Source: Thermodesulfobacteriota bacterium
GTDB taxonomy: Bacteria; Desulfobacterota; WTBG01; JAGOGO01
Reading direction: 5' to 3'
Length of the DNA stretch: 32,000 nucleotides
Assembly: GCA_026625185.1 (NCBI GenBank)
Contig: CP113000.1
Location: forward strand, 1,995,622 to 2,027,621
The notes under the pieces were generated by a model that worked only from the letters and a program-made list of their open reading frames with translations, did not search any database and had not been told where the DNA came from. The position numbers were made by a program, and so were the translations under genes. Within the stretch, counting starts at the first letter, position 1, and each line of letters starts with the position of its first letter. Shown here piece by piece: positions 1-32,000 of this stretch.

Positions 1-819
1 GCCGGGAAAAAATTTGCGGTATTGAACCAGGATGATCCCCAGACGTCTCATTTTCGTTCGCTTACCTCGGTTTCGGTTGTTCAGTATGGTATGGGAAAAG
101 ACGTCGATATAACCATTGAGAAAGCGCAGGTTTCTCAAGAAGGGGTACGCGGAACACTGAAAACTCCTCGAGGAGATATAAGGTTTATTTCTTCTCTTTT
201 TGGTCGGTTTAATCTTTATAACATTATGGCTGCCACGGGAGCAGCCATTTGTTTGGATACTCCTCGTGAAGCGATCCGTTCGGGAATCGAGAATTTTATT
301 TCCGTCCCCGGAAGGATGGAGAGGGTAGGGCAGGAAAGAAATTTCACTATTCTTGTTGACTACGCCCATACTCCTGATGCTCTGGAGAAAGTCCTTTTGT
401 CGCTTAGGGAGCTCGCACCACTAAGGATTATAACGGTATTTGGCTGTGGTGGAGATCGGGATCGGAACAAAAGACCGATGATGGGTGAAATAGCGGCGAA
501 GCTGAGTGATTTAGTCGTGATTACTTCTGATAACCCTCGGACCGAAAGGCCGGAGGATATTATTGCCGAGATTGAAGAGGGAGTTAAAAGCGCCGGTCTG
601 GAAAAAATTTCTCCTCGTGAGGCACCCTATCGCAATGGTTATTTTGCGGTGGCAGACCGGTTTGAAGCCATTCAGAATGCTCTTCACATGGCAAAGCGAG
701 GAGATATTGTGCTGGTTGCCGGCAAAGGTCATGAAGACTATCAGATTATCGGGAAGCAGAGGATACCTTTTGATGACCGGGAGACGATTAAAGAAGCGCT
801 CAATAAAATTAAACCATAG
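1..819 (+). CDS. murE: UDP-N-acetylmuramoyl-L-alanyl-D-glutamate--2,6-diaminopimelate ligase, C-terminal part (5' end outside window)
   Basis: The frame is open from nt 1 (AGKKFAVLNQDD...). Mur-ligase C-terminal motifs are present: DYAHTPDALEKVL, GCGGDRDRNKRPMMG and TSDNPRTE (the DNPR motif typical of meso-DAP-adding MurE). It lies upstream of murF in a dcw cluster. Confidence 0.9.
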   Translation, partial: AGKKFAVLNQDDPQTSHFRSLTSVSVVQYGMGKDVDITIEKAQVSQEGVRGTLKTPRGDIRFISSLFGRFNLYNIMAATGAAICLDTPREAIRSGIENFISVPGRMERVGQERNFTILVDYAHTPDALEKVLLSLRELAPLRIITVFGCGGDRDRNKRPMMGEIAAKLSDLVVITSDNPRTERPEDIIAEIEEGVKSAGLEKISPREAPYRNGYFAVADRFEAIQNALHMAKRGDIVLVAGKGHEDYQIIGKQRIPFDDRETIKEALNKIKP

Positions 820-837
820 GATAAACGGAGGTTTTAT

Positions 838-1026
838 ATGGAAGGAGTTTTAGCGTCAAAGAGTGCGATAAAAAATTTTAGCGGTTACATTATGTGCCTG
901 CATCGGAAAAATACCCCCCGGATTTCGGTGAAGGTTTGCGAGCAAAGTTGCCCTTTCAAAAGCGAGTGTAAGGAGTACCGGATATTTTTTGACGACCAAT
1001 CAGGGAAGAGCAGATCGGTCAACTAA
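838..1026 (+). CDS. hypothetical small Cys-rich protein (62 aa)
   Basis: ATG at 838 is preceded by GGAGG (827-831) with a 6-nt spacer. The protein has four Cys spaced C-x13-C-x3-C-x5-C. I recognise no family. Confidence 0.45.
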   Translation: MEGVLASKSAIKNFSGYIMCLHRKNTPRISVKVCEQSCPFKSECKEYRIFFDDQSGKSRSVN

Positions 1027-1058
1027 ATTTTATTAACTTTAGCATCATGGAGGAGAAC

Positions 1059-1244
1059 ATGGCACTAAAATCCCATTGCGCAATTTGCAAAATTCGGATT
1101 TCTGCGGAAAGAACGCCGATTTCAGTATTTTGTTGGATTTTGCGATGGCACACAAATTGGTGTCCTGGCTGGAAGTCCTACCATAGAGAATTGGTTGAGA
1201 GGCTGAGATGTTTAACTCAAGACAACCTAACCCTCGAACAATGA
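1059..1244 (+). CDS. hypothetical small Cys/Trp-rich protein (61 aa from the second ATG)
   Basis: The track ORF starts at 1047, but only the ATG at 1059 has an SD-like GGAGGAG (1049-1055). There is an N-terminal CxxC (HCAICK) plus three more Cys. Composition is odd (4 Trp), so it may be non-coding. Confidence 0.3.
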   Translation: MALKSHCAICKIRISAERTPISVFCWILRWHTNWCPGWKSYHRELVERLRCLTQDNLTLEQ

Positions 1245-1268
1245 GTTAATGACAATAGTTTCTAAAGG

Positions 1269-2711
1269 ATGAGTAACCATTTTTCGGTCCAATGGGTTGT
1301 TGATGCCCTCCAAGGGCAGCTTAAAAGGGGGAACCCAGAGACAGAATACCTAGGGATATCGACTGATTCTCGCACTATCAAACCCGGGGAAATTTTTTTA
1401 GCGCTTAAGGGAGATACCTTTGATGGGCATGATTTTATTAGTGAGGTCATTAATAAAGGCGCTTTAGGGGTAGTGCTACAATCGGGAAGGTTAATATCTC
1501 AAGGCAAAAAAGACTTCATTGTCATCGAAGTCAACGATACGCTTTATGCTTTAGGGGAATGTGCCGCTCATTATCGCCGGCTGTATGGTATCCCCCTTGT
1601 GGCGGTTACCGGCAGCAATGGCAAAACAACAACCAAAGAAATGATTGCCGCTATTCTATCGACGAAAAGGCGAGTTTTGAAAAACCAGGGAAATTTTAAT
1701 AACCTGATTGGTCTTCCGTTAAGTTTGCTTAAACTTTCATCCGCGCATGATGTTGGGGTGTTCGAATTAGGCATGAACCGGAGAGGTGAGATTGCGCGAC
1801 TGGTCGAAATCGCTCACCCTACCGTGGGCGTCGTTACCAACGTGGGTCCGGTTCATTTAGAATATCTTAAGACGATTGATGAGGTGGCAGAGGCAAAAGG
1901 TGAGCTTTTTCAAAACCTGCCTTCTGAGGCAACAGCAATTTTCAACCAAGATGACCCCAGGATCCAGAACTTGTCGTCACGATTTTCAGGAAAGAAAATT
2001 ACGATTGGAATGAAAAACCCGGGCGATGTGACTGCCAGCAATATTGTTCCCTTGGGAGCAGACGGTATGCGGTTTAATCTGGTGATACGAGAAAAGACCC
2101 TGCCGGTTTTTCTTCCTATGATCGGAGCGCATAATGTTATGAACGCGTTAGCTGCTGCCGGGGCAGTAACCGCTTTAGGAGAAGAGCCCGCCATGATCCC
2201 TGAGGGACTTAAAAATTTTCGCAACCTTAAGTTGCGCCAACAATTGATTACGTTGCCGGAGGGCATAACCATTATTAATGATACCTATAATGCCAACCCG
2301 GTATCGATGAAAAAAGCTTTAGAGACGTTTTCCCTTCTTCAAGGTTCTTCCCGGGGGATCATTATTCTGGGGGATATGCTGGAACTCGGATCTCACGCCG
2401 CTGCTTTGCACCGGGAGCTGGGGCGCGAGGTGGCAAAAATGGGTGTAAGTTTACTGCTCATTATGGGAAAATTTTCTTCTGATGTGAGAGAGGGAGCGCT
2501 TTCCGGCGGATTGCCTTCCACTTTTATTTATATTGGGAAAAACCATCAGCACCTTATTGATTTTCTTCGTGGGGTTCTCAAACCAGGAGATTTAGTTTTG
2601 GTGAAAGGGTCACGAGGGATGGCGATGGAGAAAGTAGTTGAAGGATTAATGCGAGAAGATAATCCCCGAACCTCCAAAGAATCAGGGGCGAGGGCACCTA
2701 AAAAAATTTAG
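1269..2711 (+). CDS. murF: UDP-N-acetylmuramoyl-tripeptide--D-alanyl-D-alanine ligase
   Basis: P-loop GSNGKTTTKEM, DTYNANP and GDMLELG motifs. The N-terminus (STDSR...PGEIFLAL.G) is typical of MurF. dcw position fits. Confidence 0.92.
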   Translation: MSNHFSVQWVVDALQGQLKRGNPETEYLGISTDSRTIKPGEIFLALKGDTFDGHDFISEVINKGALGVVLQSGRLISQGKKDFIVIEVNDTLYALGECAAHYRRLYGIPLVAVTGSNGKTTTKEMIAAILSTKRRVLKNQGNFNNLIGLPLSLLKLSSAHDVGVFELGMNRRGEIARLVEIAHPTVGVVTNVGPVHLEYLKTIDEVAEAKGELFQNLPSEATAIFNQDDPRIQNLSSRFSGKKITIGMKNPGDVTASNIVPLGADGMRFNLVIREKTLPVFLPMIGAHNVMNALAAAGAVTALGEEPAMIPEGLKNFRNLKLRQQLITLPEGITIINDTYNANPVSMKKALETFSLLQGSSRGIIILGDMLELGSHAAALHRELGREVAKMGVSLLLIMGKFSSDVREGALSGGLPSTFIYIGKNHQHLIDFLRGVLKPGDLVLVKGSRGMAMEKVVEGLMREDNPRTSKESGARAPKKI

Positions 2712-2727
2712 ACCGGTAGGAATTATC

Positions 2728-3102
2728 ATGCTCTCCACAACACTACCTTTAAAAATTATGATCGTTGATGACACCGATGATGTCCGCGAGCTTATCGGAG
2801 CCTTTTTACGGGCACGGGGCTACGACATAACCATGGCAACCGATGGAGTAGATGCTTTGGAAAAATTGGGAAATGACACGTTCTCCCTTATCATTACGGA
2901 TATCAATATGCCGAAAATGAATGGGCCGGAACTCCTGGAAACTATGAGCAGATCAACCAAAGACTATAAGGCAGTGGTTATGTCTACCTACATTGGAGAT
3001 AAAATAAAAACTGAACTCCGCAAAAAAGGAGCGGTTTCCTTTCTGTTGAAGCCATTTTCTTTGAGGCAACTGGAGGATGTTGTCGCACAAGGGTTAGCTT
3101 AA
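2728..3102 (+). CDS. stand-alone response-regulator receiver domain (CheY-like, 124 aa)
   Basis: IMIVDDTDD acidic pocket, ITDINMP phospho-acceptor Asp, VVMST and LLKPF (conserved Thr/Ser and Lys). There is no output domain. Confidence 0.88.
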   Translation: MLSTTLPLKIMIVDDTDDVRELIGAFLRARGYDITMATDGVDALEKLGNDTFSLIITDINMPKMNGPELLETMSRSTKDYKAVVMSTYIGDKIKTELRKKGAVSFLLKPFSLRQLEDVVAQGLA

Positions 3103-3135
3103 TAATAGGAAAAATTTTTGAGCGTAATATAAAAA

Positions 3136-4206
3136 ATGCTTTATCATCTCCTTTATCCTTTGCATACGGAATGGTTTGTATTTAATGTTTTTAAATATAT
3201 AACCTTCCGGACTATTTACGCTACTATAACCGCGCTCCTCCTTACCATGGTATTGGGGCCGTGGTTTATCCGGAAGGTTTCCGAGCTTAAAATGGGGGAA
3301 GTTATCCGTAATGATGGTCCTCAATCTCATTTTCAGAAAAAGGGAACCCCGACCATGGGCGGTATCCTCATTTTAGGCGCGGTGATTTTTTCAACCCTCC
3401 TCTGGGCTAACTTGACGAATCCATTTATTTGGGTAGCGATTTTTATTGCCGTGGGTTTTGGGACTCTTGGCATGGTTGATGATTTAAAAAAATTGAAAAA
3501 AGGCAAGGGGATTTCCGTGCGGGCCAAATTTCTTTTCCAAATACTGGTAGCGCTCGTTGTGTCGTGTTACCTTACTTTTTCCCTTCGTTTAGATACGCAT
3601 CTTTATGTCCCCTTTCTTAAAAACACAACTCCGGACCTCGGCTGGTTTTTTGTTATTTTTGCCATGCTGGTGATTGTGGGAACTTCTAATGCGGTTAATC
3701 TGACCGATGGTCTTGATGGATTAGCGATCGGGCCAACGGCAATCGCTTTTGGCACCTATCTTGTTTTTGTTTATTGCACCGGCCATTATAAAATCGCTCA
3801 ATATTTGCAAATTCCTTTTATTAAAGGTGCAGGGGAACTCGCGGTCTTCTGTGGAGCAATGGTGGGGGCAGGAATGGGTTTCCTTTGGTACAACACCTAT
3901 CCTGCTCAGATTTTTATGGGGGATGTGGGCTCGTTAGCGTTGGGAGGTTCCCTGGGCACGATTGCGGTGATTGCTAAACAAGAGATCGTACTGGCTATTG
4001 TGGGGGGGGTCTTTGTTATGGAGACGTTATCAGTGATTTTTCAGGTTGGTTCCTACCGGCTCAGGGGAAAAAGAATTTTTCGGATGGCCCCGCTTCACCA
4101 CCATTTTGAACTTAAAGGGTGGCAAGAGCCTAAAATTATCGTTCGTTTTTGGATCATCACGGTCTTATTAGCCCTTTTGACTTTGAGTACCTTAAAGTTG
4201 CGATGA
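3136..4206 (+). CDS. mraY: phospho-N-acetylmuramoyl-pentapeptide transferase
   Basis: Polytopic membrane protein with the MraY motifs Kx[20 protein letters not shown] and [11 protein letters not shown], plus APLHHHFE. Confidence 0.95.
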
Positions 4207-5624
4207 ATTCATTGACTGAACTAAACAATAAAAATATTTTGGTGGTAGGGTTTGGAAAAACCGGAAAGGCGATGACCAGATTCCTTTTAGATCGAGGAGC
4301 TTTGGTTACCGTAAATGATAGTAAAACGAATACGGAGTTGTTCGCAGACATTGCTCCTTTTAAAAAAGATGGAGCAACTTTTATTTTAGGAAGCCATCCC
4401 TCGGAAATTTTTCTTTGCCAGGACTTTATTGTCCTTAGCCCAGGAGTTGACCCTAATCTCTTTCCTCTTCGCCAAGCACATGAAGGGGGGATACCTCTGG
4501 TCAGTGAAATTGAACTGGCCTCGTGGTTTATCAGGACTCCTATGATTGGTATCACTGGCACCAACGGAAAGACGACGACAACCTCGTTGCTTTCGGAGAT
4601 TCTGCGCCACGCAGGGTTTTCAGTTTTTACGGGTGGCAATATCGGAAACCCGTTGATTAACTTTGTTCAGAATAAAATTAAGGCAGATTTTTTAGTTGTG
4701 GAACTATCCAGCTTCCAACTTGAGGCGATTGAAAAGTTTTGTCCTCACATTGCTGTTTTACTCAATATTACCGAAGATCATCTCGATCGTTATCCCGGAT
4801 TTGCAGCGTATTGTGAAGCAAAATACCGAATTTTTTTGAACCAGACTAAAGAAAATTTTGCTATTGTTAATTATGATGATGGTGCGTGCCGAGCGATTAT
4901 TCCTTCGCTTTCGGCTCGGGTGTTGCCCTTTAGTCAAGAAAAAGTTTTGACGGAGGGGATGTACTCCAATGGCAAGTTTTTGTATTTTCGAGGCACGGAT
5001 GATTCCGTTCATGCGTATCGCCTCGCTAAAGTCAAACTTTTTGGAGTCCATAACCTGCAAAATATGTTAGCTGCTATCGGAGCATCTGAAGTATGCGGAT
5101 GTTCTCCCGAGAAGATTCAAGAGGCTTTAGAAAACTTTCAGGGACTGCACCATCGGATAGAGTTTGTCCATGAAATTAATGGTATATCTTTTTATAATGA
5201 CTCCAAAGCAACCAACATTGATGCCTTGCTTAAGGCACTGCAAAGCTTTCCTAAAAATATTATTCTCATTGCCGGCGGTCGCGAAAAGGGAGGCGATTAC
5301 AGTGTTCTCAAAGAAGAGATCAAGAAGAAGGTGAAACTTCTGATTGCTATCGGAGAAACCCGGGAAAAGTTTTGTAACCTTTTCGGTTCGGTCACAACCA
5401 CCGGTTGCGCCGCAACCTTAGATGAGGCAGTTCAGACAGCATTTCAAAACGCCGCTCAGGGGGATATTGTTCTTTTGGCGCCAGCATGCGCCAGTTTTGA
5501 TATGTTTGCGAACTATGAAGAGCGGGGACAAAAATTTATCGACGCAGTCAGGCGACTCTCTCACAATAAGAATGATCATCACTCAGATGACAACTATGGT
5601 TACGCGCGATGCATAAAAGAATAA
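4203..5624 (+). CDS. murD: UDP-N-acetylmuramoylalanine--D-glutamate ligase
   Basis: The N-terminal Rossmann motif VVGFGKTG follows the ATG at 4203, which overlaps the mraY stop (ATGA). [12 protein letters not shown]-loop is present. The track ORF start at 4149 lies inside mraY and is not used. Confidence 0.92.
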
Positions 5625-6712
5625 CGGATACATTGCTGCTATCCTCAGTGTTAGCCCTTTTAAGTATCGGGGTTATCATGGTATACAGCACGAGTTCTAT
5701 CACTGCGCTGAGGTCTTACCATGATGAGTATTTTTTTTTAAAAAAAGAATTGCTTTATGCGTCGCTGGGAATTTTATTTCTCCTCATTTTCGCGCGCGTT
5801 CCTTACCAATACTTAGGAAAACGAGTCTACTTTGTGCTGGGTCTAAGTTTTTTAGGACTTATCTTAGTGCTTGTTCCTAATGTGGGAGTTTGCATCGGAG
5901 GAGCAAAACGCTGGATTCATGTTGGTCCCTTTTCGATGCAGCCGGCAGAATTTACCAAACTCGGATTGATTATTTATTTAAGTTTTTTTCTTAATAAAAA
6001 GCAGGAGAATCTGAAAAAGTTTTCTACCGGTTTGCTTCCCCCCTTGATTATTACCGGTCTTTTTATGGGGTTGGTTCTTTTGCAACCTGATTTTGGAACG
6101 ACCTTTCTTTTGGTGTCGCTGCTTTTCATTCTTTTATTTGTCGGCGGTGGAAGGATTTTGCATCTGGGGCTCGTTTTGATTGTCTTTGGGTGCGCAGGCA
6201 TTTTTTTGGTTATGAAGAGCCCGTACCGTCTGGAAAGAATTTTGACTTTTCTTGATCCCTGGAAAGATCCGATGGGCAAGGGTTTTCAGATTATCCAGTC
6301 TTTTATCGCCTTTGGTACGGGGGGGGTATTTGGTCAAGGATTGGGCAATGGTAAACAAAAACTTTTTTATTTGCCGGAAGCGCATACCGATTTTATTTTT
6401 TCCGTCTTGGGTGAAGAATTAGGACTTATCGGGGTGCTGATTGTCATCAGTCTTTTTTTAATCGTAATTTATTGTGGGATAAGAATTGCCTTGCGGAGTC
6501 GGGACTACTTTGGGACCTATTTAGCAGTCGGCATTATTTCTCTCACGGGATTGCAAGCGATCGTCAATATGGGAGTTGTCATGGGGCTGCTTCCTACGAA
6601 AGGGACCACCCTTCCTTTTATTAGTTACGGAGGAACGTCGTTGATGATAAGCCTGATTGGAGTGGGGATTCTTTTAAACATCTCTTCACAATCGCGGGCG
6701 GATGAGAGGTGA
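5609..6712 (+). CDS. ftsW: SEDS-family peptidoglycan glycosyltransferase / cell division protein FtsW
   Basis: Polytopic FtsW/RodA/SpoVE family member (PAEFTKL, LQPDFGT, HTDFIFS, GLLPTKG.TLPF.SYGG). Its position between murD and murG fits. Confidence 0.92.
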   Translation: MHKRITDTLLLSSVLALLSIGVIMVYSTSSITALRSYHDEYFFLKKELLYASLGILFLLIFARVPYQYLGKRVYFVLGLSFLGLILVLVPNVGVCIGGAKRWIHVGPFSMQPAEFTKLGLIIYLSFFLNKKQENLKKFSTGLLPPLIITGLFMGLVLLQPDFGTTFLLVSLLFILLFVGGGRILHLGLVLIVFGCAGIFLVMKSPYRLERILTFLDPWKDPMGKGFQIIQSFIAFGTGGVFGQGLGNGKQKLFYLPEAHTDFIFSVLGEELGLIGVLIVISLFLIVIYCGIRIALRSRDYFGTYLAVGIISLTGLQAIVNMGVVMGLLPTKGTTLPFISYGGTSLMISLIGVGILLNISSQSRADER

Positions 6713-6715
6713 CTC

Positions 6716-7834
6716 ATGCGCATTATAATTGCGGGTGGAGGAACGGGTGGACATCTTTTTCCGGGGATCGCATTGGCGGAAGAATTTAAAAGTCGGAGTC
6801 TTCATAATGTGGTCATGTTTGTGGGAACGAAAAAAGGAATTGAACAGAGGATAATTCCCCCTATGGGATATGAGCTTAAAACCATCTCTGGAGCAGGGAT
6901 ATTAGGCGGAAGCCTACGCCAGAGAGTAATGGGATTTTTTCAATTTTTGATCGGTTTTTTTCAGGCGCTATGGTTAATCCGTTCGCTTCAGCCGGATCTG
7001 GTGGTGGGGACCGGAGGATATGCATCGGTTTCGGTAATCTTAGCCGCGTACCTTTTGAGGGTGGAGACTGCAATCTGCGAACAAAATAGTATTCCTGGCT
7101 TAACCAATCGTGTTCTGGGGCGGTTGGTGAAAAAAGTTTTTATTGCTTTTGAAGAAAGTGATGTTTTTTTTCCTCGGAGAAAAATTTTTCTTACCGGAAA
7201 TCCGGTTCGAAAAGAGTTCCTTTGTCAACCTTCTCTTTCTGAAAAAAAAGGAGACCGGTTTACCCTCCTCATCCTGGGGGGAAGCCAAGGCGCACGAAGT
7301 ATTAATCGAGGTATGATCGAGTGTTTGGATTATATCGCTTCACTCCGGGACAAGGTGGAAATAATTCATCAAACCGGTTTTCAAGATTTTTCCTGGGTTA
7401 AGGAGGCATATGAAAAAAAAGGATTCAAGGCTGACGTTTTCCCCTTTATTACCGAAATGGCCTCGGCTTACGGGAGAGCCGATTTAGTCGTGAGTCGGGC
7501 AGGGGCGATCAGCATAACGGAGATTTTAGTGACCGGCAAGCCTTCAGTATTAATTCCTTATCCCTACGCAGCGTATAATCATCAAGAAATGAATGCTAAA
7601 ATTTTGGCAGATAAAGGCGCAGCGCGGATGATCCTCGATAAAGACCTCAGAAATATTTTGGGGAAGACAATCCTTTGTCTTATTAACCATTATGAAAAAC
7701 TAAAGGAGATGGGAGATAAAGCAAAGGTTCTGGCGCTGCCCGAAGCAGCGCGGACTATTGTTGACCATTATTTTTCAAAGGGTGAGGTTAATCTTCGGCC
7801 TCGGGAAACCAAAGGAGGGTATTGTCATTTATAA
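6716..7834 (+). CDS. murG: UDP-N-acetylglucosamine--N-acetylmuramyl-(pentapeptide) pyrophosphoryl-undecaprenol GlcNAc transferase
   Basis: N-terminal GGGTGGHLFPG, GGSQGA and HQ..N motifs. dcw position fits. Confidence 0.93.
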   Translation: MRIIIAGGGTGGHLFPGIALAEEFKSRSLHNVVMFVGTKKGIEQRIIPPMGYELKTISGAGILGGSLRQRVMGFFQFLIGFFQALWLIRSLQPDLVVGTGGYASVSVILAAYLLRVETAICEQNSIPGLTNRVLGRLVKKVFIAFEESDVFFPRRKIFLTGNPVRKEFLCQPSLSEKKGDRFTLLILGGSQGARSINRGMIECLDYIASLRDKVEIIHQTGFQDFSWVKEAYEKKGFKADVFPFITEMASAYGRADLVVSRAGAISITEILVTGKPSVLIPYPYAAYNHQEMNAKILADKGAARMILDKDLRNILGKTILCLINHYEKLKEMGDKAKVLALPEAARTIVDHYFSKGEVNLRPRETKGGYCHL

Positions 7835-9203
7835 TCGACCGCAACGTATTTTTATGATCGGTATCGGTGGCGCAGGAATGAGCGGCATTGCTGAAGTGCT
7901 GCTTAACCTTGGCCACCAGGTGTCTGGCTCGGATTTAAAAGAAACCCTTGTTAGCAAACGCTTAGAATCATTAGGGGCCACCATTTACTATGGACACGAC
8001 CGAAAACATGTCCAGGATGTCGATGTGGTTGTGTATTCCTCCGCGGTCACTGTTGATAATCCTGAAATTGCGGCCGCGCGGGAAAAAGTGATTCCTATTA
8101 TTCCCCGGGCCGAGATGCTGGCAGAATTGATGAGAATGAAATATGGGATTGCTGTTGCCGGCACTCATGGTAAAACCACAACGACTTCATTGGTAACTTC
8201 AGTGCTTGCGGAAGGAAAGATTGACCCGACGGTCATTATCGGGGGAAAGCTTAATATTTGTGGAAGTAACGCTAAACTCGGACAGGGAGATTTCCTGGTA
8301 GCAGAGGCTGATGAGAGCGACGGTTCTTTTTTAAAACTTTCTCCTACCATAACGGTGGTGACCAATATTGATACCGACCATCTGGATTTTTACCAGGACC
8401 TCGAGTCTCTCCAGAGAGCTTTTGAGGATTTCAACAACAAAATTCCTTTTTATGGAGTTAACATTCTTTGCCTGGATGACGGAAACATTCAAAACCTTAT
8501 CCCCCGGCTAAAAAAACGCTACCTCACGTATGGACTAAATACTCAAGCGGATTATCAAGCCCGGGAAATACGTTGCGAGGGGTTATCGTCAAAGTTTCAG
8601 GTTGTTTATCACGGTGAGCATTTGGGTGAGTTCGTTCTCCGGATTCCGGGTGTGCACAACATTCAGAATTCGTTAGCGGCAATAGCCGTGGGCCGGGAGT
8701 TGGGTTTAGAGATCATAAACATACAAAAAGGAATTGAAGAATTTCGCGGAGTTGAGCGGCGCTTTCAAATTCAGGGTGAAGCAGAGGGAATCATTGTTGT
8801 TGATGATTACGGCCACCACCCCACGGAAATAAAAGTCACCCTCAACGCAATGAAACAGGTTTGGGCTGATCGAAGGTTGGTCGTGGTCTTTCAACCTCAT
8901 CGATTTAGTCGCACTCAGATTTTATTTAAAGACTTTCTGACGGCTTTTTATCAGGTAGACCACCTGGTGCTTATCGATATCTATCCTGCGGGTGAGAAGC
9001 CCCTTAAAGGGGTTAACGCGAAAGCGCTTTTCCAGGGGATTAAAGATCACGGCCATAAATCAGTAGTTTTTTGTTCGGATACTGAGGAGGCTATTCTTCA
9101 TCTTATCAAAGAATTAAAACCTTCGGATGTGGTTCTTACGTTGGGGGCAGGAGATGTCTGGAAAGTGGGCAGTGAACTGCTACAAAGGCTGGAAAGAAGG
9201 TAA
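7758..9203 (+). CDS. murC: UDP-N-acetylmuramate--L-alanine ligase (start codon uncertain)
   Basis: GIGGAGMSGIAEVL, GTHGKTTTTS and DDYGHHP motifs. The track start TTG 7758 overlaps murG by 77 nt. The first ATG (7854) would delete most of strand beta-1. See the finding on a possible ATT start. Confidence 0.9.
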   Translation: MLTIIFQRVRLIFGLGKPKEGIVIYNRPQRIFMIGIGGAGMSGIAEVLLNLGHQVSGSDLKETLVSKRLESLGATIYYGHDRKHVQDVDVVVYSSAVTVDNPEIAAAREKVIPIIPRAEMLAELMRMKYGIAVAGTHGKTTTTSLVTSVLAEGKIDPTVIIGGKLNICGSNAKLGQGDFLVAEADESDGSFLKLSPTITVVTNIDTDHLDFYQDLESLQRAFEDFNNKIPFYGVNILCLDDGNIQNLIPRLKKRYLTYGLNTQADYQAREIRCEGLSSKFQVVYHGEHLGEFVLRIPGVHNIQNSLAAIAVGRELGLEIINIQKGIEEFRGVERRFQIQGEAEGIIVVDDYGHHPTEIKVTLNAMKQVWADRRLVVVFQPHRFSRTQILFKDFLTAFYQVDHLVLIDIYPAGEKPLKGVNAKALFQGIKDHGHKSVVFCSDTEEAILHLIKELKPSDVVLTLGAGDVWKVGSELLQRLERR

Positions 9204-10127
9204 GTGGTGAAAGATTACCAAAAAACCCGGCTTCGGAAAATTTTCCGGGGAAATTTGCTTTTTAACATTTTACTCAAGGACTTTGTTTCTTTTCGGGTTG
9301 GAGGACCAGCGGAAATTATTGCTTTTCCCCAAGACCAGGAGGACCTTATAAGGCTCATACTTTTTCTTCGGGAAGAAAAAATTTCGTTTTTGGTTTTGGG
9401 AGAAGGCACGAACCTTGTGGTCCGCGATAAAGGGGTAAAGGGAGTCGTGATAAAGCTTTCTTCCGGTTTCCTTGGAATTGAGATCGCCAAAGGAAAAGAA
9501 GAAGAATTTTATGTGAGTTCAAAGGCCGGTGAACGGTTATGGCATCTCATTGAGACTGCCTTTCAATATTGTCTGACCGGATTAGAATTTGCCAGCGGCA
9601 TCCCCGGTTCTGTGGGAGGAGCAGTGGTTATGAATGCAGGAGCATATGGGGGAGAAATGAAAGATATCGTCCATTCCCTTACCATTCTTGTTTCAGACGG
9701 CTCAGTAAGGCAGGTGGAGAAAGAAGCACTCCGGTTTTCCTACCGGAGGCTTGAGTTGCCGGCTGATGCGATTGTGCTTACGGTTGAGGTGGCGTTACGG
9801 CCCGGCAATAAGGAAAAGATTGCGCACGACATTAAAACCAACTTAGCGAAGCGAAAAAAAAATCAGCCCTTGGAACTTCCCAGCGCGGGTTCGGTTTTTA
9901 AAAATCCTCCTGGTTTTTATGCCGGCCAGTTGATTGAGGAATCAGGACTCAAAGGATATCAGGTTGGGGAAGCACAGATCTCTGAACGGCACGCTAACTT
10001 TATCGTCAATTGTGGGAAGGCAACTGCGCATGATGTTTTAGATCTGATCGCTTTGGTACAGGAAAAGGTGTGGCAGGAGAAAGGTATAAAGCTCGAACCC
10101 GAAATCCGAGTGGTGGGAGAAGGGTAA
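9204..10127 (+). CDS. murB: UDP-N-acetylenolpyruvoylglucosamine reductase
   Basis: FAD-binding-domain motifs ([15 protein letters not shown]), [18 protein letters not shown] and SAGSVFKNP. The GTG start directly follows the murC stop. Confidence 0.92.
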
Positions 10128-10141
10128 AAGAGAGAAGAAGA

Positions 10142-10211
10142 CAGAAGTCAGGAGTCAGATGCAGGGGCGCAAAGCATTGCGCCCAGTAGCCAGGAGTCTA
10201 GAGTCAGGGAA
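10142..10211 (+). repeat. 7-nt periodic CAGRAGW array flanking a GC hairpin (murB-ddl spacer)
   Basis: Left units: CAGAAGT, CAGGAGT, CAGATG at 10142/10149/10156. Hairpin: GGGCGCAA-agca-TTGCGCCC (10165-10184). Right units: CAGTAGC, CAGGAGT, CTAGAGT, CAGGGAA at 10184/10191/10198/10205. Confidence 0.7.
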
Positions 10212-10249
10212 AGATATAGTTAATGAGAAGGATGAAAGAAGAGGAACAG

Positions 10250-11203
10250 ATGGAAACGTGCATCACTAGGGAAACGTTAAAAAAGAAAAAGATTGGAGTC
10301 CTCATGGGTGGGCTTTCGCCGGAGCGGGAGATTTCCCTTAAAACCGGGCAGGCGATTCTGAAGGGGCTTTTGGAAAGAGATTTTCAGGCAATAGGGATTG
10401 ATGTGGACCGGGAAATTCCTGCCCGTCTGGTGGAAGAAAAAATCGAGGTGGCGTTTATTGCGCTCCATGGTCCTTGGGGTGAGGATGGTACGATTCAAGG
10501 ACTCTTGGAGGTGATGGGTATCCCCTACACCGGATCAGGGGTACTGGCCAGTGCTCTGGCCATGAACAAAGCAATGGCCAAGAAGATATTTTTATATCAT
10601 CGGCTTCCTACCCCTGAGTTTCAGGTGGTGATGTACGGTACCCGCTCATCAATCTCGATTGCTGCTCCTCTGGTGGTGAAGCCGGTTTGTGGTGGTTCTA
10701 CGATTGGGACCTCAATTGTAATGTCGGAAAAGGACATTGATGAGGCACTTCAAAGAGCAGCTTATTATGGTGAGGAAATACTGGTGGAACAGTATATTGA
10801 GGGCGTGGACATCACGGTTGGGGTTCTGAACGGGGAACCGCTTCCGGTGATCCAAATCGTGCCGAAGAGCGGATTTTATGATTATGCATCAAAATATACT
10901 CCGGGAAGAACCGAATATCTTATTCCTGCCCCGCTTCCGGAGACAATAACGAAAAGCGCCCAGGAGCTGGGAGTAGCTGCGTACCGGGCTTTGGAATGCT
11001 CGGGCGCCGCGCGGGTAGATTTTCGTTTAGGTGAACAAGGTGAACTTGCGATTTTAGAAGTAAACACGATCCCCGGTTTTACGGAGACAAGTTTATTACC
11101 AATGGCCGCAGCTCGGGTGGGGATAGATTTTTCGAGCCTGGCCGAGCGGGTCCTGCTTTCAGCACGATTGTACATTGATGCGAAGATGAGGCGTGATGAT
11201 TGA
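10250..11203 (+). CDS. ddl: D-alanine--D-alanine ligase
   Basis: IGVLMGG.S.EREISL N-terminus, ATP-grasp motifs and EVNT.PG. ATG 10250 has AGAGGA 4 nt upstream. Alternative in-frame ATGs lie at 10223 and 10232. Confidence 0.92.
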   Translation: METCITRETLKKKKIGVLMGGLSPEREISLKTGQAILKGLLERDFQAIGIDVDREIPARLVEEKIEVAFIALHGPWGEDGTIQGLLEVMGIPYTGSGVLASALAMNKAMAKKIFLYHRLPTPEFQVVMYGTRSSISIAAPLVVKPVCGGSTIGTSIVMSEKDIDEALQRAAYYGEEILVEQYIEGVDITVGVLNGEPLPVIQIVPKSGFYDYASKYTPGRTEYLIPAPLPETITKSAQELGVAAYRALECSGAARVDFRLGEQGELAILEVNTIPGFTETSLLPMAAARVGIDFSSLAERVLLSARLYIDAKMRRDD

Positions 11204-12023
11204 TTTAGATTATTATTATTCCCAAAAAATAACGAATCAAAAATCTTTTCTGTGGAAAAGAAGACATTTAAAGCACGGAGAGATAAAAAAAATTTGTTTT
11301 CTTTTTCTCCGGCTAATGCTTTTCTCAGCGATTATTATTCTGACGGCGGCCTCTTTATATTATGGCGGGAGCTTCATTGCCCGCTCCCCCTATTTTTCCT
11401 TGCAAGACATCCGCTTTGAGGGGTGCAAAAACGTTACGCCCCAGGAGTTGATGGGCCTTGCGAACGTACGACCGGGATACAATATTCTTGCGCTTAATTT
11501 ACAGGAGATTTCGCAAAAGATTATTACCAACCCTTGGGTTAAAGACGTGCGAATTGAACGGAACTTTCCCCGCCAGCTTATTATAGAAATTACTGAACGG
11601 GTTCCGGTAGCTCTGGCAAGTCAGGAAGGCCTTTTTTTGGTTGACCGAGAGGGAGATTTATTTAAAAAAGTTGAACGGCAGGATAACATTGATATGCCCG
11701 TGATAACGGGTCTTTCTCTTTCCGAACCGAACACTCAGCGTGTCAAGGAAATTCTTGATTTCTTAGAGACTGCTGAGCATATGGGAGTTTTTCCCGTAAG
11801 TGCGGTTTCGGAGGTTCATGTGGATGGCGATTATGGGATCACTGTTTATACGCTCACTGAGAATATTTCCATTCAGATGAGTCTTAAGGATTACTCAGAA
11901 AAACTTGCGTTGGTGAGAAGCCTTAAAGAAGACTTGGCAAAACGGAAGATCGAACCTCAGGCAATAGAAATAATTTCTTTAGATGAAGCCCACGTTAAGA
12001 TAGCTTCTTCCTCGAAAAGTTGA
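11193..12023 (+). CDS. ftsQ: cell division protein FtsQ (POTRA domain)
   Basis: Basic N-terminus, a single TM segment (FLFLRLMLFSAIIILTAASLYY), then POTRA-like I.F.G......EL. It overlaps the ddl stop and its position before ftsA fits. Confidence 0.82.
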   Translation: MMIDLDYYYSQKITNQKSFLWKRRHLKHGEIKKICFLFLRLMLFSAIIILTAASLYYGGSFIARSPYFSLQDIRFEGCKNVTPQELMGLANVRPGYNILALNLQEISQKIITNPWVKDVRIERNFPRQLIIEITERVPVALASQEGLFLVDREGDLFKKVERQDNIDMPVITGLSLSEPNTQRVKEILDFLETAEHMGVFPVSAVSEVHVDGDYGITVYTLTENISIQMSLKDYSEKLALVRSLKEDLAKRKIEPQAIEIISLDEAHVKIASSSKS

Positions 12024-12042
12024 GAAAGGAGGGCCGGTATAT

Positions 12043-13266
12043 ATGGGAAACAGCAGGAATGTGGTTGTTGGACTTGATATAGGAACGACGAAGATCTGTG
12101 CTATTGTAGGAGAAAAAACACCCGAGGGCATCGAAATTGTGGGCATTGGAACGTCCACCTCCAAAGGGCTGAAAAAGGGGATGATTGTTGATATCGAGGC
12201 CACCATTGATTCCATCCGTCATGCCAAAAAAGGGGCAGAAAAAATGGCGGAGTATAAAATTGAGACGGTTTATGCGGGAATTTCCGGAAGTCATGTGAAA
12301 AGCTTTAACAGCCATGGCGTTACTGCGGTCAAGAACAGTGAGGTCAAACGGGCGGATATCAAGCGGTCACTTGATGCGGCACGGGCGCTCGTGATTCCGA
12401 CCGATCGGGAAATCATCCATGTGCTGCCCCAGGAATTTATCGTTGATGACCAAGGCGGCATCCGGGATCCCTTAGGAATGTCCGGGAAGCTTCTTGAGGC
12501 AAAGGTGCACGTGGTAACCGGCGCGGTAACCTCAGCACAGAATATTGTTAAGTGTGCTAATCAGACCGGTGTCGACGTGAAGGATATCATCCTCCAACAA
12601 CTTGCTTCGAGTGAAGCCGTGCTTACCCCTGAAGAGAAAACGCTGGGCGTAGCGTTGGTTGACATAGGAGGGGGCACAACCGATATTGCCATTTTTTTCA
12701 ACGGGAGCATTACGTATACATCAGTGATACCTATTGGCGGTAACCAGTTTACATCAGATATTGCCTTGGTGCTGAGAACCCCGGTCAAAGAAGCGGAGCG
12801 GATAAAAAGAGATTACGGAAACGCTTTTGCCAACTCGGTCAGTCGCGATGAAATGATCGATTTTTTAACTGCCGATGGAAGTGAAACTCGTTCCATAGCC
12901 CGGCGGACCCTGTGCGAGATTATTGAACCCCGGGCCGAGGAAACTCTCGCACTGGTTTGTCGAGAGATCATAAAATCCGAACTGGTGGAATTTATCGGGG
13001 CGGGAGTGGTTTTAACGGGTGGTGCTTCCCTCCTACCGGGGATAAAGGAGATGGCAGAAAAAATTTTTAAGTTTCCGGTGCGGGTTGGATATCCTCAGGG
13101 AGTGAAAGGATTAAAAGACGTGGCAGACAATCCCATGTACGCCACGGGAATCGGATTAGTCCTCTATGGGAATAATCATCAGGCTCACCATAACTTTAAT
13201 GGCAACGGAAATTCCTCTCACACCTTTGTGCAGAGGATGAAAAAATGGTTTTTGGAGGTTTTTTGA
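12043..13266 (+). CDS. ftsA: cell division protein FtsA
   Basis: Actin-fold motifs (VGLDIGT.KI, VDIGGGTTD) and a C-terminal amphipathic helix (QRMKKWFLEVF). A strong SD (AAGGAGGG) lies upstream. Confidence 0.95.
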   Translation: MGNSRNVVVGLDIGTTKICAIVGEKTPEGIEIVGIGTSTSKGLKKGMIVDIEATIDSIRHAKKGAEKMAEYKIETVYAGISGSHVKSFNSHGVTAVKNSEVKRADIKRSLDAARALVIPTDREIIHVLPQEFIVDDQGGIRDPLGMSGKLLEAKVHVVTGAVTSAQNIVKCANQTGVDVKDIILQQLASSEAVLTPEEKTLGVALVDIGGGTTDIAIFFNGSITYTSVIPIGGNQFTSDIALVLRTPVKEAERIKRDYGNAFANSVSRDEMIDFLTADGSETRSIARRTLCEIIEPRAEETLALVCREIIKSELVEFIGAGVVLTGGASLLPGIKEMAEKIFKFPVRVGYPQGVKGLKDVADNPMYATGIGLVLYGNNHQAHHNFNGNGNSSHTFVQRMKKWFLEVF

Positions 13267-13348
13267 TAAAAGAAGAAAAAGGGCCTTGTCGAAAGAGTAA
13301 GGTCTTATAATTTAGCAACATTATTTCATAAGAAAGGGGGAAAAGCAG

Positions 13349-14518
13349 ATGATAGAATTAGCGGATATAACTACCATGGATGCCAAGATAAAAGTTGTCG
13401 GGGTGGGGGGAGCCGGATGCAATGCCCTGAACACCATGATTGATTCCCACCTGGAGGGAGTGGAGTTTATTGGGGCGAATACGGACCTGCAGTCCTTGGG
13501 GGCGTGCCGGTCTACGATTAAAGTTCAATTAGGACATAAGCTGACGAATGGGTTGGGCTCAGGGGGTGTGCCCGAAGTAGGTCGCGATGCGATGATGGAA
13601 GATGCGGAGAGAATGAAGAGCTTATTGGCCGGCTCGGACATGGTTTTTATTGCCGCCGGCATGGGCGGAGGTACCGGCACGGGTGGCGCTCCGGTCTTGG
13701 CGAAGATCGCTAAGGAGGTGGGGGCGCTCACGGTTGCGGTGGTTACCAAACCTTTTGTGTTCGAGGGGAAAAAACGGCAGCAGTCGGCGGAGCGAGGTAT
13801 TCAAGAATTAAAAAATGGAGTTGACACGCTCATCGCCATTCCTAACCAAAGACTTTTGTTAAATTCAGGGAAAAAGACGACATTGCTCGATGCCTTTAAG
13901 AAGGCAGATGAAGTTCTTCTTCATGCCGTCAAAGGGATATCCGATCTGATTACCATCCCCGGCCTGGTGAACCTTGATTTTAACGATGTCCGCACCGTTA
14001 TGTCCGAAATGGGTATGGCGTTTATGGGAATCGGACGGTCAAGCGGCGAGAATCGGGCGGTGGAAGCAGCGCAAAAAGCGATCTCCAGTCCGCTCCTGGA
14101 AGATATCAGCATTGATGGCGCCAAAGGCATATTGATTAATATTACCGCCGGGCCGGACTTAACGCTTTTTGAAGTCAATGAAGCTTCTACCTTAATCCAG
14201 GAAGATGCCCATGAAGAAGCGAACATCATCTTTGGAGCAGTGATTGATGAGAATGCGGGAGATGAAGTGCGCGTGACGGTTATTGCCACGGGTTTTGGAA
14301 AAGAGGAGGAGGAAAAAGCAAAACAGTTCAAGAGCAACGTCTCCTTTCTCAACAAATATATCCAGGATGACGACAGCCCCGCGGTGTGGCGAAAGAGGCT
14401 TCAGGAGCTTCGCCAGGTGACACCTGATGTGGTCAAAGTAGGCACGATAATTGACGGTTACTTCAATGATGGTTGCGATTATGATACGCCGACGTTTCTC
14501 CGGAGACATGCAGAATAA
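13349..14518 (+). CDS. ftsZ: cell division GTPase FtsZ
   Basis: Tubulin signature [14 protein letters not shown] and the C-terminal conserved peptide [10 protein letters not shown]. Confidence 0.98.
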
Positions 14519-14527
14519 CGAAAAGTA

Positions 14528-14536
14528 TGATATAAT
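14528..14536 (+). promoter_or_regulatory. candidate extended -10 promoter element (TGaTATAAT)
   Basis: TG-n-TATAAT sits 10 nt after the ftsZ stop and 64 nt upstream of the radical SAM ATG. No convincing -35 element. Confidence 0.25.
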
Positions 14537-14599
14537 AAAAACAACAATGTCGTAGGGGCAACAGCCCAGTTTTACCATATTTTCGGCCTATGAGAGACT

Positions 14600-16288
14600 A
14601 TGTCGTGGAAGTTAAAGGAGAAGGCCAGGGCCCTCCTGGCACAGGAACAAGGAACGATTGTTAAGCCCTCGGGGGGGAAGCTCTCCCTTGCCCTGGTTTT
14701 TCCCAACTATTACCATGTGGGAATGGCCAACCTGGGTTTTCAATCCGTTTATCGGATCATCAATGAGCTTCCCCAGGCAGTGTGCGAACGGGCGTTTCTT
14801 CCCGAACGAGCGGACATTCTGGAGTTTCAACGTTCTGCGACGCCCTTTTTTTCCCTCGAAACCCAGAAATCCCTCCAAGATTTCGATCTCATCGCATTTT
14901 CTCTTTCCTTTGAAAATGACTATCCCCATGTTTTAACCATCCTTGATTTAGCGCGGCTTCCTCTTCGCGCTTCGCAGCGCAAAGAAGGCTACCCGATGGT
15001 ATGTGCCGGAGGCGTTGCCGCCTTCCTTAACCCGGAGCCGCTGGCAGAATTCATGGACTTCTTTGCTCTCGGTGAAGCCGAAGAACTTTTACCGGAAACC
15101 CTTTCCTTGATTTTTAAACTCAAGAGCAAAGGGGTTCTGCGCCGTGATCTTTTAACCCGCCTTACCGCGGTTGGCGGTATTTACGTTCCCCGATTTTATT
15201 CCGTTACCTACCAGGAAAACGGACAAATTGCTGAGGTTCTTCCCCGGAAAGGAATCCCACCCATTGTCAAGCGACGCTGGGTCAAAAACGTGGATGACTA
15301 CCCGACCCAGTCCGTCATCCATGCTCCGGGGATAGAGTTCGGCGGGATGTTTCTGGTGGAAATCGGCCGGGGCTGTTCGTTTGGCTGCCGGTTCTGCGCT
15401 GCCGGATGGGTCTATCGGCCGGTGCGGATGAGGTCATTGGGCGCGATTGAAAAATCTATTCAGAGCGCTCTACGCGGTGAGAAAAAGATCGGCTTGATCA
15501 GTGCGGCGATTGGGGACCACCCTCAGCTCAAAGACATCTGCTATCACCTAAGAGCCGCGGGAGGAAAGCTTTCGGTATCTTCGCTGAGGGCTAATGTCAT
15601 AACCCGGGATATTTTGCAAGCATTAAAAGAAAGTGGTCACCAGTCAATCACTATGGCTCCGGAAACTGGTTCGGAGCGGCTCCGTCGTCTGATCAAAAAA
15701 AATATTACGGATGAAGAGATTTTTGAAGCCGTGGAGATGGTGGTTGCCAGCGGCATCCCGAACCTCCGTCTTTATTTTCTGGTCGGTCTTCCTTCGGAGG
15801 CCATGGAGGACATTGAGCAGATAGTCTCGCTGACGAAACAAATAAAACATGTTATCATCAAAAGCATTAAGAAAAAAAATCTACCGGGCACGATTAACTT
15901 AAGCCTTTCTCCTTTTGTTCCCAAGCCGTTTACCCCGTTTCAGTGGGTTCCGTTTGAGGACCTCAAACTTTTGCAGCACAAGATTAAACACATCCAGAAT
16001 GGTCTCAAGAATGAGCGCCAGGTCACGATCACCCATGACCTTCCCAAATGGAGCTACATTCAGGCTCTCTTGAGCAGAGGTGACCGGCGAGTAAGCAAGA
16101 TCCTTTTCCAGGTGCATAAGGATAACGGTGACTGGAACAAAGCCCTGCAGGAAACCGACGTCAACCCTGACTTTTACGTTTATCGCTTTCGTGAGCTTAC
16201 CGAGATCCTCCCCTGGGATTTTATTGACCAGGGCATTAAAAAAGAAACACTCATCTCCGAATATCACCGTGCTTTAACGCACGGGTAA
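14600..16288 (+). CDS. radical SAM protein (562 aa; resembles the uncharacterised TIGR03960-type family from memory)
   Basis: CxxxCxxC cluster motif in GRGCSFGCRFCAAGW. The N-terminal LALVFPNYYHVGMANLGFQSVY matches what I recall of TIGR03960-type proteins. No SPASM-like Cys cluster. Confidence 0.85.
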   Translation: MSWKLKEKARALLAQEQGTIVKPSGGKLSLALVFPNYYHVGMANLGFQSVYRIINELPQAVCERAFLPERADILEFQRSATPFFSLETQKSLQDFDLIAFSLSFENDYPHVLTILDLARLPLRASQRKEGYPMVCAGGVAAFLNPEPLAEFMDFFALGEAEELLPETLSLIFKLKSKGVLRRDLLTRLTAVGGIYVPRFYSVTYQENGQIAEVLPRKGIPPIVKRRWVKNVDDYPTQSVIHAPGIEFGGMFLVEIGRGCSFGCRFCAAGWVYRPVRMRSLGAIEKSIQSALRGEKKIGLISAAIGDHPQLKDICYHLRAAGGKLSVSSLRANVITRDILQALKESGHQSITMAPETGSERLRRLIKKNITDEEIFEAVEMVVASGIPNLRLYFLVGLPSEAMEDIEQIVSLTKQIKHVIIKSIKKKNLPGTINLSLSPFVPKPFTPFQWVPFEDLKLLQHKIKHIQNGLKNERQVTITHDLPKWSYIQALLSRGDRRVSKILFQVHKDNGDWNKALQETDVNPDFYVYRFRELTEILPWDFIDQGIKKETLISEYHRALTHG

Positions 16289-16392
16289 TACCAAGTCGCT
16301 TTTATTTGCTTATCTTTGTTGTCTCCTCGTCATACTCCTCGACGTCGATTCCTTGTCGTCGCCTCGATCTGCTTTTGAATGTAACTTGGTAT
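16288..16392. repeat. repeat copy A (105 nt) with 9-bp perfect terminal inverted repeats
   Basis: Starts on the last base of the TAA stop. Termini are ATACCAAGT ... ACTTGGTAT. The top strand is pyrimidine-rich. It is homologous to copy B (46/54 identical over the first 54 nt). Confidence 0.75.
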
Positions 16393-16433
16393 AAGTCAGT
16401 TCCGCAGCCGGAAATAAGGGGAAAAATATCTCT

Positions 16434-16461
16434 TTGCATTACCTGACAAATCCGCTAAAAT
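16434..16461 (+). promoter_or_regulatory. candidate sigma70-type promoter for the MFS gene
   Basis: TTGCAT, 16 nt spacer, TAAAAT, about 70 nt upstream of ATG 16531. Confidence 0.3.
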
Positions 16462-16530
16462 TTGAACGTGCCCGCATGGCATATTTTTTTAGCCCCGGGT
16501 GCTGTTTTTTAGAGTTGATTGAGAACAGGT

Positions 16531-17817
16531 ATGGATAATAATTCCATAAGTACAAAAAGTCTTCTTCGCAGAAAGTACCTCTATATTATCCTCCCCACGT
16601 TTATCGGGTCGATCATCGCCTATCTCGACCGGGTAAACATTGCCTATGCGGCCCTTACCATGAACGCTGACCTTGGGTTTACCGCCCAGGTTTTTGGCGT
16701 GGGCTCGGGGATCTTTTTCGTGGGGTACGTGCTCTTTGAAGTGCCGGGAGCGCTCATCGCTGAACGCTGGAGTCCCCGCGCGTGGATCGCCCGGATCATG
16801 ATTACCTGGGGGCTTATTTCTTGGTGCATGGCCTTTGTTTCGAACGCGTGGCAGTTTTACCTGGTGCGTTTTTTGCTCGGAGCGGCTGAGGCAAGTTTTT
16901 ATCCGGTTATGTACGCGAGCGTTTTTCCGCGCTGGTTTACGCCTGAGGAGCGGCCTCAGGCGCTTGCCCTGATGCTTACGTCTCTGCAGATTTCAGTGAT
17001 TATCGGCGCGCCCCTTGCCGGATGGATTATCGGCATTGAGGCCTTTGGTTGGAAAGGTTGGCAGTTCCTGTTTGTCATCGAGTCAATACCCGCGCTCATC
17101 TTCGGGGTTATGGTTTTGTTTGTGCTGGCTGACTGGCCGGAACAGGTAACCTGGCTTACCCCGGAGGAGAAGCAGTTTTTAAAAGCCCGTTTTGAGCAGG
17201 AAATTGAAGCTAAAAAATCAGTGCGCCGCTATACCGTATGGGAGGCGCTCGGCGACCGAGAGGTACTTAAGCTTTGTTTGATTTATTTTCTGTGGATAAG
17301 CGGTTTCTGGGGTTTTAACTACTGGATGCCTACGGCGCTTAAGGAAGTATCCGGCTGGTCAAACCTGATGATCGGCTGGCTGATTGTGATCCCCATGATC
17401 CTGTCGCTCTTAGCAATGCTTTTTGTGGGGCGTTCTTCGTCGAGAAGCGGAGAAAAGCGCTGGCACGGAGCAATGCCCATGTTTATCGGCGCGATCGGCT
17501 TAGGGGTCGGCACTTTTATTCACGATCCGCTTATAAATCTCATCTTCATCACTCTTACTGCCATCGGAGTATACAGCGCTTTTGGCGTCTGGTGGGCCTA
17601 TCCGACCACCTTTTTGTCCGGAACAGCAGCTGCCGGCGCGGTGGGACTGATCAATTCCTTCGGCAATGTCGGAGGATATATCGGACCGTATCTTACTGGT
17701 TTTGTCAAAGATATGACCGGCTCTTTTTCGGGGGCGTACGTATTTCTCGCTGGTTTACTGGCGTTAGCGGGCTTGTTGATGCTTACACTGAAAAAGAAGA
17801 TACCCGCCAAAGGTTGA
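16531..17817 (+). CDS. MFS transporter, anion:cation symporter (ACS)-like
   Basis: About 12 TM segments. The N-terminal YLDRVNIAYAAL.MN.DLGF......G.GIFF.GY.LFEVPG motif is typical of ACS-family permeases (tartrate, galactonate or phthalate type). ATG 16531 is preferred over the track TTG 16519. Confidence 0.88.
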   Translation: MDNNSISTKSLLRRKYLYIILPTFIGSIIAYLDRVNIAYAALTMNADLGFTAQVFGVGSGIFFVGYVLFEVPGALIAERWSPRAWIARIMITWGLISWCMAFVSNAWQFYLVRFLLGAAEASFYPVMYASVFPRWFTPEERPQALALMLTSLQISVIIGAPLAGWIIGIEAFGWKGWQFLFVIESIPALIFGVMVLFVLADWPEQVTWLTPEEKQFLKARFEQEIEAKKSVRRYTVWEALGDREVLKLCLIYFLWISGFWGFNYWMPTALKEVSGWSNLMIGWLIVIPMILSLLAMLFVGRSSSRSGEKRWHGAMPMFIGAIGLGVGTFIHDPLINLIFITLTAIGVYSAFGVWWAYPTTFLSGTAAAGAVGLINSFGNVGGYIGPYLTGFVKDMTGSFSGAYVFLAGLLALAGLLMLTLKKKIPAKG

Positions 17818-17941
17818 TACCAAATCGCCTTCATTTGTATATCTTTGTTGTCTCACCGTCATACTTCTCGCCTTACTCAAACGTGCGGCTGCATCGATTC
17901 TTTGCCCCCGCCTCGGTTTGTTTTTGAATGCACCCTTGTAT
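17817..17941. repeat. repeat copy B (125 nt), diverged homologue of copy A
   Basis: Starts on the last base of the TGA stop (ATACCAAAT...). It carries a ~20-nt internal insertion relative to A and ends ...CCCTTGTAT (degenerate terminal inverted repeat). Confidence 0.72.
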
Positions 17942-17980
17942 GAGTCTAAATATTTTGCTTTTATTACCTTCGCGATCTTA

Positions 17981-18003
17981 CCGGAATTTCCTCCGGATTT
18001 TTC
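17981..18003 (+). terminator. candidate intrinsic terminator after the MFS gene and repeat B
   Basis: CCGGA-atttcc-TCCGG followed by ATTTTTCTT. The stem is short (5 bp). Confidence 0.35.
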
Positions 18004-18335
18004 TTGACTTTTTTCTTAAATTTATTTAATAAATCAGGTAAAATTCTCAACGAAGGTATAGTTTAAAGAGTTGCTTGAGAAGAATATATTTAATAATCAG
18101 CAAGCTTAAAACGAGGCCGGATCGCCTGAAGAAAAGGTGAAAGGCTTTTTTGTTTGGTGTACAGCCAAATCAGTCGAATCTGAAATTTTGCAAGGGGTGT
18201 TACACGGATCAATATAAACATAGACTGTCCATGGGATTGGCTTGTGGTCGTTGCGAGGCACCGGGAAATATATATGGAGAGGATTTGCTCTCATATATGA
18301 TTATAAACAGCAAAACTAACTGAATAGGAGTACTA

Positions 18336-18494
18336 ATGGCTAAACCAAACTACAAATTCGCGAAGCGTCAAAGAGATCTCGCCAAGAAACAGAAGAAAGA
18401 GGAGAAGCGGCAGCGTAAGGCCAGTGAACAGAGCGAACGGTCTCCGGAGGATCCTACTCAGCCGCCCGTCGAGAGTGACGTTGTTGAAAAATAA
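18336..18494 (+). CDS. hypothetical small basic protein (52 aa, Lys/Arg/Glu-rich); not in the ORF track (<60 aa)
   Basis: ATG 18336 with AGGAG (18326-18330) 5 nt upstream. My translation is MAKPNYKFAKRQRDLAKKQKKEEKRQRKASEQSERSPEDPTQPPVESDVVEK. A 32-nt perfect palindrome follows the stop. Confidence 0.55.
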   Translation: MAKPNYKFAKRQRDLAKKQKKEEKRQRKASEQSERSPEDPTQPPVESDVVEK

Positions 18495-18503
18495 CACTTT
18501 TCT

Positions 18504-18535
18504 ATGTAGGGGCACGGCGCGCCGTGCCCCTACAT
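18504..18535. repeat. REP-like GC-rich perfect palindrome with GTAG heads
   Basis: ATGTAGGGGCACGGCG/CGCCGTGCCCCTACAT, 16-bp arms. It shares the GTAGGGGCACG arm with the palindrome at 30483-30510. No T-run follows. Confidence 0.75.
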
Positions 18536-18588
18536 AATTCTAAATTCGCCATACACACTAAAAATTGCTCAACGAAATTTAGAAAATG

Positions 18589-18681
18589 CCCTCTTGAGGG
18601 GGTTGTCACGAAGTGACGGGGTGTATTGAGTGTTATTGAGCAATGGATAGAAGAAAACACCCCTAACACCTCTCAAGAGGG
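18589..18681. repeat. nested inverted repeat / candidate structured RNA or MITE remnant
   Basis: Outer 10-bp stem CCCTCTTGAG/CTCAAGAGGG. Inner 7-bp stem GGGGTGT/ACACCCC. A side hairpin GTCAC-gaa-GTGAC is present. The 32-nt loop holds TTGAGCAAT, complementary to ATTGCTCAA at 18564-18572. Confidence 0.5.
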
Positions 18682-18820
18682 AAATTGAGTCTAAATTTGC
18701 CAAGCTCCTCAGAGTTTATGCAAAGAAAAAATTCAGGATATGTGCGCGATAGAATGTTGCATTGTTTTGTGAATTGTCGTTCGGTGTGGAGGGGGCGGAC
18801 ATGATGAAAAATTTGACAGA

Positions 18821-18841
18821 GTGCCAATTAATGATTGGCAC
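18821..18841 (-). terminator. candidate terminator hairpin after the MBL gene
   Basis: GTGCCAAT-taatg-ATTGGCAC (8-bp perfect stem) lies 3 nt past the MBL stop. On the minus strand a T-run (ATTTTT) follows only after 9 nt. Confidence 0.35.
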
Positions 18842-18843
18842 TG

Positions 18844-19812
18844 CTACTTTCCCCTGGAAAAATAATAGTCCTTTTCTCCCTTCTCCTCCCATTCAACCAT
18901 CCCTTTCTCCTTCAAAATTTCCAAGATTCCAAGGATCTTGTATAATCCAAAAATCTTGAAAAGAAGGGATGCATCAGGGAAAAGCTCCCTTACTATTTCA
19001 AAAGGTGTTTTCCTTTCTGAGAGAGACAGAGATACACGATTGATAAGATTCTGGTAATAATCAAAGATGCCTACTATTAATTTTTTAACATCACAAATTT
19101 CTTCTCCATGACCTGGGAAAGCCGTTGAAATATCCAGCTGTTCTATCTTTTTCAAGGATGCTAAGTACTCCTTAAGACCCATATAATGGAAGGGGGGGGA
19201 GCTCCCCACAACGTGCATATCTGGAAAAGGTACCTCATTTTTGATAAGGTGGTCACCTGAAAATAAAATTTTTTCTTTTTGCAGGTAAAAGCAGAGGTGG
19301 CCCGGGGTGTGTCCAGGCGTGTGAATTACTTTTAACATTGTGGATTCAAAAGGTATAACCTCACCTTCCTCTAAGAAAAGGACATCCTCAAGATTATCGG
19401 CAAAGCCCATGGCGGAGATGGCAAGCTTTTCTATGGCATCTACCATGGTTTCTGGACCTCCATTTCTCAAAAAGACATGCCTTCTGAAATCTAAAGAATT
19501 TATGATCCGCTGGAGACCTCCCTGTTCTTCCCTATGAACATACATAGGAGCAGAAGATATAGAAGAAAGCCTCTTTGCGAGGCCATAATGGTCTATATGG
19601 CCGTGGGTGACGAGTATCCTTTCAATAGCAGTAAGGTCGAGACCATAGGCTTTAAGGCCATTTCTCAATGCATCAATAGAGGGTTCGCTTTTGATCCCGG
19701 TATCGATAAGGGTCCGTGGGGGCTCATTGATAAAATATACGTTGATGACACTTGGCTCAGCTTGAGCTGGGGTGTTCTGAAGGCTAATTTTAAATATCTT
19801 ATCGATGAGCAA
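18844..19812 (-). CDS. MBL-fold metallo-hydrolase
   Basis: HxHxDH motif (THGHIDHYG), later HTPGHTPGH and SGDH. TTG start with GGAG 11 nt upstream. Confidence 0.87.
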   Translation of the reverse strand: MLIDKIFKISLQNTPAQAEPSVINVYFINEPPRTLIDTGIKSEPSIDALRNGLKAYGLDLTAIERILVTHGHIDHYGLAKRLSSISSAPMYVHREEQGGLQRIINSLDFRRHVFLRNGGPETMVDAIEKLAISAMGFADNLEDVLFLEEGEVIPFESTMLKVIHTPGHTPGHLCFYLQKEKILFSGDHLIKNEVPFPDMHVVGSSPPFHYMGLKEYLASLKKIEQLDISTAFPGHGEEICDVKKLIVGIFDYYQNLINRVSLSLSERKTPFEIVRELFPDASLLFKIFGLYKILGILEILKEKGMVEWEEKGEKDYYFSRGK

Positions 19813-20127
19813 AATTTATTCTCCGTTACTTTATTACGCTGATCTTAAACGTTTCGGAATTTGTATAACTCATTTAATTCTAATATTTTTTAACAACATC
19901 CTCCTTATACCATACAAATGGAATAATGAAATGTTGGGATAATCTTGGAATGATGAAAGAATGGTCAAAAACGCATAACTTCTATATCTGGATCAAGGGT
20001 TTTGGGATCAATTTTTACTATTCCTTCTTTCTGGTTGTAGTTATAGCTCTATATCTATTCCTAAAACTTATTGCCAGTTTCAAGGTGTCCGGTTAAAAGG
20101 GGGGCTACTTCATAAAGATGATGTTGA

Positions 20128-20250
20128 TTAGACGTGAAATTACAGGAATGGGAGAACTTTTATAACCTTCATCGTCCTCATCGGTTGCACAAAGGTAAAG
20201 GTCCATCTGAAGCCCTCTACGAGAAAATGAAAGCCTTTAAGGATGTTTGA
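20128..20250 (+). pseudogene. 3' fragment of an rve (DDE integrase-core) transposase, an IS scar
   Basis: Translates to LDVKLQEWENFYNLHRPHRLHKGKGPSEALYEKMKAFKDV*, the characteristic C-terminal ...W..FYN..RPH..L.GK.P... tail of IS3/IS481-type transposases. The frame is closed by stops immediately upstream. Confidence 0.6.
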
Positions 20251-20358
20251 CAACCGGTATAGTGGGCCTAACAATTCAGTAATTCTGTTTGATTACAAAT
20301 GGCCGGGTTTTATTTTACTGCCCCTTCAGCAATAAACGGTTTTTCCCTAATTTTCAAT

Positions 20359-21618
20359 CTAACCAGCTTGTACCCGTTGATAGTTTACGTTTTTCTCAAA
20401 GCCTTCAAATCTGAATAAGGGATCATCACAAGTTAATCTTTTTATGCAGTCAAGATGGAACCTGTTGTAAAATGTAGGGTGAAAGAAATCAGTCTCATAA
20501 TTATCAGGTGATACGATTCTGTTTTTGCCCTCATTTTGTAAAATGGAAGACGTTAAAGGGAGGTGCTTGAAAAGACGAATATAAAAATTCAAACCTACAA
20601 CCTTGGGACAAATTTCCCTGAAAAATTGGATATAGGTCTCAACTTGGGGCAACGAATCACCGGGGAAGCCAAATAAAAAGTCAATAGCCAGCTTAATATT
20701 ATACTTTTTTGAATATTCGTTAATCTTTCTTATTACGGCAAAATTCTTTTCCCTGTCCTCCAGAGTATCAACATTTAATGTAATCAGGTAGCACTTTGCC
20801 TCACTCATAAGTTTAATTAAATCCTCATTGAACAGATCGAGCTTCATATAACAGGCCCATTTTAAGGGAAGTTTTTCTTTTATAAGCCTTTTACAAAAGT
20901 TAACGCAATAAGAATAACGGATATTAAACTCACTGTCGCATATATGGAAGTGATTATATCCCTTTTTTACCAGGCAACTCAATTCCTCAATACATAAACT
21001 AATATTTTTCGCCCAATATGGCTTTTCTCTCTCCAAACAGTACGCACATTTTCTGGGGCAGCCTTTTTGCAGTTCAATCCCTAAAATACCGCAATTTTTC
21101 AGATACTTATCATAATCTATCAACTCGCCTCTCCTGTTGTGAGGCAGCCATTCAAAGCCATAATCCCACCCATTTATTAACCTGTAATTTACCTGCCCTT
21201 GCTCAAGATCTTTTAGAATTTTAAGCAAGGCGCCTTCTCCGGGACCAATAACGCCTATATCTCCCCCAAGGTAATTCAATATCTCCATAGGCATGGAAGA
21301 AAAGCCCTGGCCGCCTAAAATAACCGGCGAAGATGCATACTTCTTGATTATAGATATTATCTCATTATATTCCTTCAGAAAAAATTGATTATTAAAATAT
21401 ACGGTGGTATCGACATTCCTTATGGTAATGCCTATAATGTCATACTTCTCGCGCCTGAAAAATCGCCGGACATCATTTTCTACATTTTCACTAAAACACA
21501 AATCTAAAACCGAAACCTCATGCCCGCTTTCCCATAAATGGGTAGCAAGGTATTCAATGGCCATCGGTATCACGGGTGGCTTCTTATATCGATTTGGATT
21601 TACGAGAGCAATCTGCAT
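20359..21618 (-). CDS. radical SAM protein with N-terminal B12-binding-like domain (class B type, 419 aa)
   Basis: N-terminus MQIALVNPN...PMAIEYLATHL.ESGHEV.VLD is typical of cobalamin-binding-domain rSAMs. CxxxCxxC sits in QKGCPRKCAYC. The gene is markedly AT-rich. Confidence 0.85.
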   Translation of the reverse strand: MQIALVNPNRYKKPPVIPMAIEYLATHLWESGHEVSVLDLCFSENVENDVRRFFRREKYDIIGITIRNVDTTVYFNNQFFLKEYNEIISIIKKYASSPVILGGQGFSSMPMEILNYLGGDIGVIGPGEGALLKILKDLEQGQVNYRLINGWDYGFEWLPHNRRGELIDYDKYLKNCGILGIELQKGCPRKCAYCLEREKPYWAKNISLCIEELSCLVKKGYNHFHICDSEFNIRYSYCVNFCKRLIKEKLPLKWACYMKLDLFNEDLIKLMSEAKCYLITLNVDTLEDREKNFAVIRKINEYSKKYNIKLAIDFLFGFPGDSLPQVETYIQFFREICPKVVGLNFYIRLFKHLPLTSSILQNEGKNRIVSPDNYETDFFHPTFYNRFHLDCIKRLTCDDPLFRFEGFEKNVNYQRVQAG

Positions 21619-21703
21619 AAAGTTAACATACCTCCTTAATGTGGTATTTTCTATTTACTCGATTATCTAAAACTTCTACAATCTGCAATAAATATACCAA
21701 GTA

Positions 21704-23077
21704 CTATTCTACTCTTGCAAAATCCGCCAAAAAATGTCTGAGTGTTTTCGGCTCGTACGCAATTTTAAATCCCTTTACCTTATCTTTTTTTTTCGCCACG
21801 TGGATAACCCCCTCGGCAACGAAATCCATATGCCTGTAAGTATATACCCTGCGCGGAACCGCCAGCCTGGTCAATTCCAAACGCGGGTAGTCAGTCTTTC
21901 CGGTAATTTCATCTTTTTTGGCAAACGCAACGGAACCAATTTCAGCGGCCCTCACACCTGCCTCAATATACATTTCAACTACCAGGGTATAAGCCGGAAA
22001 CTGGCTCTGGGGTATACGAGGGAAAACGGACTTTGCATCAATGTATATCCCATGACCGCCCGGCGGCTGCACAATAGGGATGCCTGCATCATCCAGCTTT
22101 TTCCCTAAATAATTTACCTGATCGATTCTGTAAGCAAGATAATCTTCCTCTATGACCTCTTCCAAACCTCGTGCCAGCGCTTCCAGATCTCTTCCAGCCA
22201 TACCTCCATAGGTAATAAAACCTTCAAGCAGTATAAGCAATTCACAGCATTGTTCATACAATTTCTTGTCATTCAAAGCAATAAAGCCGCCGATATTAAC
22301 CAGACCGTCCTTTTTTGCACTCATAATGCATCCATCGGCGTACGAAAACATCTCTCGGACGATATCTTTTACTTCCTTCTCTCCATATCCCGGCTCCCGC
22401 AGCTTTATGAAGTAAGCGTTTTCAGCAAATCTGGCAGCATCTATATACAAGGGAATTCCAAATCCCGACAGCAATTTTCTCGTTCTTCTTAAGTTTTCCA
22501 TGGATACCGGCTGGCCGCCGATAGTGTTGTTGGTTACCGTCATTAAGAAAAACGGTATGTTATCTCGTTGACTTTTTATTAGATTTTCCAATTGTTCAAT
22601 ATTCACGTTTCCTTTAAAGGGGTGATATGTTTTGGGGTCATATGCTTCATCAAGCAATAAATTTACAGCCTTTCCCCCTTTATGTATAATATGAGCCTGC
22701 GTACTGTCGAAATGGGCATTGCCGGGTACAACATCACCCGGTTTAATTAATTGAGAAAAAAGTATGTTTTCCGCCGGCCTACCCTGATGCGTCGGAACCA
22801 CATATTCAAAACCGGTGATTTTTTTAATCACTCTCTCAAGGTTGAAAAAACTCTTGCTTCCGGCGTATGATTCATCGCCTTCCATAATACCCGCCCACTG
22901 GTGGTCGCTCATTGCCGAAGTTCCGCTGTCGGTCAGAAGATCTATGTAAACATCTTCCCCCTTTAAGCGGAATATATTGTAACGGGCTTCCTCCATTTTT
23001 TTTAGACGCTCGTTTTTGGAAATGAGTTTTATTGGCTCCACCACTTTAATTTTGAATGGTTCGACTTTGACCGTCAT
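21704..23077 (-). CDS. tnaA: tryptophanase / tyrosine phenol-lyase family PLP beta-eliminating lyase (specificity residues tryptophanase-like)
   Basis: Full-length similarity by eye to TnaA and TPL: DLLTDSGT.AMS, PTHQGR.AEN, ARFAENAYFIK, PLP-lysine motif SAKKDGLVNIGG, RLAVPRRVYT..HMD and YEPK.LRHF. ATG 23077 is preferred, because the predicted promoter -10 lies only 6 nt upstream of the track's GTG 23128. Confidence 0.9.
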   Translation of the reverse strand: MTVKVEPFKIKVVEPIKLISKNERLKKMEEARYNIFRLKGEDVYIDLLTDSGTSAMSDHQWAGIMEGDESYAGSKSFFNLERVIKKITGFEYVVPTHQGRPAENILFSQLIKPGDVVPGNAHFDSTQAHIIHKGGKAVNLLLDEAYDPKTYHPFKGNVNIEQLENLIKSQRDNIPFFLMTVTNNTIGGQPVSMENLRRTRKLLSGFGIPLYIDAARFAENAYFIKLREPGYGEKEVKDIVREMFSYADGCIMSAKKDGLVNIGGFIALNDKKLYEQCCELLILLEGFITYGGMAGRDLEALARGLEEVIEEDYLAYRIDQVNYLGKKLDDAGIPIVQPPGGHGIYIDAKSVFPRIPQSQFPAYTLVVEMYIEAGVRAAEIGSVAFAKKDEITGKTDYPRLELTRLAVPRRVYTYRHMDFVAEGVIHVAKKKDKVKGFKIAYEPKTLRHFLADFARVE

Positions 23078-23134
23078 TGAGCAAATTTCCCTTTTTTTGT
23101 TTCTTGCTGAAATTACAGCATTCTTCACTGTGGT

Positions 23135-23162
23135 AGTATACTCACTGTTTCTTATTTGTCAA
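23135..23162 (-). promoter_or_regulatory. candidate sigma70 promoter of the lyase-radical SAM pair
   Basis: On the minus strand: TTGACA (23162-23157), 16 nt spacer, TATACT (23140-23135). This leaves a ~50-nt leader to ATG 23077. Confidence 0.5.
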
Positions 23163-23583
23163 CCGAAATAAGCCGTCAATAATGATTTGACGAACTGCCG
23201 GGGTCAATGATAGAAACTTTGTATATTATATTCATCCCTTCAATTAAATTAAAGTCTTGCACTTTTTAATGTGGGTATAAAAAGGCTGTTAACCTATAAT
23301 TGGCTAAAGAAAGCGCACACTTACTCTAACCAAGAAAGGAAAACAGCCCATGAAAATCCAAAATATTTGCGAAAAGGAAAAGGTCGCCTTCCTTAACGTG
23401 TTTCCCACACCATTGCACCGCTTGATTGAACATCCTGTTCTTGAAAGGCATCTTTGGTTATCAAGGCATTGGAGATCTCGTAGGGAAGCACCTCCGGTGA
23501 AACTATTCAGTAGCCAGATGTGCGATCAATAACCCATTTACGAATCAATGTCTTGTGCTCAAAAGATATTTTAACATCTTGAC

Positions 23584-26316
23584 TTATTTTTTCTTCTTCG
23601 TCTTCTTCTCATTGGTAACTGCTGCCTGAGCCGCAGCCAGTCGGGCAATGGGTACGCGGAAAGGCGAACAGCTCACGTAGTTCATTCCCACCCGGTGGCA
23701 GAACTCGATGGACGAAGGGTCTCCCCCGTGTTCACCGCAGATACCAATCTTAAGATCCGGTTTTGTTGACCGCCCTTTTTTCACGCCCATGGCAACCAGC
23801 TCGCCGACACCTTCCTGATCCAGTATCTGAAACGGGTCATGGGGAAGGATATTTTTAGTTAAGTACTCAGGCAAAAACGAGCCGGTATCATCCCGGGAAA
23901 AGCCAATGGTCGTTTGGGTAAGGTCATTGGTTCCAAAAGAGAAAAACTCAGCTTGCTCAGCGATTTTGTCGGCAACCACACACGCTCGCGGAATCTCGAT
24001 CATGGTTCCGATCAGGTAAGGAAACTTTACCTTCATTTCTTTCTGAACTTCCAGGGCCACGCGGGCAACGATCGCTTTTTGATGCGCCAGTTCATTGACC
24101 GACCCAACCAGAGGGATCATGACTTCAGGAAAGACCTTGATTTTTTTTTGGGTGAGTGTAGCCGCGGCTTCAAAAATCGCCCGGGCCTGCATTTCGGAAA
24201 TCTCCGGATAAGTTATCCCCAGGCGGCAGCCACGATGGCCGAGCATGGGGTTAAGCTCATGGAGGTGAGCGATGCGGCTTTCTAATTTAGCCTTGGGTAC
24301 TTCCAGTTCCGCAGCCAGTTCAGTGATCTGTTCGTCATTGAGGCCGACAAACTCATGGAGCGGCGGATCGAGCAACCGGATAGTAACCGGAAGCCCTTTC
24401 ATGGCCTCAAAGATTCCAATGAAATCTTCCCGCTGGTAGGGGAGAAGTTTCATTATCGCTTTGCGGCGGCCTTCTTCGTTTTCCGCTACAATCATTTCGC
24501 GCATGGCTTTGATGCGCTCCGGATCAAAGAACATGTGCTCGGTCCGCGTAAGACCGATTCCTTCGGCTCCGAAGGACCGGGCAATCAAGGCATCCTGCGG
24601 GGTGTCGGCATTGGTGCGGATGCCAAGGGTTCGCACTTCATCCGCCCACTTCATAAGCTGCTTATACTTCTTATTTTGCTCCGGATCCGCCGGAAGCAAG
24701 GGAATCTGTCCCTGGTAAACAACGCCTTTGCTTCCATTAAGCGTTATCCAATCGCCTTCGCTGAGAGTATAATTTTCAACTGATATGGTTTTAGATTCCA
24801 GTTTTATATTCAAGGCCGAGCAGCCTACAATACAACATTTTCCCCAGCCGCGGGCAACCAGGGCTGCGTGGCTCGTCATACCGCCTTTGGCGGTTAAAAT
24901 CGCTTCGGCCGCGTGCATGCCATGGACATCTTCAGGAGAGGTCTCATTGCGGACCAGGATGACTTTTTCTCCTCGCTTGGCCCACTCTTCCGCATCATCG
25001 GCAGTGAAAACAATCTTGCCGGTTCCTGCGCCCGGACCGGCGGGAAGCCCTTTGGCGAGAACATGCCTCTGGGCCTCAGCTTTGGGATCAATCATGGGGT
25101 GGAGAAGTTCATCAATCTGCTGGGGTTTTACCCGCATGATAGCTTCCTTTTTAGAAATCAAACCCGCCTTGCACATATCCACTGCCATTTGGATTGCGGC
25201 GATCCCGTTGCGTTTGCCCACCCTTGTCTGGAGCATCCAGAGCCGTCCTTCCTGGATGGTAAACTCGATGTCCTGCATGTCGCGAAAGTGTTTTTCCAGT
25301 TTCAAACGAATGGTATTAAGGTCTTTGTAAACCCTGGGCATGGCTTCTTCGAGAGAAGGCAGGTGTTGCGTGGCTTCAGTCTTGCCTGCTTTATTGATCG
25401 GCAGAGGGGTTCTGATGCCGGCGACCACATCCTCGCCTTGAGCATTGGGGAGCCATTCGCCGTAAAATTTATTTTCTCCGGTAGCTGGATTGCGCGTAAA
25501 ACCGACACCGGTGGCGGAGGTTTCTCCGGTGTTGCCGAAGACCATTGACTGGACATTTACCGCGGTCCCCCAGTCGTCCGGGATTCCTTCGATCCTGCGG
25601 TAGCTTATGGCTCGTTTTCCGTTCCAGGACTGAAAAACTGCTCCAATGCCGCCCCAGAGCTGTTCGTAGGCATCATCCGGAAAAGGTTTTCCGATAACGT
25701 CGTTGATTTTTGTTTTGAAGATTTCGCACAGTTCTTTGAGATCATCAACCGTCAAGTCGGTATCCTGGGTAACGTTTCGTGCCTGTTTCATGTTTTCCAT
25801 GGCATGCTCTAACTGAAGGCGGATGCCCTTTCCTTCTTCAGGCTCCAGGCCGGCGGCTTTTTCCATGACCACATCCGCATACATCATCATCAGTCGGCGA
25901 TAGGCATCATAAACAAACCGCTCGTTATTGGTTTTGGCAATGAGACCGGGAATGGTCTTGCTGGTCAGCCCGACATTGAGAACCGTTTCCATCATCCCGG
26001 GCATGGAGCTTCGTGCACCCGAACGGACTGAGACCAGCAGGGGATCTTGGGCGTCACCGAAGTTTTTTCCCATCACTTTTTCCACCTTCGTGAGCGCGTT
26101 TTCCACGTCTTTTTTAAGCTCCGGAGGATATTTTTTATTGTTTTTATAGTAGGCAGTGCAAACTTCAGTTGTAATGGTAAACCCTGCGGGAACCGGTATT
26201 TTTAAATTGGTCATTTCCGCCAGATTGGCCCCCTTGCCCCCCAGGAGGTTTTTCATCTCCCCTTTTCCTTCAGCTTTCCCTGCTCCAAAGAAATAGACAT
26301 ATTTTTTCTTAGCCAT
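23584..26316 (-). CDS. ppdK: pyruvate, phosphate dikinase
   Basis: 910 aa. N-terminal ATP-grasp (GGKGANLAEM), phospho-histidine motif GGMTSHAALVARG and PEP-utilising C-terminal motif (GICGEHGGDP). Confidence 0.97.
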   Translation of the reverse strand: MAKKKYVYFFGAGKAEGKGEMKNLLGGKGANLAEMTNLKIPVPAGFTITTEVCTAYYKNNKKYPPELKKDVENALTKVEKVMGKNFGDAQDPLLVSVRSGARSSMPGMMETVLNVGLTSKTIPGLIAKTNNERFVYDAYRRLMMMYADVVMEKAAGLEPEEGKGIRLQLEHAMENMKQARNVTQDTDLTVDDLKELCEIFKTKINDVIGKPFPDDAYEQLWGGIGAVFQSWNGKRAISYRRIEGIPDDWGTAVNVQSMVFGNTGETSATGVGFTRNPATGENKFYGEWLPNAQGEDVVAGIRTPLPINKAGKTEATQHLPSLEEAMPRVYKDLNTIRLKLEKHFRDMQDIEFTIQEGRLWMLQTRVGKRNGIAAIQMAVDMCKAGLISKKEAIMRVKPQQIDELLHPMIDPKAEAQRHVLAKGLPAGPGAGTGKIVFTADDAEEWAKRGEKVILVRNETSPEDVHGMHAAEAILTAKGGMTSHAALVARGWGKCCIVGCSALNIKLESKTISVENYTLSEGDWITLNGSKGVVYQGQIPLLPADPEQNKKYKQLMKWADEVRTLGIRTNADTPQDALIARSFGAEGIGLTRTEHMFFDPERIKAMREMIVAENEEGRRKAIMKLLPYQREDFIGIFEAMKGLPVTIRLLDPPLHEFVGLNDEQITELAAELEVPKAKLESRIAHLHELNPMLGHRGCRLGITYPEISEMQARAIFEAAATLTQKKIKVFPEVMIPLVGSVNELAHQKAIVARVALEVQKEMKVKFPYLIGTMIEIPRACVVADKIAEQAEFFSFGTNDLTQTTIGFSRDDTGSFLPEYLTKNILPHDPFQILDQEGVGELVAMGVKKGRSTKPDLKIGICGEHGGDPSSIEFCHRVGMNYVSCSPFRVPIARLAAAQAAVTNEKKTKKKK

Positions 26317-26452
26317 ACATAACTCCTCTTCAATTTAAAAATAAATAATTGCGAGGCTTAAATCATCAGACAACCGCATATGCGTCCGATTCACGGTAAG
26401 CCCACTCCTTTTTTTCGTGAATTTTACTTCATTAGAAAATCTTCTAACGGGG

Positions 26453-28528
26453 TCATTCGGTAATAATCTTTGCAAAATCAGCCACACCCCGGAAAAGCGC
26501 AGCAACCTTGCCTAATAAAGCCAGTCGGTTTGCCTTTACCGCCTGATCCTCGCACATGACCATGACGCCGTCAAAAAAATTATCCACCGCAGGCTTTAAA
26601 TTTGCCAGACGTTTTAATGCTGCCGGGTAATCCCGGGTTTCGATGAGGTGATGAATTTTTATTGCACCTTTTTGGTAAGAATCATACAGGTTTTTTTCCG
26701 CTTCCTCGGTCAGTAACGAAGGATTGACATCCTCATAGGCATGGGAAGCGATGATATTCACTACCCGTTTGAAGGTGATCGCCAGGGGCTGAAAGTCCGG
26801 TTGTTTTTTTAATTCCTGTATGGCTTTGATTCGTTCGAACACCTCAACCAGGTCTACAAAACCTGCCGATGAAGCTGCCTCGACTACATCATGATCAAAA
26901 CCTTGCGCGGTGAGCCGGTTAAGGAACCGGACGCGGATGAATTCCAACACCTCATCTTGGATCGCATCCAGACTGCGGTTTGTTTTCGCGGCAAAAAGGT
27001 TGATGCTGCGGCTGAGAAGGTCAGGCAGAAGAAGATGAAAAGATTTTTCAAGGATGATATTGATAATGCCTAACGCATGCCGTCTGAGGGCATAGGGATC
27101 CGCGGTTCCGGTAGGAACAAGTCCGATGCTGAAACAGCCGACGATGTTATCCGTTTTTTCCGCGATACTTAAAAGCGAGCCGATAACCGATGCGGGGAGG
27201 ATCCCTTTTCGGGTCGTGGGAAGGTAATGTTCATACAGCGCCTGGGCGACGTCCGGGTCCTCACCCTCTAAGAGGGCGTATTCCCGGCCCATTGTTCCTT
27301 GTAGGGAAGGAAACTCGCCCACCATGGCGGTTAAAAGGTCGGTTTTACAGAGCAGAGCCGCCCGCTGTGTTTTCTGAGCAAGCGCGGGGTTTACCGCTTG
27401 CACAAGATGAGAAGTGATTTCCGTGAGCCTTGCCACCTTGTCATACAGGGAGCCAAGTTTAACCTGATACACAACGTGCTTTAACGCGTCCACCCGGTCA
27501 AAGAGAGTTTTTTTACGGTCTTCCCGAAAGAAAAACCGGGCATCAGTAAGCCGGGCCGAAAGAACCCGCTCGTTTCCTTTAATCACGACCTGAGGATCGC
27601 GCGCCCGGTTGTTGGAAACCACAATGAAATAGGGAAGGAGCGCGTCGTGTGCGTCAATGAGTGCGAAGTATTTTTGATGCTCGCGCATTGAGCTGATGAG
27701 CACATCGCGCGGCAATTCCAGAAATGCGGGAGCGAAAGAGCCTCGCAGGGTAACCGGATACTCGATCAAGTTGACCACCTCATCCAGAAGATCTTCATCG
27801 GCCAGTACTTTTCCGCCCACTTCTTCAGCTAGCCGCTGTGCATCTCTTTGTATGCTTGCCTTTCTTTTTTCGATCTCCGGCATTACGAAATTTTCTTCAC
27901 TTTGCTGGAGATAGGACGCAACATCTTGAACAGTAAAAGGCTGGTTGCTCAGAAAGCGATGCCCCCATGATTGATTTGAGCTTTTCACCGTATCAATACT
28001 CAGGGGAATAATCGTGTTATTAAACAGGGCGAGAATCCATTTGATCGGCCGGACAAACCGCACATCAGAATTTGCCCAGCGCATTGACTTGGGAAAAGGG
28101 ATGGCAGAAATAACTTTTTCTAAAAACTCCGGTAGAAGAGAAATTGTTTCTTTTCCGCTAATTTTTTTGGTTACCTGAATATATCTCCCCTTGGGTGTAT
28201 CCACGACCCCAAGGTCCGAGAGGGCTACTCCCTGCCGAAGGGCGAAACTTTCTGCGGCTTTGGTAGGATTGCCGTTCGCGTCAAAAGCTACTTTTGCCGG
28301 GGGGCCCACGGTATCGACAACCGTATCAGCTTGTTTTTCTGCCATGCCCTCAGCGCATAGGACTAAACGCCGGGGTGTGCCGAAGGTAAAAATATTTTCA
28401 CAATGAATCCTTTGAGTTTCCAGCTCGGTTTGGAGGAGGTTTTTCATCCCTTCAAGAGCGGGGGATAAAAATCCGGCTGGGATTTCTTCAGTGCCGATTT
28501 CTAATAAGAGTTCTCCGGTCATCACCAT
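26453..28528 (-). CDS. glyS: glycine--tRNA ligase beta subunit
   Basis: 691 aa. N-terminal LLLEIGTEEIP, later motifs (F.TPRRL, ..MRW, GTADPYALRR) are typical of GlyS. Confidence 0.96.
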   Translation of the reverse strand: MVMTGELLLEIGTEEIPAGFLSPALEGMKNLLQTELETQRIHCENIFTFGTPRRLVLCAEGMAEKQADTVVDTVGPPAKVAFDANGNPTKAAESFALRQGVALSDLGVVDTPKGRYIQVTKKISGKETISLLPEFLEKVISAIPFPKSMRWANSDVRFVRPIKWILALFNNTIIPLSIDTVKSSNQSWGHRFLSNQPFTVQDVASYLQQSEENFVMPEIEKRKASIQRDAQRLAEEVGGKVLADEDLLDEVVNLIEYPVTLRGSFAPAFLELPRDVLISSMREHQKYFALIDAHDALLPYFIVVSNNRARDPQVVIKGNERVLSARLTDARFFFREDRKKTLFDRVDALKHVVYQVKLGSLYDKVARLTEITSHLVQAVNPALAQKTQRAALLCKTDLLTAMVGEFPSLQGTMGREYALLEGEDPDVAQALYEHYLPTTRKGILPASVIGSLLSIAEKTDNIVGCFSIGLVPTGTADPYALRRHALGIINIILEKSFHLLLPDLLSRSINLFAAKTNRSLDAIQDEVLEFIRVRFLNRLTAQGFDHDVVEAASSAGFVDLVEVFERIKAIQELKKQPDFQPLAITFKRVVNIIASHAYEDVNPSLLTEEAEKNLYDSYQKGAIKIHHLIETRDYPAALKRLANLKPAVDNFFDGVMVMCEDQAVKANRLALLGKVAALFRGVADFAKIITE

Positions 28529-28673
28529 ATCTGCTTCAAAAAGCTTTTTGTTTAGTTAAATAAAAACCATCCGGTTAAATTCTTCGGTCCTGTTACCATT
28601 AGGCTTGCTTGAAGGGCTCTAACAAATACGGAGCCTTGTGATGTCCTGCTTTCGCGGGCTGCAATTATGTAAA

Positions 28674-28702
28674 GCTATAAAATTATTGAGTAAATAAGTC
28701 AA
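28674..28702 (-). promoter_or_regulatory. candidate promoter for glyS (minus strand)
   Basis: On the minus strand: TTGACT (28702-28697), 17 nt spacer, TATAGC (28679-28674). A second candidate is TTGAAA (28750-28745), 17 nt, TATAAC (28727-28722). Confidence 0.3.
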
Positions 28703-28720
28703 CAAAAATTAAAGTATATC

Positions 28721-28729
28721 TGTTATAAT
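28721..28729 (+). promoter_or_regulatory. candidate extended -10 promoter (TGtTATAAT) for the inserted radical SAM gene
   Basis: TG-n-TATAAT lies 59 nt upstream of ATG 28788 in an AT-rich divergent spacer. It overlaps a minus-strand -10 candidate. Confidence 0.3.
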
Positions 28730-28787
28730 ATAAAGAATCGGTATTTTCAATAAAAGAGATTATTTAAATTATTTTTTTTAAAAACCA

Positions 28788-30461
28788 ATGAAGGTCCTTC
28801 TTATTCAACCGCCTATCCAGGATTTTTACGGGACCGCGATACGGACCCAGCCGATCGGGCTGGCGTATCTTGCGGCTTCCCTTCAAGCCCACGGTCACGA
28901 GGTTGAAATCTTCGACTGCCGGGCGGGAAAGAAAAAGATGATTCCTATTCCGGCGGAACTTTCCTATCTTCTTAATTTTTATCCCTTTAATGATCAAAGC
29001 CCCTTTAAACTTTATTCCGGCTATTATCATTTTGGCCGAGGATGGGAAGAGATTAGAGAAAAAATTAAGGATTCTCGCGCTGATGTGTTTGGAATTTCTG
29101 CTTCCTTTAGCCCGTATCTTCGAGAGGCCTTGGAGGTTGCCCGGATAATTAAAGAATGGGATCAGAGGAAAATCGTGGTAATGGGAGGGGCTCACGTAAA
29201 CGGCGATCCTGAGGGAATGTTAAAAAATCCTTTTGTTGATTACCTTGTTTTAGGCGAGGGAGAAGTTCGGTTTTCAAAGCTTTTGGATCAGATTGAAAAA
29301 AAAGGAATAAAAAAAATTGGGGATTACGATGGGATCGGCTTCCGCATTAACGGCGAACTGCGGATTAATCCGGTGAAGACTTTTATTGGGGAACTTGACC
29401 TCCTTCCTTATCCGGCAAGGCAACTCCTAGATCCGGATTGCTACCGCATAAAAAGGAAACGATCAACCATGATCATAACCAGCCGGGGCTGTCCTCATGG
29501 ATGCGCCTACTGTTCAGCTCATCTGGTTATGGGCACTGCTTTTAGGAAACGGTCTCCTGAAAATATTATTCAAGAGATGAGGGAGTGCCGGGAAAAATTT
29601 GATATTCAAACTTTTGATATTGAAGATGATAATTTTACCTTTGATATTAAACGGGCAAAACAGCTGCTCGGCCTGATTATTGAAACTTTTGGGGAAGAGA
29701 CCCTTGAACTTTCCGCCATGAACGGGGTCTCTTTCGCGGCATTGGATGGGGAACTGCTCGGCTTGATGAAAAGAGCGGGCTTTAAAACAATCAACCTCTC
29801 GTTTGTGAGCGCCGATACTTTAACCAGGGAGAGAATGAAGCGGCCCAGCGGGTTAATCGATTTTGATTCAATTGTAAGTGAGGCAGGAAAGACAGGCTTA
29901 CAGGTTATTGGCTACGCGATATTAGGAATGCCCGGTCAAACCCTTTACGAGATGGTAGAAACAATCATCCACCTGATGGGGCAAAGGGTGCTTATCGGGC
30001 CGAGCATTTACTATCCTACTCCGGGTACTCCTCTTTTTGAGGTCTGTAAAAAAGAAGGCTTGCTTCCGCCGCATCCCCTTCAGTGGCGTTCCAGCGCTTT
30101 TCCCCTTGAGACAAAAGATTTCACCCGCCTTGATCTGGTAACCCTTTTCCGCCTCACCCGGGTGATTAATTTTATTAAAGGAAAGATGGCTGAGAAAGAA
30201 ATTGATGACGGAATGACAATGAAGGAGGTAGGACAATTTCTTGAAGATAGAAAAAAACTTAAACTTGTTTCAGGTGATAATTATAATCAGCCCTCCTGGA
30301 TGGATTTACTCCGGTTGCTTTTTAAGGAACAGTCTTTTTTTAGCCTGAAAAAGGTGTCAAAAGGAAATTTTCTCGTGAATAATGAAGAAACCTCAAAAAA
30401 AGTCTTGGATTGTTTTTTTGAGAAAGGGGGAAAAAGCCCAATTCTCAAGAATACGGTATAA
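28788..30461 (+). CDS. radical SAM protein with N-terminal B12-binding-like domain (557 aa)
   Basis: MKVLLIQPP...QPIGLAYLAASLQAHGHEVEIFD N-terminus, GGAH and CxxxCxxC in SRGCPHGCAYC, followed by IEDDNF. No obvious SD is present. Confidence 0.87.
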   Translation: MKVLLIQPPIQDFYGTAIRTQPIGLAYLAASLQAHGHEVEIFDCRAGKKKMIPIPAELSYLLNFYPFNDQSPFKLYSGYYHFGRGWEEIREKIKDSRADVFGISASFSPYLREALEVARIIKEWDQRKIVVMGGAHVNGDPEGMLKNPFVDYLVLGEGEVRFSKLLDQIEKKGIKKIGDYDGIGFRINGELRINPVKTFIGELDLLPYPARQLLDPDCYRIKRKRSTMIITSRGCPHGCAYCSAHLVMGTAFRKRSPENIIQEMRECREKFDIQTFDIEDDNFTFDIKRAKQLLGLIIETFGEETLELSAMNGVSFAALDGELLGLMKRAGFKTINLSFVSADTLTRERMKRPSGLIDFDSIVSEAGKTGLQVIGYAILGMPGQTLYEMVETIIHLMGQRVLIGPSIYYPTPGTPLFEVCKKEGLLPPHPLQWRSSAFPLETKDFTRLDLVTLFRLTRVINFIKGKMAEKEIDDGMTMKEVGQFLEDRKKLKLVSGDNYNQPSWMDLLRLLFKEQSFFSLKKVSKGNFLVNNEETSKKVLDCFFEKGGKSPILKNTV

Positions 30462-30482
30462 TAAAATCCTTGGTGTGAGAGG

Positions 30483-30510
30483 GTAGGGGCACGTTGCAAC
30501 GTGCCCCTAC
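30483..30510. terminator. REP-like GTAG-headed palindrome acting as a likely terminator between convergent genes
   Basis: GTAGGGGCACG-ttgcaa-CGTGCCCCTAC (11-bp arms) followed on the + strand by AAATTTTT. It lies 21 nt after the rSAM stop and 6 nt from the glyQ stop. Confidence 0.65.
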
Positions 30511-30516
30511 AAATTT

Positions 30517-31389
30517 TTAACCTTTTTTCAGAAGAGGATACCCCATCTCCTCACGCTGCTTCACGTATCCTTCGGCGCAAACACGAGCCAGGTTGCGGAC
30601 CCGGCCGATGTAGCCGACCCGCTCAGTGACGCTGATGGCTTTGCGCGCATCGAGTAGATTAAAGGTATGAGAGCACTTCAGACAATAATCATAGGCCGGA
30701 AGGATAAGACCCCTTTTGCTCATGCGGAGCGATTCCTGCTCGTACATGTCAAATAATTTAAAAAGCATGTCAATATCCGCTTCTTCGAAGTTGTAGCAGG
30801 AAAATTCTACCTCACTTTGGTGGTGGATGTCACGGTAACGAATTTCTTTGACCCAATCAATGTCATAAACATTGTCTTTCCCCTGAAGGTACATGGCAAT
30901 CCGCTCCAGACCATAGGTAATCTCAACCGAAATGGGTTTCAGGTCAATCCCGCCAGCCTGCTGGAAGTACGTGAACTGAGTTATCTCCATGCCGTCGAGC
31001 CAGACCTCCCAGCCCAAACCCCAGGCGCCCAGGGTTGGAGACTCCCAGTCATCCTCCACAAACCGGATATCATGATCCTGCGAGTTGATTCCTAACGTCG
31101 CCAGACTTTTTAAATAAATATCCTGGATATCACGCGGAGATGGTTTCATGATGACCTGAAACTGATAGTAATGCTGGAGCCGATTCGGGTTATCACCGTA
31201 GCGCCCATCATTAGGGCGACGGGATGGCTCAACGTAAGCTACATTCCAAGGCTCCGGTCCAAGGACTCGGAGGAAGGTCGCCGGGTTAAAGGTGCCCGCG
31301 CCCACTTCGATATCATAAGGCTGCTGAAGCACACAGTGTTGTTTTGCCCAAAAATTTTGCAGCGCCAAGATCAGTTCTTGAAAATTCAT
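30517..31389 (-). CDS. glyQ: glycine--tRNA ligase alpha subunit
   Basis: [16 protein letters not shown]...QPYD.EVGAGT.NPATFLR is near-canonical GlyQ. 290 aa. SD GGAAGGAG lies upstream. Confidence 0.98.
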
Positions 31390-31406
31390 TGATCGCTCCT
31401 TCCGAT

Positions 31407-31448
31407 TTTTCTGATTTCTGTCTCCTGTCTCCTGACTTCTGTATCCTG
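31407..31448 (-). repeat. six-unit 7-nt tandem array (sense strand CAGGATA CAGAAGT CAGGAGA CAGGAGA CAGAAAT CAGAAAA) in the recO-glyQ spacer
   Basis: CTG recurs on the + strand at 31411, 31418, 31425, 31432, 31439 and 31446, an exact 7-nt period. It shares the 14-mer ACAGAAGTCAGGAG with 10141-10154. Confidence 0.75.
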
Positions 31449-31450
31449 TA

Positions 31451-32000
31451 TTATCCTCTTATTTTCTCCAAAAACTTTAAGCTTTTTAGTTCTTTTCCCA
31501 AATGGTATTGCACAAAGTGTGGCATAATCTCACGGCTTTCTTCCAAAGCCTGGGAAGAAAAGTTCAGCCGCTCAATTTTATCAAGGGTTAAATTTCCTGC
31601 CTGTTCTAATAATTTTAATGTTCCTAAAGAAACAGGATGTAAATTATTTTTATTTAAAGCACATGAGGGACACACGACTCCTCCGCGGGGAATATTAAAC
31701 CAGAAACGCGGTCCTTTTTCCAGCTTTTGTTTGCAGTCAAGGCAATGGGTGAGGGTAGGACGAAAACCCGATGCCACCAGGAAGCGCATTTCGAAAATTC
31801 GGAGATAATCTTCCTTAAACGGCGAAGAATCAATCAGGGAGAGAAGTTTGATTAATGTGTGGAACAGTTCCCGGTGGGCAACCCGTTCCGCGGTCATCTC
31901 ATTTATGAGCTCCGCCATATAGCTTCCATAGCTCATGCTCGTAATATCTTTATGAAGGGAGGGGAACGATTGTTTTAAATGGCAATGATTAATCCTTACC
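31451..32000 (-). CDS. recO: DNA repair protein RecO, C-terminal part (5' end outside window)
   Basis: The frame is open to the window edge. Zinc-finger pattern CLDC...(x19)...CPSC and a RecO-like C-terminal helical region are present. Position upstream of glyQ fits. Confidence 0.85.

Follow-up and report, generated by a model that had tools for sequence, protein, structure and literature searches.

Stop-codon repeats around a resident MFS transporter gene appear to be independent insertions of a TNA-duplicating MITE with a probable IS630-type driver

In a 32,000-nt window of a Thermodesulfobacteriota genome (the window being the whole stretch of DNA that was analyzed), a gene for an MFS transporter lies between two copies of a repeat, each of which begins on the stop codon of the gene upstream. 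Did the repeats deliver the transporter, do they act as 3´-UTR elements of the genes that they follow, or are they members of a MITE-like family? All three possibilities were raised in the original prediction, and we weighed them using the present genome (G000, 3.3 Mb) and three further species of the genus (G001, G002 and G003), of which the sister species G002 and G003 supplied the young insertions. The features of the locus are as follows.

14600–16288, plus strand: B12-binding-type radical SAM (rSAM) gene, 562 aa (ORF list; Pfam Radical_SAM_N2 and Radical_SAM)
16286–16288, plus strand: TAA, left TSD of copy A and at the same time the stop codon of the rSAM gene (flank reading)
16289–16391, plus strand: copy A of the MITE, in the 103-nt size class (agrees with the family consensus at 97/103 positions)
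16392–16394, plus strand: right TSD of copy A, TAA (flank reading)
16519–17817, plus strand: MFS transporter gene (longest ORF from TTG 16519; Pfam MFS_1, E 3.5e-51)
17815–17817, plus strand: TGA, left TSD of copy B and at the same time the stop codon of the MFS gene (flank reading)
17818–17940, plus strand: MITE copy B, 123-nt size class, decayed (102/123 matches to the consensus)
17941–17943, plus strand: right TSD of copy B, TGA (flank reading)

Both copies were found where they had been predicted, with 46/54 identical positions over the first 54 nt upon re-counting, an extra block of 20 nt in copy B, and 38/50 identical positions between the 3´ ends of A and B. The perfect 9-bp termini reported for copy A (ATACCAAGT/ACTTGGTAT) were confirmed as well; they are the ends of TIRs (16289–16314 and 16366–16391) that match at 17/26 positions, and the TIRs of copy B match at 13/26. 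Both copies do sit on stop codons, with boundaries that could be refined: the elements start at 16289 and 17818, and the stop codons are the left TSDs. Each copy thus starts on a stop codon because a T-N-A target was duplicated, which rebuilt TAA or TGA.

The original prediction called for a search for further genomic copies, and nhmmer returned 49 dispersed matches in G000, 43 of them roughly full copies, which puts the repeat well beyond a chance resemblance. The family has size classes of 77, 103, 123 and ~153 nt, with the 123-nt class of copy B being the majority form, and throughout this range (77–153 nt) the elements are small and hold no ORF, as expected of a MITE (<300 bp, non-coding). 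In the alignment, TIRs of ~26 bp, TACCAAGT(C/T)GC(C/A)TTCA..., surround a short interior, and the consensus ends, TACCAAGT...ACTTGGTA, are imperfect inverted repeats that match at 20/26 positions. The TNA triplets on both flanks were identical for 32/43 copies in G000 and for 57/62 in G002/G003. G002/G003 have 67–85 candidate copies, with 97% identity to the consensus for copies in these species and 92% in G000; just 1–2 MITE copies were found in G001. Unpaired variant ends in G002 were diverged MITEs or fragments.

The element is mobile, since 23 insertions of G002/G003 have clean empty sites in G000, each with a single TNA. Among young insertions, a pyrimidine (Y) precedes the TNA at −1 in 82% of cases, and a purine (R) follows it at +1 in 79%. 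REP/REPIN-RAYT systems consist of short, GC-rich palindromes that lack a TSD and go with a Y1 (RAYT) transposase in single copy; the present elements do not fit this type, as they are bounded by TIRs and have a TSD, with the duplication evident from the empty sites. The MITE-like reading in the original prediction is instead upheld: the family combines small, non-coding elements with TIRs, a TSD of fixed length, many dispersed copies, empty sites in relatives, and ends common to an autonomous element that is described below.

Copies A and B are direct repeats of one family bracketing one gene, which is how a composite transposon with two arms, or the predicted cassette-type scar, might look had it brought in the MFS gene, and the bracketing arrangement recurs, as unrelated housekeeping genes elsewhere also sit between two such ends. 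Against such a delivery, a separate and matching TSD flanks each of the two copies (TAA/TAA for A, TGA/TGA for B), whereas the outer pair is mismatched, and the two copies belong to different size classes. They also differ in distribution: copy A of G000 has orthologues in G002 and G003 and is absent in G001, whereas copy B is found in G000 and G002 only, G001 and G003 having an empty site there in which the MFS gene ends in just one TGA. The search for empty sites in relatives thus found G001 without A and B and G003 without B, and the MFS gene there regardless; it follows the rSAM gene in 4/4 species of the genus, including the species without any repeat there. Composition also argues against delivery. 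The gene, described as more GC-rich than its neighbors, is so (GC 0.51–0.52) relative to the downstream genes but not relative to the upstream genes (0.47–0.54), whose GC it equals. Because the rSAM–MFS pair is intact in all four species, the repeats did not bring in the transporter, and we consider the chance that a composite or cassette brought it here to be negligible. From the sequence comparisons, the MFS gene, with ATG 16532 as its likely start where conservation with G001 begins, is a resident of the locus and not cargo, and copies A and B are independent insertions of the MITE.

Such insertions need not land on stop codons. The original prediction wondered whether copies always abut them: they do not always, but they are enriched there, with 14/43 copies in G000 next to the stop of an ORF that is 80 aa or longer (8-fold enrichment, p about 1e-9). 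By comparison, stops make up 4.2% of the permissive TNA sites in G000 and 3.6% of its YTNAR sites; all of these stop-codon statistics rest on gene calls by a longest-ORF heuristic. Among the young insertions, 2/23 were on stops, which is not above expectation. Given that stop-codon copies are enriched in G000 but not among young insertions, we infer survivorship as the cause of the excess. Where the element inserts precisely at a stop codon, the left duplication rebuilds the stop, as TAA and TGA are TNA triplets, and the protein is unchanged; such copies are harmless and would accumulate with time.

A position after stop codons could also be read as a sign that the element is, or became, a functional 3´-UTR RNA, with its C-rich top strand being a Rho-loading site or transcript end. 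The top strand is C-rich and G-poor, as had been noted (C 31%, G 18%), 12/14 of the stop-codon copies in G000 have the top strand sense to the upstream gene (binomial p = 0.013), and 36/43 copies face at least one gene 3´ end. However, this orientation bias did not hold for the further stop-codon copies that G002/G003 contribute (3:4; total 15:6, p = 0.08), copies overall were in all four orientations to their neighbors, and the young insertions lack a stop-codon preference altogether. None of the Rfam families matched at the gathering threshold, and the alifold energy was within the column-shuffle range for both strands, with almost no double-changed pairs. Single-sequence folds were significant, but because of TIR pairing only, with the alignment fold no better than shuffles. 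With no Rfam match, no covariation above column shuffles and every gene orientation represented, the conserved 3´-UTR or Rho-utilization element of the original prediction found no support, and we regard an RNA function of the element as unlikely. A secondary effect of the stop-codon copies on transcripts may exist, given their 12:2 orientation bias in G000.

The 9-mer at the end of copy A recurs once elsewhere in the window.

21694–21702, plus strand: solitary ATACCAAGT 9-mer, lying 1 nt away from the TAG that ends a minus-strand gene at 21704–23128

This third 9-mer is present near a stop codon, as described, but the rest of the element is missing at this site, and no further similarity to the MITE was found around it. 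About 0.12 matches to the 9-mer are expected by chance per window, and it could be due to chance or be a worn relic of the element.

With regard to what moves the MITE, the same 16–18-nt ends with TNA duplications were found on unrelated MITEs in many phyla, and ends matching over the terminal 15–18 nt, together with TNA flanks, on seven independent IS630-family elements. These IS630-type elements are 1123–1126 bp, encode an HTH orfA and a DDE_3 orfB with a frameshift at an A-run, and have the TIR TAC(C/T)AAGTTGCA(G/T)TC. The TNA TSDs are perfect for 5/7 elements (TCA/TCA, TTA/TTA, TTA/TTA, TAA/TAA and TTA/TTA), with two pairs imperfect, and one end matches the MITE right TIR at 18/18 positions. 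A named example is the element on Polaromonas naphthalenivorans pPNAP04, which has the TSD TGA/TGA. In G001, TGA is followed by TACTAAGTTGCATTCA and then by a frameshifted HTH and DDE_3 gene, a pseudogene with a matching left end whose homologues match NCBIfam IS630 (NF033545). This pseudogene was the only copy of the transposase clade found in the genus; the transposase was found neither in G000 by tblastn nor in the G002/G003 assemblies, though copies there look young, so that the cognate DDE_3 transposase expected in the same genome as an IS630-derived MITE was not found in G000, G002 or G003.

Several other candidates were rejected. The one long end pair in G000 (2029155–2030643; 20-mer ends, at most 4 mismatches) contains a lipoprotein-like ORF together with further repeats, but no transposase. 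Upon self-BLAST, the only multi-copy IS in G000 belonged to the IS30 family; its 8 identical copies are 1108 bp long, have unrelated TIRs and make non-specific 3-bp duplications. The remaining long repeats were gene duplications. A 16-mer end scan of all species genomes gave many MITEs and no transposase beside unpaired ends, clustering of ORFs beside ends (150 aa, 70 aa) yielded nothing beyond chance matches such as histidine kinases, and apparent long end pairs in other genomes enclose housekeeping genes. For a cyanobacterium that has 90 matching ends, the TIR did not border the DDE_3 genes detected.

IS630/Tc1/mariner elements duplicate TA and are not known to duplicate TNA. For the present family, a 2-bp TA duplication was not found, as the empty sites hold a single TNA and include TGA and TCA sites without a TA dinucleotide, with the proviso that a 3-bp TNA duplication and a 1-bp duplication between an invariant T and an invariant A look the same in sequence. 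TNA-duplicating orphan MITEs have so far been attributed to IS5/PIF-type enzymes by analogy. Were the driver here an IS5/PIF-Harbinger-type transposase (IS1031/IS427/ISL2 groups), the IS630-type ends would be coincidental or secondary; 3-bp TSDs of the ANT/TNA/TWA type are typical of this superfamily (PMC4482050), and the MITE family does have a 3-bp TNA/TWA duplication. Nevertheless, the PF01609, PF13586, PF13359, PF13612 and PF13737 genes of the four genus genomes had other TIRs or none and not the MITE TIR, and the seven independent IS630-family elements share the MITE ends along with TNA flanks. We therefore give an IS5/PIF driver very little credence.

An IS630-type driver is the reading we prefer, and we infer trans-mobilization of the MITE by this clade from the shared ends. 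Movement would be by cut and paste, with the transposase supplied in trans by a ~1.12-kb IS630-family clade whose HTH orfA and DDE_3 orfB would be joined by a −1 frameshift on the A-run. Integration would take place at Y-TNA-R with a presumed 3-nt staggered cut, which would leave TNA duplicated on both sides. The G000 copies are old and, as the genome no longer has that transposase, are fossils. Overall, copies A and B very probably are independent, old MITE insertions at TNA that carried no cargo, with an IS630-clade transposase most likely acting in trans. More speculatively, and with considerable doubt on our part, a widespread IS630 clade with a 3-nt stagger at Y-TNA-R might drive TNA-duplicating orphan MITEs across phyla, with a genome-wide pile-up on stop codons because TAA and TGA are targets that duplication rebuilds, and with some copies co-opted as orientation-dependent 3´-UTR elements.

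The link of the MITE family to an IS630-type transposase is new. In the literature searched, no paper tied IS630 to TNA duplication, and prokaryotic MITE reviews contained no match to the TACCAAGT...ACTTGGTA ends. For the locus itself, the outcome is deflationary, with a transporter that is resident and repeats that are ordinary selfish DNA. Knowing that TNA duplication rebuilds TAA and TGA lets annotators recognize such elements without invoking 3´-UTR functions, and the common ends with TNA duplications provide a testable candidate transposase for TNA-duplicating MITEs. The findings also suggest that, for IS630-family elements with 'TA' flanks, both boundaries may have been misplaced by two bases.

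Among known systems, the Correia elements (CREE/NEMIS) of Neisseria are like the present MITE in size (~100–150 bp), in having internal-deletion size variants, and in often lying near genes, but they duplicate TA and not TNA, their sequences are unrelated, and we know of no transposase for them. The TA target is also canonical for RUP and IS630-Spn1. RUP is, like the present MITE, a ~100-bp, non-coding element that is dispersed mostly between genes and has TIRs resembling an IS630-family IS, but differs in its TA duplication, its unrelated sequence and its host, which here is an uncultured Thermodesulfobacteriota genus. For this 107-bp MITE of Streptococcus pneumoniae (RUP stands for repeat unit of pneumococcus), which is linked to IS630-Spn1, trans-mobilization has been proposed (PMC3049150).

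IS630 of Shigella and Tc1/mariner share with the candidate driver the NCBIfam 'IS630 family transposase' and Pfam DDE_3 assignments and an HTH N-terminus, and the C-TA-G target of IS630 is paralleled by the palindromic Y-TNA-R of the present family. The candidate driver differs in that its duplication is the 3-bp TNA and not the 2-bp TA, and in having its transposase split into two ORFs at the A-run, and, unlike for IS630, the empty sites indicate that the terminal TA is part of the present element. Tourist-like and PIF-Harbinger (PHIS) elements are small, TIR-bounded and flanked by 3-bp TNA/TWA duplications (PMC4482050), as is the present MITE, but the present ends go with an IS630-type (DDE_3) transposase and not a PIF/IS5-type one, and the present hosts are bacterial. 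Finally, the Nezha MITE of Anabaena/Nostoc (130–170 bp), for which a comparison of empty and filled sites demonstrated mobility, shares TIRs and nearly the same direct repeats with ISNpu3, its proposed partner, which is found in another species (PMC3184786). By its description it resembles the present MITE, and ends matching the latter are abundant in cyanobacteria too.

Rereading of the region confirmed the arrangement described in the original prediction, in which two repeats, copies A and B, each follow a stop codon directly.

14600-16288, + strand: rSAM gene, encoding a B12-binding-type radical SAM protein (Pfam); stop TAA
16289-16391: copy A, 103 nt, directly 3´ of rSAM
16519-17817, + strand: MFS transporter gene (MFS_1, Pfam); stop TGA
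17818-17940: copy B, 123 nt, directly 3´ of MFS

A metallo-beta-lactamase-fold gene (Pfam) lies downstream of the MFS gene. The identity counts reported for the two copies were exact (46/54 at the 5´ end, 38/50 at the 3´ end), as was the perfect 9-bp terminal inverted repeat of copy A. Pairwise alignment gave 83% column identity, with a single 20-nt block exclusive to B. The longest MFS ORF begins at TTG 16519, but ATG 16532 is the more likely start, given that conservation with G001, a genome of another species in the genus, begins there. We also noted a perfect GC-rich palindrome, GTAGGGGCACG(NNNNNN)CGTGCCCCTAC, with an A/T-rich tail, present twice in the window (18505-18543 and 30483-30520); both resemble terminators or members of a further small repeat family.

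BLAST and three rounds of nhmmer against the genome holding the window (G000, a single 3.30-Mb contig with the window at 1,995,622-2,027,621) detected 49 family matches, of which 43 are roughly full copies and the remainder fragments. A and B belong to this dispersed family and are not a local duplication. With all copies aligned in a single orientation, four size classes are seen (77, 103, 123 and ~153 nt), and most copies are of the 123-nt class. Copies of 103 nt, A among them, are missing a 20-nt GTACG...CGTAC hairpin block; those of 153 nt have an additional GC-rich hairpin. Between the consensus ends, TACCAAGTCGCCTTCATTTGCATATC on the left and TACCAAGTTGCATTCAAAAGCAGATC on the right (reverse complement), 20/26 positions match. 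In six ~153-nt copies (831431, 1541813, 1556682, 1574692, 2157505 and 1546310), a nested 47-nt GC-rich hairpin (CCTCACCCACCCCTCTCCCC...GGGGAGAGGGATAGGGTGAGGGG) occupies one fixed position, with weaker partial matches at four other sites in G000. A 1.49-kb segment 1.5 kb past the window end (G000:C1:2029155-2030643; L031:1001-2489) lies between MITE halves of 46 nt (left) and ~32 nt (right), flanked by TCA/GCA. It contains a 190-aa lipoprotein-like ORF without a Pfam match, along with parts of two further dispersed repeat families, and is either a disrupted MITE copy or a cargo-carrying derivative.

Every copy has T-N-A directly outside TACC...GGTA, and the middle base agrees between the two flanks in 32/43 copies in G000 and in 57/62 in G002 and G003, the genomes of two sister species in the genus. 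For 23 insertions in G002/G003, the corresponding G000 locus lacks the element and has a single TNA; for example, ...aaatgtc TAA [123 nt] TAA gcttat... corresponds to ...aaatgtc taa acttat.... TGA and TCA sites, which contain no TA dinucleotide, likewise show a single TNA when empty. These empty sites prove insertion with TNA duplication; strictly, what they prove is that the central base at least is duplicated, between a fixed T and a fixed A. Together with the dispersed copies, they bear out the original MITE-like reading. Copies A and B are flanked by TAA/TAA and TGA/TGA, respectively; the stop codon preceding each represents the left-hand target duplicate, which is why both had appeared to begin on a stop codon's final base. 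Young insertions have Y at -1 in 82% and R at +1 in 79%, defining the target as the palindrome Y-TNA-R.

Copies occur in G000, G002 and G003, with 1-2 in G001, and none turned up in 37 other genomes from the class; the family as such is restricted to the genus. Identity to the consensus is 97.6% in G002, 97.2% in G003 and 92.1% in G000. A MAG labelled Nitrospirota (L188:5425-5547; CAZYNY010000085.1) holds a 123-nt copy whose interior is that of this family (nhmmer E 1e-18), indicating horizontal spread or a binning error. Orthologous insertions also differ in size class between G000 and G002/G003 (123/151, 123/77, 123/103 and 103/123 nt; G000 copies 2157505, 702747, 1823941, 758711 and 1607382), a difference that requires repeated internal deletion or insertion, gene conversion among copies, or a new insertion into the same TNA.

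Copies A and B at the rSAM-MFS locus in four species of the genus
G000: A present, 103 nt, TAA/TAA; B present
G002: A present, 103 nt, TAA/TAA; B present
G003: A present, 103 nt, TAA/TAA; B site empty, single TGA
G001: A absent, different palindromic element after the rSAM stop; B site empty, single TGA

At the empty B sites the sequence is ...AAAGATTGA|GG(A/C)CAAAGATTGTG.... Since A and B differ in species distribution while rSAM adjoins MFS in each of the four species, A and B were inserted at separate times and did not deliver the transporter. The proposal of a cassette-type recombination scar is thus refuted: comparison with empty sites in relatives found the MFS gene after rSAM with or without the repeats, and its GC content (0.51-0.52) equals that of the upstream genes. 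In G001, the only species without A, the element directly after the rSAM stop (L045:3190-3300) is ~105 nt and palindromic, GGTTACCCCGTTAGAAA...TTTCTAACGGGGTTTACC; this site has therefore been struck by two unrelated small elements.

We examined stop codons using 2782 G000 genes called as greedy longest ORFs. In 14/43 G000 copies (p about 1e-9), the TNA duplicate serves as the in-frame stop of an ORF ≥80 aa, against gene stops at 4.2% of TNA sites outside coding sequence and 3.6% of YTNAR sites. Only 2/23 young insertions, empty in G000, adjoin a stop, no more than expected, compared with 4/13 insertions shared with G000; the excess therefore grows with age. Although the numbers are small, we infer that this pattern fits survivorship rather than targeting, since insertion on a stop alters no protein and disrupts no promoter.

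The original prediction had also raised a conserved 3´-UTR element resembling a Rho utilization site. The top strand is indeed C-rich and G-poor (C 31%, G 18%), and stop-codon copies in G000 have the C-rich strand as sense 12:2; the extra stop-codon copies of G002/G003 are 3:4, for a combined 15:6 (p = 0.08). The function is unsupported: no Rfam family matched the element at threshold, single-copy folds gain from TIR pairing only, and among 66 distinct 123-nt copies the consensus fold was within the column-shuffle range on either strand, with very few double changes. Relative to the neighbouring genes, copies in G000 fall into all four orientation classes, 19/43 between convergent genes. Loading of Rho on sense-oriented copies is conceivable but has no support.

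A 3-bp TNA duplication is a pointer to an IS5/PIF-type enzyme (PMC4482050), but the DDE_Tnp_1-, IS427- and Harbinger-type genes in the four genomes of the genus are never bounded by MITE ends. The only clearly active IS in G000 is an IS30-family element unrelated to the MITE, 1108 bp long, with eight 100%-identical copies outside the window (G000:C1:407415-408522; 677462, 763709, 1160022, 1439204, 2180290, 2397613 and 3256045) and one half copy. It has the TIR GGTAGAATCAACTTCAAAGTGCACC and non-specific 3-bp duplications (atc, tta, gtg); one flank common to several copies suggests recombination between them.

A search for DDE_3 (IS630) gave a lead in G001: TGA|TACTAAGTTGCATTCA, with an HTH ORF 58 nt further on, then an A8 run where shifting by -1 gives access to the DDE_3 frame, and lastly a second, inactivating frameshift. 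Reading through this pseudogene yielded 473 homologues that match the NCBIfam "IS630 family transposase", many of them on ~1.1-1.3 kb contigs. In fetched DNA, the homologous units are 1123-1126 bp, with orfA (166 aa, HTH) and orfB (~199 aa, DDE_3), and end in TAC(C/T)AAGTTGCA(G/T)TC. Their flanks are always TNA, with perfect pairs TCA/TCA, TTA/TTA, TTA/TTA, TAA/TAA and TTA/TTA and imperfect pairs TAA/TCA and TGA/TAA. The left end of one such element, TACCAAGTTGCATTCAAA, equals the MITE right end over 18 nt. A member from a cultured host, located on the Polaromonas naphthalenivorans CJ2 plasmid pPNAP04, is 1130 bp long with TGA/TGA flanks and is annotated solely as "winged helix-turn-helix" and "transposase". 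More remote relatives, with a single ORF (353 aa), end in TACCAATCCGCA(G/T)TCTAAATGG, adjoining TGA or TCA. Judging from these sequence matches, the IS630-type clade is a candidate transposase for the MITE. It was not detected in G000, G002 or G003. The G000 MITE copies are fossils; no source was found for the recent burst in G002/G003, whose bins could lack an IS.

The same ends are found across phyla. Scanning one genome per species with TACCAAGTNGCNTTCA gave at least 120 stretches; among the matches listed, 40 elements of 53-252 nt have two such ends, inverted, with unrelated interiors and TNA flanks (identical pair in 30/40, mostly TTA or TAA). The consensus common to the ends is again TACCAAGTTGCATTCAAA. 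The 40 elements stem from Smithella and other Desulfobacterota, Cyanobacteria, Ignavibacteria, Spirochaetota, Calditrichota, Nitrospirota, and Alpha-, Beta- and Gammaproteobacteria, including Rickettsiales MAGs. In one genome from the Cyanobacteria, 90 exact ends were counted.

Collectively, these data give the stop-codon rule a mechanistic explanation and name a concrete candidate transposase. In the literature searched, no description of TNA duplication by IS630-type elements was found, and we know of none. The element itself is ordinary, a new family of a known kind: it is in kind a classical bacterial MITE, and the nearest known system is RUP/IS630-Spn1. The sole defining feature of IS630-type elements that fails here is the TA duplication, as the terminal TA lies inside the element and the duplication is TNA.

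Follow-up and report, generated by a model that had tools for sequence, protein, structure and literature searches.

A tryptophanase-type lyase gene and a TsrM-like cobalamin-binding radical-SAM-fold gene form a genus-restricted pair in ORM2a

In the benzene fermenter ORM2a ("Candidatus Anaerobenzenivorax"), a gene for a tryptophanase-type lyase is directly followed by a gene for a cobalamin-binding radical-SAM-fold protein (rSAM), which has the tryptophan methyltransferase TsrM as its nearest solved relative. We found this pair in ORM2-type contigs only, where the two genes have diverged together, and we tentatively propose that they are transcribed as one unit, specific to the genus, whose products act on tryptophan or indole. 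The main features are listed in Table 1; the window referred to below is the whole stretch of 32,000 nucleotides that was analyzed.

Layout of the gene pair

The preliminary description of this region placed the two genes on a common strand between housekeeping blocks. The open reading frames, the Pfam domains, and the flanking genes bore this out, coordinates included: the dcw cluster through ftsZ, another rSAM gene, and an MFS gene lie on one side of the pair, and ppdK, glyS, glyQ, and recO lie on the other. The lyase product in Table 1 starts from the ATG at 23077, and a longer GTG form begins at 23128.

The spacer with its Shine-Dalgarno sequence and the promoter-like site TTGACA-16-TATACT were likewise found as first described. 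The latter is the only site with 11 of 12 matches on the strand of the genes between 18700 and 23700; two more such sites lie on the plus strand inside the two genes, and the same region holds 19 promoter-like sites, compared with 12.6 ± 3.8 in shuffled sequences. A weak promoter-like site (9/12) at 21720-21691 overlaps the lyase stop codon. No terminator-like site was found between the lyase and rSAM genes. Two related contigs, L001 and L002, retain the AGGAGG core of the spacer. L001 also retains the -35 hexamer, with a weaker -10 hexamer, and the promoter 5' of the lyase is not conserved in L002. The common strand, the 85-nt spacer with a conserved Shine-Dalgarno sequence, the lack of a terminator, and the location of the best promoter 5' of the lyase alone argue for a two-gene unit, and the single transcript suggested earlier is plausible from this layout, from which we infer co-transcription.

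With the classical tna operon of Escherichia coli (tnaC, tnaA, tnaB), the pair shares a predicted tryptophanase with tryptophanase-type specificity residues, here as its first gene. However, no tnaC-type peptide was found upstream of the lyase, where the leader after the promoter (about 50 nt) is too short for one, no tnaB-type permease lies beside the pair, and no regulatory RNA was recognized, Rfam giving zero matches even at an E value of ≤1. A B12/rSAM gene replaces the transporter downstream. The initial view that this is not a classical tna operon therefore stands.

Table 1. Coordinates of the features in and around the gene pair (positions in the window)
Feature	Position	Strand	Remark
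Lyase, tryptophanase-type PLP beta-eliminating lyase, 457 aa	21704..23077	-	OS130_09580 of ORM2a by position
rSAM, cobalamin-binding radical-SAM-fold protein, 419 aa	20359..21618	-	OS130_09575 by position
85-nt lyase/rSAM spacer with Shine-Dalgarno sequence AAGGAGG (21637-21631)	21619..21703	-	Without terminator-like hairpin
Sigma-70-type promoter-like site TTGACA-16-TATACT, 5' of lyase	23135..23162	-	11/12 matches
3' end remnant of IS481-family transposase gene	20105..20250	+	Own stop at 20250; convergent with rSAM gene
MBL-fold metallo-hydrolase, 322 aa	18844..19812	-	Lactamase_B, 112.8 bits

The lyase is a predicted tryptophanase

The lyase matched the Pfam domain Beta_elim_lyase (PF01212) at 264 bits and passed the model NF009709 ("tryptophanase") with 672.7 bits (cutoff, 285). 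Its PLP lysine is K256, within MSAKKD. Residues that discriminate E. coli tryptophanase are Asp137, Phe304, Val394, Ile396, and His463, and their counterparts in tyrosine phenol-lyase are Thr124, Met288, Met379, Arg381, and Phe448 (PMC5805759). When aligned with these enzymes, the lyase is tryptophanase-type at four of the five positions (D124, F287, I380, and H448), and the fifth, Ala378, differs from both the Val and the Met of the two enzymes. By sequence, we assign the lyase as a probable tryptophanase (tryptophan indole-lyase, EC 4.1.99.1). Tyrosine phenol-lyase (EC 4.1.99.2, TIGR02618) was also considered and was rejected on the score (612 bits against a cutoff of 720.7) and on the specificity positions, none of which is of the phenol-lyase type.

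The lyase fell below two equivalog cutoffs, TIGR02617 for the E. coli type (509.2 against 825.8 bits) and NF053783 (626.4 against 750 bits), and it appears to represent a divergent tryptophanase subfamily of the kind found in Desulfobacterota and Syntrophia. Beyond the ORM2 lineage, it is 67 to 69% identical to its closest relatives, which include a protein named as a tryptophanase of Syntrophaceae.

The rSAM protein retains TsrM-type motifs and fold

The rSAM protein contains a B12-binding domain (50.9 bits) and a Radical_SAM domain (37.7 bits) and belongs to an unnamed TsrM-like family whose members have about 420 residues. When 185,579 species genomes were scanned, 353 relatives emerged, mainly in Asgard archaea and Nitrospirota and also in Bacteroidales and other groups. 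A Pterin_bind gene is a conserved neighbor of the family in Nitrospirota, and one archaeal relative (contig L003) lies near CarS-like lipid genes and an amine-oxidase/phytoene-desaturase-like gene.

The nearest solved structure by sequence is KsTsrM (6wte/6wtf; E value, 2.5e-38). The AlphaFold model of rSAM (mean pLDDT, 91.4) also has TsrM as its nearest fold, with TM-scores of 0.82 to 0.89, which drop to only 0.63 to 0.70 when normalized to TsrM, and an E value of 1e-27, compared with 1e-13 for the next enzymes. TsrM is the tryptophan 2-C-methyltransferase of thiostrepton biosynthesis (6WTE/6WTF), and it alone among cobalamin-dependent enzymes of the radical-SAM fold has to date been shown to act by a non-radical route (PMC9204698); the roles of its mechanistic residues have been described (PMC8992657, PMC9204698, PMC9692996). 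In both proteins, a cobalamin-binding Rossmann domain at the N terminus precedes a radical-SAM barrel containing CX3CX2C. The motifs conserved in rSAM are G63-x-T65-x-R67, C187-x3-C191-x2-C194-x-E196, and D228-S229-E230. The loop G63-I-T65-I-R67 aligns with GVTVR of TsrM, so that R67 corresponds to Arg69, which sits below the cobalt in the Gly-x-Thr-x-Arg loop (PMC9204698). E196, two residues past the last Cys, corresponds to Glu236, and E230 of the Asp-Ser-Glu motif corresponds to Glu273, a ligand of the unique iron in TsrM. Among 85 family members, Arg67 and Glu230 are present in all and Glu196 in 76, and the three cysteines are invariant across the members compared. The remark in the preliminary description that class B enzymes include TsrM turned out more specific than could have been known from the sequence at hand.

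The two proteins also differ. Their identity is about 22%, and rSAM has 419 residues against 575, most of the C-terminal helical domain being absent: the alignment ends at about residue 424 of TsrM and residue 360 of rSAM, after which about 59 residues remain, compared with about 150 in TsrM. This domain closes over the tryptophan substrate and helps bind it in TsrM (PMC9204698). In addition, rSAM is encoded outside any thiopeptide cluster and belongs to a separate family mostly of Asgard archaea and Nitrospirota.

Among NCBIfam models, rSAM scored highest with TIGR04072 (173.8 bits), followed by TsrM (TIGR04428, 169.8 bits) and BzaD (81.5 bits), the first two scores lying below cutoffs of 360 and 500 bits, respectively; for reference, a true TsrM (P0320) scored 844 bits with TIGR04428 and a true TIGR04072 member (P0296) scored 364 bits with its own model. 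TIGR04072, an uncharacterized "lipid biosynthesis B12-binding/radical SAM protein" family first linked to ladderane-type lipid clusters, resembles rSAM in length, in its two domains, in the Arg of the lower axial loop, and in the equal score. It differs in that P0296 has D-N-V where rSAM and TsrM have D-S-E, and rSAM has no conserved lipid-gene context. BzaD, which methylates benzimidazole in the bza pathway, and CloN6 and CouN6 are class B enzymes that methylate aromatic sp2 carbons and fall in the same broad clade as rSAM, but they are distant in sequence, their substrates are benzimidazole and pyrrole, and none is tied to a beta-eliminating lyase. A TsrM-like polar mechanism has been suggested for CloN6 and CouN6 (PMC9204698).

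Composition and origin of the rSAM gene

The G+C content of the rSAM gene (0.374) is the lowest among 23 genes, the other 20 genes having a mean of 0.465 (standard deviation, 0.033). The preliminary description had called the gene AT-rich from spot counts on five 60-nt lines; these counts (18, 19, 27, 32, and 25) were exact, and the gene-level values led to the same view. Since GC3 (0.402) lies inside the range of the other genes, codon positions 1 and 2 account for most of the AT-richness. In L001 and L002, the rSAM gene (0.374 to 0.38) is likewise below its flanks (about 0.44), whereas the gene matches its flanks in 78 other loci of the family (median difference, -0.008). The protein is at most 47% identical to sequences outside the genus, and in a neighbor-joining tree the ORM2 branch adjoins an AT-rich Asgard clade. 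Because the gene is AT-rich in this lineage alone and its nearest branch is Asgard archaeal, it looks horizontally acquired. It has a dN/dS of 0.18 to 0.33.

The lyase gene, in contrast, has a G+C content of 0.434, and both this value and its relatives are typical of its neighborhood. The view of the two genes as a single accessory module did not hold, since signs of a foreign origin are limited to the rSAM gene.

The pair is confined to one genus and has diverged together

Among the ORM2-type contigs that carry the pair, the rSAM proteins are 77 to 96% identical. The order is lyase-rSAM-MBL in the window, L001, and L087, and in L002 a MaoC-type gene (MaoC/FAS1-type dehydratase) takes the place of the MBL gene. 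Between the window and L002, protein identity is 88% for the lyase and 77% for rSAM, dS is 0.69 and 0.66, and dN/dS is 0.09 and 0.19, respectively; the two genes have thus diverged together, both under purifying selection. The near-equal dS, the purifying selection, and the retention of the pair while the downstream gene changes are all in favor of a two-gene unit.

Outside this genus, no beta-eliminating lyase gene was found near the rSAM family in 82 other loci, with flanks of as much as 8 kb on either side and less in many contigs. None of the five contigs retrieved for three close lyase relatives contained an rSAM gene, and in two of them a TrpP-type tryptophan transporter gene adjoins the lyase. 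A recurrent lyase-rSAM module, the absence of which the preliminary description had named as refuting its reading, was therefore not recovered, and the two genes do not appear to form a conserved module across taxa. The 82 loci imply that the rSAM family works without a tryptophanase elsewhere. With the pairing confined to the genus, a shared pathway is plausible but unproven.

Downstream genes

The transposase fragment reported directly downstream of the rSAM gene was confirmed and assigned to the IS481 family. It has a weak rve_3 match (E value, 0.012), matches IS481 transposases at 50 to 66% identity in tblastn (E values down to 5e-6), and shares 100% identity with OS130_09570, which the ORM2a annotation lists as a pseudogene ("IS481 family transposase, missing N-terminus"). 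Only the last 40 to 48 codons or so are left of the element, and L001 and L087 carry the same scar. A polymorphic MITE-like insertion also lies directly downstream of the pair. The product of the MBL gene matched no NCBIfam model above cutoff, and its possible membership in the module was not borne out, since a 546-bp gap with the IS scar separates it from the pair and L002 has the MaoC-type gene instead.

Proposed function and alternatives

If the pair acts on tryptophan or indole, the lyase, carrying PLP at K256, would cleave L-tryptophan into indole, pyruvate, and ammonium, and rSAM would serve as a horizontally acquired, TsrM-like cobalamin-dependent methyltransferase. SAM would methylate its cobalamin, Arg67 would keep the cobalamin five-coordinate, and methylcobalamin would act as a methyl-cation donor attacked by an electron-rich sp2 carbon. 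Because the gene is kept directly behind a tryptophanase, the indole ring would be the most likely nucleophile. Tryptophan may be methylated first, the lyase then freeing methylindole, or indole may be freed by the lyase and then methylated. This reading is supported by the four tryptophanase-type positions of the lyase, by TsrM being the closest characterized relative of rSAM with its mechanistic residues kept in the family, and by the methylation of aromatic sp2 carbons by TsrM (indole) and BzaD (benzimidazole), the only two of the three top-scoring NCBIfam families that have been characterized. Against it stand the missing pairing outside the genus, conserved neighbors of the family that are unrelated to tryptophan (Pterin_bind and a flavoprotein), the absence of most of the TsrM C-terminal domain, and the equal TIGR04072 and TsrM scores, both far under their cutoffs. 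Nor does the Glu of the Asp-Ser-Glu motif, which many radical SAM enzymes share, prove non-radical chemistry on its own. The promoter is unconserved in L002, and the accessible part of the ORM2a proteomics supplement gave no expression evidence for the lyase or rSAM, which also counts against the proposal.

It is equally likely that the two genes are instead chance neighbors. The lyase would then be an ordinary tryptophanase that breaks tryptophan down to pyruvate or supplies indole. The rSAM gene would encode a horizontally acquired cobalamin-dependent methyltransferase that landed downstream of it, does the job of its Asgard and Nitrospirota relatives on some substrate other than a tryptophan-related one, and owes its expression to read-through or to a weak promoter of its own. 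The 82 family loci and the three closest lyase relatives looked up agree with this, as do the low G+C content of the rSAM gene relative to its flanks, its distance from sequences outside the genus, its place beside the Asgard clade, and the 9/12 site over the lyase stop codon. Moreover, the IS481 scar and the MITE-like insertion mark a rearrangement-prone spot, and the relatives of the lyase are Desulfobacterota-type tryptophanases with adjoining tryptophan transporters. On the other hand, the partner of the tryptophanase comes from the class B family nearest to the only known tryptophan methylase, an unlikely coincidence even though TIGR04072 scores equally. The adjacency has also been kept, with equal dS, while the downstream gene changed, and co-expression would agree with the conserved Shine-Dalgarno sequence and the missing terminator.

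We consider it improbable that rSAM has nothing to do with aromatic chemistry and instead targets an unactivated carbon, such as that of a lipid, whether as a classical radical class B methylase or as a radical SAM enzyme other than a methylase. TIGR04072 is nominally the top match, lipid genes lie near the L003 relative, and a MaoC/FAS1-type dehydratase follows the pair in L002; however, the TIGR04072 score is under half of its cutoff, the true member P0296 departs from rSAM at D-S-E, and lipid genes are not conserved neighbors across 84 loci. Least probable is a reverse direction, in which rSAM would methylate free indole, a smaller substrate suited to the absent C-terminal cap domain, and the lyase, since tryptophanase is reversible and catalyzes beta-replacement, would make methylated tryptophan from it with pyruvate and ammonium or with serine or cysteine. 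Against this, the tryptophan biosynthesis pathway of ORM2a is complete (supplement of PMC13101534), so the lyase is unneeded for synthesis, no peptide or natural-product cluster lies nearby to consume methyl-tryptophan, and the lyase-first gene order lends no support.

The compact rSAM family keeps the diagnostic Arg and Glu residues of TsrM in lineages with no sign of antibiotic biosynthesis, and the polar transfer of methyl groups from methylcobalamin onto carbon nucleophiles may thus reach far beyond one antibiotic pathway. An unlikely but more far-reaching version of the tryptophan/indole proposal is that rSAM and its relatives of about 420 residues are non-radical TsrM-type methylcobalamin methyltransferases of ordinary metabolism, the first outside antibiotic biosynthesis, and that the ORM2a copy was recruited behind a tryptophanase to give methylated indole or tryptophan, by a route to methylindoles undescribed so far. 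The ORM2a copy is the sole case in which a genomic partner names a candidate substrate class, which makes the family experimentally approachable. ORM2a is a specialized benzene fermenter with sparse amino acid metabolism, in which the pair would be unexpected indole chemistry; nothing that we found connects the pair to benzene activation. In Asgard archaea, an FMN_red flavoprotein gene often adjoins the rSAM relatives (12 loci), which fits the need of TsrM for a flavodoxin-type reductant.

Layout of the lyase-rSAM locus

We located both open reading frames where the preliminary description had placed them, one encoding a tryptophanase-type PLP beta-eliminating lyase (457 residues) and the other a cobalamin-binding radical-SAM-fold protein, rSAM (419 residues). 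The 85-nt spacer between them does carry AAGGAGG, and no terminator-like hairpin was found between the two genes. The promoter proposed ahead of the pair, TTGACA-16-TATACT, is the only site in the region to reach 11/12 on the strand that carries the genes; two further sites with 11/12 lie on the plus strand inside the genes. The reported lack of a tnaC-type leader peptide was borne out, the leader of about 50 nt being too short to hold one, and a riboswitch or attenuator was rejected for lack of any Rfam match in the lyase leader even at E ≤ 1.

The pair lies between housekeeping blocks as described: one flank is formed by the dcw cluster up to ftsZ, the other by ppdK, glyS, glyQ, and recO. 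The transposase fragment beside it corresponds to the 3' terminus of a gene of the IS481 family and is annotated in the ORM2a genome (supplement of PMC13101534) as an IS481-family transposase pseudogene. Since ppdK is OS130_09585 and the MFS transporter gene is OS130_09555 in the same supplement, the locus tags of the lyase and rSAM were assigned by position. Membership of the MBL-fold metallo-hydrolase (MBL) gene in the module, alongside the pair, was not supported.

Coordinates of features at the lyase-rSAM locus in the window and in two related ORM2-type contigs
Feature	Contig	Coordinates	Strand	Remarks
B12-type radical SAM gene	window	14600-16288	+	
MITE-like element	window	16286-16394		between rSAM_N2 gene and MFS gene
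MITE-like element	L001	5138-5246		site equivalent to window 20270
MITE-like element	L087	3299-3414		site equivalent to window 20270
52-codon ORF	window	18336-18494	+	between MFS and MBL genes
End of synteny	window	~18811 and below		about 30 bp beyond MBL
End of synteny	L001	6703 onward		
End of synteny	L087	4871 onward		
MBL gene	window	18844-19812	-	
IS481 scar	window	20105-20250	+	100% identical to OS130_09570, genome position 2,015,726-2,015,871
rSAM gene	window	20359-21618	-	OS130_09575
AAGGAGG	window	21637-21631	-	
Lyase gene	window	21704-23077	-	OS130_09580
Promoter	window	23162-23135	-	
ppdK-lyase intergenic region	window	23200-23580		
41-codon ORF	window	23326-23451	-	
B12-type radical SAM gene	window	28788-30461	+	

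Assignment of the lyase as a tryptophanase

The lyase was assigned as a tryptophanase. Its score of 672.7 bits exceeds the cut-off (285) of the NCBIfam model for the tryptophanase subfamily, and it scored under the equivalog cut-offs of TnaA of the E. coli type and of tyrosine phenol-lyase. Tryptophanase and phenol-lyase are told apart at five active-site positions, which are Asp137, Phe304, Val394, Ile396, and His463 in the former and Thr124, Met288, Met379, Arg381, and Phe448 in the latter (PMC5805759). Alignments to solved structures placed D124, F287, A378, I380, and H448 of the lyase at these positions, four of the five being of the tryptophanase type and none of the phenol-lyase type; K256 is the PLP lysine. 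A tyrosine phenol-lyase, which would have brought phenol chemistry to a benzene degrader, was rejected on these residues and on a score below the phenol-lyase cut-off.

The closest relatives outside the ORM2 lineage share 67 to 69% identity with the lyase, and the named ones, one of them from a Syntrophaceae MAG, are all called tryptophanase. In the five contigs of three close relatives, a TrpP-type tryptophan transporter gene adjoins the lyase twice (L090 and L091, both with the relative P0074), and rSAM is absent from all five.

rSAM, a TsrM-like protein distinct from TsrM

The top NCBIfam scores of rSAM were 173.8 bits for TIGR04072, an uncharacterised "lipid biosynthesis" family, and 169.8 bits for TsrM, the tryptophan 2-C-methyltransferase of thiostrepton biosynthesis, both far under the cut-offs. 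Among solved structures, TsrM of Kitasatospora setae is the nearest in sequence (E, 2.5e-38). The AlphaFold model of rSAM (mean pLDDT, 91.4) matched TsrM with a TM score of 0.82 to 0.89 (E, 1e-27), and the next structural matches were OxsB, AprD4, and CysS, at about 1e-13.

The non-radical chemistry of TsrM has been attributed in reviews to Arg69 in Gly-x-Thr-x-Arg, which holds methylcobalamin five-coordinate, to Glu236, two residues past the last cluster cysteine, and to Asp271-Ser272-Glu273, of which the Glu ligates the unique iron (PMC8992657, PMC9204698, PMC9692996). All of these residues are found in rSAM, as G63-x-T65-x-R67, E196, and D228-S229-E230, and among 85 members of the rSAM family the Arg and Glu230 are each conserved in 85 and Glu196 in 76. 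A bona fide member of TIGR04072 shares the Arg, but D-N-V stands in it where rSAM has D-S-E. On this motif the rSAM family sides with TsrM, not with TIGR04072, with the caution from the reviews that a Glu at that position is common among radical SAM enzymes and that the TsrM variant E273A still fails to cleave SAM. TsrM is longer, at 575 residues, and most of its C-terminal domain, which closes over the tryptophan, is absent from rSAM.

Distribution of the rSAM family and its neighbours

When 1.84 billion representative proteins were searched with a profile, roughly 25 to 30 clusters proved to be of the type with about 420 residues, and 2,062 clusters of the wider TsrM/TIGR04072 clade were found at E ≤ 1e-30; the clusters in between, among those tested, were mostly without family assignment. 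In 185,579 species genomes there were 353 relatives of rSAM. The best 80 of these, none above 46% identity to the window protein, are hosted by Asgard archaea, Thermodesulfovibrionales and other Nitrospirota, Bacteroidales, Latescibacterota, WOR-3, Planctomycetota, Chloroflexota, Actinomycetota, and Gemmatimonadales. A metagenome scan added no new close relative.

The co-occurrence of the two families was assessed over the best 80 of the 353 genome loci and, on the lyase side, over the three relatives. Among 84 loci searched by tblastn with the lyase, it stood beside rSAM only in L001 and L002, both ORM2-type contigs, whose rSAM is 96% and 77% identical to that of the window; L087 is a third contig with the same pair. 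A recurrent module did not survive this comparison, the pair being confined to ORM2-type contigs among the loci examined. Because it was seen only there and the rSAM family has no family-wide partner, the tryptophanase-rSAM pairing is a novelty of one genus. None of the papers searched links a TsrM-type enzyme and a tryptophanase as a gene pair.

A conserved partner as a clue to the rSAM substrate was discarded, since every partner that emerged when neighbouring genes of the 84 loci were clustered (Pterin_bind, FMN_red, UvrB, LeuB, and LeuD) was lineage-specific, and none was tied to tryptophan. An FMN_red flavoprotein gene adjoins rSAM in 12 Asgard loci. In 13 Nitrospirota loci (L035, L036, L048, L051-L053, L059, L060, L062, L065, L072, L074, and L083), a Pterin_bind gene resembling methyl-tetrahydrofolate methyltransferases lies just upstream of the rSAM match and overlaps its start; its product has about 260 residues, and the domain scored 28.6 bits, over the Pfam cut-off. 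This hints that in those Nitrospirota the corrinoid may swap methyl groups with a pterin or folate.

History of the pair

The rSAM gene had been described as AT-rich, and all five spot G+C counts proved exact. Its G+C content of 0.374 is the lowest of 23 window genes, of which the other 20 average 0.465 (standard deviation, 0.033); its GC3 of 0.402 is no outlier. The gene is also about 6 points below its flanks in L001 (0.378 versus 0.439) and L002 (0.380 versus 0.444), whereas in 78 other family loci it matches them (median difference, -0.008). In a neighbour-joining tree without support values, the clade nearest to the ORM2 rSAM is from Asgard archaea, whose loci have 25 to 30% G+C. The low G+C content relative to the flanks, together with this AT-rich neighbour, is consistent with an old horizontal transfer out of an AT-rich donor, partly ameliorated since then.

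With a dN/dS of 0.18 to 0.33, the rSAM gene is not decaying. The lyase and rSAM of the window have diverged from their L002 counterparts to the same dS (0.69 and 0.66, respectively); both genes were therefore already in the common ancestor of these lineages and were probably adjacent there.

The gene downstream of the pair is MBL in ORM2a, L001, and L087 and MaoC in L002. This junction is marked by the IS481 scar and by a MITE-like insertion that is polymorphic. The element is about 105 bp long, is bounded by the terminal inverted repeats TACCAAGT...ACTTGGTA, and has TTA on either side. L001 and L087 have another copy than the one between the rSAM_N2 and MFS genes of the window; it sits just beyond the scar, at a site that is empty in the window. 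Beyond MBL, L001 and L087 continue with hisB-hisH-hisA-hisF and the window with about 1 kb without long ORFs, after which come the MFS transporter gene and the last part of the dcw cluster. The difference is a rearrangement between strains. The 52-codon ORF in the strain-specific stretch encodes a very basic Lys/Glu/Arg-rich peptide (MAKPNYKFAKRQRDLAKKQKKEEKRQRK...) with no match in Pfam or NCBIfam. L087 (JGI 3300015266) is 99 to 100% identical to the window through the lyase and switches in the lyase-rSAM spacer, its rSAM and MBL being identical to those of L001. The contig is a genuine recombinant or else an assembly chimera of the two co-cultured ORM2 strains.

Possible functions of the pair

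It is possible, at somewhat below an even chance, that rSAM and the lyase are functionally linked in tryptophan or indole methylation. This link is favoured by the operon-like layout of the genes, by the retention of the pair while its flanks changed, and by the closest characterised relative of rSAM sharing the lyase's substrate. It is disfavoured by the rSAM family doing without a tryptophanase at all other loci examined, by the absence of the tryptophan-capping domain, and by TIGR04072 being an equally close relative. That the two genes are unrelated neighbours is given the same probability, somewhat below an even chance. The remaining share is split between a reverse-direction variant and a classical radical enzyme with a different substrate.

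A role of the pair in benzene activation is not supported. Methylation of benzene by the B12 enzyme was rejected as unsupported because TsrM-type chemistry requires a carbon nucleophile and benzene provides none, because the relatives occur in many lineages without a tie to benzene degradation, and because benzene activation in ORM2a is assigned elsewhere. PMC13101534 describes ORM2a as "Candidatus Anaerobenzenivorax," a Desulfobacterota benzene fermenter of the OR methanogenic consortium with a closed genome, attributes the activation of benzene to another cluster, which is highly expressed, and reports no known hydrocarbon-activating genes. Neither the lyase nor the rSAM gene is mentioned in its main text or in the supplement parts examined; the incomplete proteomics list there has ppdK with 23 spectra and no entry for either gene, an absence that carries no weight.

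Other features of the region

Two more B12-type radical SAM genes lie within the same 32 kb. One (14600-16288), directly following ftsZ, is TIGR03960-like (458 bits; cut-off, 462); the other (28788-30461), between glyS and glyQ, encodes a 557-residue protein that is unassigned and whose top match is the Sden_1168 P-methyltransferase family (169 bits; cut-off, 575). The ppdK-lyase intergenic region, which contains the 41-codon ORF, is poorly conserved between strains: the window and L001 are 59 to 66% identical there, with about 380 gapped columns. The coding flanks are 91 to 97% identical.

Follow-up and report, generated by a model that had tools for sequence, protein, structure and literature searches.

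The genes for the two subunits of glycine--tRNA ligase, glyQ and glyS, lie apart in the stretch of DNA analyzed here (32,000 nt, hereafter the window), with a radical SAM (rSAM) gene of the opposite strand between them. Is this an insertion into an older operon, and how would the two genes now be transcribed? The initial annotation had proposed, from the sequence, that a conserved recO-glyQ-glyS-ppdK block had received an insertion. All coordinates that it gave for the glyQ/rSAM/glyS interval were confirmed within the whole 32,000-nt window, and the features of the locus are as follows.

31451–31936, minus strand: recO, C-terminal part (PF02565 RecO_C, E 3.3e-31; TIGR00613, 94 bits)
30517–31389, minus strand: glyQ, alpha subunit of glycine--tRNA ligase (PF02091, E 1.6e-154, 513 bits; TIGR00388, 510 bits vs a cut-off of 361)
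30483–30510, no strand assigned: perfect 28-nt GTAG...CTAC palindrome, a REP-like hairpin between the convergent rSAM and glyQ stops
28788–30461, plus strand: orphan cobalamin-type (class B) rSAM gene, 557 aa (PF02310, PF04055)
28529–28787, no strand assigned: divergent AT-rich spacer between glyS and rSAM, 259 bp (GC 0.297 vs 0.456 for the window)
26453–28528, minus strand: glyS, beta subunit of glycine--tRNA ligase (PF02092, E 2e-204, 681 bits; TIGR00211, 843 bits)
23584–26316, minus strand: ppdK, pyruvate phosphate dikinase (TIGR01828, 1336 bits)

Both glyQ and glyS match their families at equivalog level and over their full length, which identifies them as the genes of a heterotetrameric (alpha2beta2) GlyRS. 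The alpha subunit domain of glyQ (PF02091/TIGR00388) is complete, and glyS also carries the DALR anticodon-binding domain (DALR_1, E 8e-08). The reading frame of recO probably runs on past the window end. On the other side, ppdK begins 136 nt after the end of glyS, in the same orientation, and the gap between them gave no terminator-like site in the scan. As in the canonical glyQS operon of E. coli or Geobacter, the same two subunit genes are present, and the flanking recO and ppdK are those of many relatives. In contrast to that operon, an interval of 1988 bp (28529–30516) holding an opposite-strand gene separates them, so a simple glyQ-glyS mRNA is impossible. Coordinates and domain matches thus agree with what had been described for this interval, including the 557-aa plus-strand gene and the AT-rich character of the spacer.

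Comparison of glyQ loci

The comparison set spanned many phyla and consisted of 160 glyQ-seeded loci, 144 of them informative for the adjacency of glyQ and glyS. In 137 of the 160 (137 of the 144 informative ones), glyS directly follows glyQ, at a median distance of 42 nt; in the whole set a single locus, L085, has a gap of about 2 kb. In the window, glyS does not stand immediately 3' of glyQ on the same strand (1988 bp vs the 42-nt median). A scan of the genome collection gave a best glyQ match of 80% identity.

The nearest outgroup, L172/L173, presents an empty site, with map(M24)-def-recO-glyQ-glyS-ppdK uninterrupted. Its identity to the window is 85% for glyQ, 63% for glyS and 74% for ppdK. 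The rSAM gene was found between glyQ and glyS only in one narrow clade of Thermodesulfobacteriota whose glyQ sequences are at least 93% identical. This clade includes L085, with the order recO-glyQ-rSAM(opposite)-glyS-ppdK, as well as L001-3, L177-180 (among them the NCBI MAG GCA_029216075.1), L169 and L175/L176. A recO gene stands directly upstream of glyQ in L085, L169, L172 and L174, and ppdK is the next gene after glyS in 29 of 83 informative relatives. The initial annotation had compared the block to Geobacter-type genomes; glyQ-glyS-ppdK does occur in the Geobacter and Geotalea loci, but recO, searched with a partial query, was undetected upstream there.

Based on the adjacency in 137 of 144 loci, the empty-site outgroup and the confinement of the arrangement to a narrow clade, the proposed insertion into a conserved block is supported, and an ancient, universal three-gene unit is not what we found. 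We consider that the locus probably results from a lineage-specific disruption of an ancestral glyQ-glyS(-ppdK) operon, along the steps proposed here. In the ancestor of this narrow uncultured clade, a stand-alone cobalamin-dependent rSAM gene, either moved within the genome or acquired from another Thermodesulfobacteriota lineage, would have come between glyQ and glyS in reversed orientation, while glyQ would have stayed at the end of a map-def-recO-glyQ array. Neither flanking repeats nor an integrase, a transposase or a tRNA that would point to a mechanism turned up in the window and the clade gene tables.

An assembly or binning artefact, that is, a chimeric join inside a glyQS operon, has a negligible probability. 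Nothing specific speaks for it apart from the metagenomic origin of the related sequences, and the same order recurs in at least 7 contigs that were assembled independently of one another and differ in sample and source (JGI, ENA, NCBI). Also, the proteins of the window are recorded on a 3.3-Mb contig. The rearrangement is thus real but fairly ordinary, a lineage-specific event in a small group of uncultured sulfate-reducer-type bacteria.

Separated subunit genes as such are known: glyQ and glyS are unlinked in Helicobacter and Aquifex. In our set, 7 of the 144 informative loci had them unlinked, among them Deferribacterales, Seleniivibrio and Desulfofustis MAGs, and so did L170/L171. As in those bacteria, the subunits in the window would come from separate transcription units. 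Unlike there, the two genes are still neighbours in a conserved block, and the empty-site outgroup makes both the breakpoint and the inserted gene identifiable. With this outgroup and graded occupied states available, the locus constitutes a clean, datable case of a broken operon for an essential two-subunit enzyme. It does not overturn current understanding and adds a further case of a known type of event; it suggests that separate transcription of the two subunit genes is compatible with a stoichiometric alpha2beta2 GlyRS.

The radical SAM gene

The inserted gene encodes an N-terminal B12-binding domain (PF02310, 75.5 bits, residues 86–165) and a Radical_SAM domain (PF04055, 63.4 bits), with the CX3CX2C motif CPHGCAYC at residues 235–242. 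With class B rSAM enzymes (TokK, QCMT, BchE, HpnJ/HpnR, PhpK-type P-methyltransferases) it shares the N-terminal B12-binding Rossmann domain, the CX3CX2C core and a C-terminal extension. In contrast to them, it falls under all curated cut-offs, forms its own orthologous group and lies outside any biosynthetic gene cluster. Against NCBIfam, every curated family scored far under its cut-off (best 169 vs 575 bits, then 99 vs 481 and 98 vs 578), and the protein does not belong to the named B12-rSAM equivalogs (Sden_1168 P-MT, BchE, HpnJ, HpnR, ladderane-type, BzaD, PhpK, others). Among solved structures, TokK (E 7e-12) and QCMT 9CCB (E 4e-11) come closest, both of them cobalamin rSAM C-methyltransferases. 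These distant matches suggest a likeness to cobalamin-binding, methyl-transferring enzymes, and the product is most likely a putative class B methyltransferase-type enzyme. A literature search on the function of the group returned nothing specific. With more than 2700 homologues, and a tight orthologous group of about 67% identity across lineages, a conserved and uncharacterised group of cobalamin rSAM orthologues is thus brought to notice.

The gene is under purifying selection: its identities to L085 at the three codon positions are 0.87/0.93/0.70. It evolves faster than its neighbours, with an amino-acid identity of 82–84% vs 90–93% for glyS. Two other relations were considered and rejected. 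PADLOC gave only a generic 30-bit rSAM match, which does not make it a defence gene, and the second B12-rSAM gene of the window (20359–21618) is 22% identical, that is, unrelated beyond the superfamily.

Orthologues with 67–69% identity were found on five other contigs. There the gene is monocistronic and stands between DnaJ-LonC-RsmE and pilin-His_Phos_1-POR, with no biosynthetic gene cluster around it and neither glyQ nor glyS nearby. Elsewhere in the phylum, the rSAM gene occupies an unrelated housekeeping neighbourhood. Among the approximately 159 glyQS loci outside the clade, none has this rSAM gene adjoining it. Since the orthologues stand alone in this unrelated DnaJ-Lon-RsmE...pilin neighbourhood, nothing points to a functional link with GlyRS.

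It is conceivable, though rather unlikely, that the gene arrived as horizontally transferred cargo of an island integrated at the glyQ-glyS gap and became fixed afterwards, with the remainder of the island still turning over. Its position directly beside a hypervariable defence-island site (described below) and its faster evolution would fit such an origin. However, the gene shows no compositional anomaly: its GC and GC3 (0.44/0.45) agree with the window average and with the values of neighbouring genes (recO and the lyase, among others). Neither an integrase or transposase gene nor a tRNA was found at the site, all clade members have the gene, and its orthologues stand as conserved single genes on the chromosome, in housekeeping surroundings. 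We therefore retain the arrival of a stand-alone chromosomal gene as the preferred reading.

The divergent spacer and the transcription of glyS

The glyS-rSAM spacer had seemed strongly conserved, with 94% column identity in the alignment. This value is misleading, being inflated because the alignment contains three identical rows. Pairwise, the nucleotide identity of the spacer to L085 and L001 is 83%, vs 68–82% at the four-fold sites in the genes on either side, so the spacer appears only mildly more conserved than silent sites. It is also kept in L177 and L169, at 83–87% identity.

A sigma-70 consensus scan of both strands of the spacer returned no promoter-like site at threshold. The plausible promoters announced earlier for both directions thus correspond to weaker matches read by eye; such candidates do exist on both strands, and the scan does not report them:

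28721–28729, plus strand: candidate extended -10 for rSAM, TGTTATAAT, read from the sequence
28674–28702, minus strand: candidate glyS promoter, read from the sequence (-35 TTGACT at 28702–28697, 17-nt spacer, -10 TATAGC at 28679–28674)

The rSAM candidate was not reported because the scan requires a -35 hexamer; the five aligned relatives all keep its TATAAT unchanged, and the TG is lost in L085. The glyS candidate stays under the threshold because position 6 of its -10 is a C. In relatives its -35 reads TTGACT or TTGGCT and its -10 TAGACT or TAGAAT. The two candidates stand back to back, within about 50 bp.

In L177 and L169, glyQ and rSAM are 9–10 kb apart, with genes of both orientations in this interval, and rSAM then separates glyS from these genes. 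Since the glyQ/rSAM junction is hypervariable within the clade while the glyS-rSAM spacer is kept, glyS must have its own promoter, as had been argued from the sequence of the window. According to this reading, glyS, probably together with ppdK, would since the insertion have been transcribed from a promoter of its own in the spacer shared with rSAM. A T-box or other known RNA leader upstream of glyS was rejected. Rfam gave no matches across the window at the gathering threshold and chance-level ones only (E >5) under relaxed settings on 28450–28850, and the 140-nt candidate glyS leader folds no better than its shuffles (z +0.5).

The divergent pair could also be seen as a selected, co-regulated unit in which the rSAM enzyme is functionally coupled to GlyRS, for example by modifying tRNA-Gly, the beta subunit or a metabolite derived from glycine. 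This idea draws on the back-to-back candidate promoters and on the conservation of the rSAM-glyS pair with its 259-bp spacer in every clade member, even beside a variable other side. Nevertheless, we find it very improbable: the orthologues on the five other contigs are far from glyQ and glyS, rSAM adjoins none of the glyQS loci outside the clade, and the spacer is barely above silent-site conservation and yielded no RNA element. The disruption of the operon by an unrelated gene remains our preferred explanation.

The glyQ/rSAM junction and its palindrome

The gap between the convergent glyQ and rSAM genes differs from one clade member to another. Four states were observed: 22 nt without a hairpin, 55 nt with the palindrome (the near-empty state carried by the window), 1.2 kb, and 9–10 kb or longer. 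An insert between glyQ and glyS is thus present as described, but not as a fixed 2-kb unit, as sister genomes hold 1.2 kb to more than 10 kb at this junction and their glyQ-to-glyS distance reaches about 11 kb. The islands contain defence genes (ZorA-D, AbiEii, a type II MTase), and the cargo is strain-specific: Zorya I + AbiE + RhuM; a type II MTase + ORF6N + an M78/HTH gene; or type I R-M remnants + AbiE. As in defence-island hotspots between core genes, conserved flanks (glyQ and rSAM) enclose this variable cargo. In contrast to those hotspots, the window is near-empty, and no integrase or tRNA marks the site. No tRNA gene that could serve as integration target was found in the window, L177, L178, L169 or L085, and no integrase family occurs in the clade island gene tables examined. 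The junction therefore lacks the features of a tRNA- or integrase-associated island (integrase/recombinase, tRNA or att repeat at the boundary). The new convergent junction would have formed a neutral 3'-to-3' gap, which would then have become a variable region holding nothing in one relative, a REP-like hairpin in the window and islands of 1–10 kb or longer in sisters. Whatever its origin, this reproducible variable site gathers anti-phage systems in an uncultured Thermodesulfobacteriota lineage and may aid the mining of defence systems there.

The palindrome in the window, GTAGGGGCACGTTG followed by CAACGTGCCCCTAC, is 100% self-complementary and lies 6 nt from the glyQ stop, in agreement with its first description, and 21 nt from the rSAM stop. 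The pattern had no match in 100 shuffles of the window. The hairpin is predicted at -28.9 kcal/mol on the plus strand (z -4.8) and at -25.0 on the minus strand (z -5.4). On the plus strand, in the sense of rSAM, a 12-pair stem is followed by the U-tract AAATTTTTAA, as in an intrinsic terminator. On the minus strand, in the sense of glyQ, the stem is followed by CCCTCTCACACC, which is no U-tract, and the scan reports no minus-strand terminator there. By its U-tract, the predicted hairpin suits termination of the rSAM transcript, not of the glyQ transcript as had been considered. It is most plausibly an intrinsic terminator or a 3'-end stabiliser of the rSAM mRNA, and towards glyQ read-through it would act as a hairpin barrier without a U-tract. 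Nor is it a constant part of the arrangement: it is identical at 28 of 28 positions in L001-3 and L177-180 and absent from L085, which shares the gene order.

A regex scan revealed a second member of the palindrome family:

18506–18533, no strand assigned: GTAGGGGCACGGCGCGCCGTGCCCCTAC, predicted hairpin of -29.4 kcal/mol (z -7.8)

The two copies match over the outer 9 nt of each arm and differ in their cores, which are both palindromic. The same frame, GTAGGGGCR...YGCCCCTAC, recurs across copies with different, still palindromic cores. By the regex scan, the 32-kb window contains 2 copies, L002 also 2, L085 none and the 21 kb of L169 4, of which two fall within the hsdM reading frame; members were also found in other taxa (L016, L078). 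Rfam gave no credible match for the repeated module and the intergenic region at 17.8–18.9 kb.

GTAG-tagged REPs lie between convergent ORFs, sometimes provide a TAG stop and sometimes sit inside ORFs (Di Nocera et al., 2013, PMC3733652). The palindrome resembles them by its GTAG head, its GC-rich palindromic form and its position just downstream of ORFs between convergent genes, and the copies of relatives likewise give a TAG stop (L175) or sit inside an ORF (hsdM of L169). The window element (GTAGGGGCACGTTGCAACGTGCCCCTAC) is 28 nt long, with GTAG at one end of a GC-rich palindrome of 20–40 bp; in contrast to GTAG-tagged REPs, its GTAG is not unpaired but base-paired with the terminal CTAC. 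REPs can be associated with RAYT (PMC2817692), and no Pfam match to the Y1 transposase (RAYT) family was obtained among the 14 window ORFs scanned. The text of the PMC3733652 survey makes no mention of 'delta' or 'Geobacter'. The two copies in 32 kb and the recurrent frame suggest that the palindrome is one of a dispersed family of REP-like hairpins, headed by GTAGGGGC, in Thermodesulfobacteriota. To our knowledge, such repeats have not been catalogued in this phylum.

Alternatively, the palindrome could be a bidirectional intrinsic terminator, evolved locally to insulate the convergent glyQ and rSAM transcripts and unrelated to REP-like repeats. The strong predicted hairpin on both strands, its place exactly between the convergent stops and the terminator-like flag on the plus strand are compatible with this. 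The proposal is nevertheless unlikely, since the glyQ-sense strand has no U-tract, the element is missing from L085 despite the same gene arrangement, and the frame recurs at 18506, in L169 (four places), L002 (two), L016 and L078. Moreover, the identity of 28/28 to the L001 copy occurs in DNA that is otherwise about 83–86% identical, for which the chance is roughly 0.005–0.015. We thus favour a member of a REP-like family that may serve the rSAM transcript.

The palindrome was also considered as a classical att site, which is not supported, as L169 has copies at both island ends, with different cores, and L177 on the rSAM side only. A stronger proposal makes the glyQ/rSAM gap a dedicated landing pad for defence islands, with the GTAGGGGC REP-like hairpins as the sequence of gain and loss and the window hairpin as an empty or scar state. 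We regard it as quite unlikely; if true, these hairpins, which can also lie in frame within genes, would be the first of their kind reported from Thermodesulfobacteriota.

The interrupted glyQ-glyS pair

ORF mapping and domain searches agreed exactly with the initial annotation, in which glyQ and glyS, encoding the alpha and beta subunits of heterotetrameric glycyl-tRNA synthetase (GlyRS), were split by a radical SAM gene (rSAM) on the opposite strand. The glyQ-glyS interval (28529-30516) measures 1988 bp.

Genes around the interval
23584-26316, minus strand, ppdK
26453-28528, minus strand, glyS (PF02092, 681 bits; TIGR00211, 843 bits)
28788-30461, plus strand, rSAM, 557 aa, B12-binding and Radical_SAM domains, between glyQ and glyS
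30517-31389, minus strand, glyQ (PF02091, 513 bits; TIGR00388, above cut-off)
31451-31936, minus strand, C-terminal part of recO

The window glyQ was used to seed 160 loci, 80 from species-representative genomes and 80 from metagenomes, on which glyS, ppdK, recO and rSAM were located by tblastn. glyS was directly downstream of glyQ on the same strand in 137 loci (median gap 42 nt), no glyS occurred within at least 3 kb of glyQ in 7, and 16 were too short to judge. Among the loci with adjacent glyQ-glyS (136 in a second count, the base for these tallies), 109 were informative for recO, which was upstream in 53 of them, and 83 for ppdK, which was downstream in 29; 13 had both genes. Within the 160 loci, the order recO-glyQ-rSAM(opposite)-glyS-ppdK was repeated only in L085 (identity to the window: glyQ 97%, rSAM 81%, glyS 90%, ppdK 91%).

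A protein search gave the nearest outgroup, loci L172/L173 (identity: glyQ 85%, glyS 63%, ppdK 74%), with the order Peptidase_M24-def-recO-glyQ-glyS-ppdK and no insert; the genes upstream of glyQ are those found in L169, a member of the clade carrying rSAM. This is the empty site that the initial annotation proposed to look for in relatives. Thus, rSAM is a derived, clade-specific insertion into a conserved block and not part of an ancient three-gene unit, and the initial interpretation was essentially right. Gene-order changes of this type are familiar, and this one is specific to the lineage.

Also, glyQ without nearby glyS was seen in other lineages (L170/L171 8001-11114, L021, L024, L027, L072, L113, L145, L152). 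In L170/L171, a near outgroup (glyQ 86%), glyQ is followed by rpoZ, then by a sigma-70 factor gene. These loci show that glyQ-glyS unlinking arises repeatedly, the glyQS operon having been split independently several times.

The inserted gene and the transcription of glyS

The rSAM protein presents an N-terminal B12-binding domain and a CX3CX2C motif at residues 235-242. It reaches the cut-off of no curated family (best: Sden_1168 family, 169 bits vs 575), and among solved structures TokK (E 7e-12) and 9CCB (E 4e-11) are the nearest to it in sequence, the latter being the MCR glutamine C-methyltransferase QCMT according to a 2026 review (PMC12931638). It belongs to a large, tight group of more than 2700 homologues, the best 120 of which share 65-84% identity with it along their full length; the named sources are Thermodesulfobacteriota. 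A check on its usual neighbours found orthologues (67-69% identical) in five contigs, each as a single gene with an upstream spacer of 300-500 nt, flanked by DnaJ-LonC-RsmE and pilin-His_Phos_1-2-oxoacid oxidoreductase (the upstream flank differs in L167), and never near glyQS. The base composition of rSAM agrees with the window. Its codon-position identities to L085 are 0.87, 0.93 and 0.70, and the gene is under purifying selection. As a defence gene it was rejected, not being a PADLOC defence family. Our best guess, of low confidence, is a candidate cobalamin-dependent radical SAM methyltransferase with a substrate other than GlyRS. The conserved, uncharacterised B12-rSAM group is a by-product of moderate interest.

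Other genes were observed in the same 32 kb, including two more radical SAM genes. The second of these encodes a protein only 22% identical to the rSAM splitting glyQ and glyS, and the division/cell-wall cluster is unrelated to the split.

Other genes
1-14518, plus strand, apparent division/cell-wall cluster; scanned ORFs were Mur ligases, FtsA and FtsZ
14600-16288, plus strand, 562-aa Radical_SAM_N2 + Radical_SAM protein, directly after ftsZ
20359-21618, minus strand, 419-aa B12-binding radical SAM protein, adjoining a beta-eliminating lyase gene, downstream of ppdK

The initial annotation also described an AT-rich divergent spacer with plausible promoters in both directions. The glyS-rSAM spacer is indeed AT-rich (259 bp, GC 0.297 vs 0.456 in the window), but a consensus scan of it gave no promoter. 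Two candidates, only partially conserved among relatives, were read from the sequence.

Candidate promoter elements
28702-28697 (TTGACT), 17-nt spacer, 28679-28674 (TATAGC), minus strand, candidate glyS promoter, which would give a leader of ~140 nt
28721-28729, plus strand, candidate rSAM extended -10 element, TGTTATAAT

In L177, glyQ and glyS are ~11 kb apart with genes on both strands between them, so glyS there cannot depend on the glyQ promoter. The spacer is kept in all clade members at 83-87% identity, against 68-82% at silent sites. This retention slightly above silent-site identity, together with the L177 separation, is the strongest available support, of an indirect kind, for the independent glyS promoter that had been proposed. 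No terminator-like site was found between glyS and ppdK.

The glyQ-rSAM junction and its palindromes

Clade members differ in what lies between the stop codons of the convergent glyQ and rSAM genes, which makes this junction a variable region.

Junctions by locus
L085: 22 nt, no stable hairpin
Window: 55 nt, carries a palindrome
L175/L176 (glyQ 93%): 1.2 kb, three small ORFs, one of them a DUF2283 gene; the TAG stop of glyQ overlaps with a GTAG hairpin
L177, L179, L180: 9.06 kb, ORF6N, type II MTase, two unknown genes, HTH/M78 gene
L169: 9.8 kb, HTH/M78 gene, type I R-M remnants, ORF6N, AbiEi/AbiEii
L002/L178: >10 kb, RhuM, AbiEii, complete Zorya type I set ZorA-D

ZorA, ZorB, ZorC and ZorD were assigned by PADLOC and lie, with AbiEii and RhuM, at 14664-21674 of L178. 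No tRNA or integrase marking the junction was found. This defence-island hotspot is a further by-product of moderate interest.

The palindrome noted near the glyQ stop was recovered as a perfect 14+14-nt inverted repeat (30483-30510), 21 nt from the rSAM stop and 6 nt from the glyQ stop, folding at -28.9 (plus) and -25.0 kcal/mol (minus), with z-scores of -4.8 and -5.4. The copy in L001-3 and L177-180 is 28/28 identical at an equal distance from the rSAM stop, whereas the surrounding DNA is only ~83-86% identical; L085 has no copy. The frame GTAGGGGCR...YGCCCCTAC was found again with different, still self-complementary cores at 18506-18533, in L169 (four copies), L002 (two) and the unrelated MAGs L016 and L078. 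Published GTAG-tagged REPs lie preferentially between convergent ORFs, sometimes give a TAG stop and are sometimes intragenic (PMC3733652). The palindromes here match these properties, L169 intragenic copies included, and would by this analogy form a REP-like hairpin family, also a by-product of moderate interest.

The initial annotation considered that the palindrome might terminate glyQ transcription. The U-rich tail is on the rSAM-sense strand only, with CCCTCTCACACC coming after the stem in the glyQ-sense direction; thus read-through from glyQ would meet a hairpin barrier at most. The glyQ-rSAM-glyS arrangement does not require the palindrome. A role as island att site is not supported, because no consistent island boundary is marked, L177 having one copy and L169 two with differing cores.

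The second 28-nt GTAG...CTAC palindrome of the window (18506-18533, GTAGGGGCACGGCGCGCCGTGCCCCTAC; hairpin -29.4 kcal/mol, z -7.8) follows the stop codon of a 52-aa ORF rich in Lys, Arg and Glu (18337-18496) at a distance of ~10 nt. The intergenic region there is 1 kb long and has an MFS transporter gene on one side and a metallo-beta-lactamase-fold gene on the other. In L169, two GTAGGGGC palindromes (16926-16953, 17559-17586) are within the type I R-M hsdM reading frame, which has one internal stop; they encode RG..P.APT-like peptides, which coincide with two insertions of 5 residues seen on comparison with the homologue PDB 3KHK.

A repeated module of ~190 nt was observed after palindromes in sister-genome islands (L002 9723-9910 and 11817-12010; L001 9723-9910; L169 20450-20638, minus strand). 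It contains TTGAC and TATAAT-like boxes and ends with a conserved A-tract, a GGCC...GGCC hairpin and a T-tract; its inner stems covary (z -1.8 to -3.7), and it has no match in Rfam. The module could represent either a small transcript unit or the boundary of a cassette. Near 18113-18150 the window has a terminator-like tail resembling that of the module. Finally, a short repeat, GAGGGG(T)TGTCACGAAGTGACGGGGTGT, containing a GTCAC-GAA-GTGAC palindrome, sits near GTAG palindromes in the 17.8-18.8 kb intergenic region of the window (18590-18625) and in the L002 island (11737-11773).
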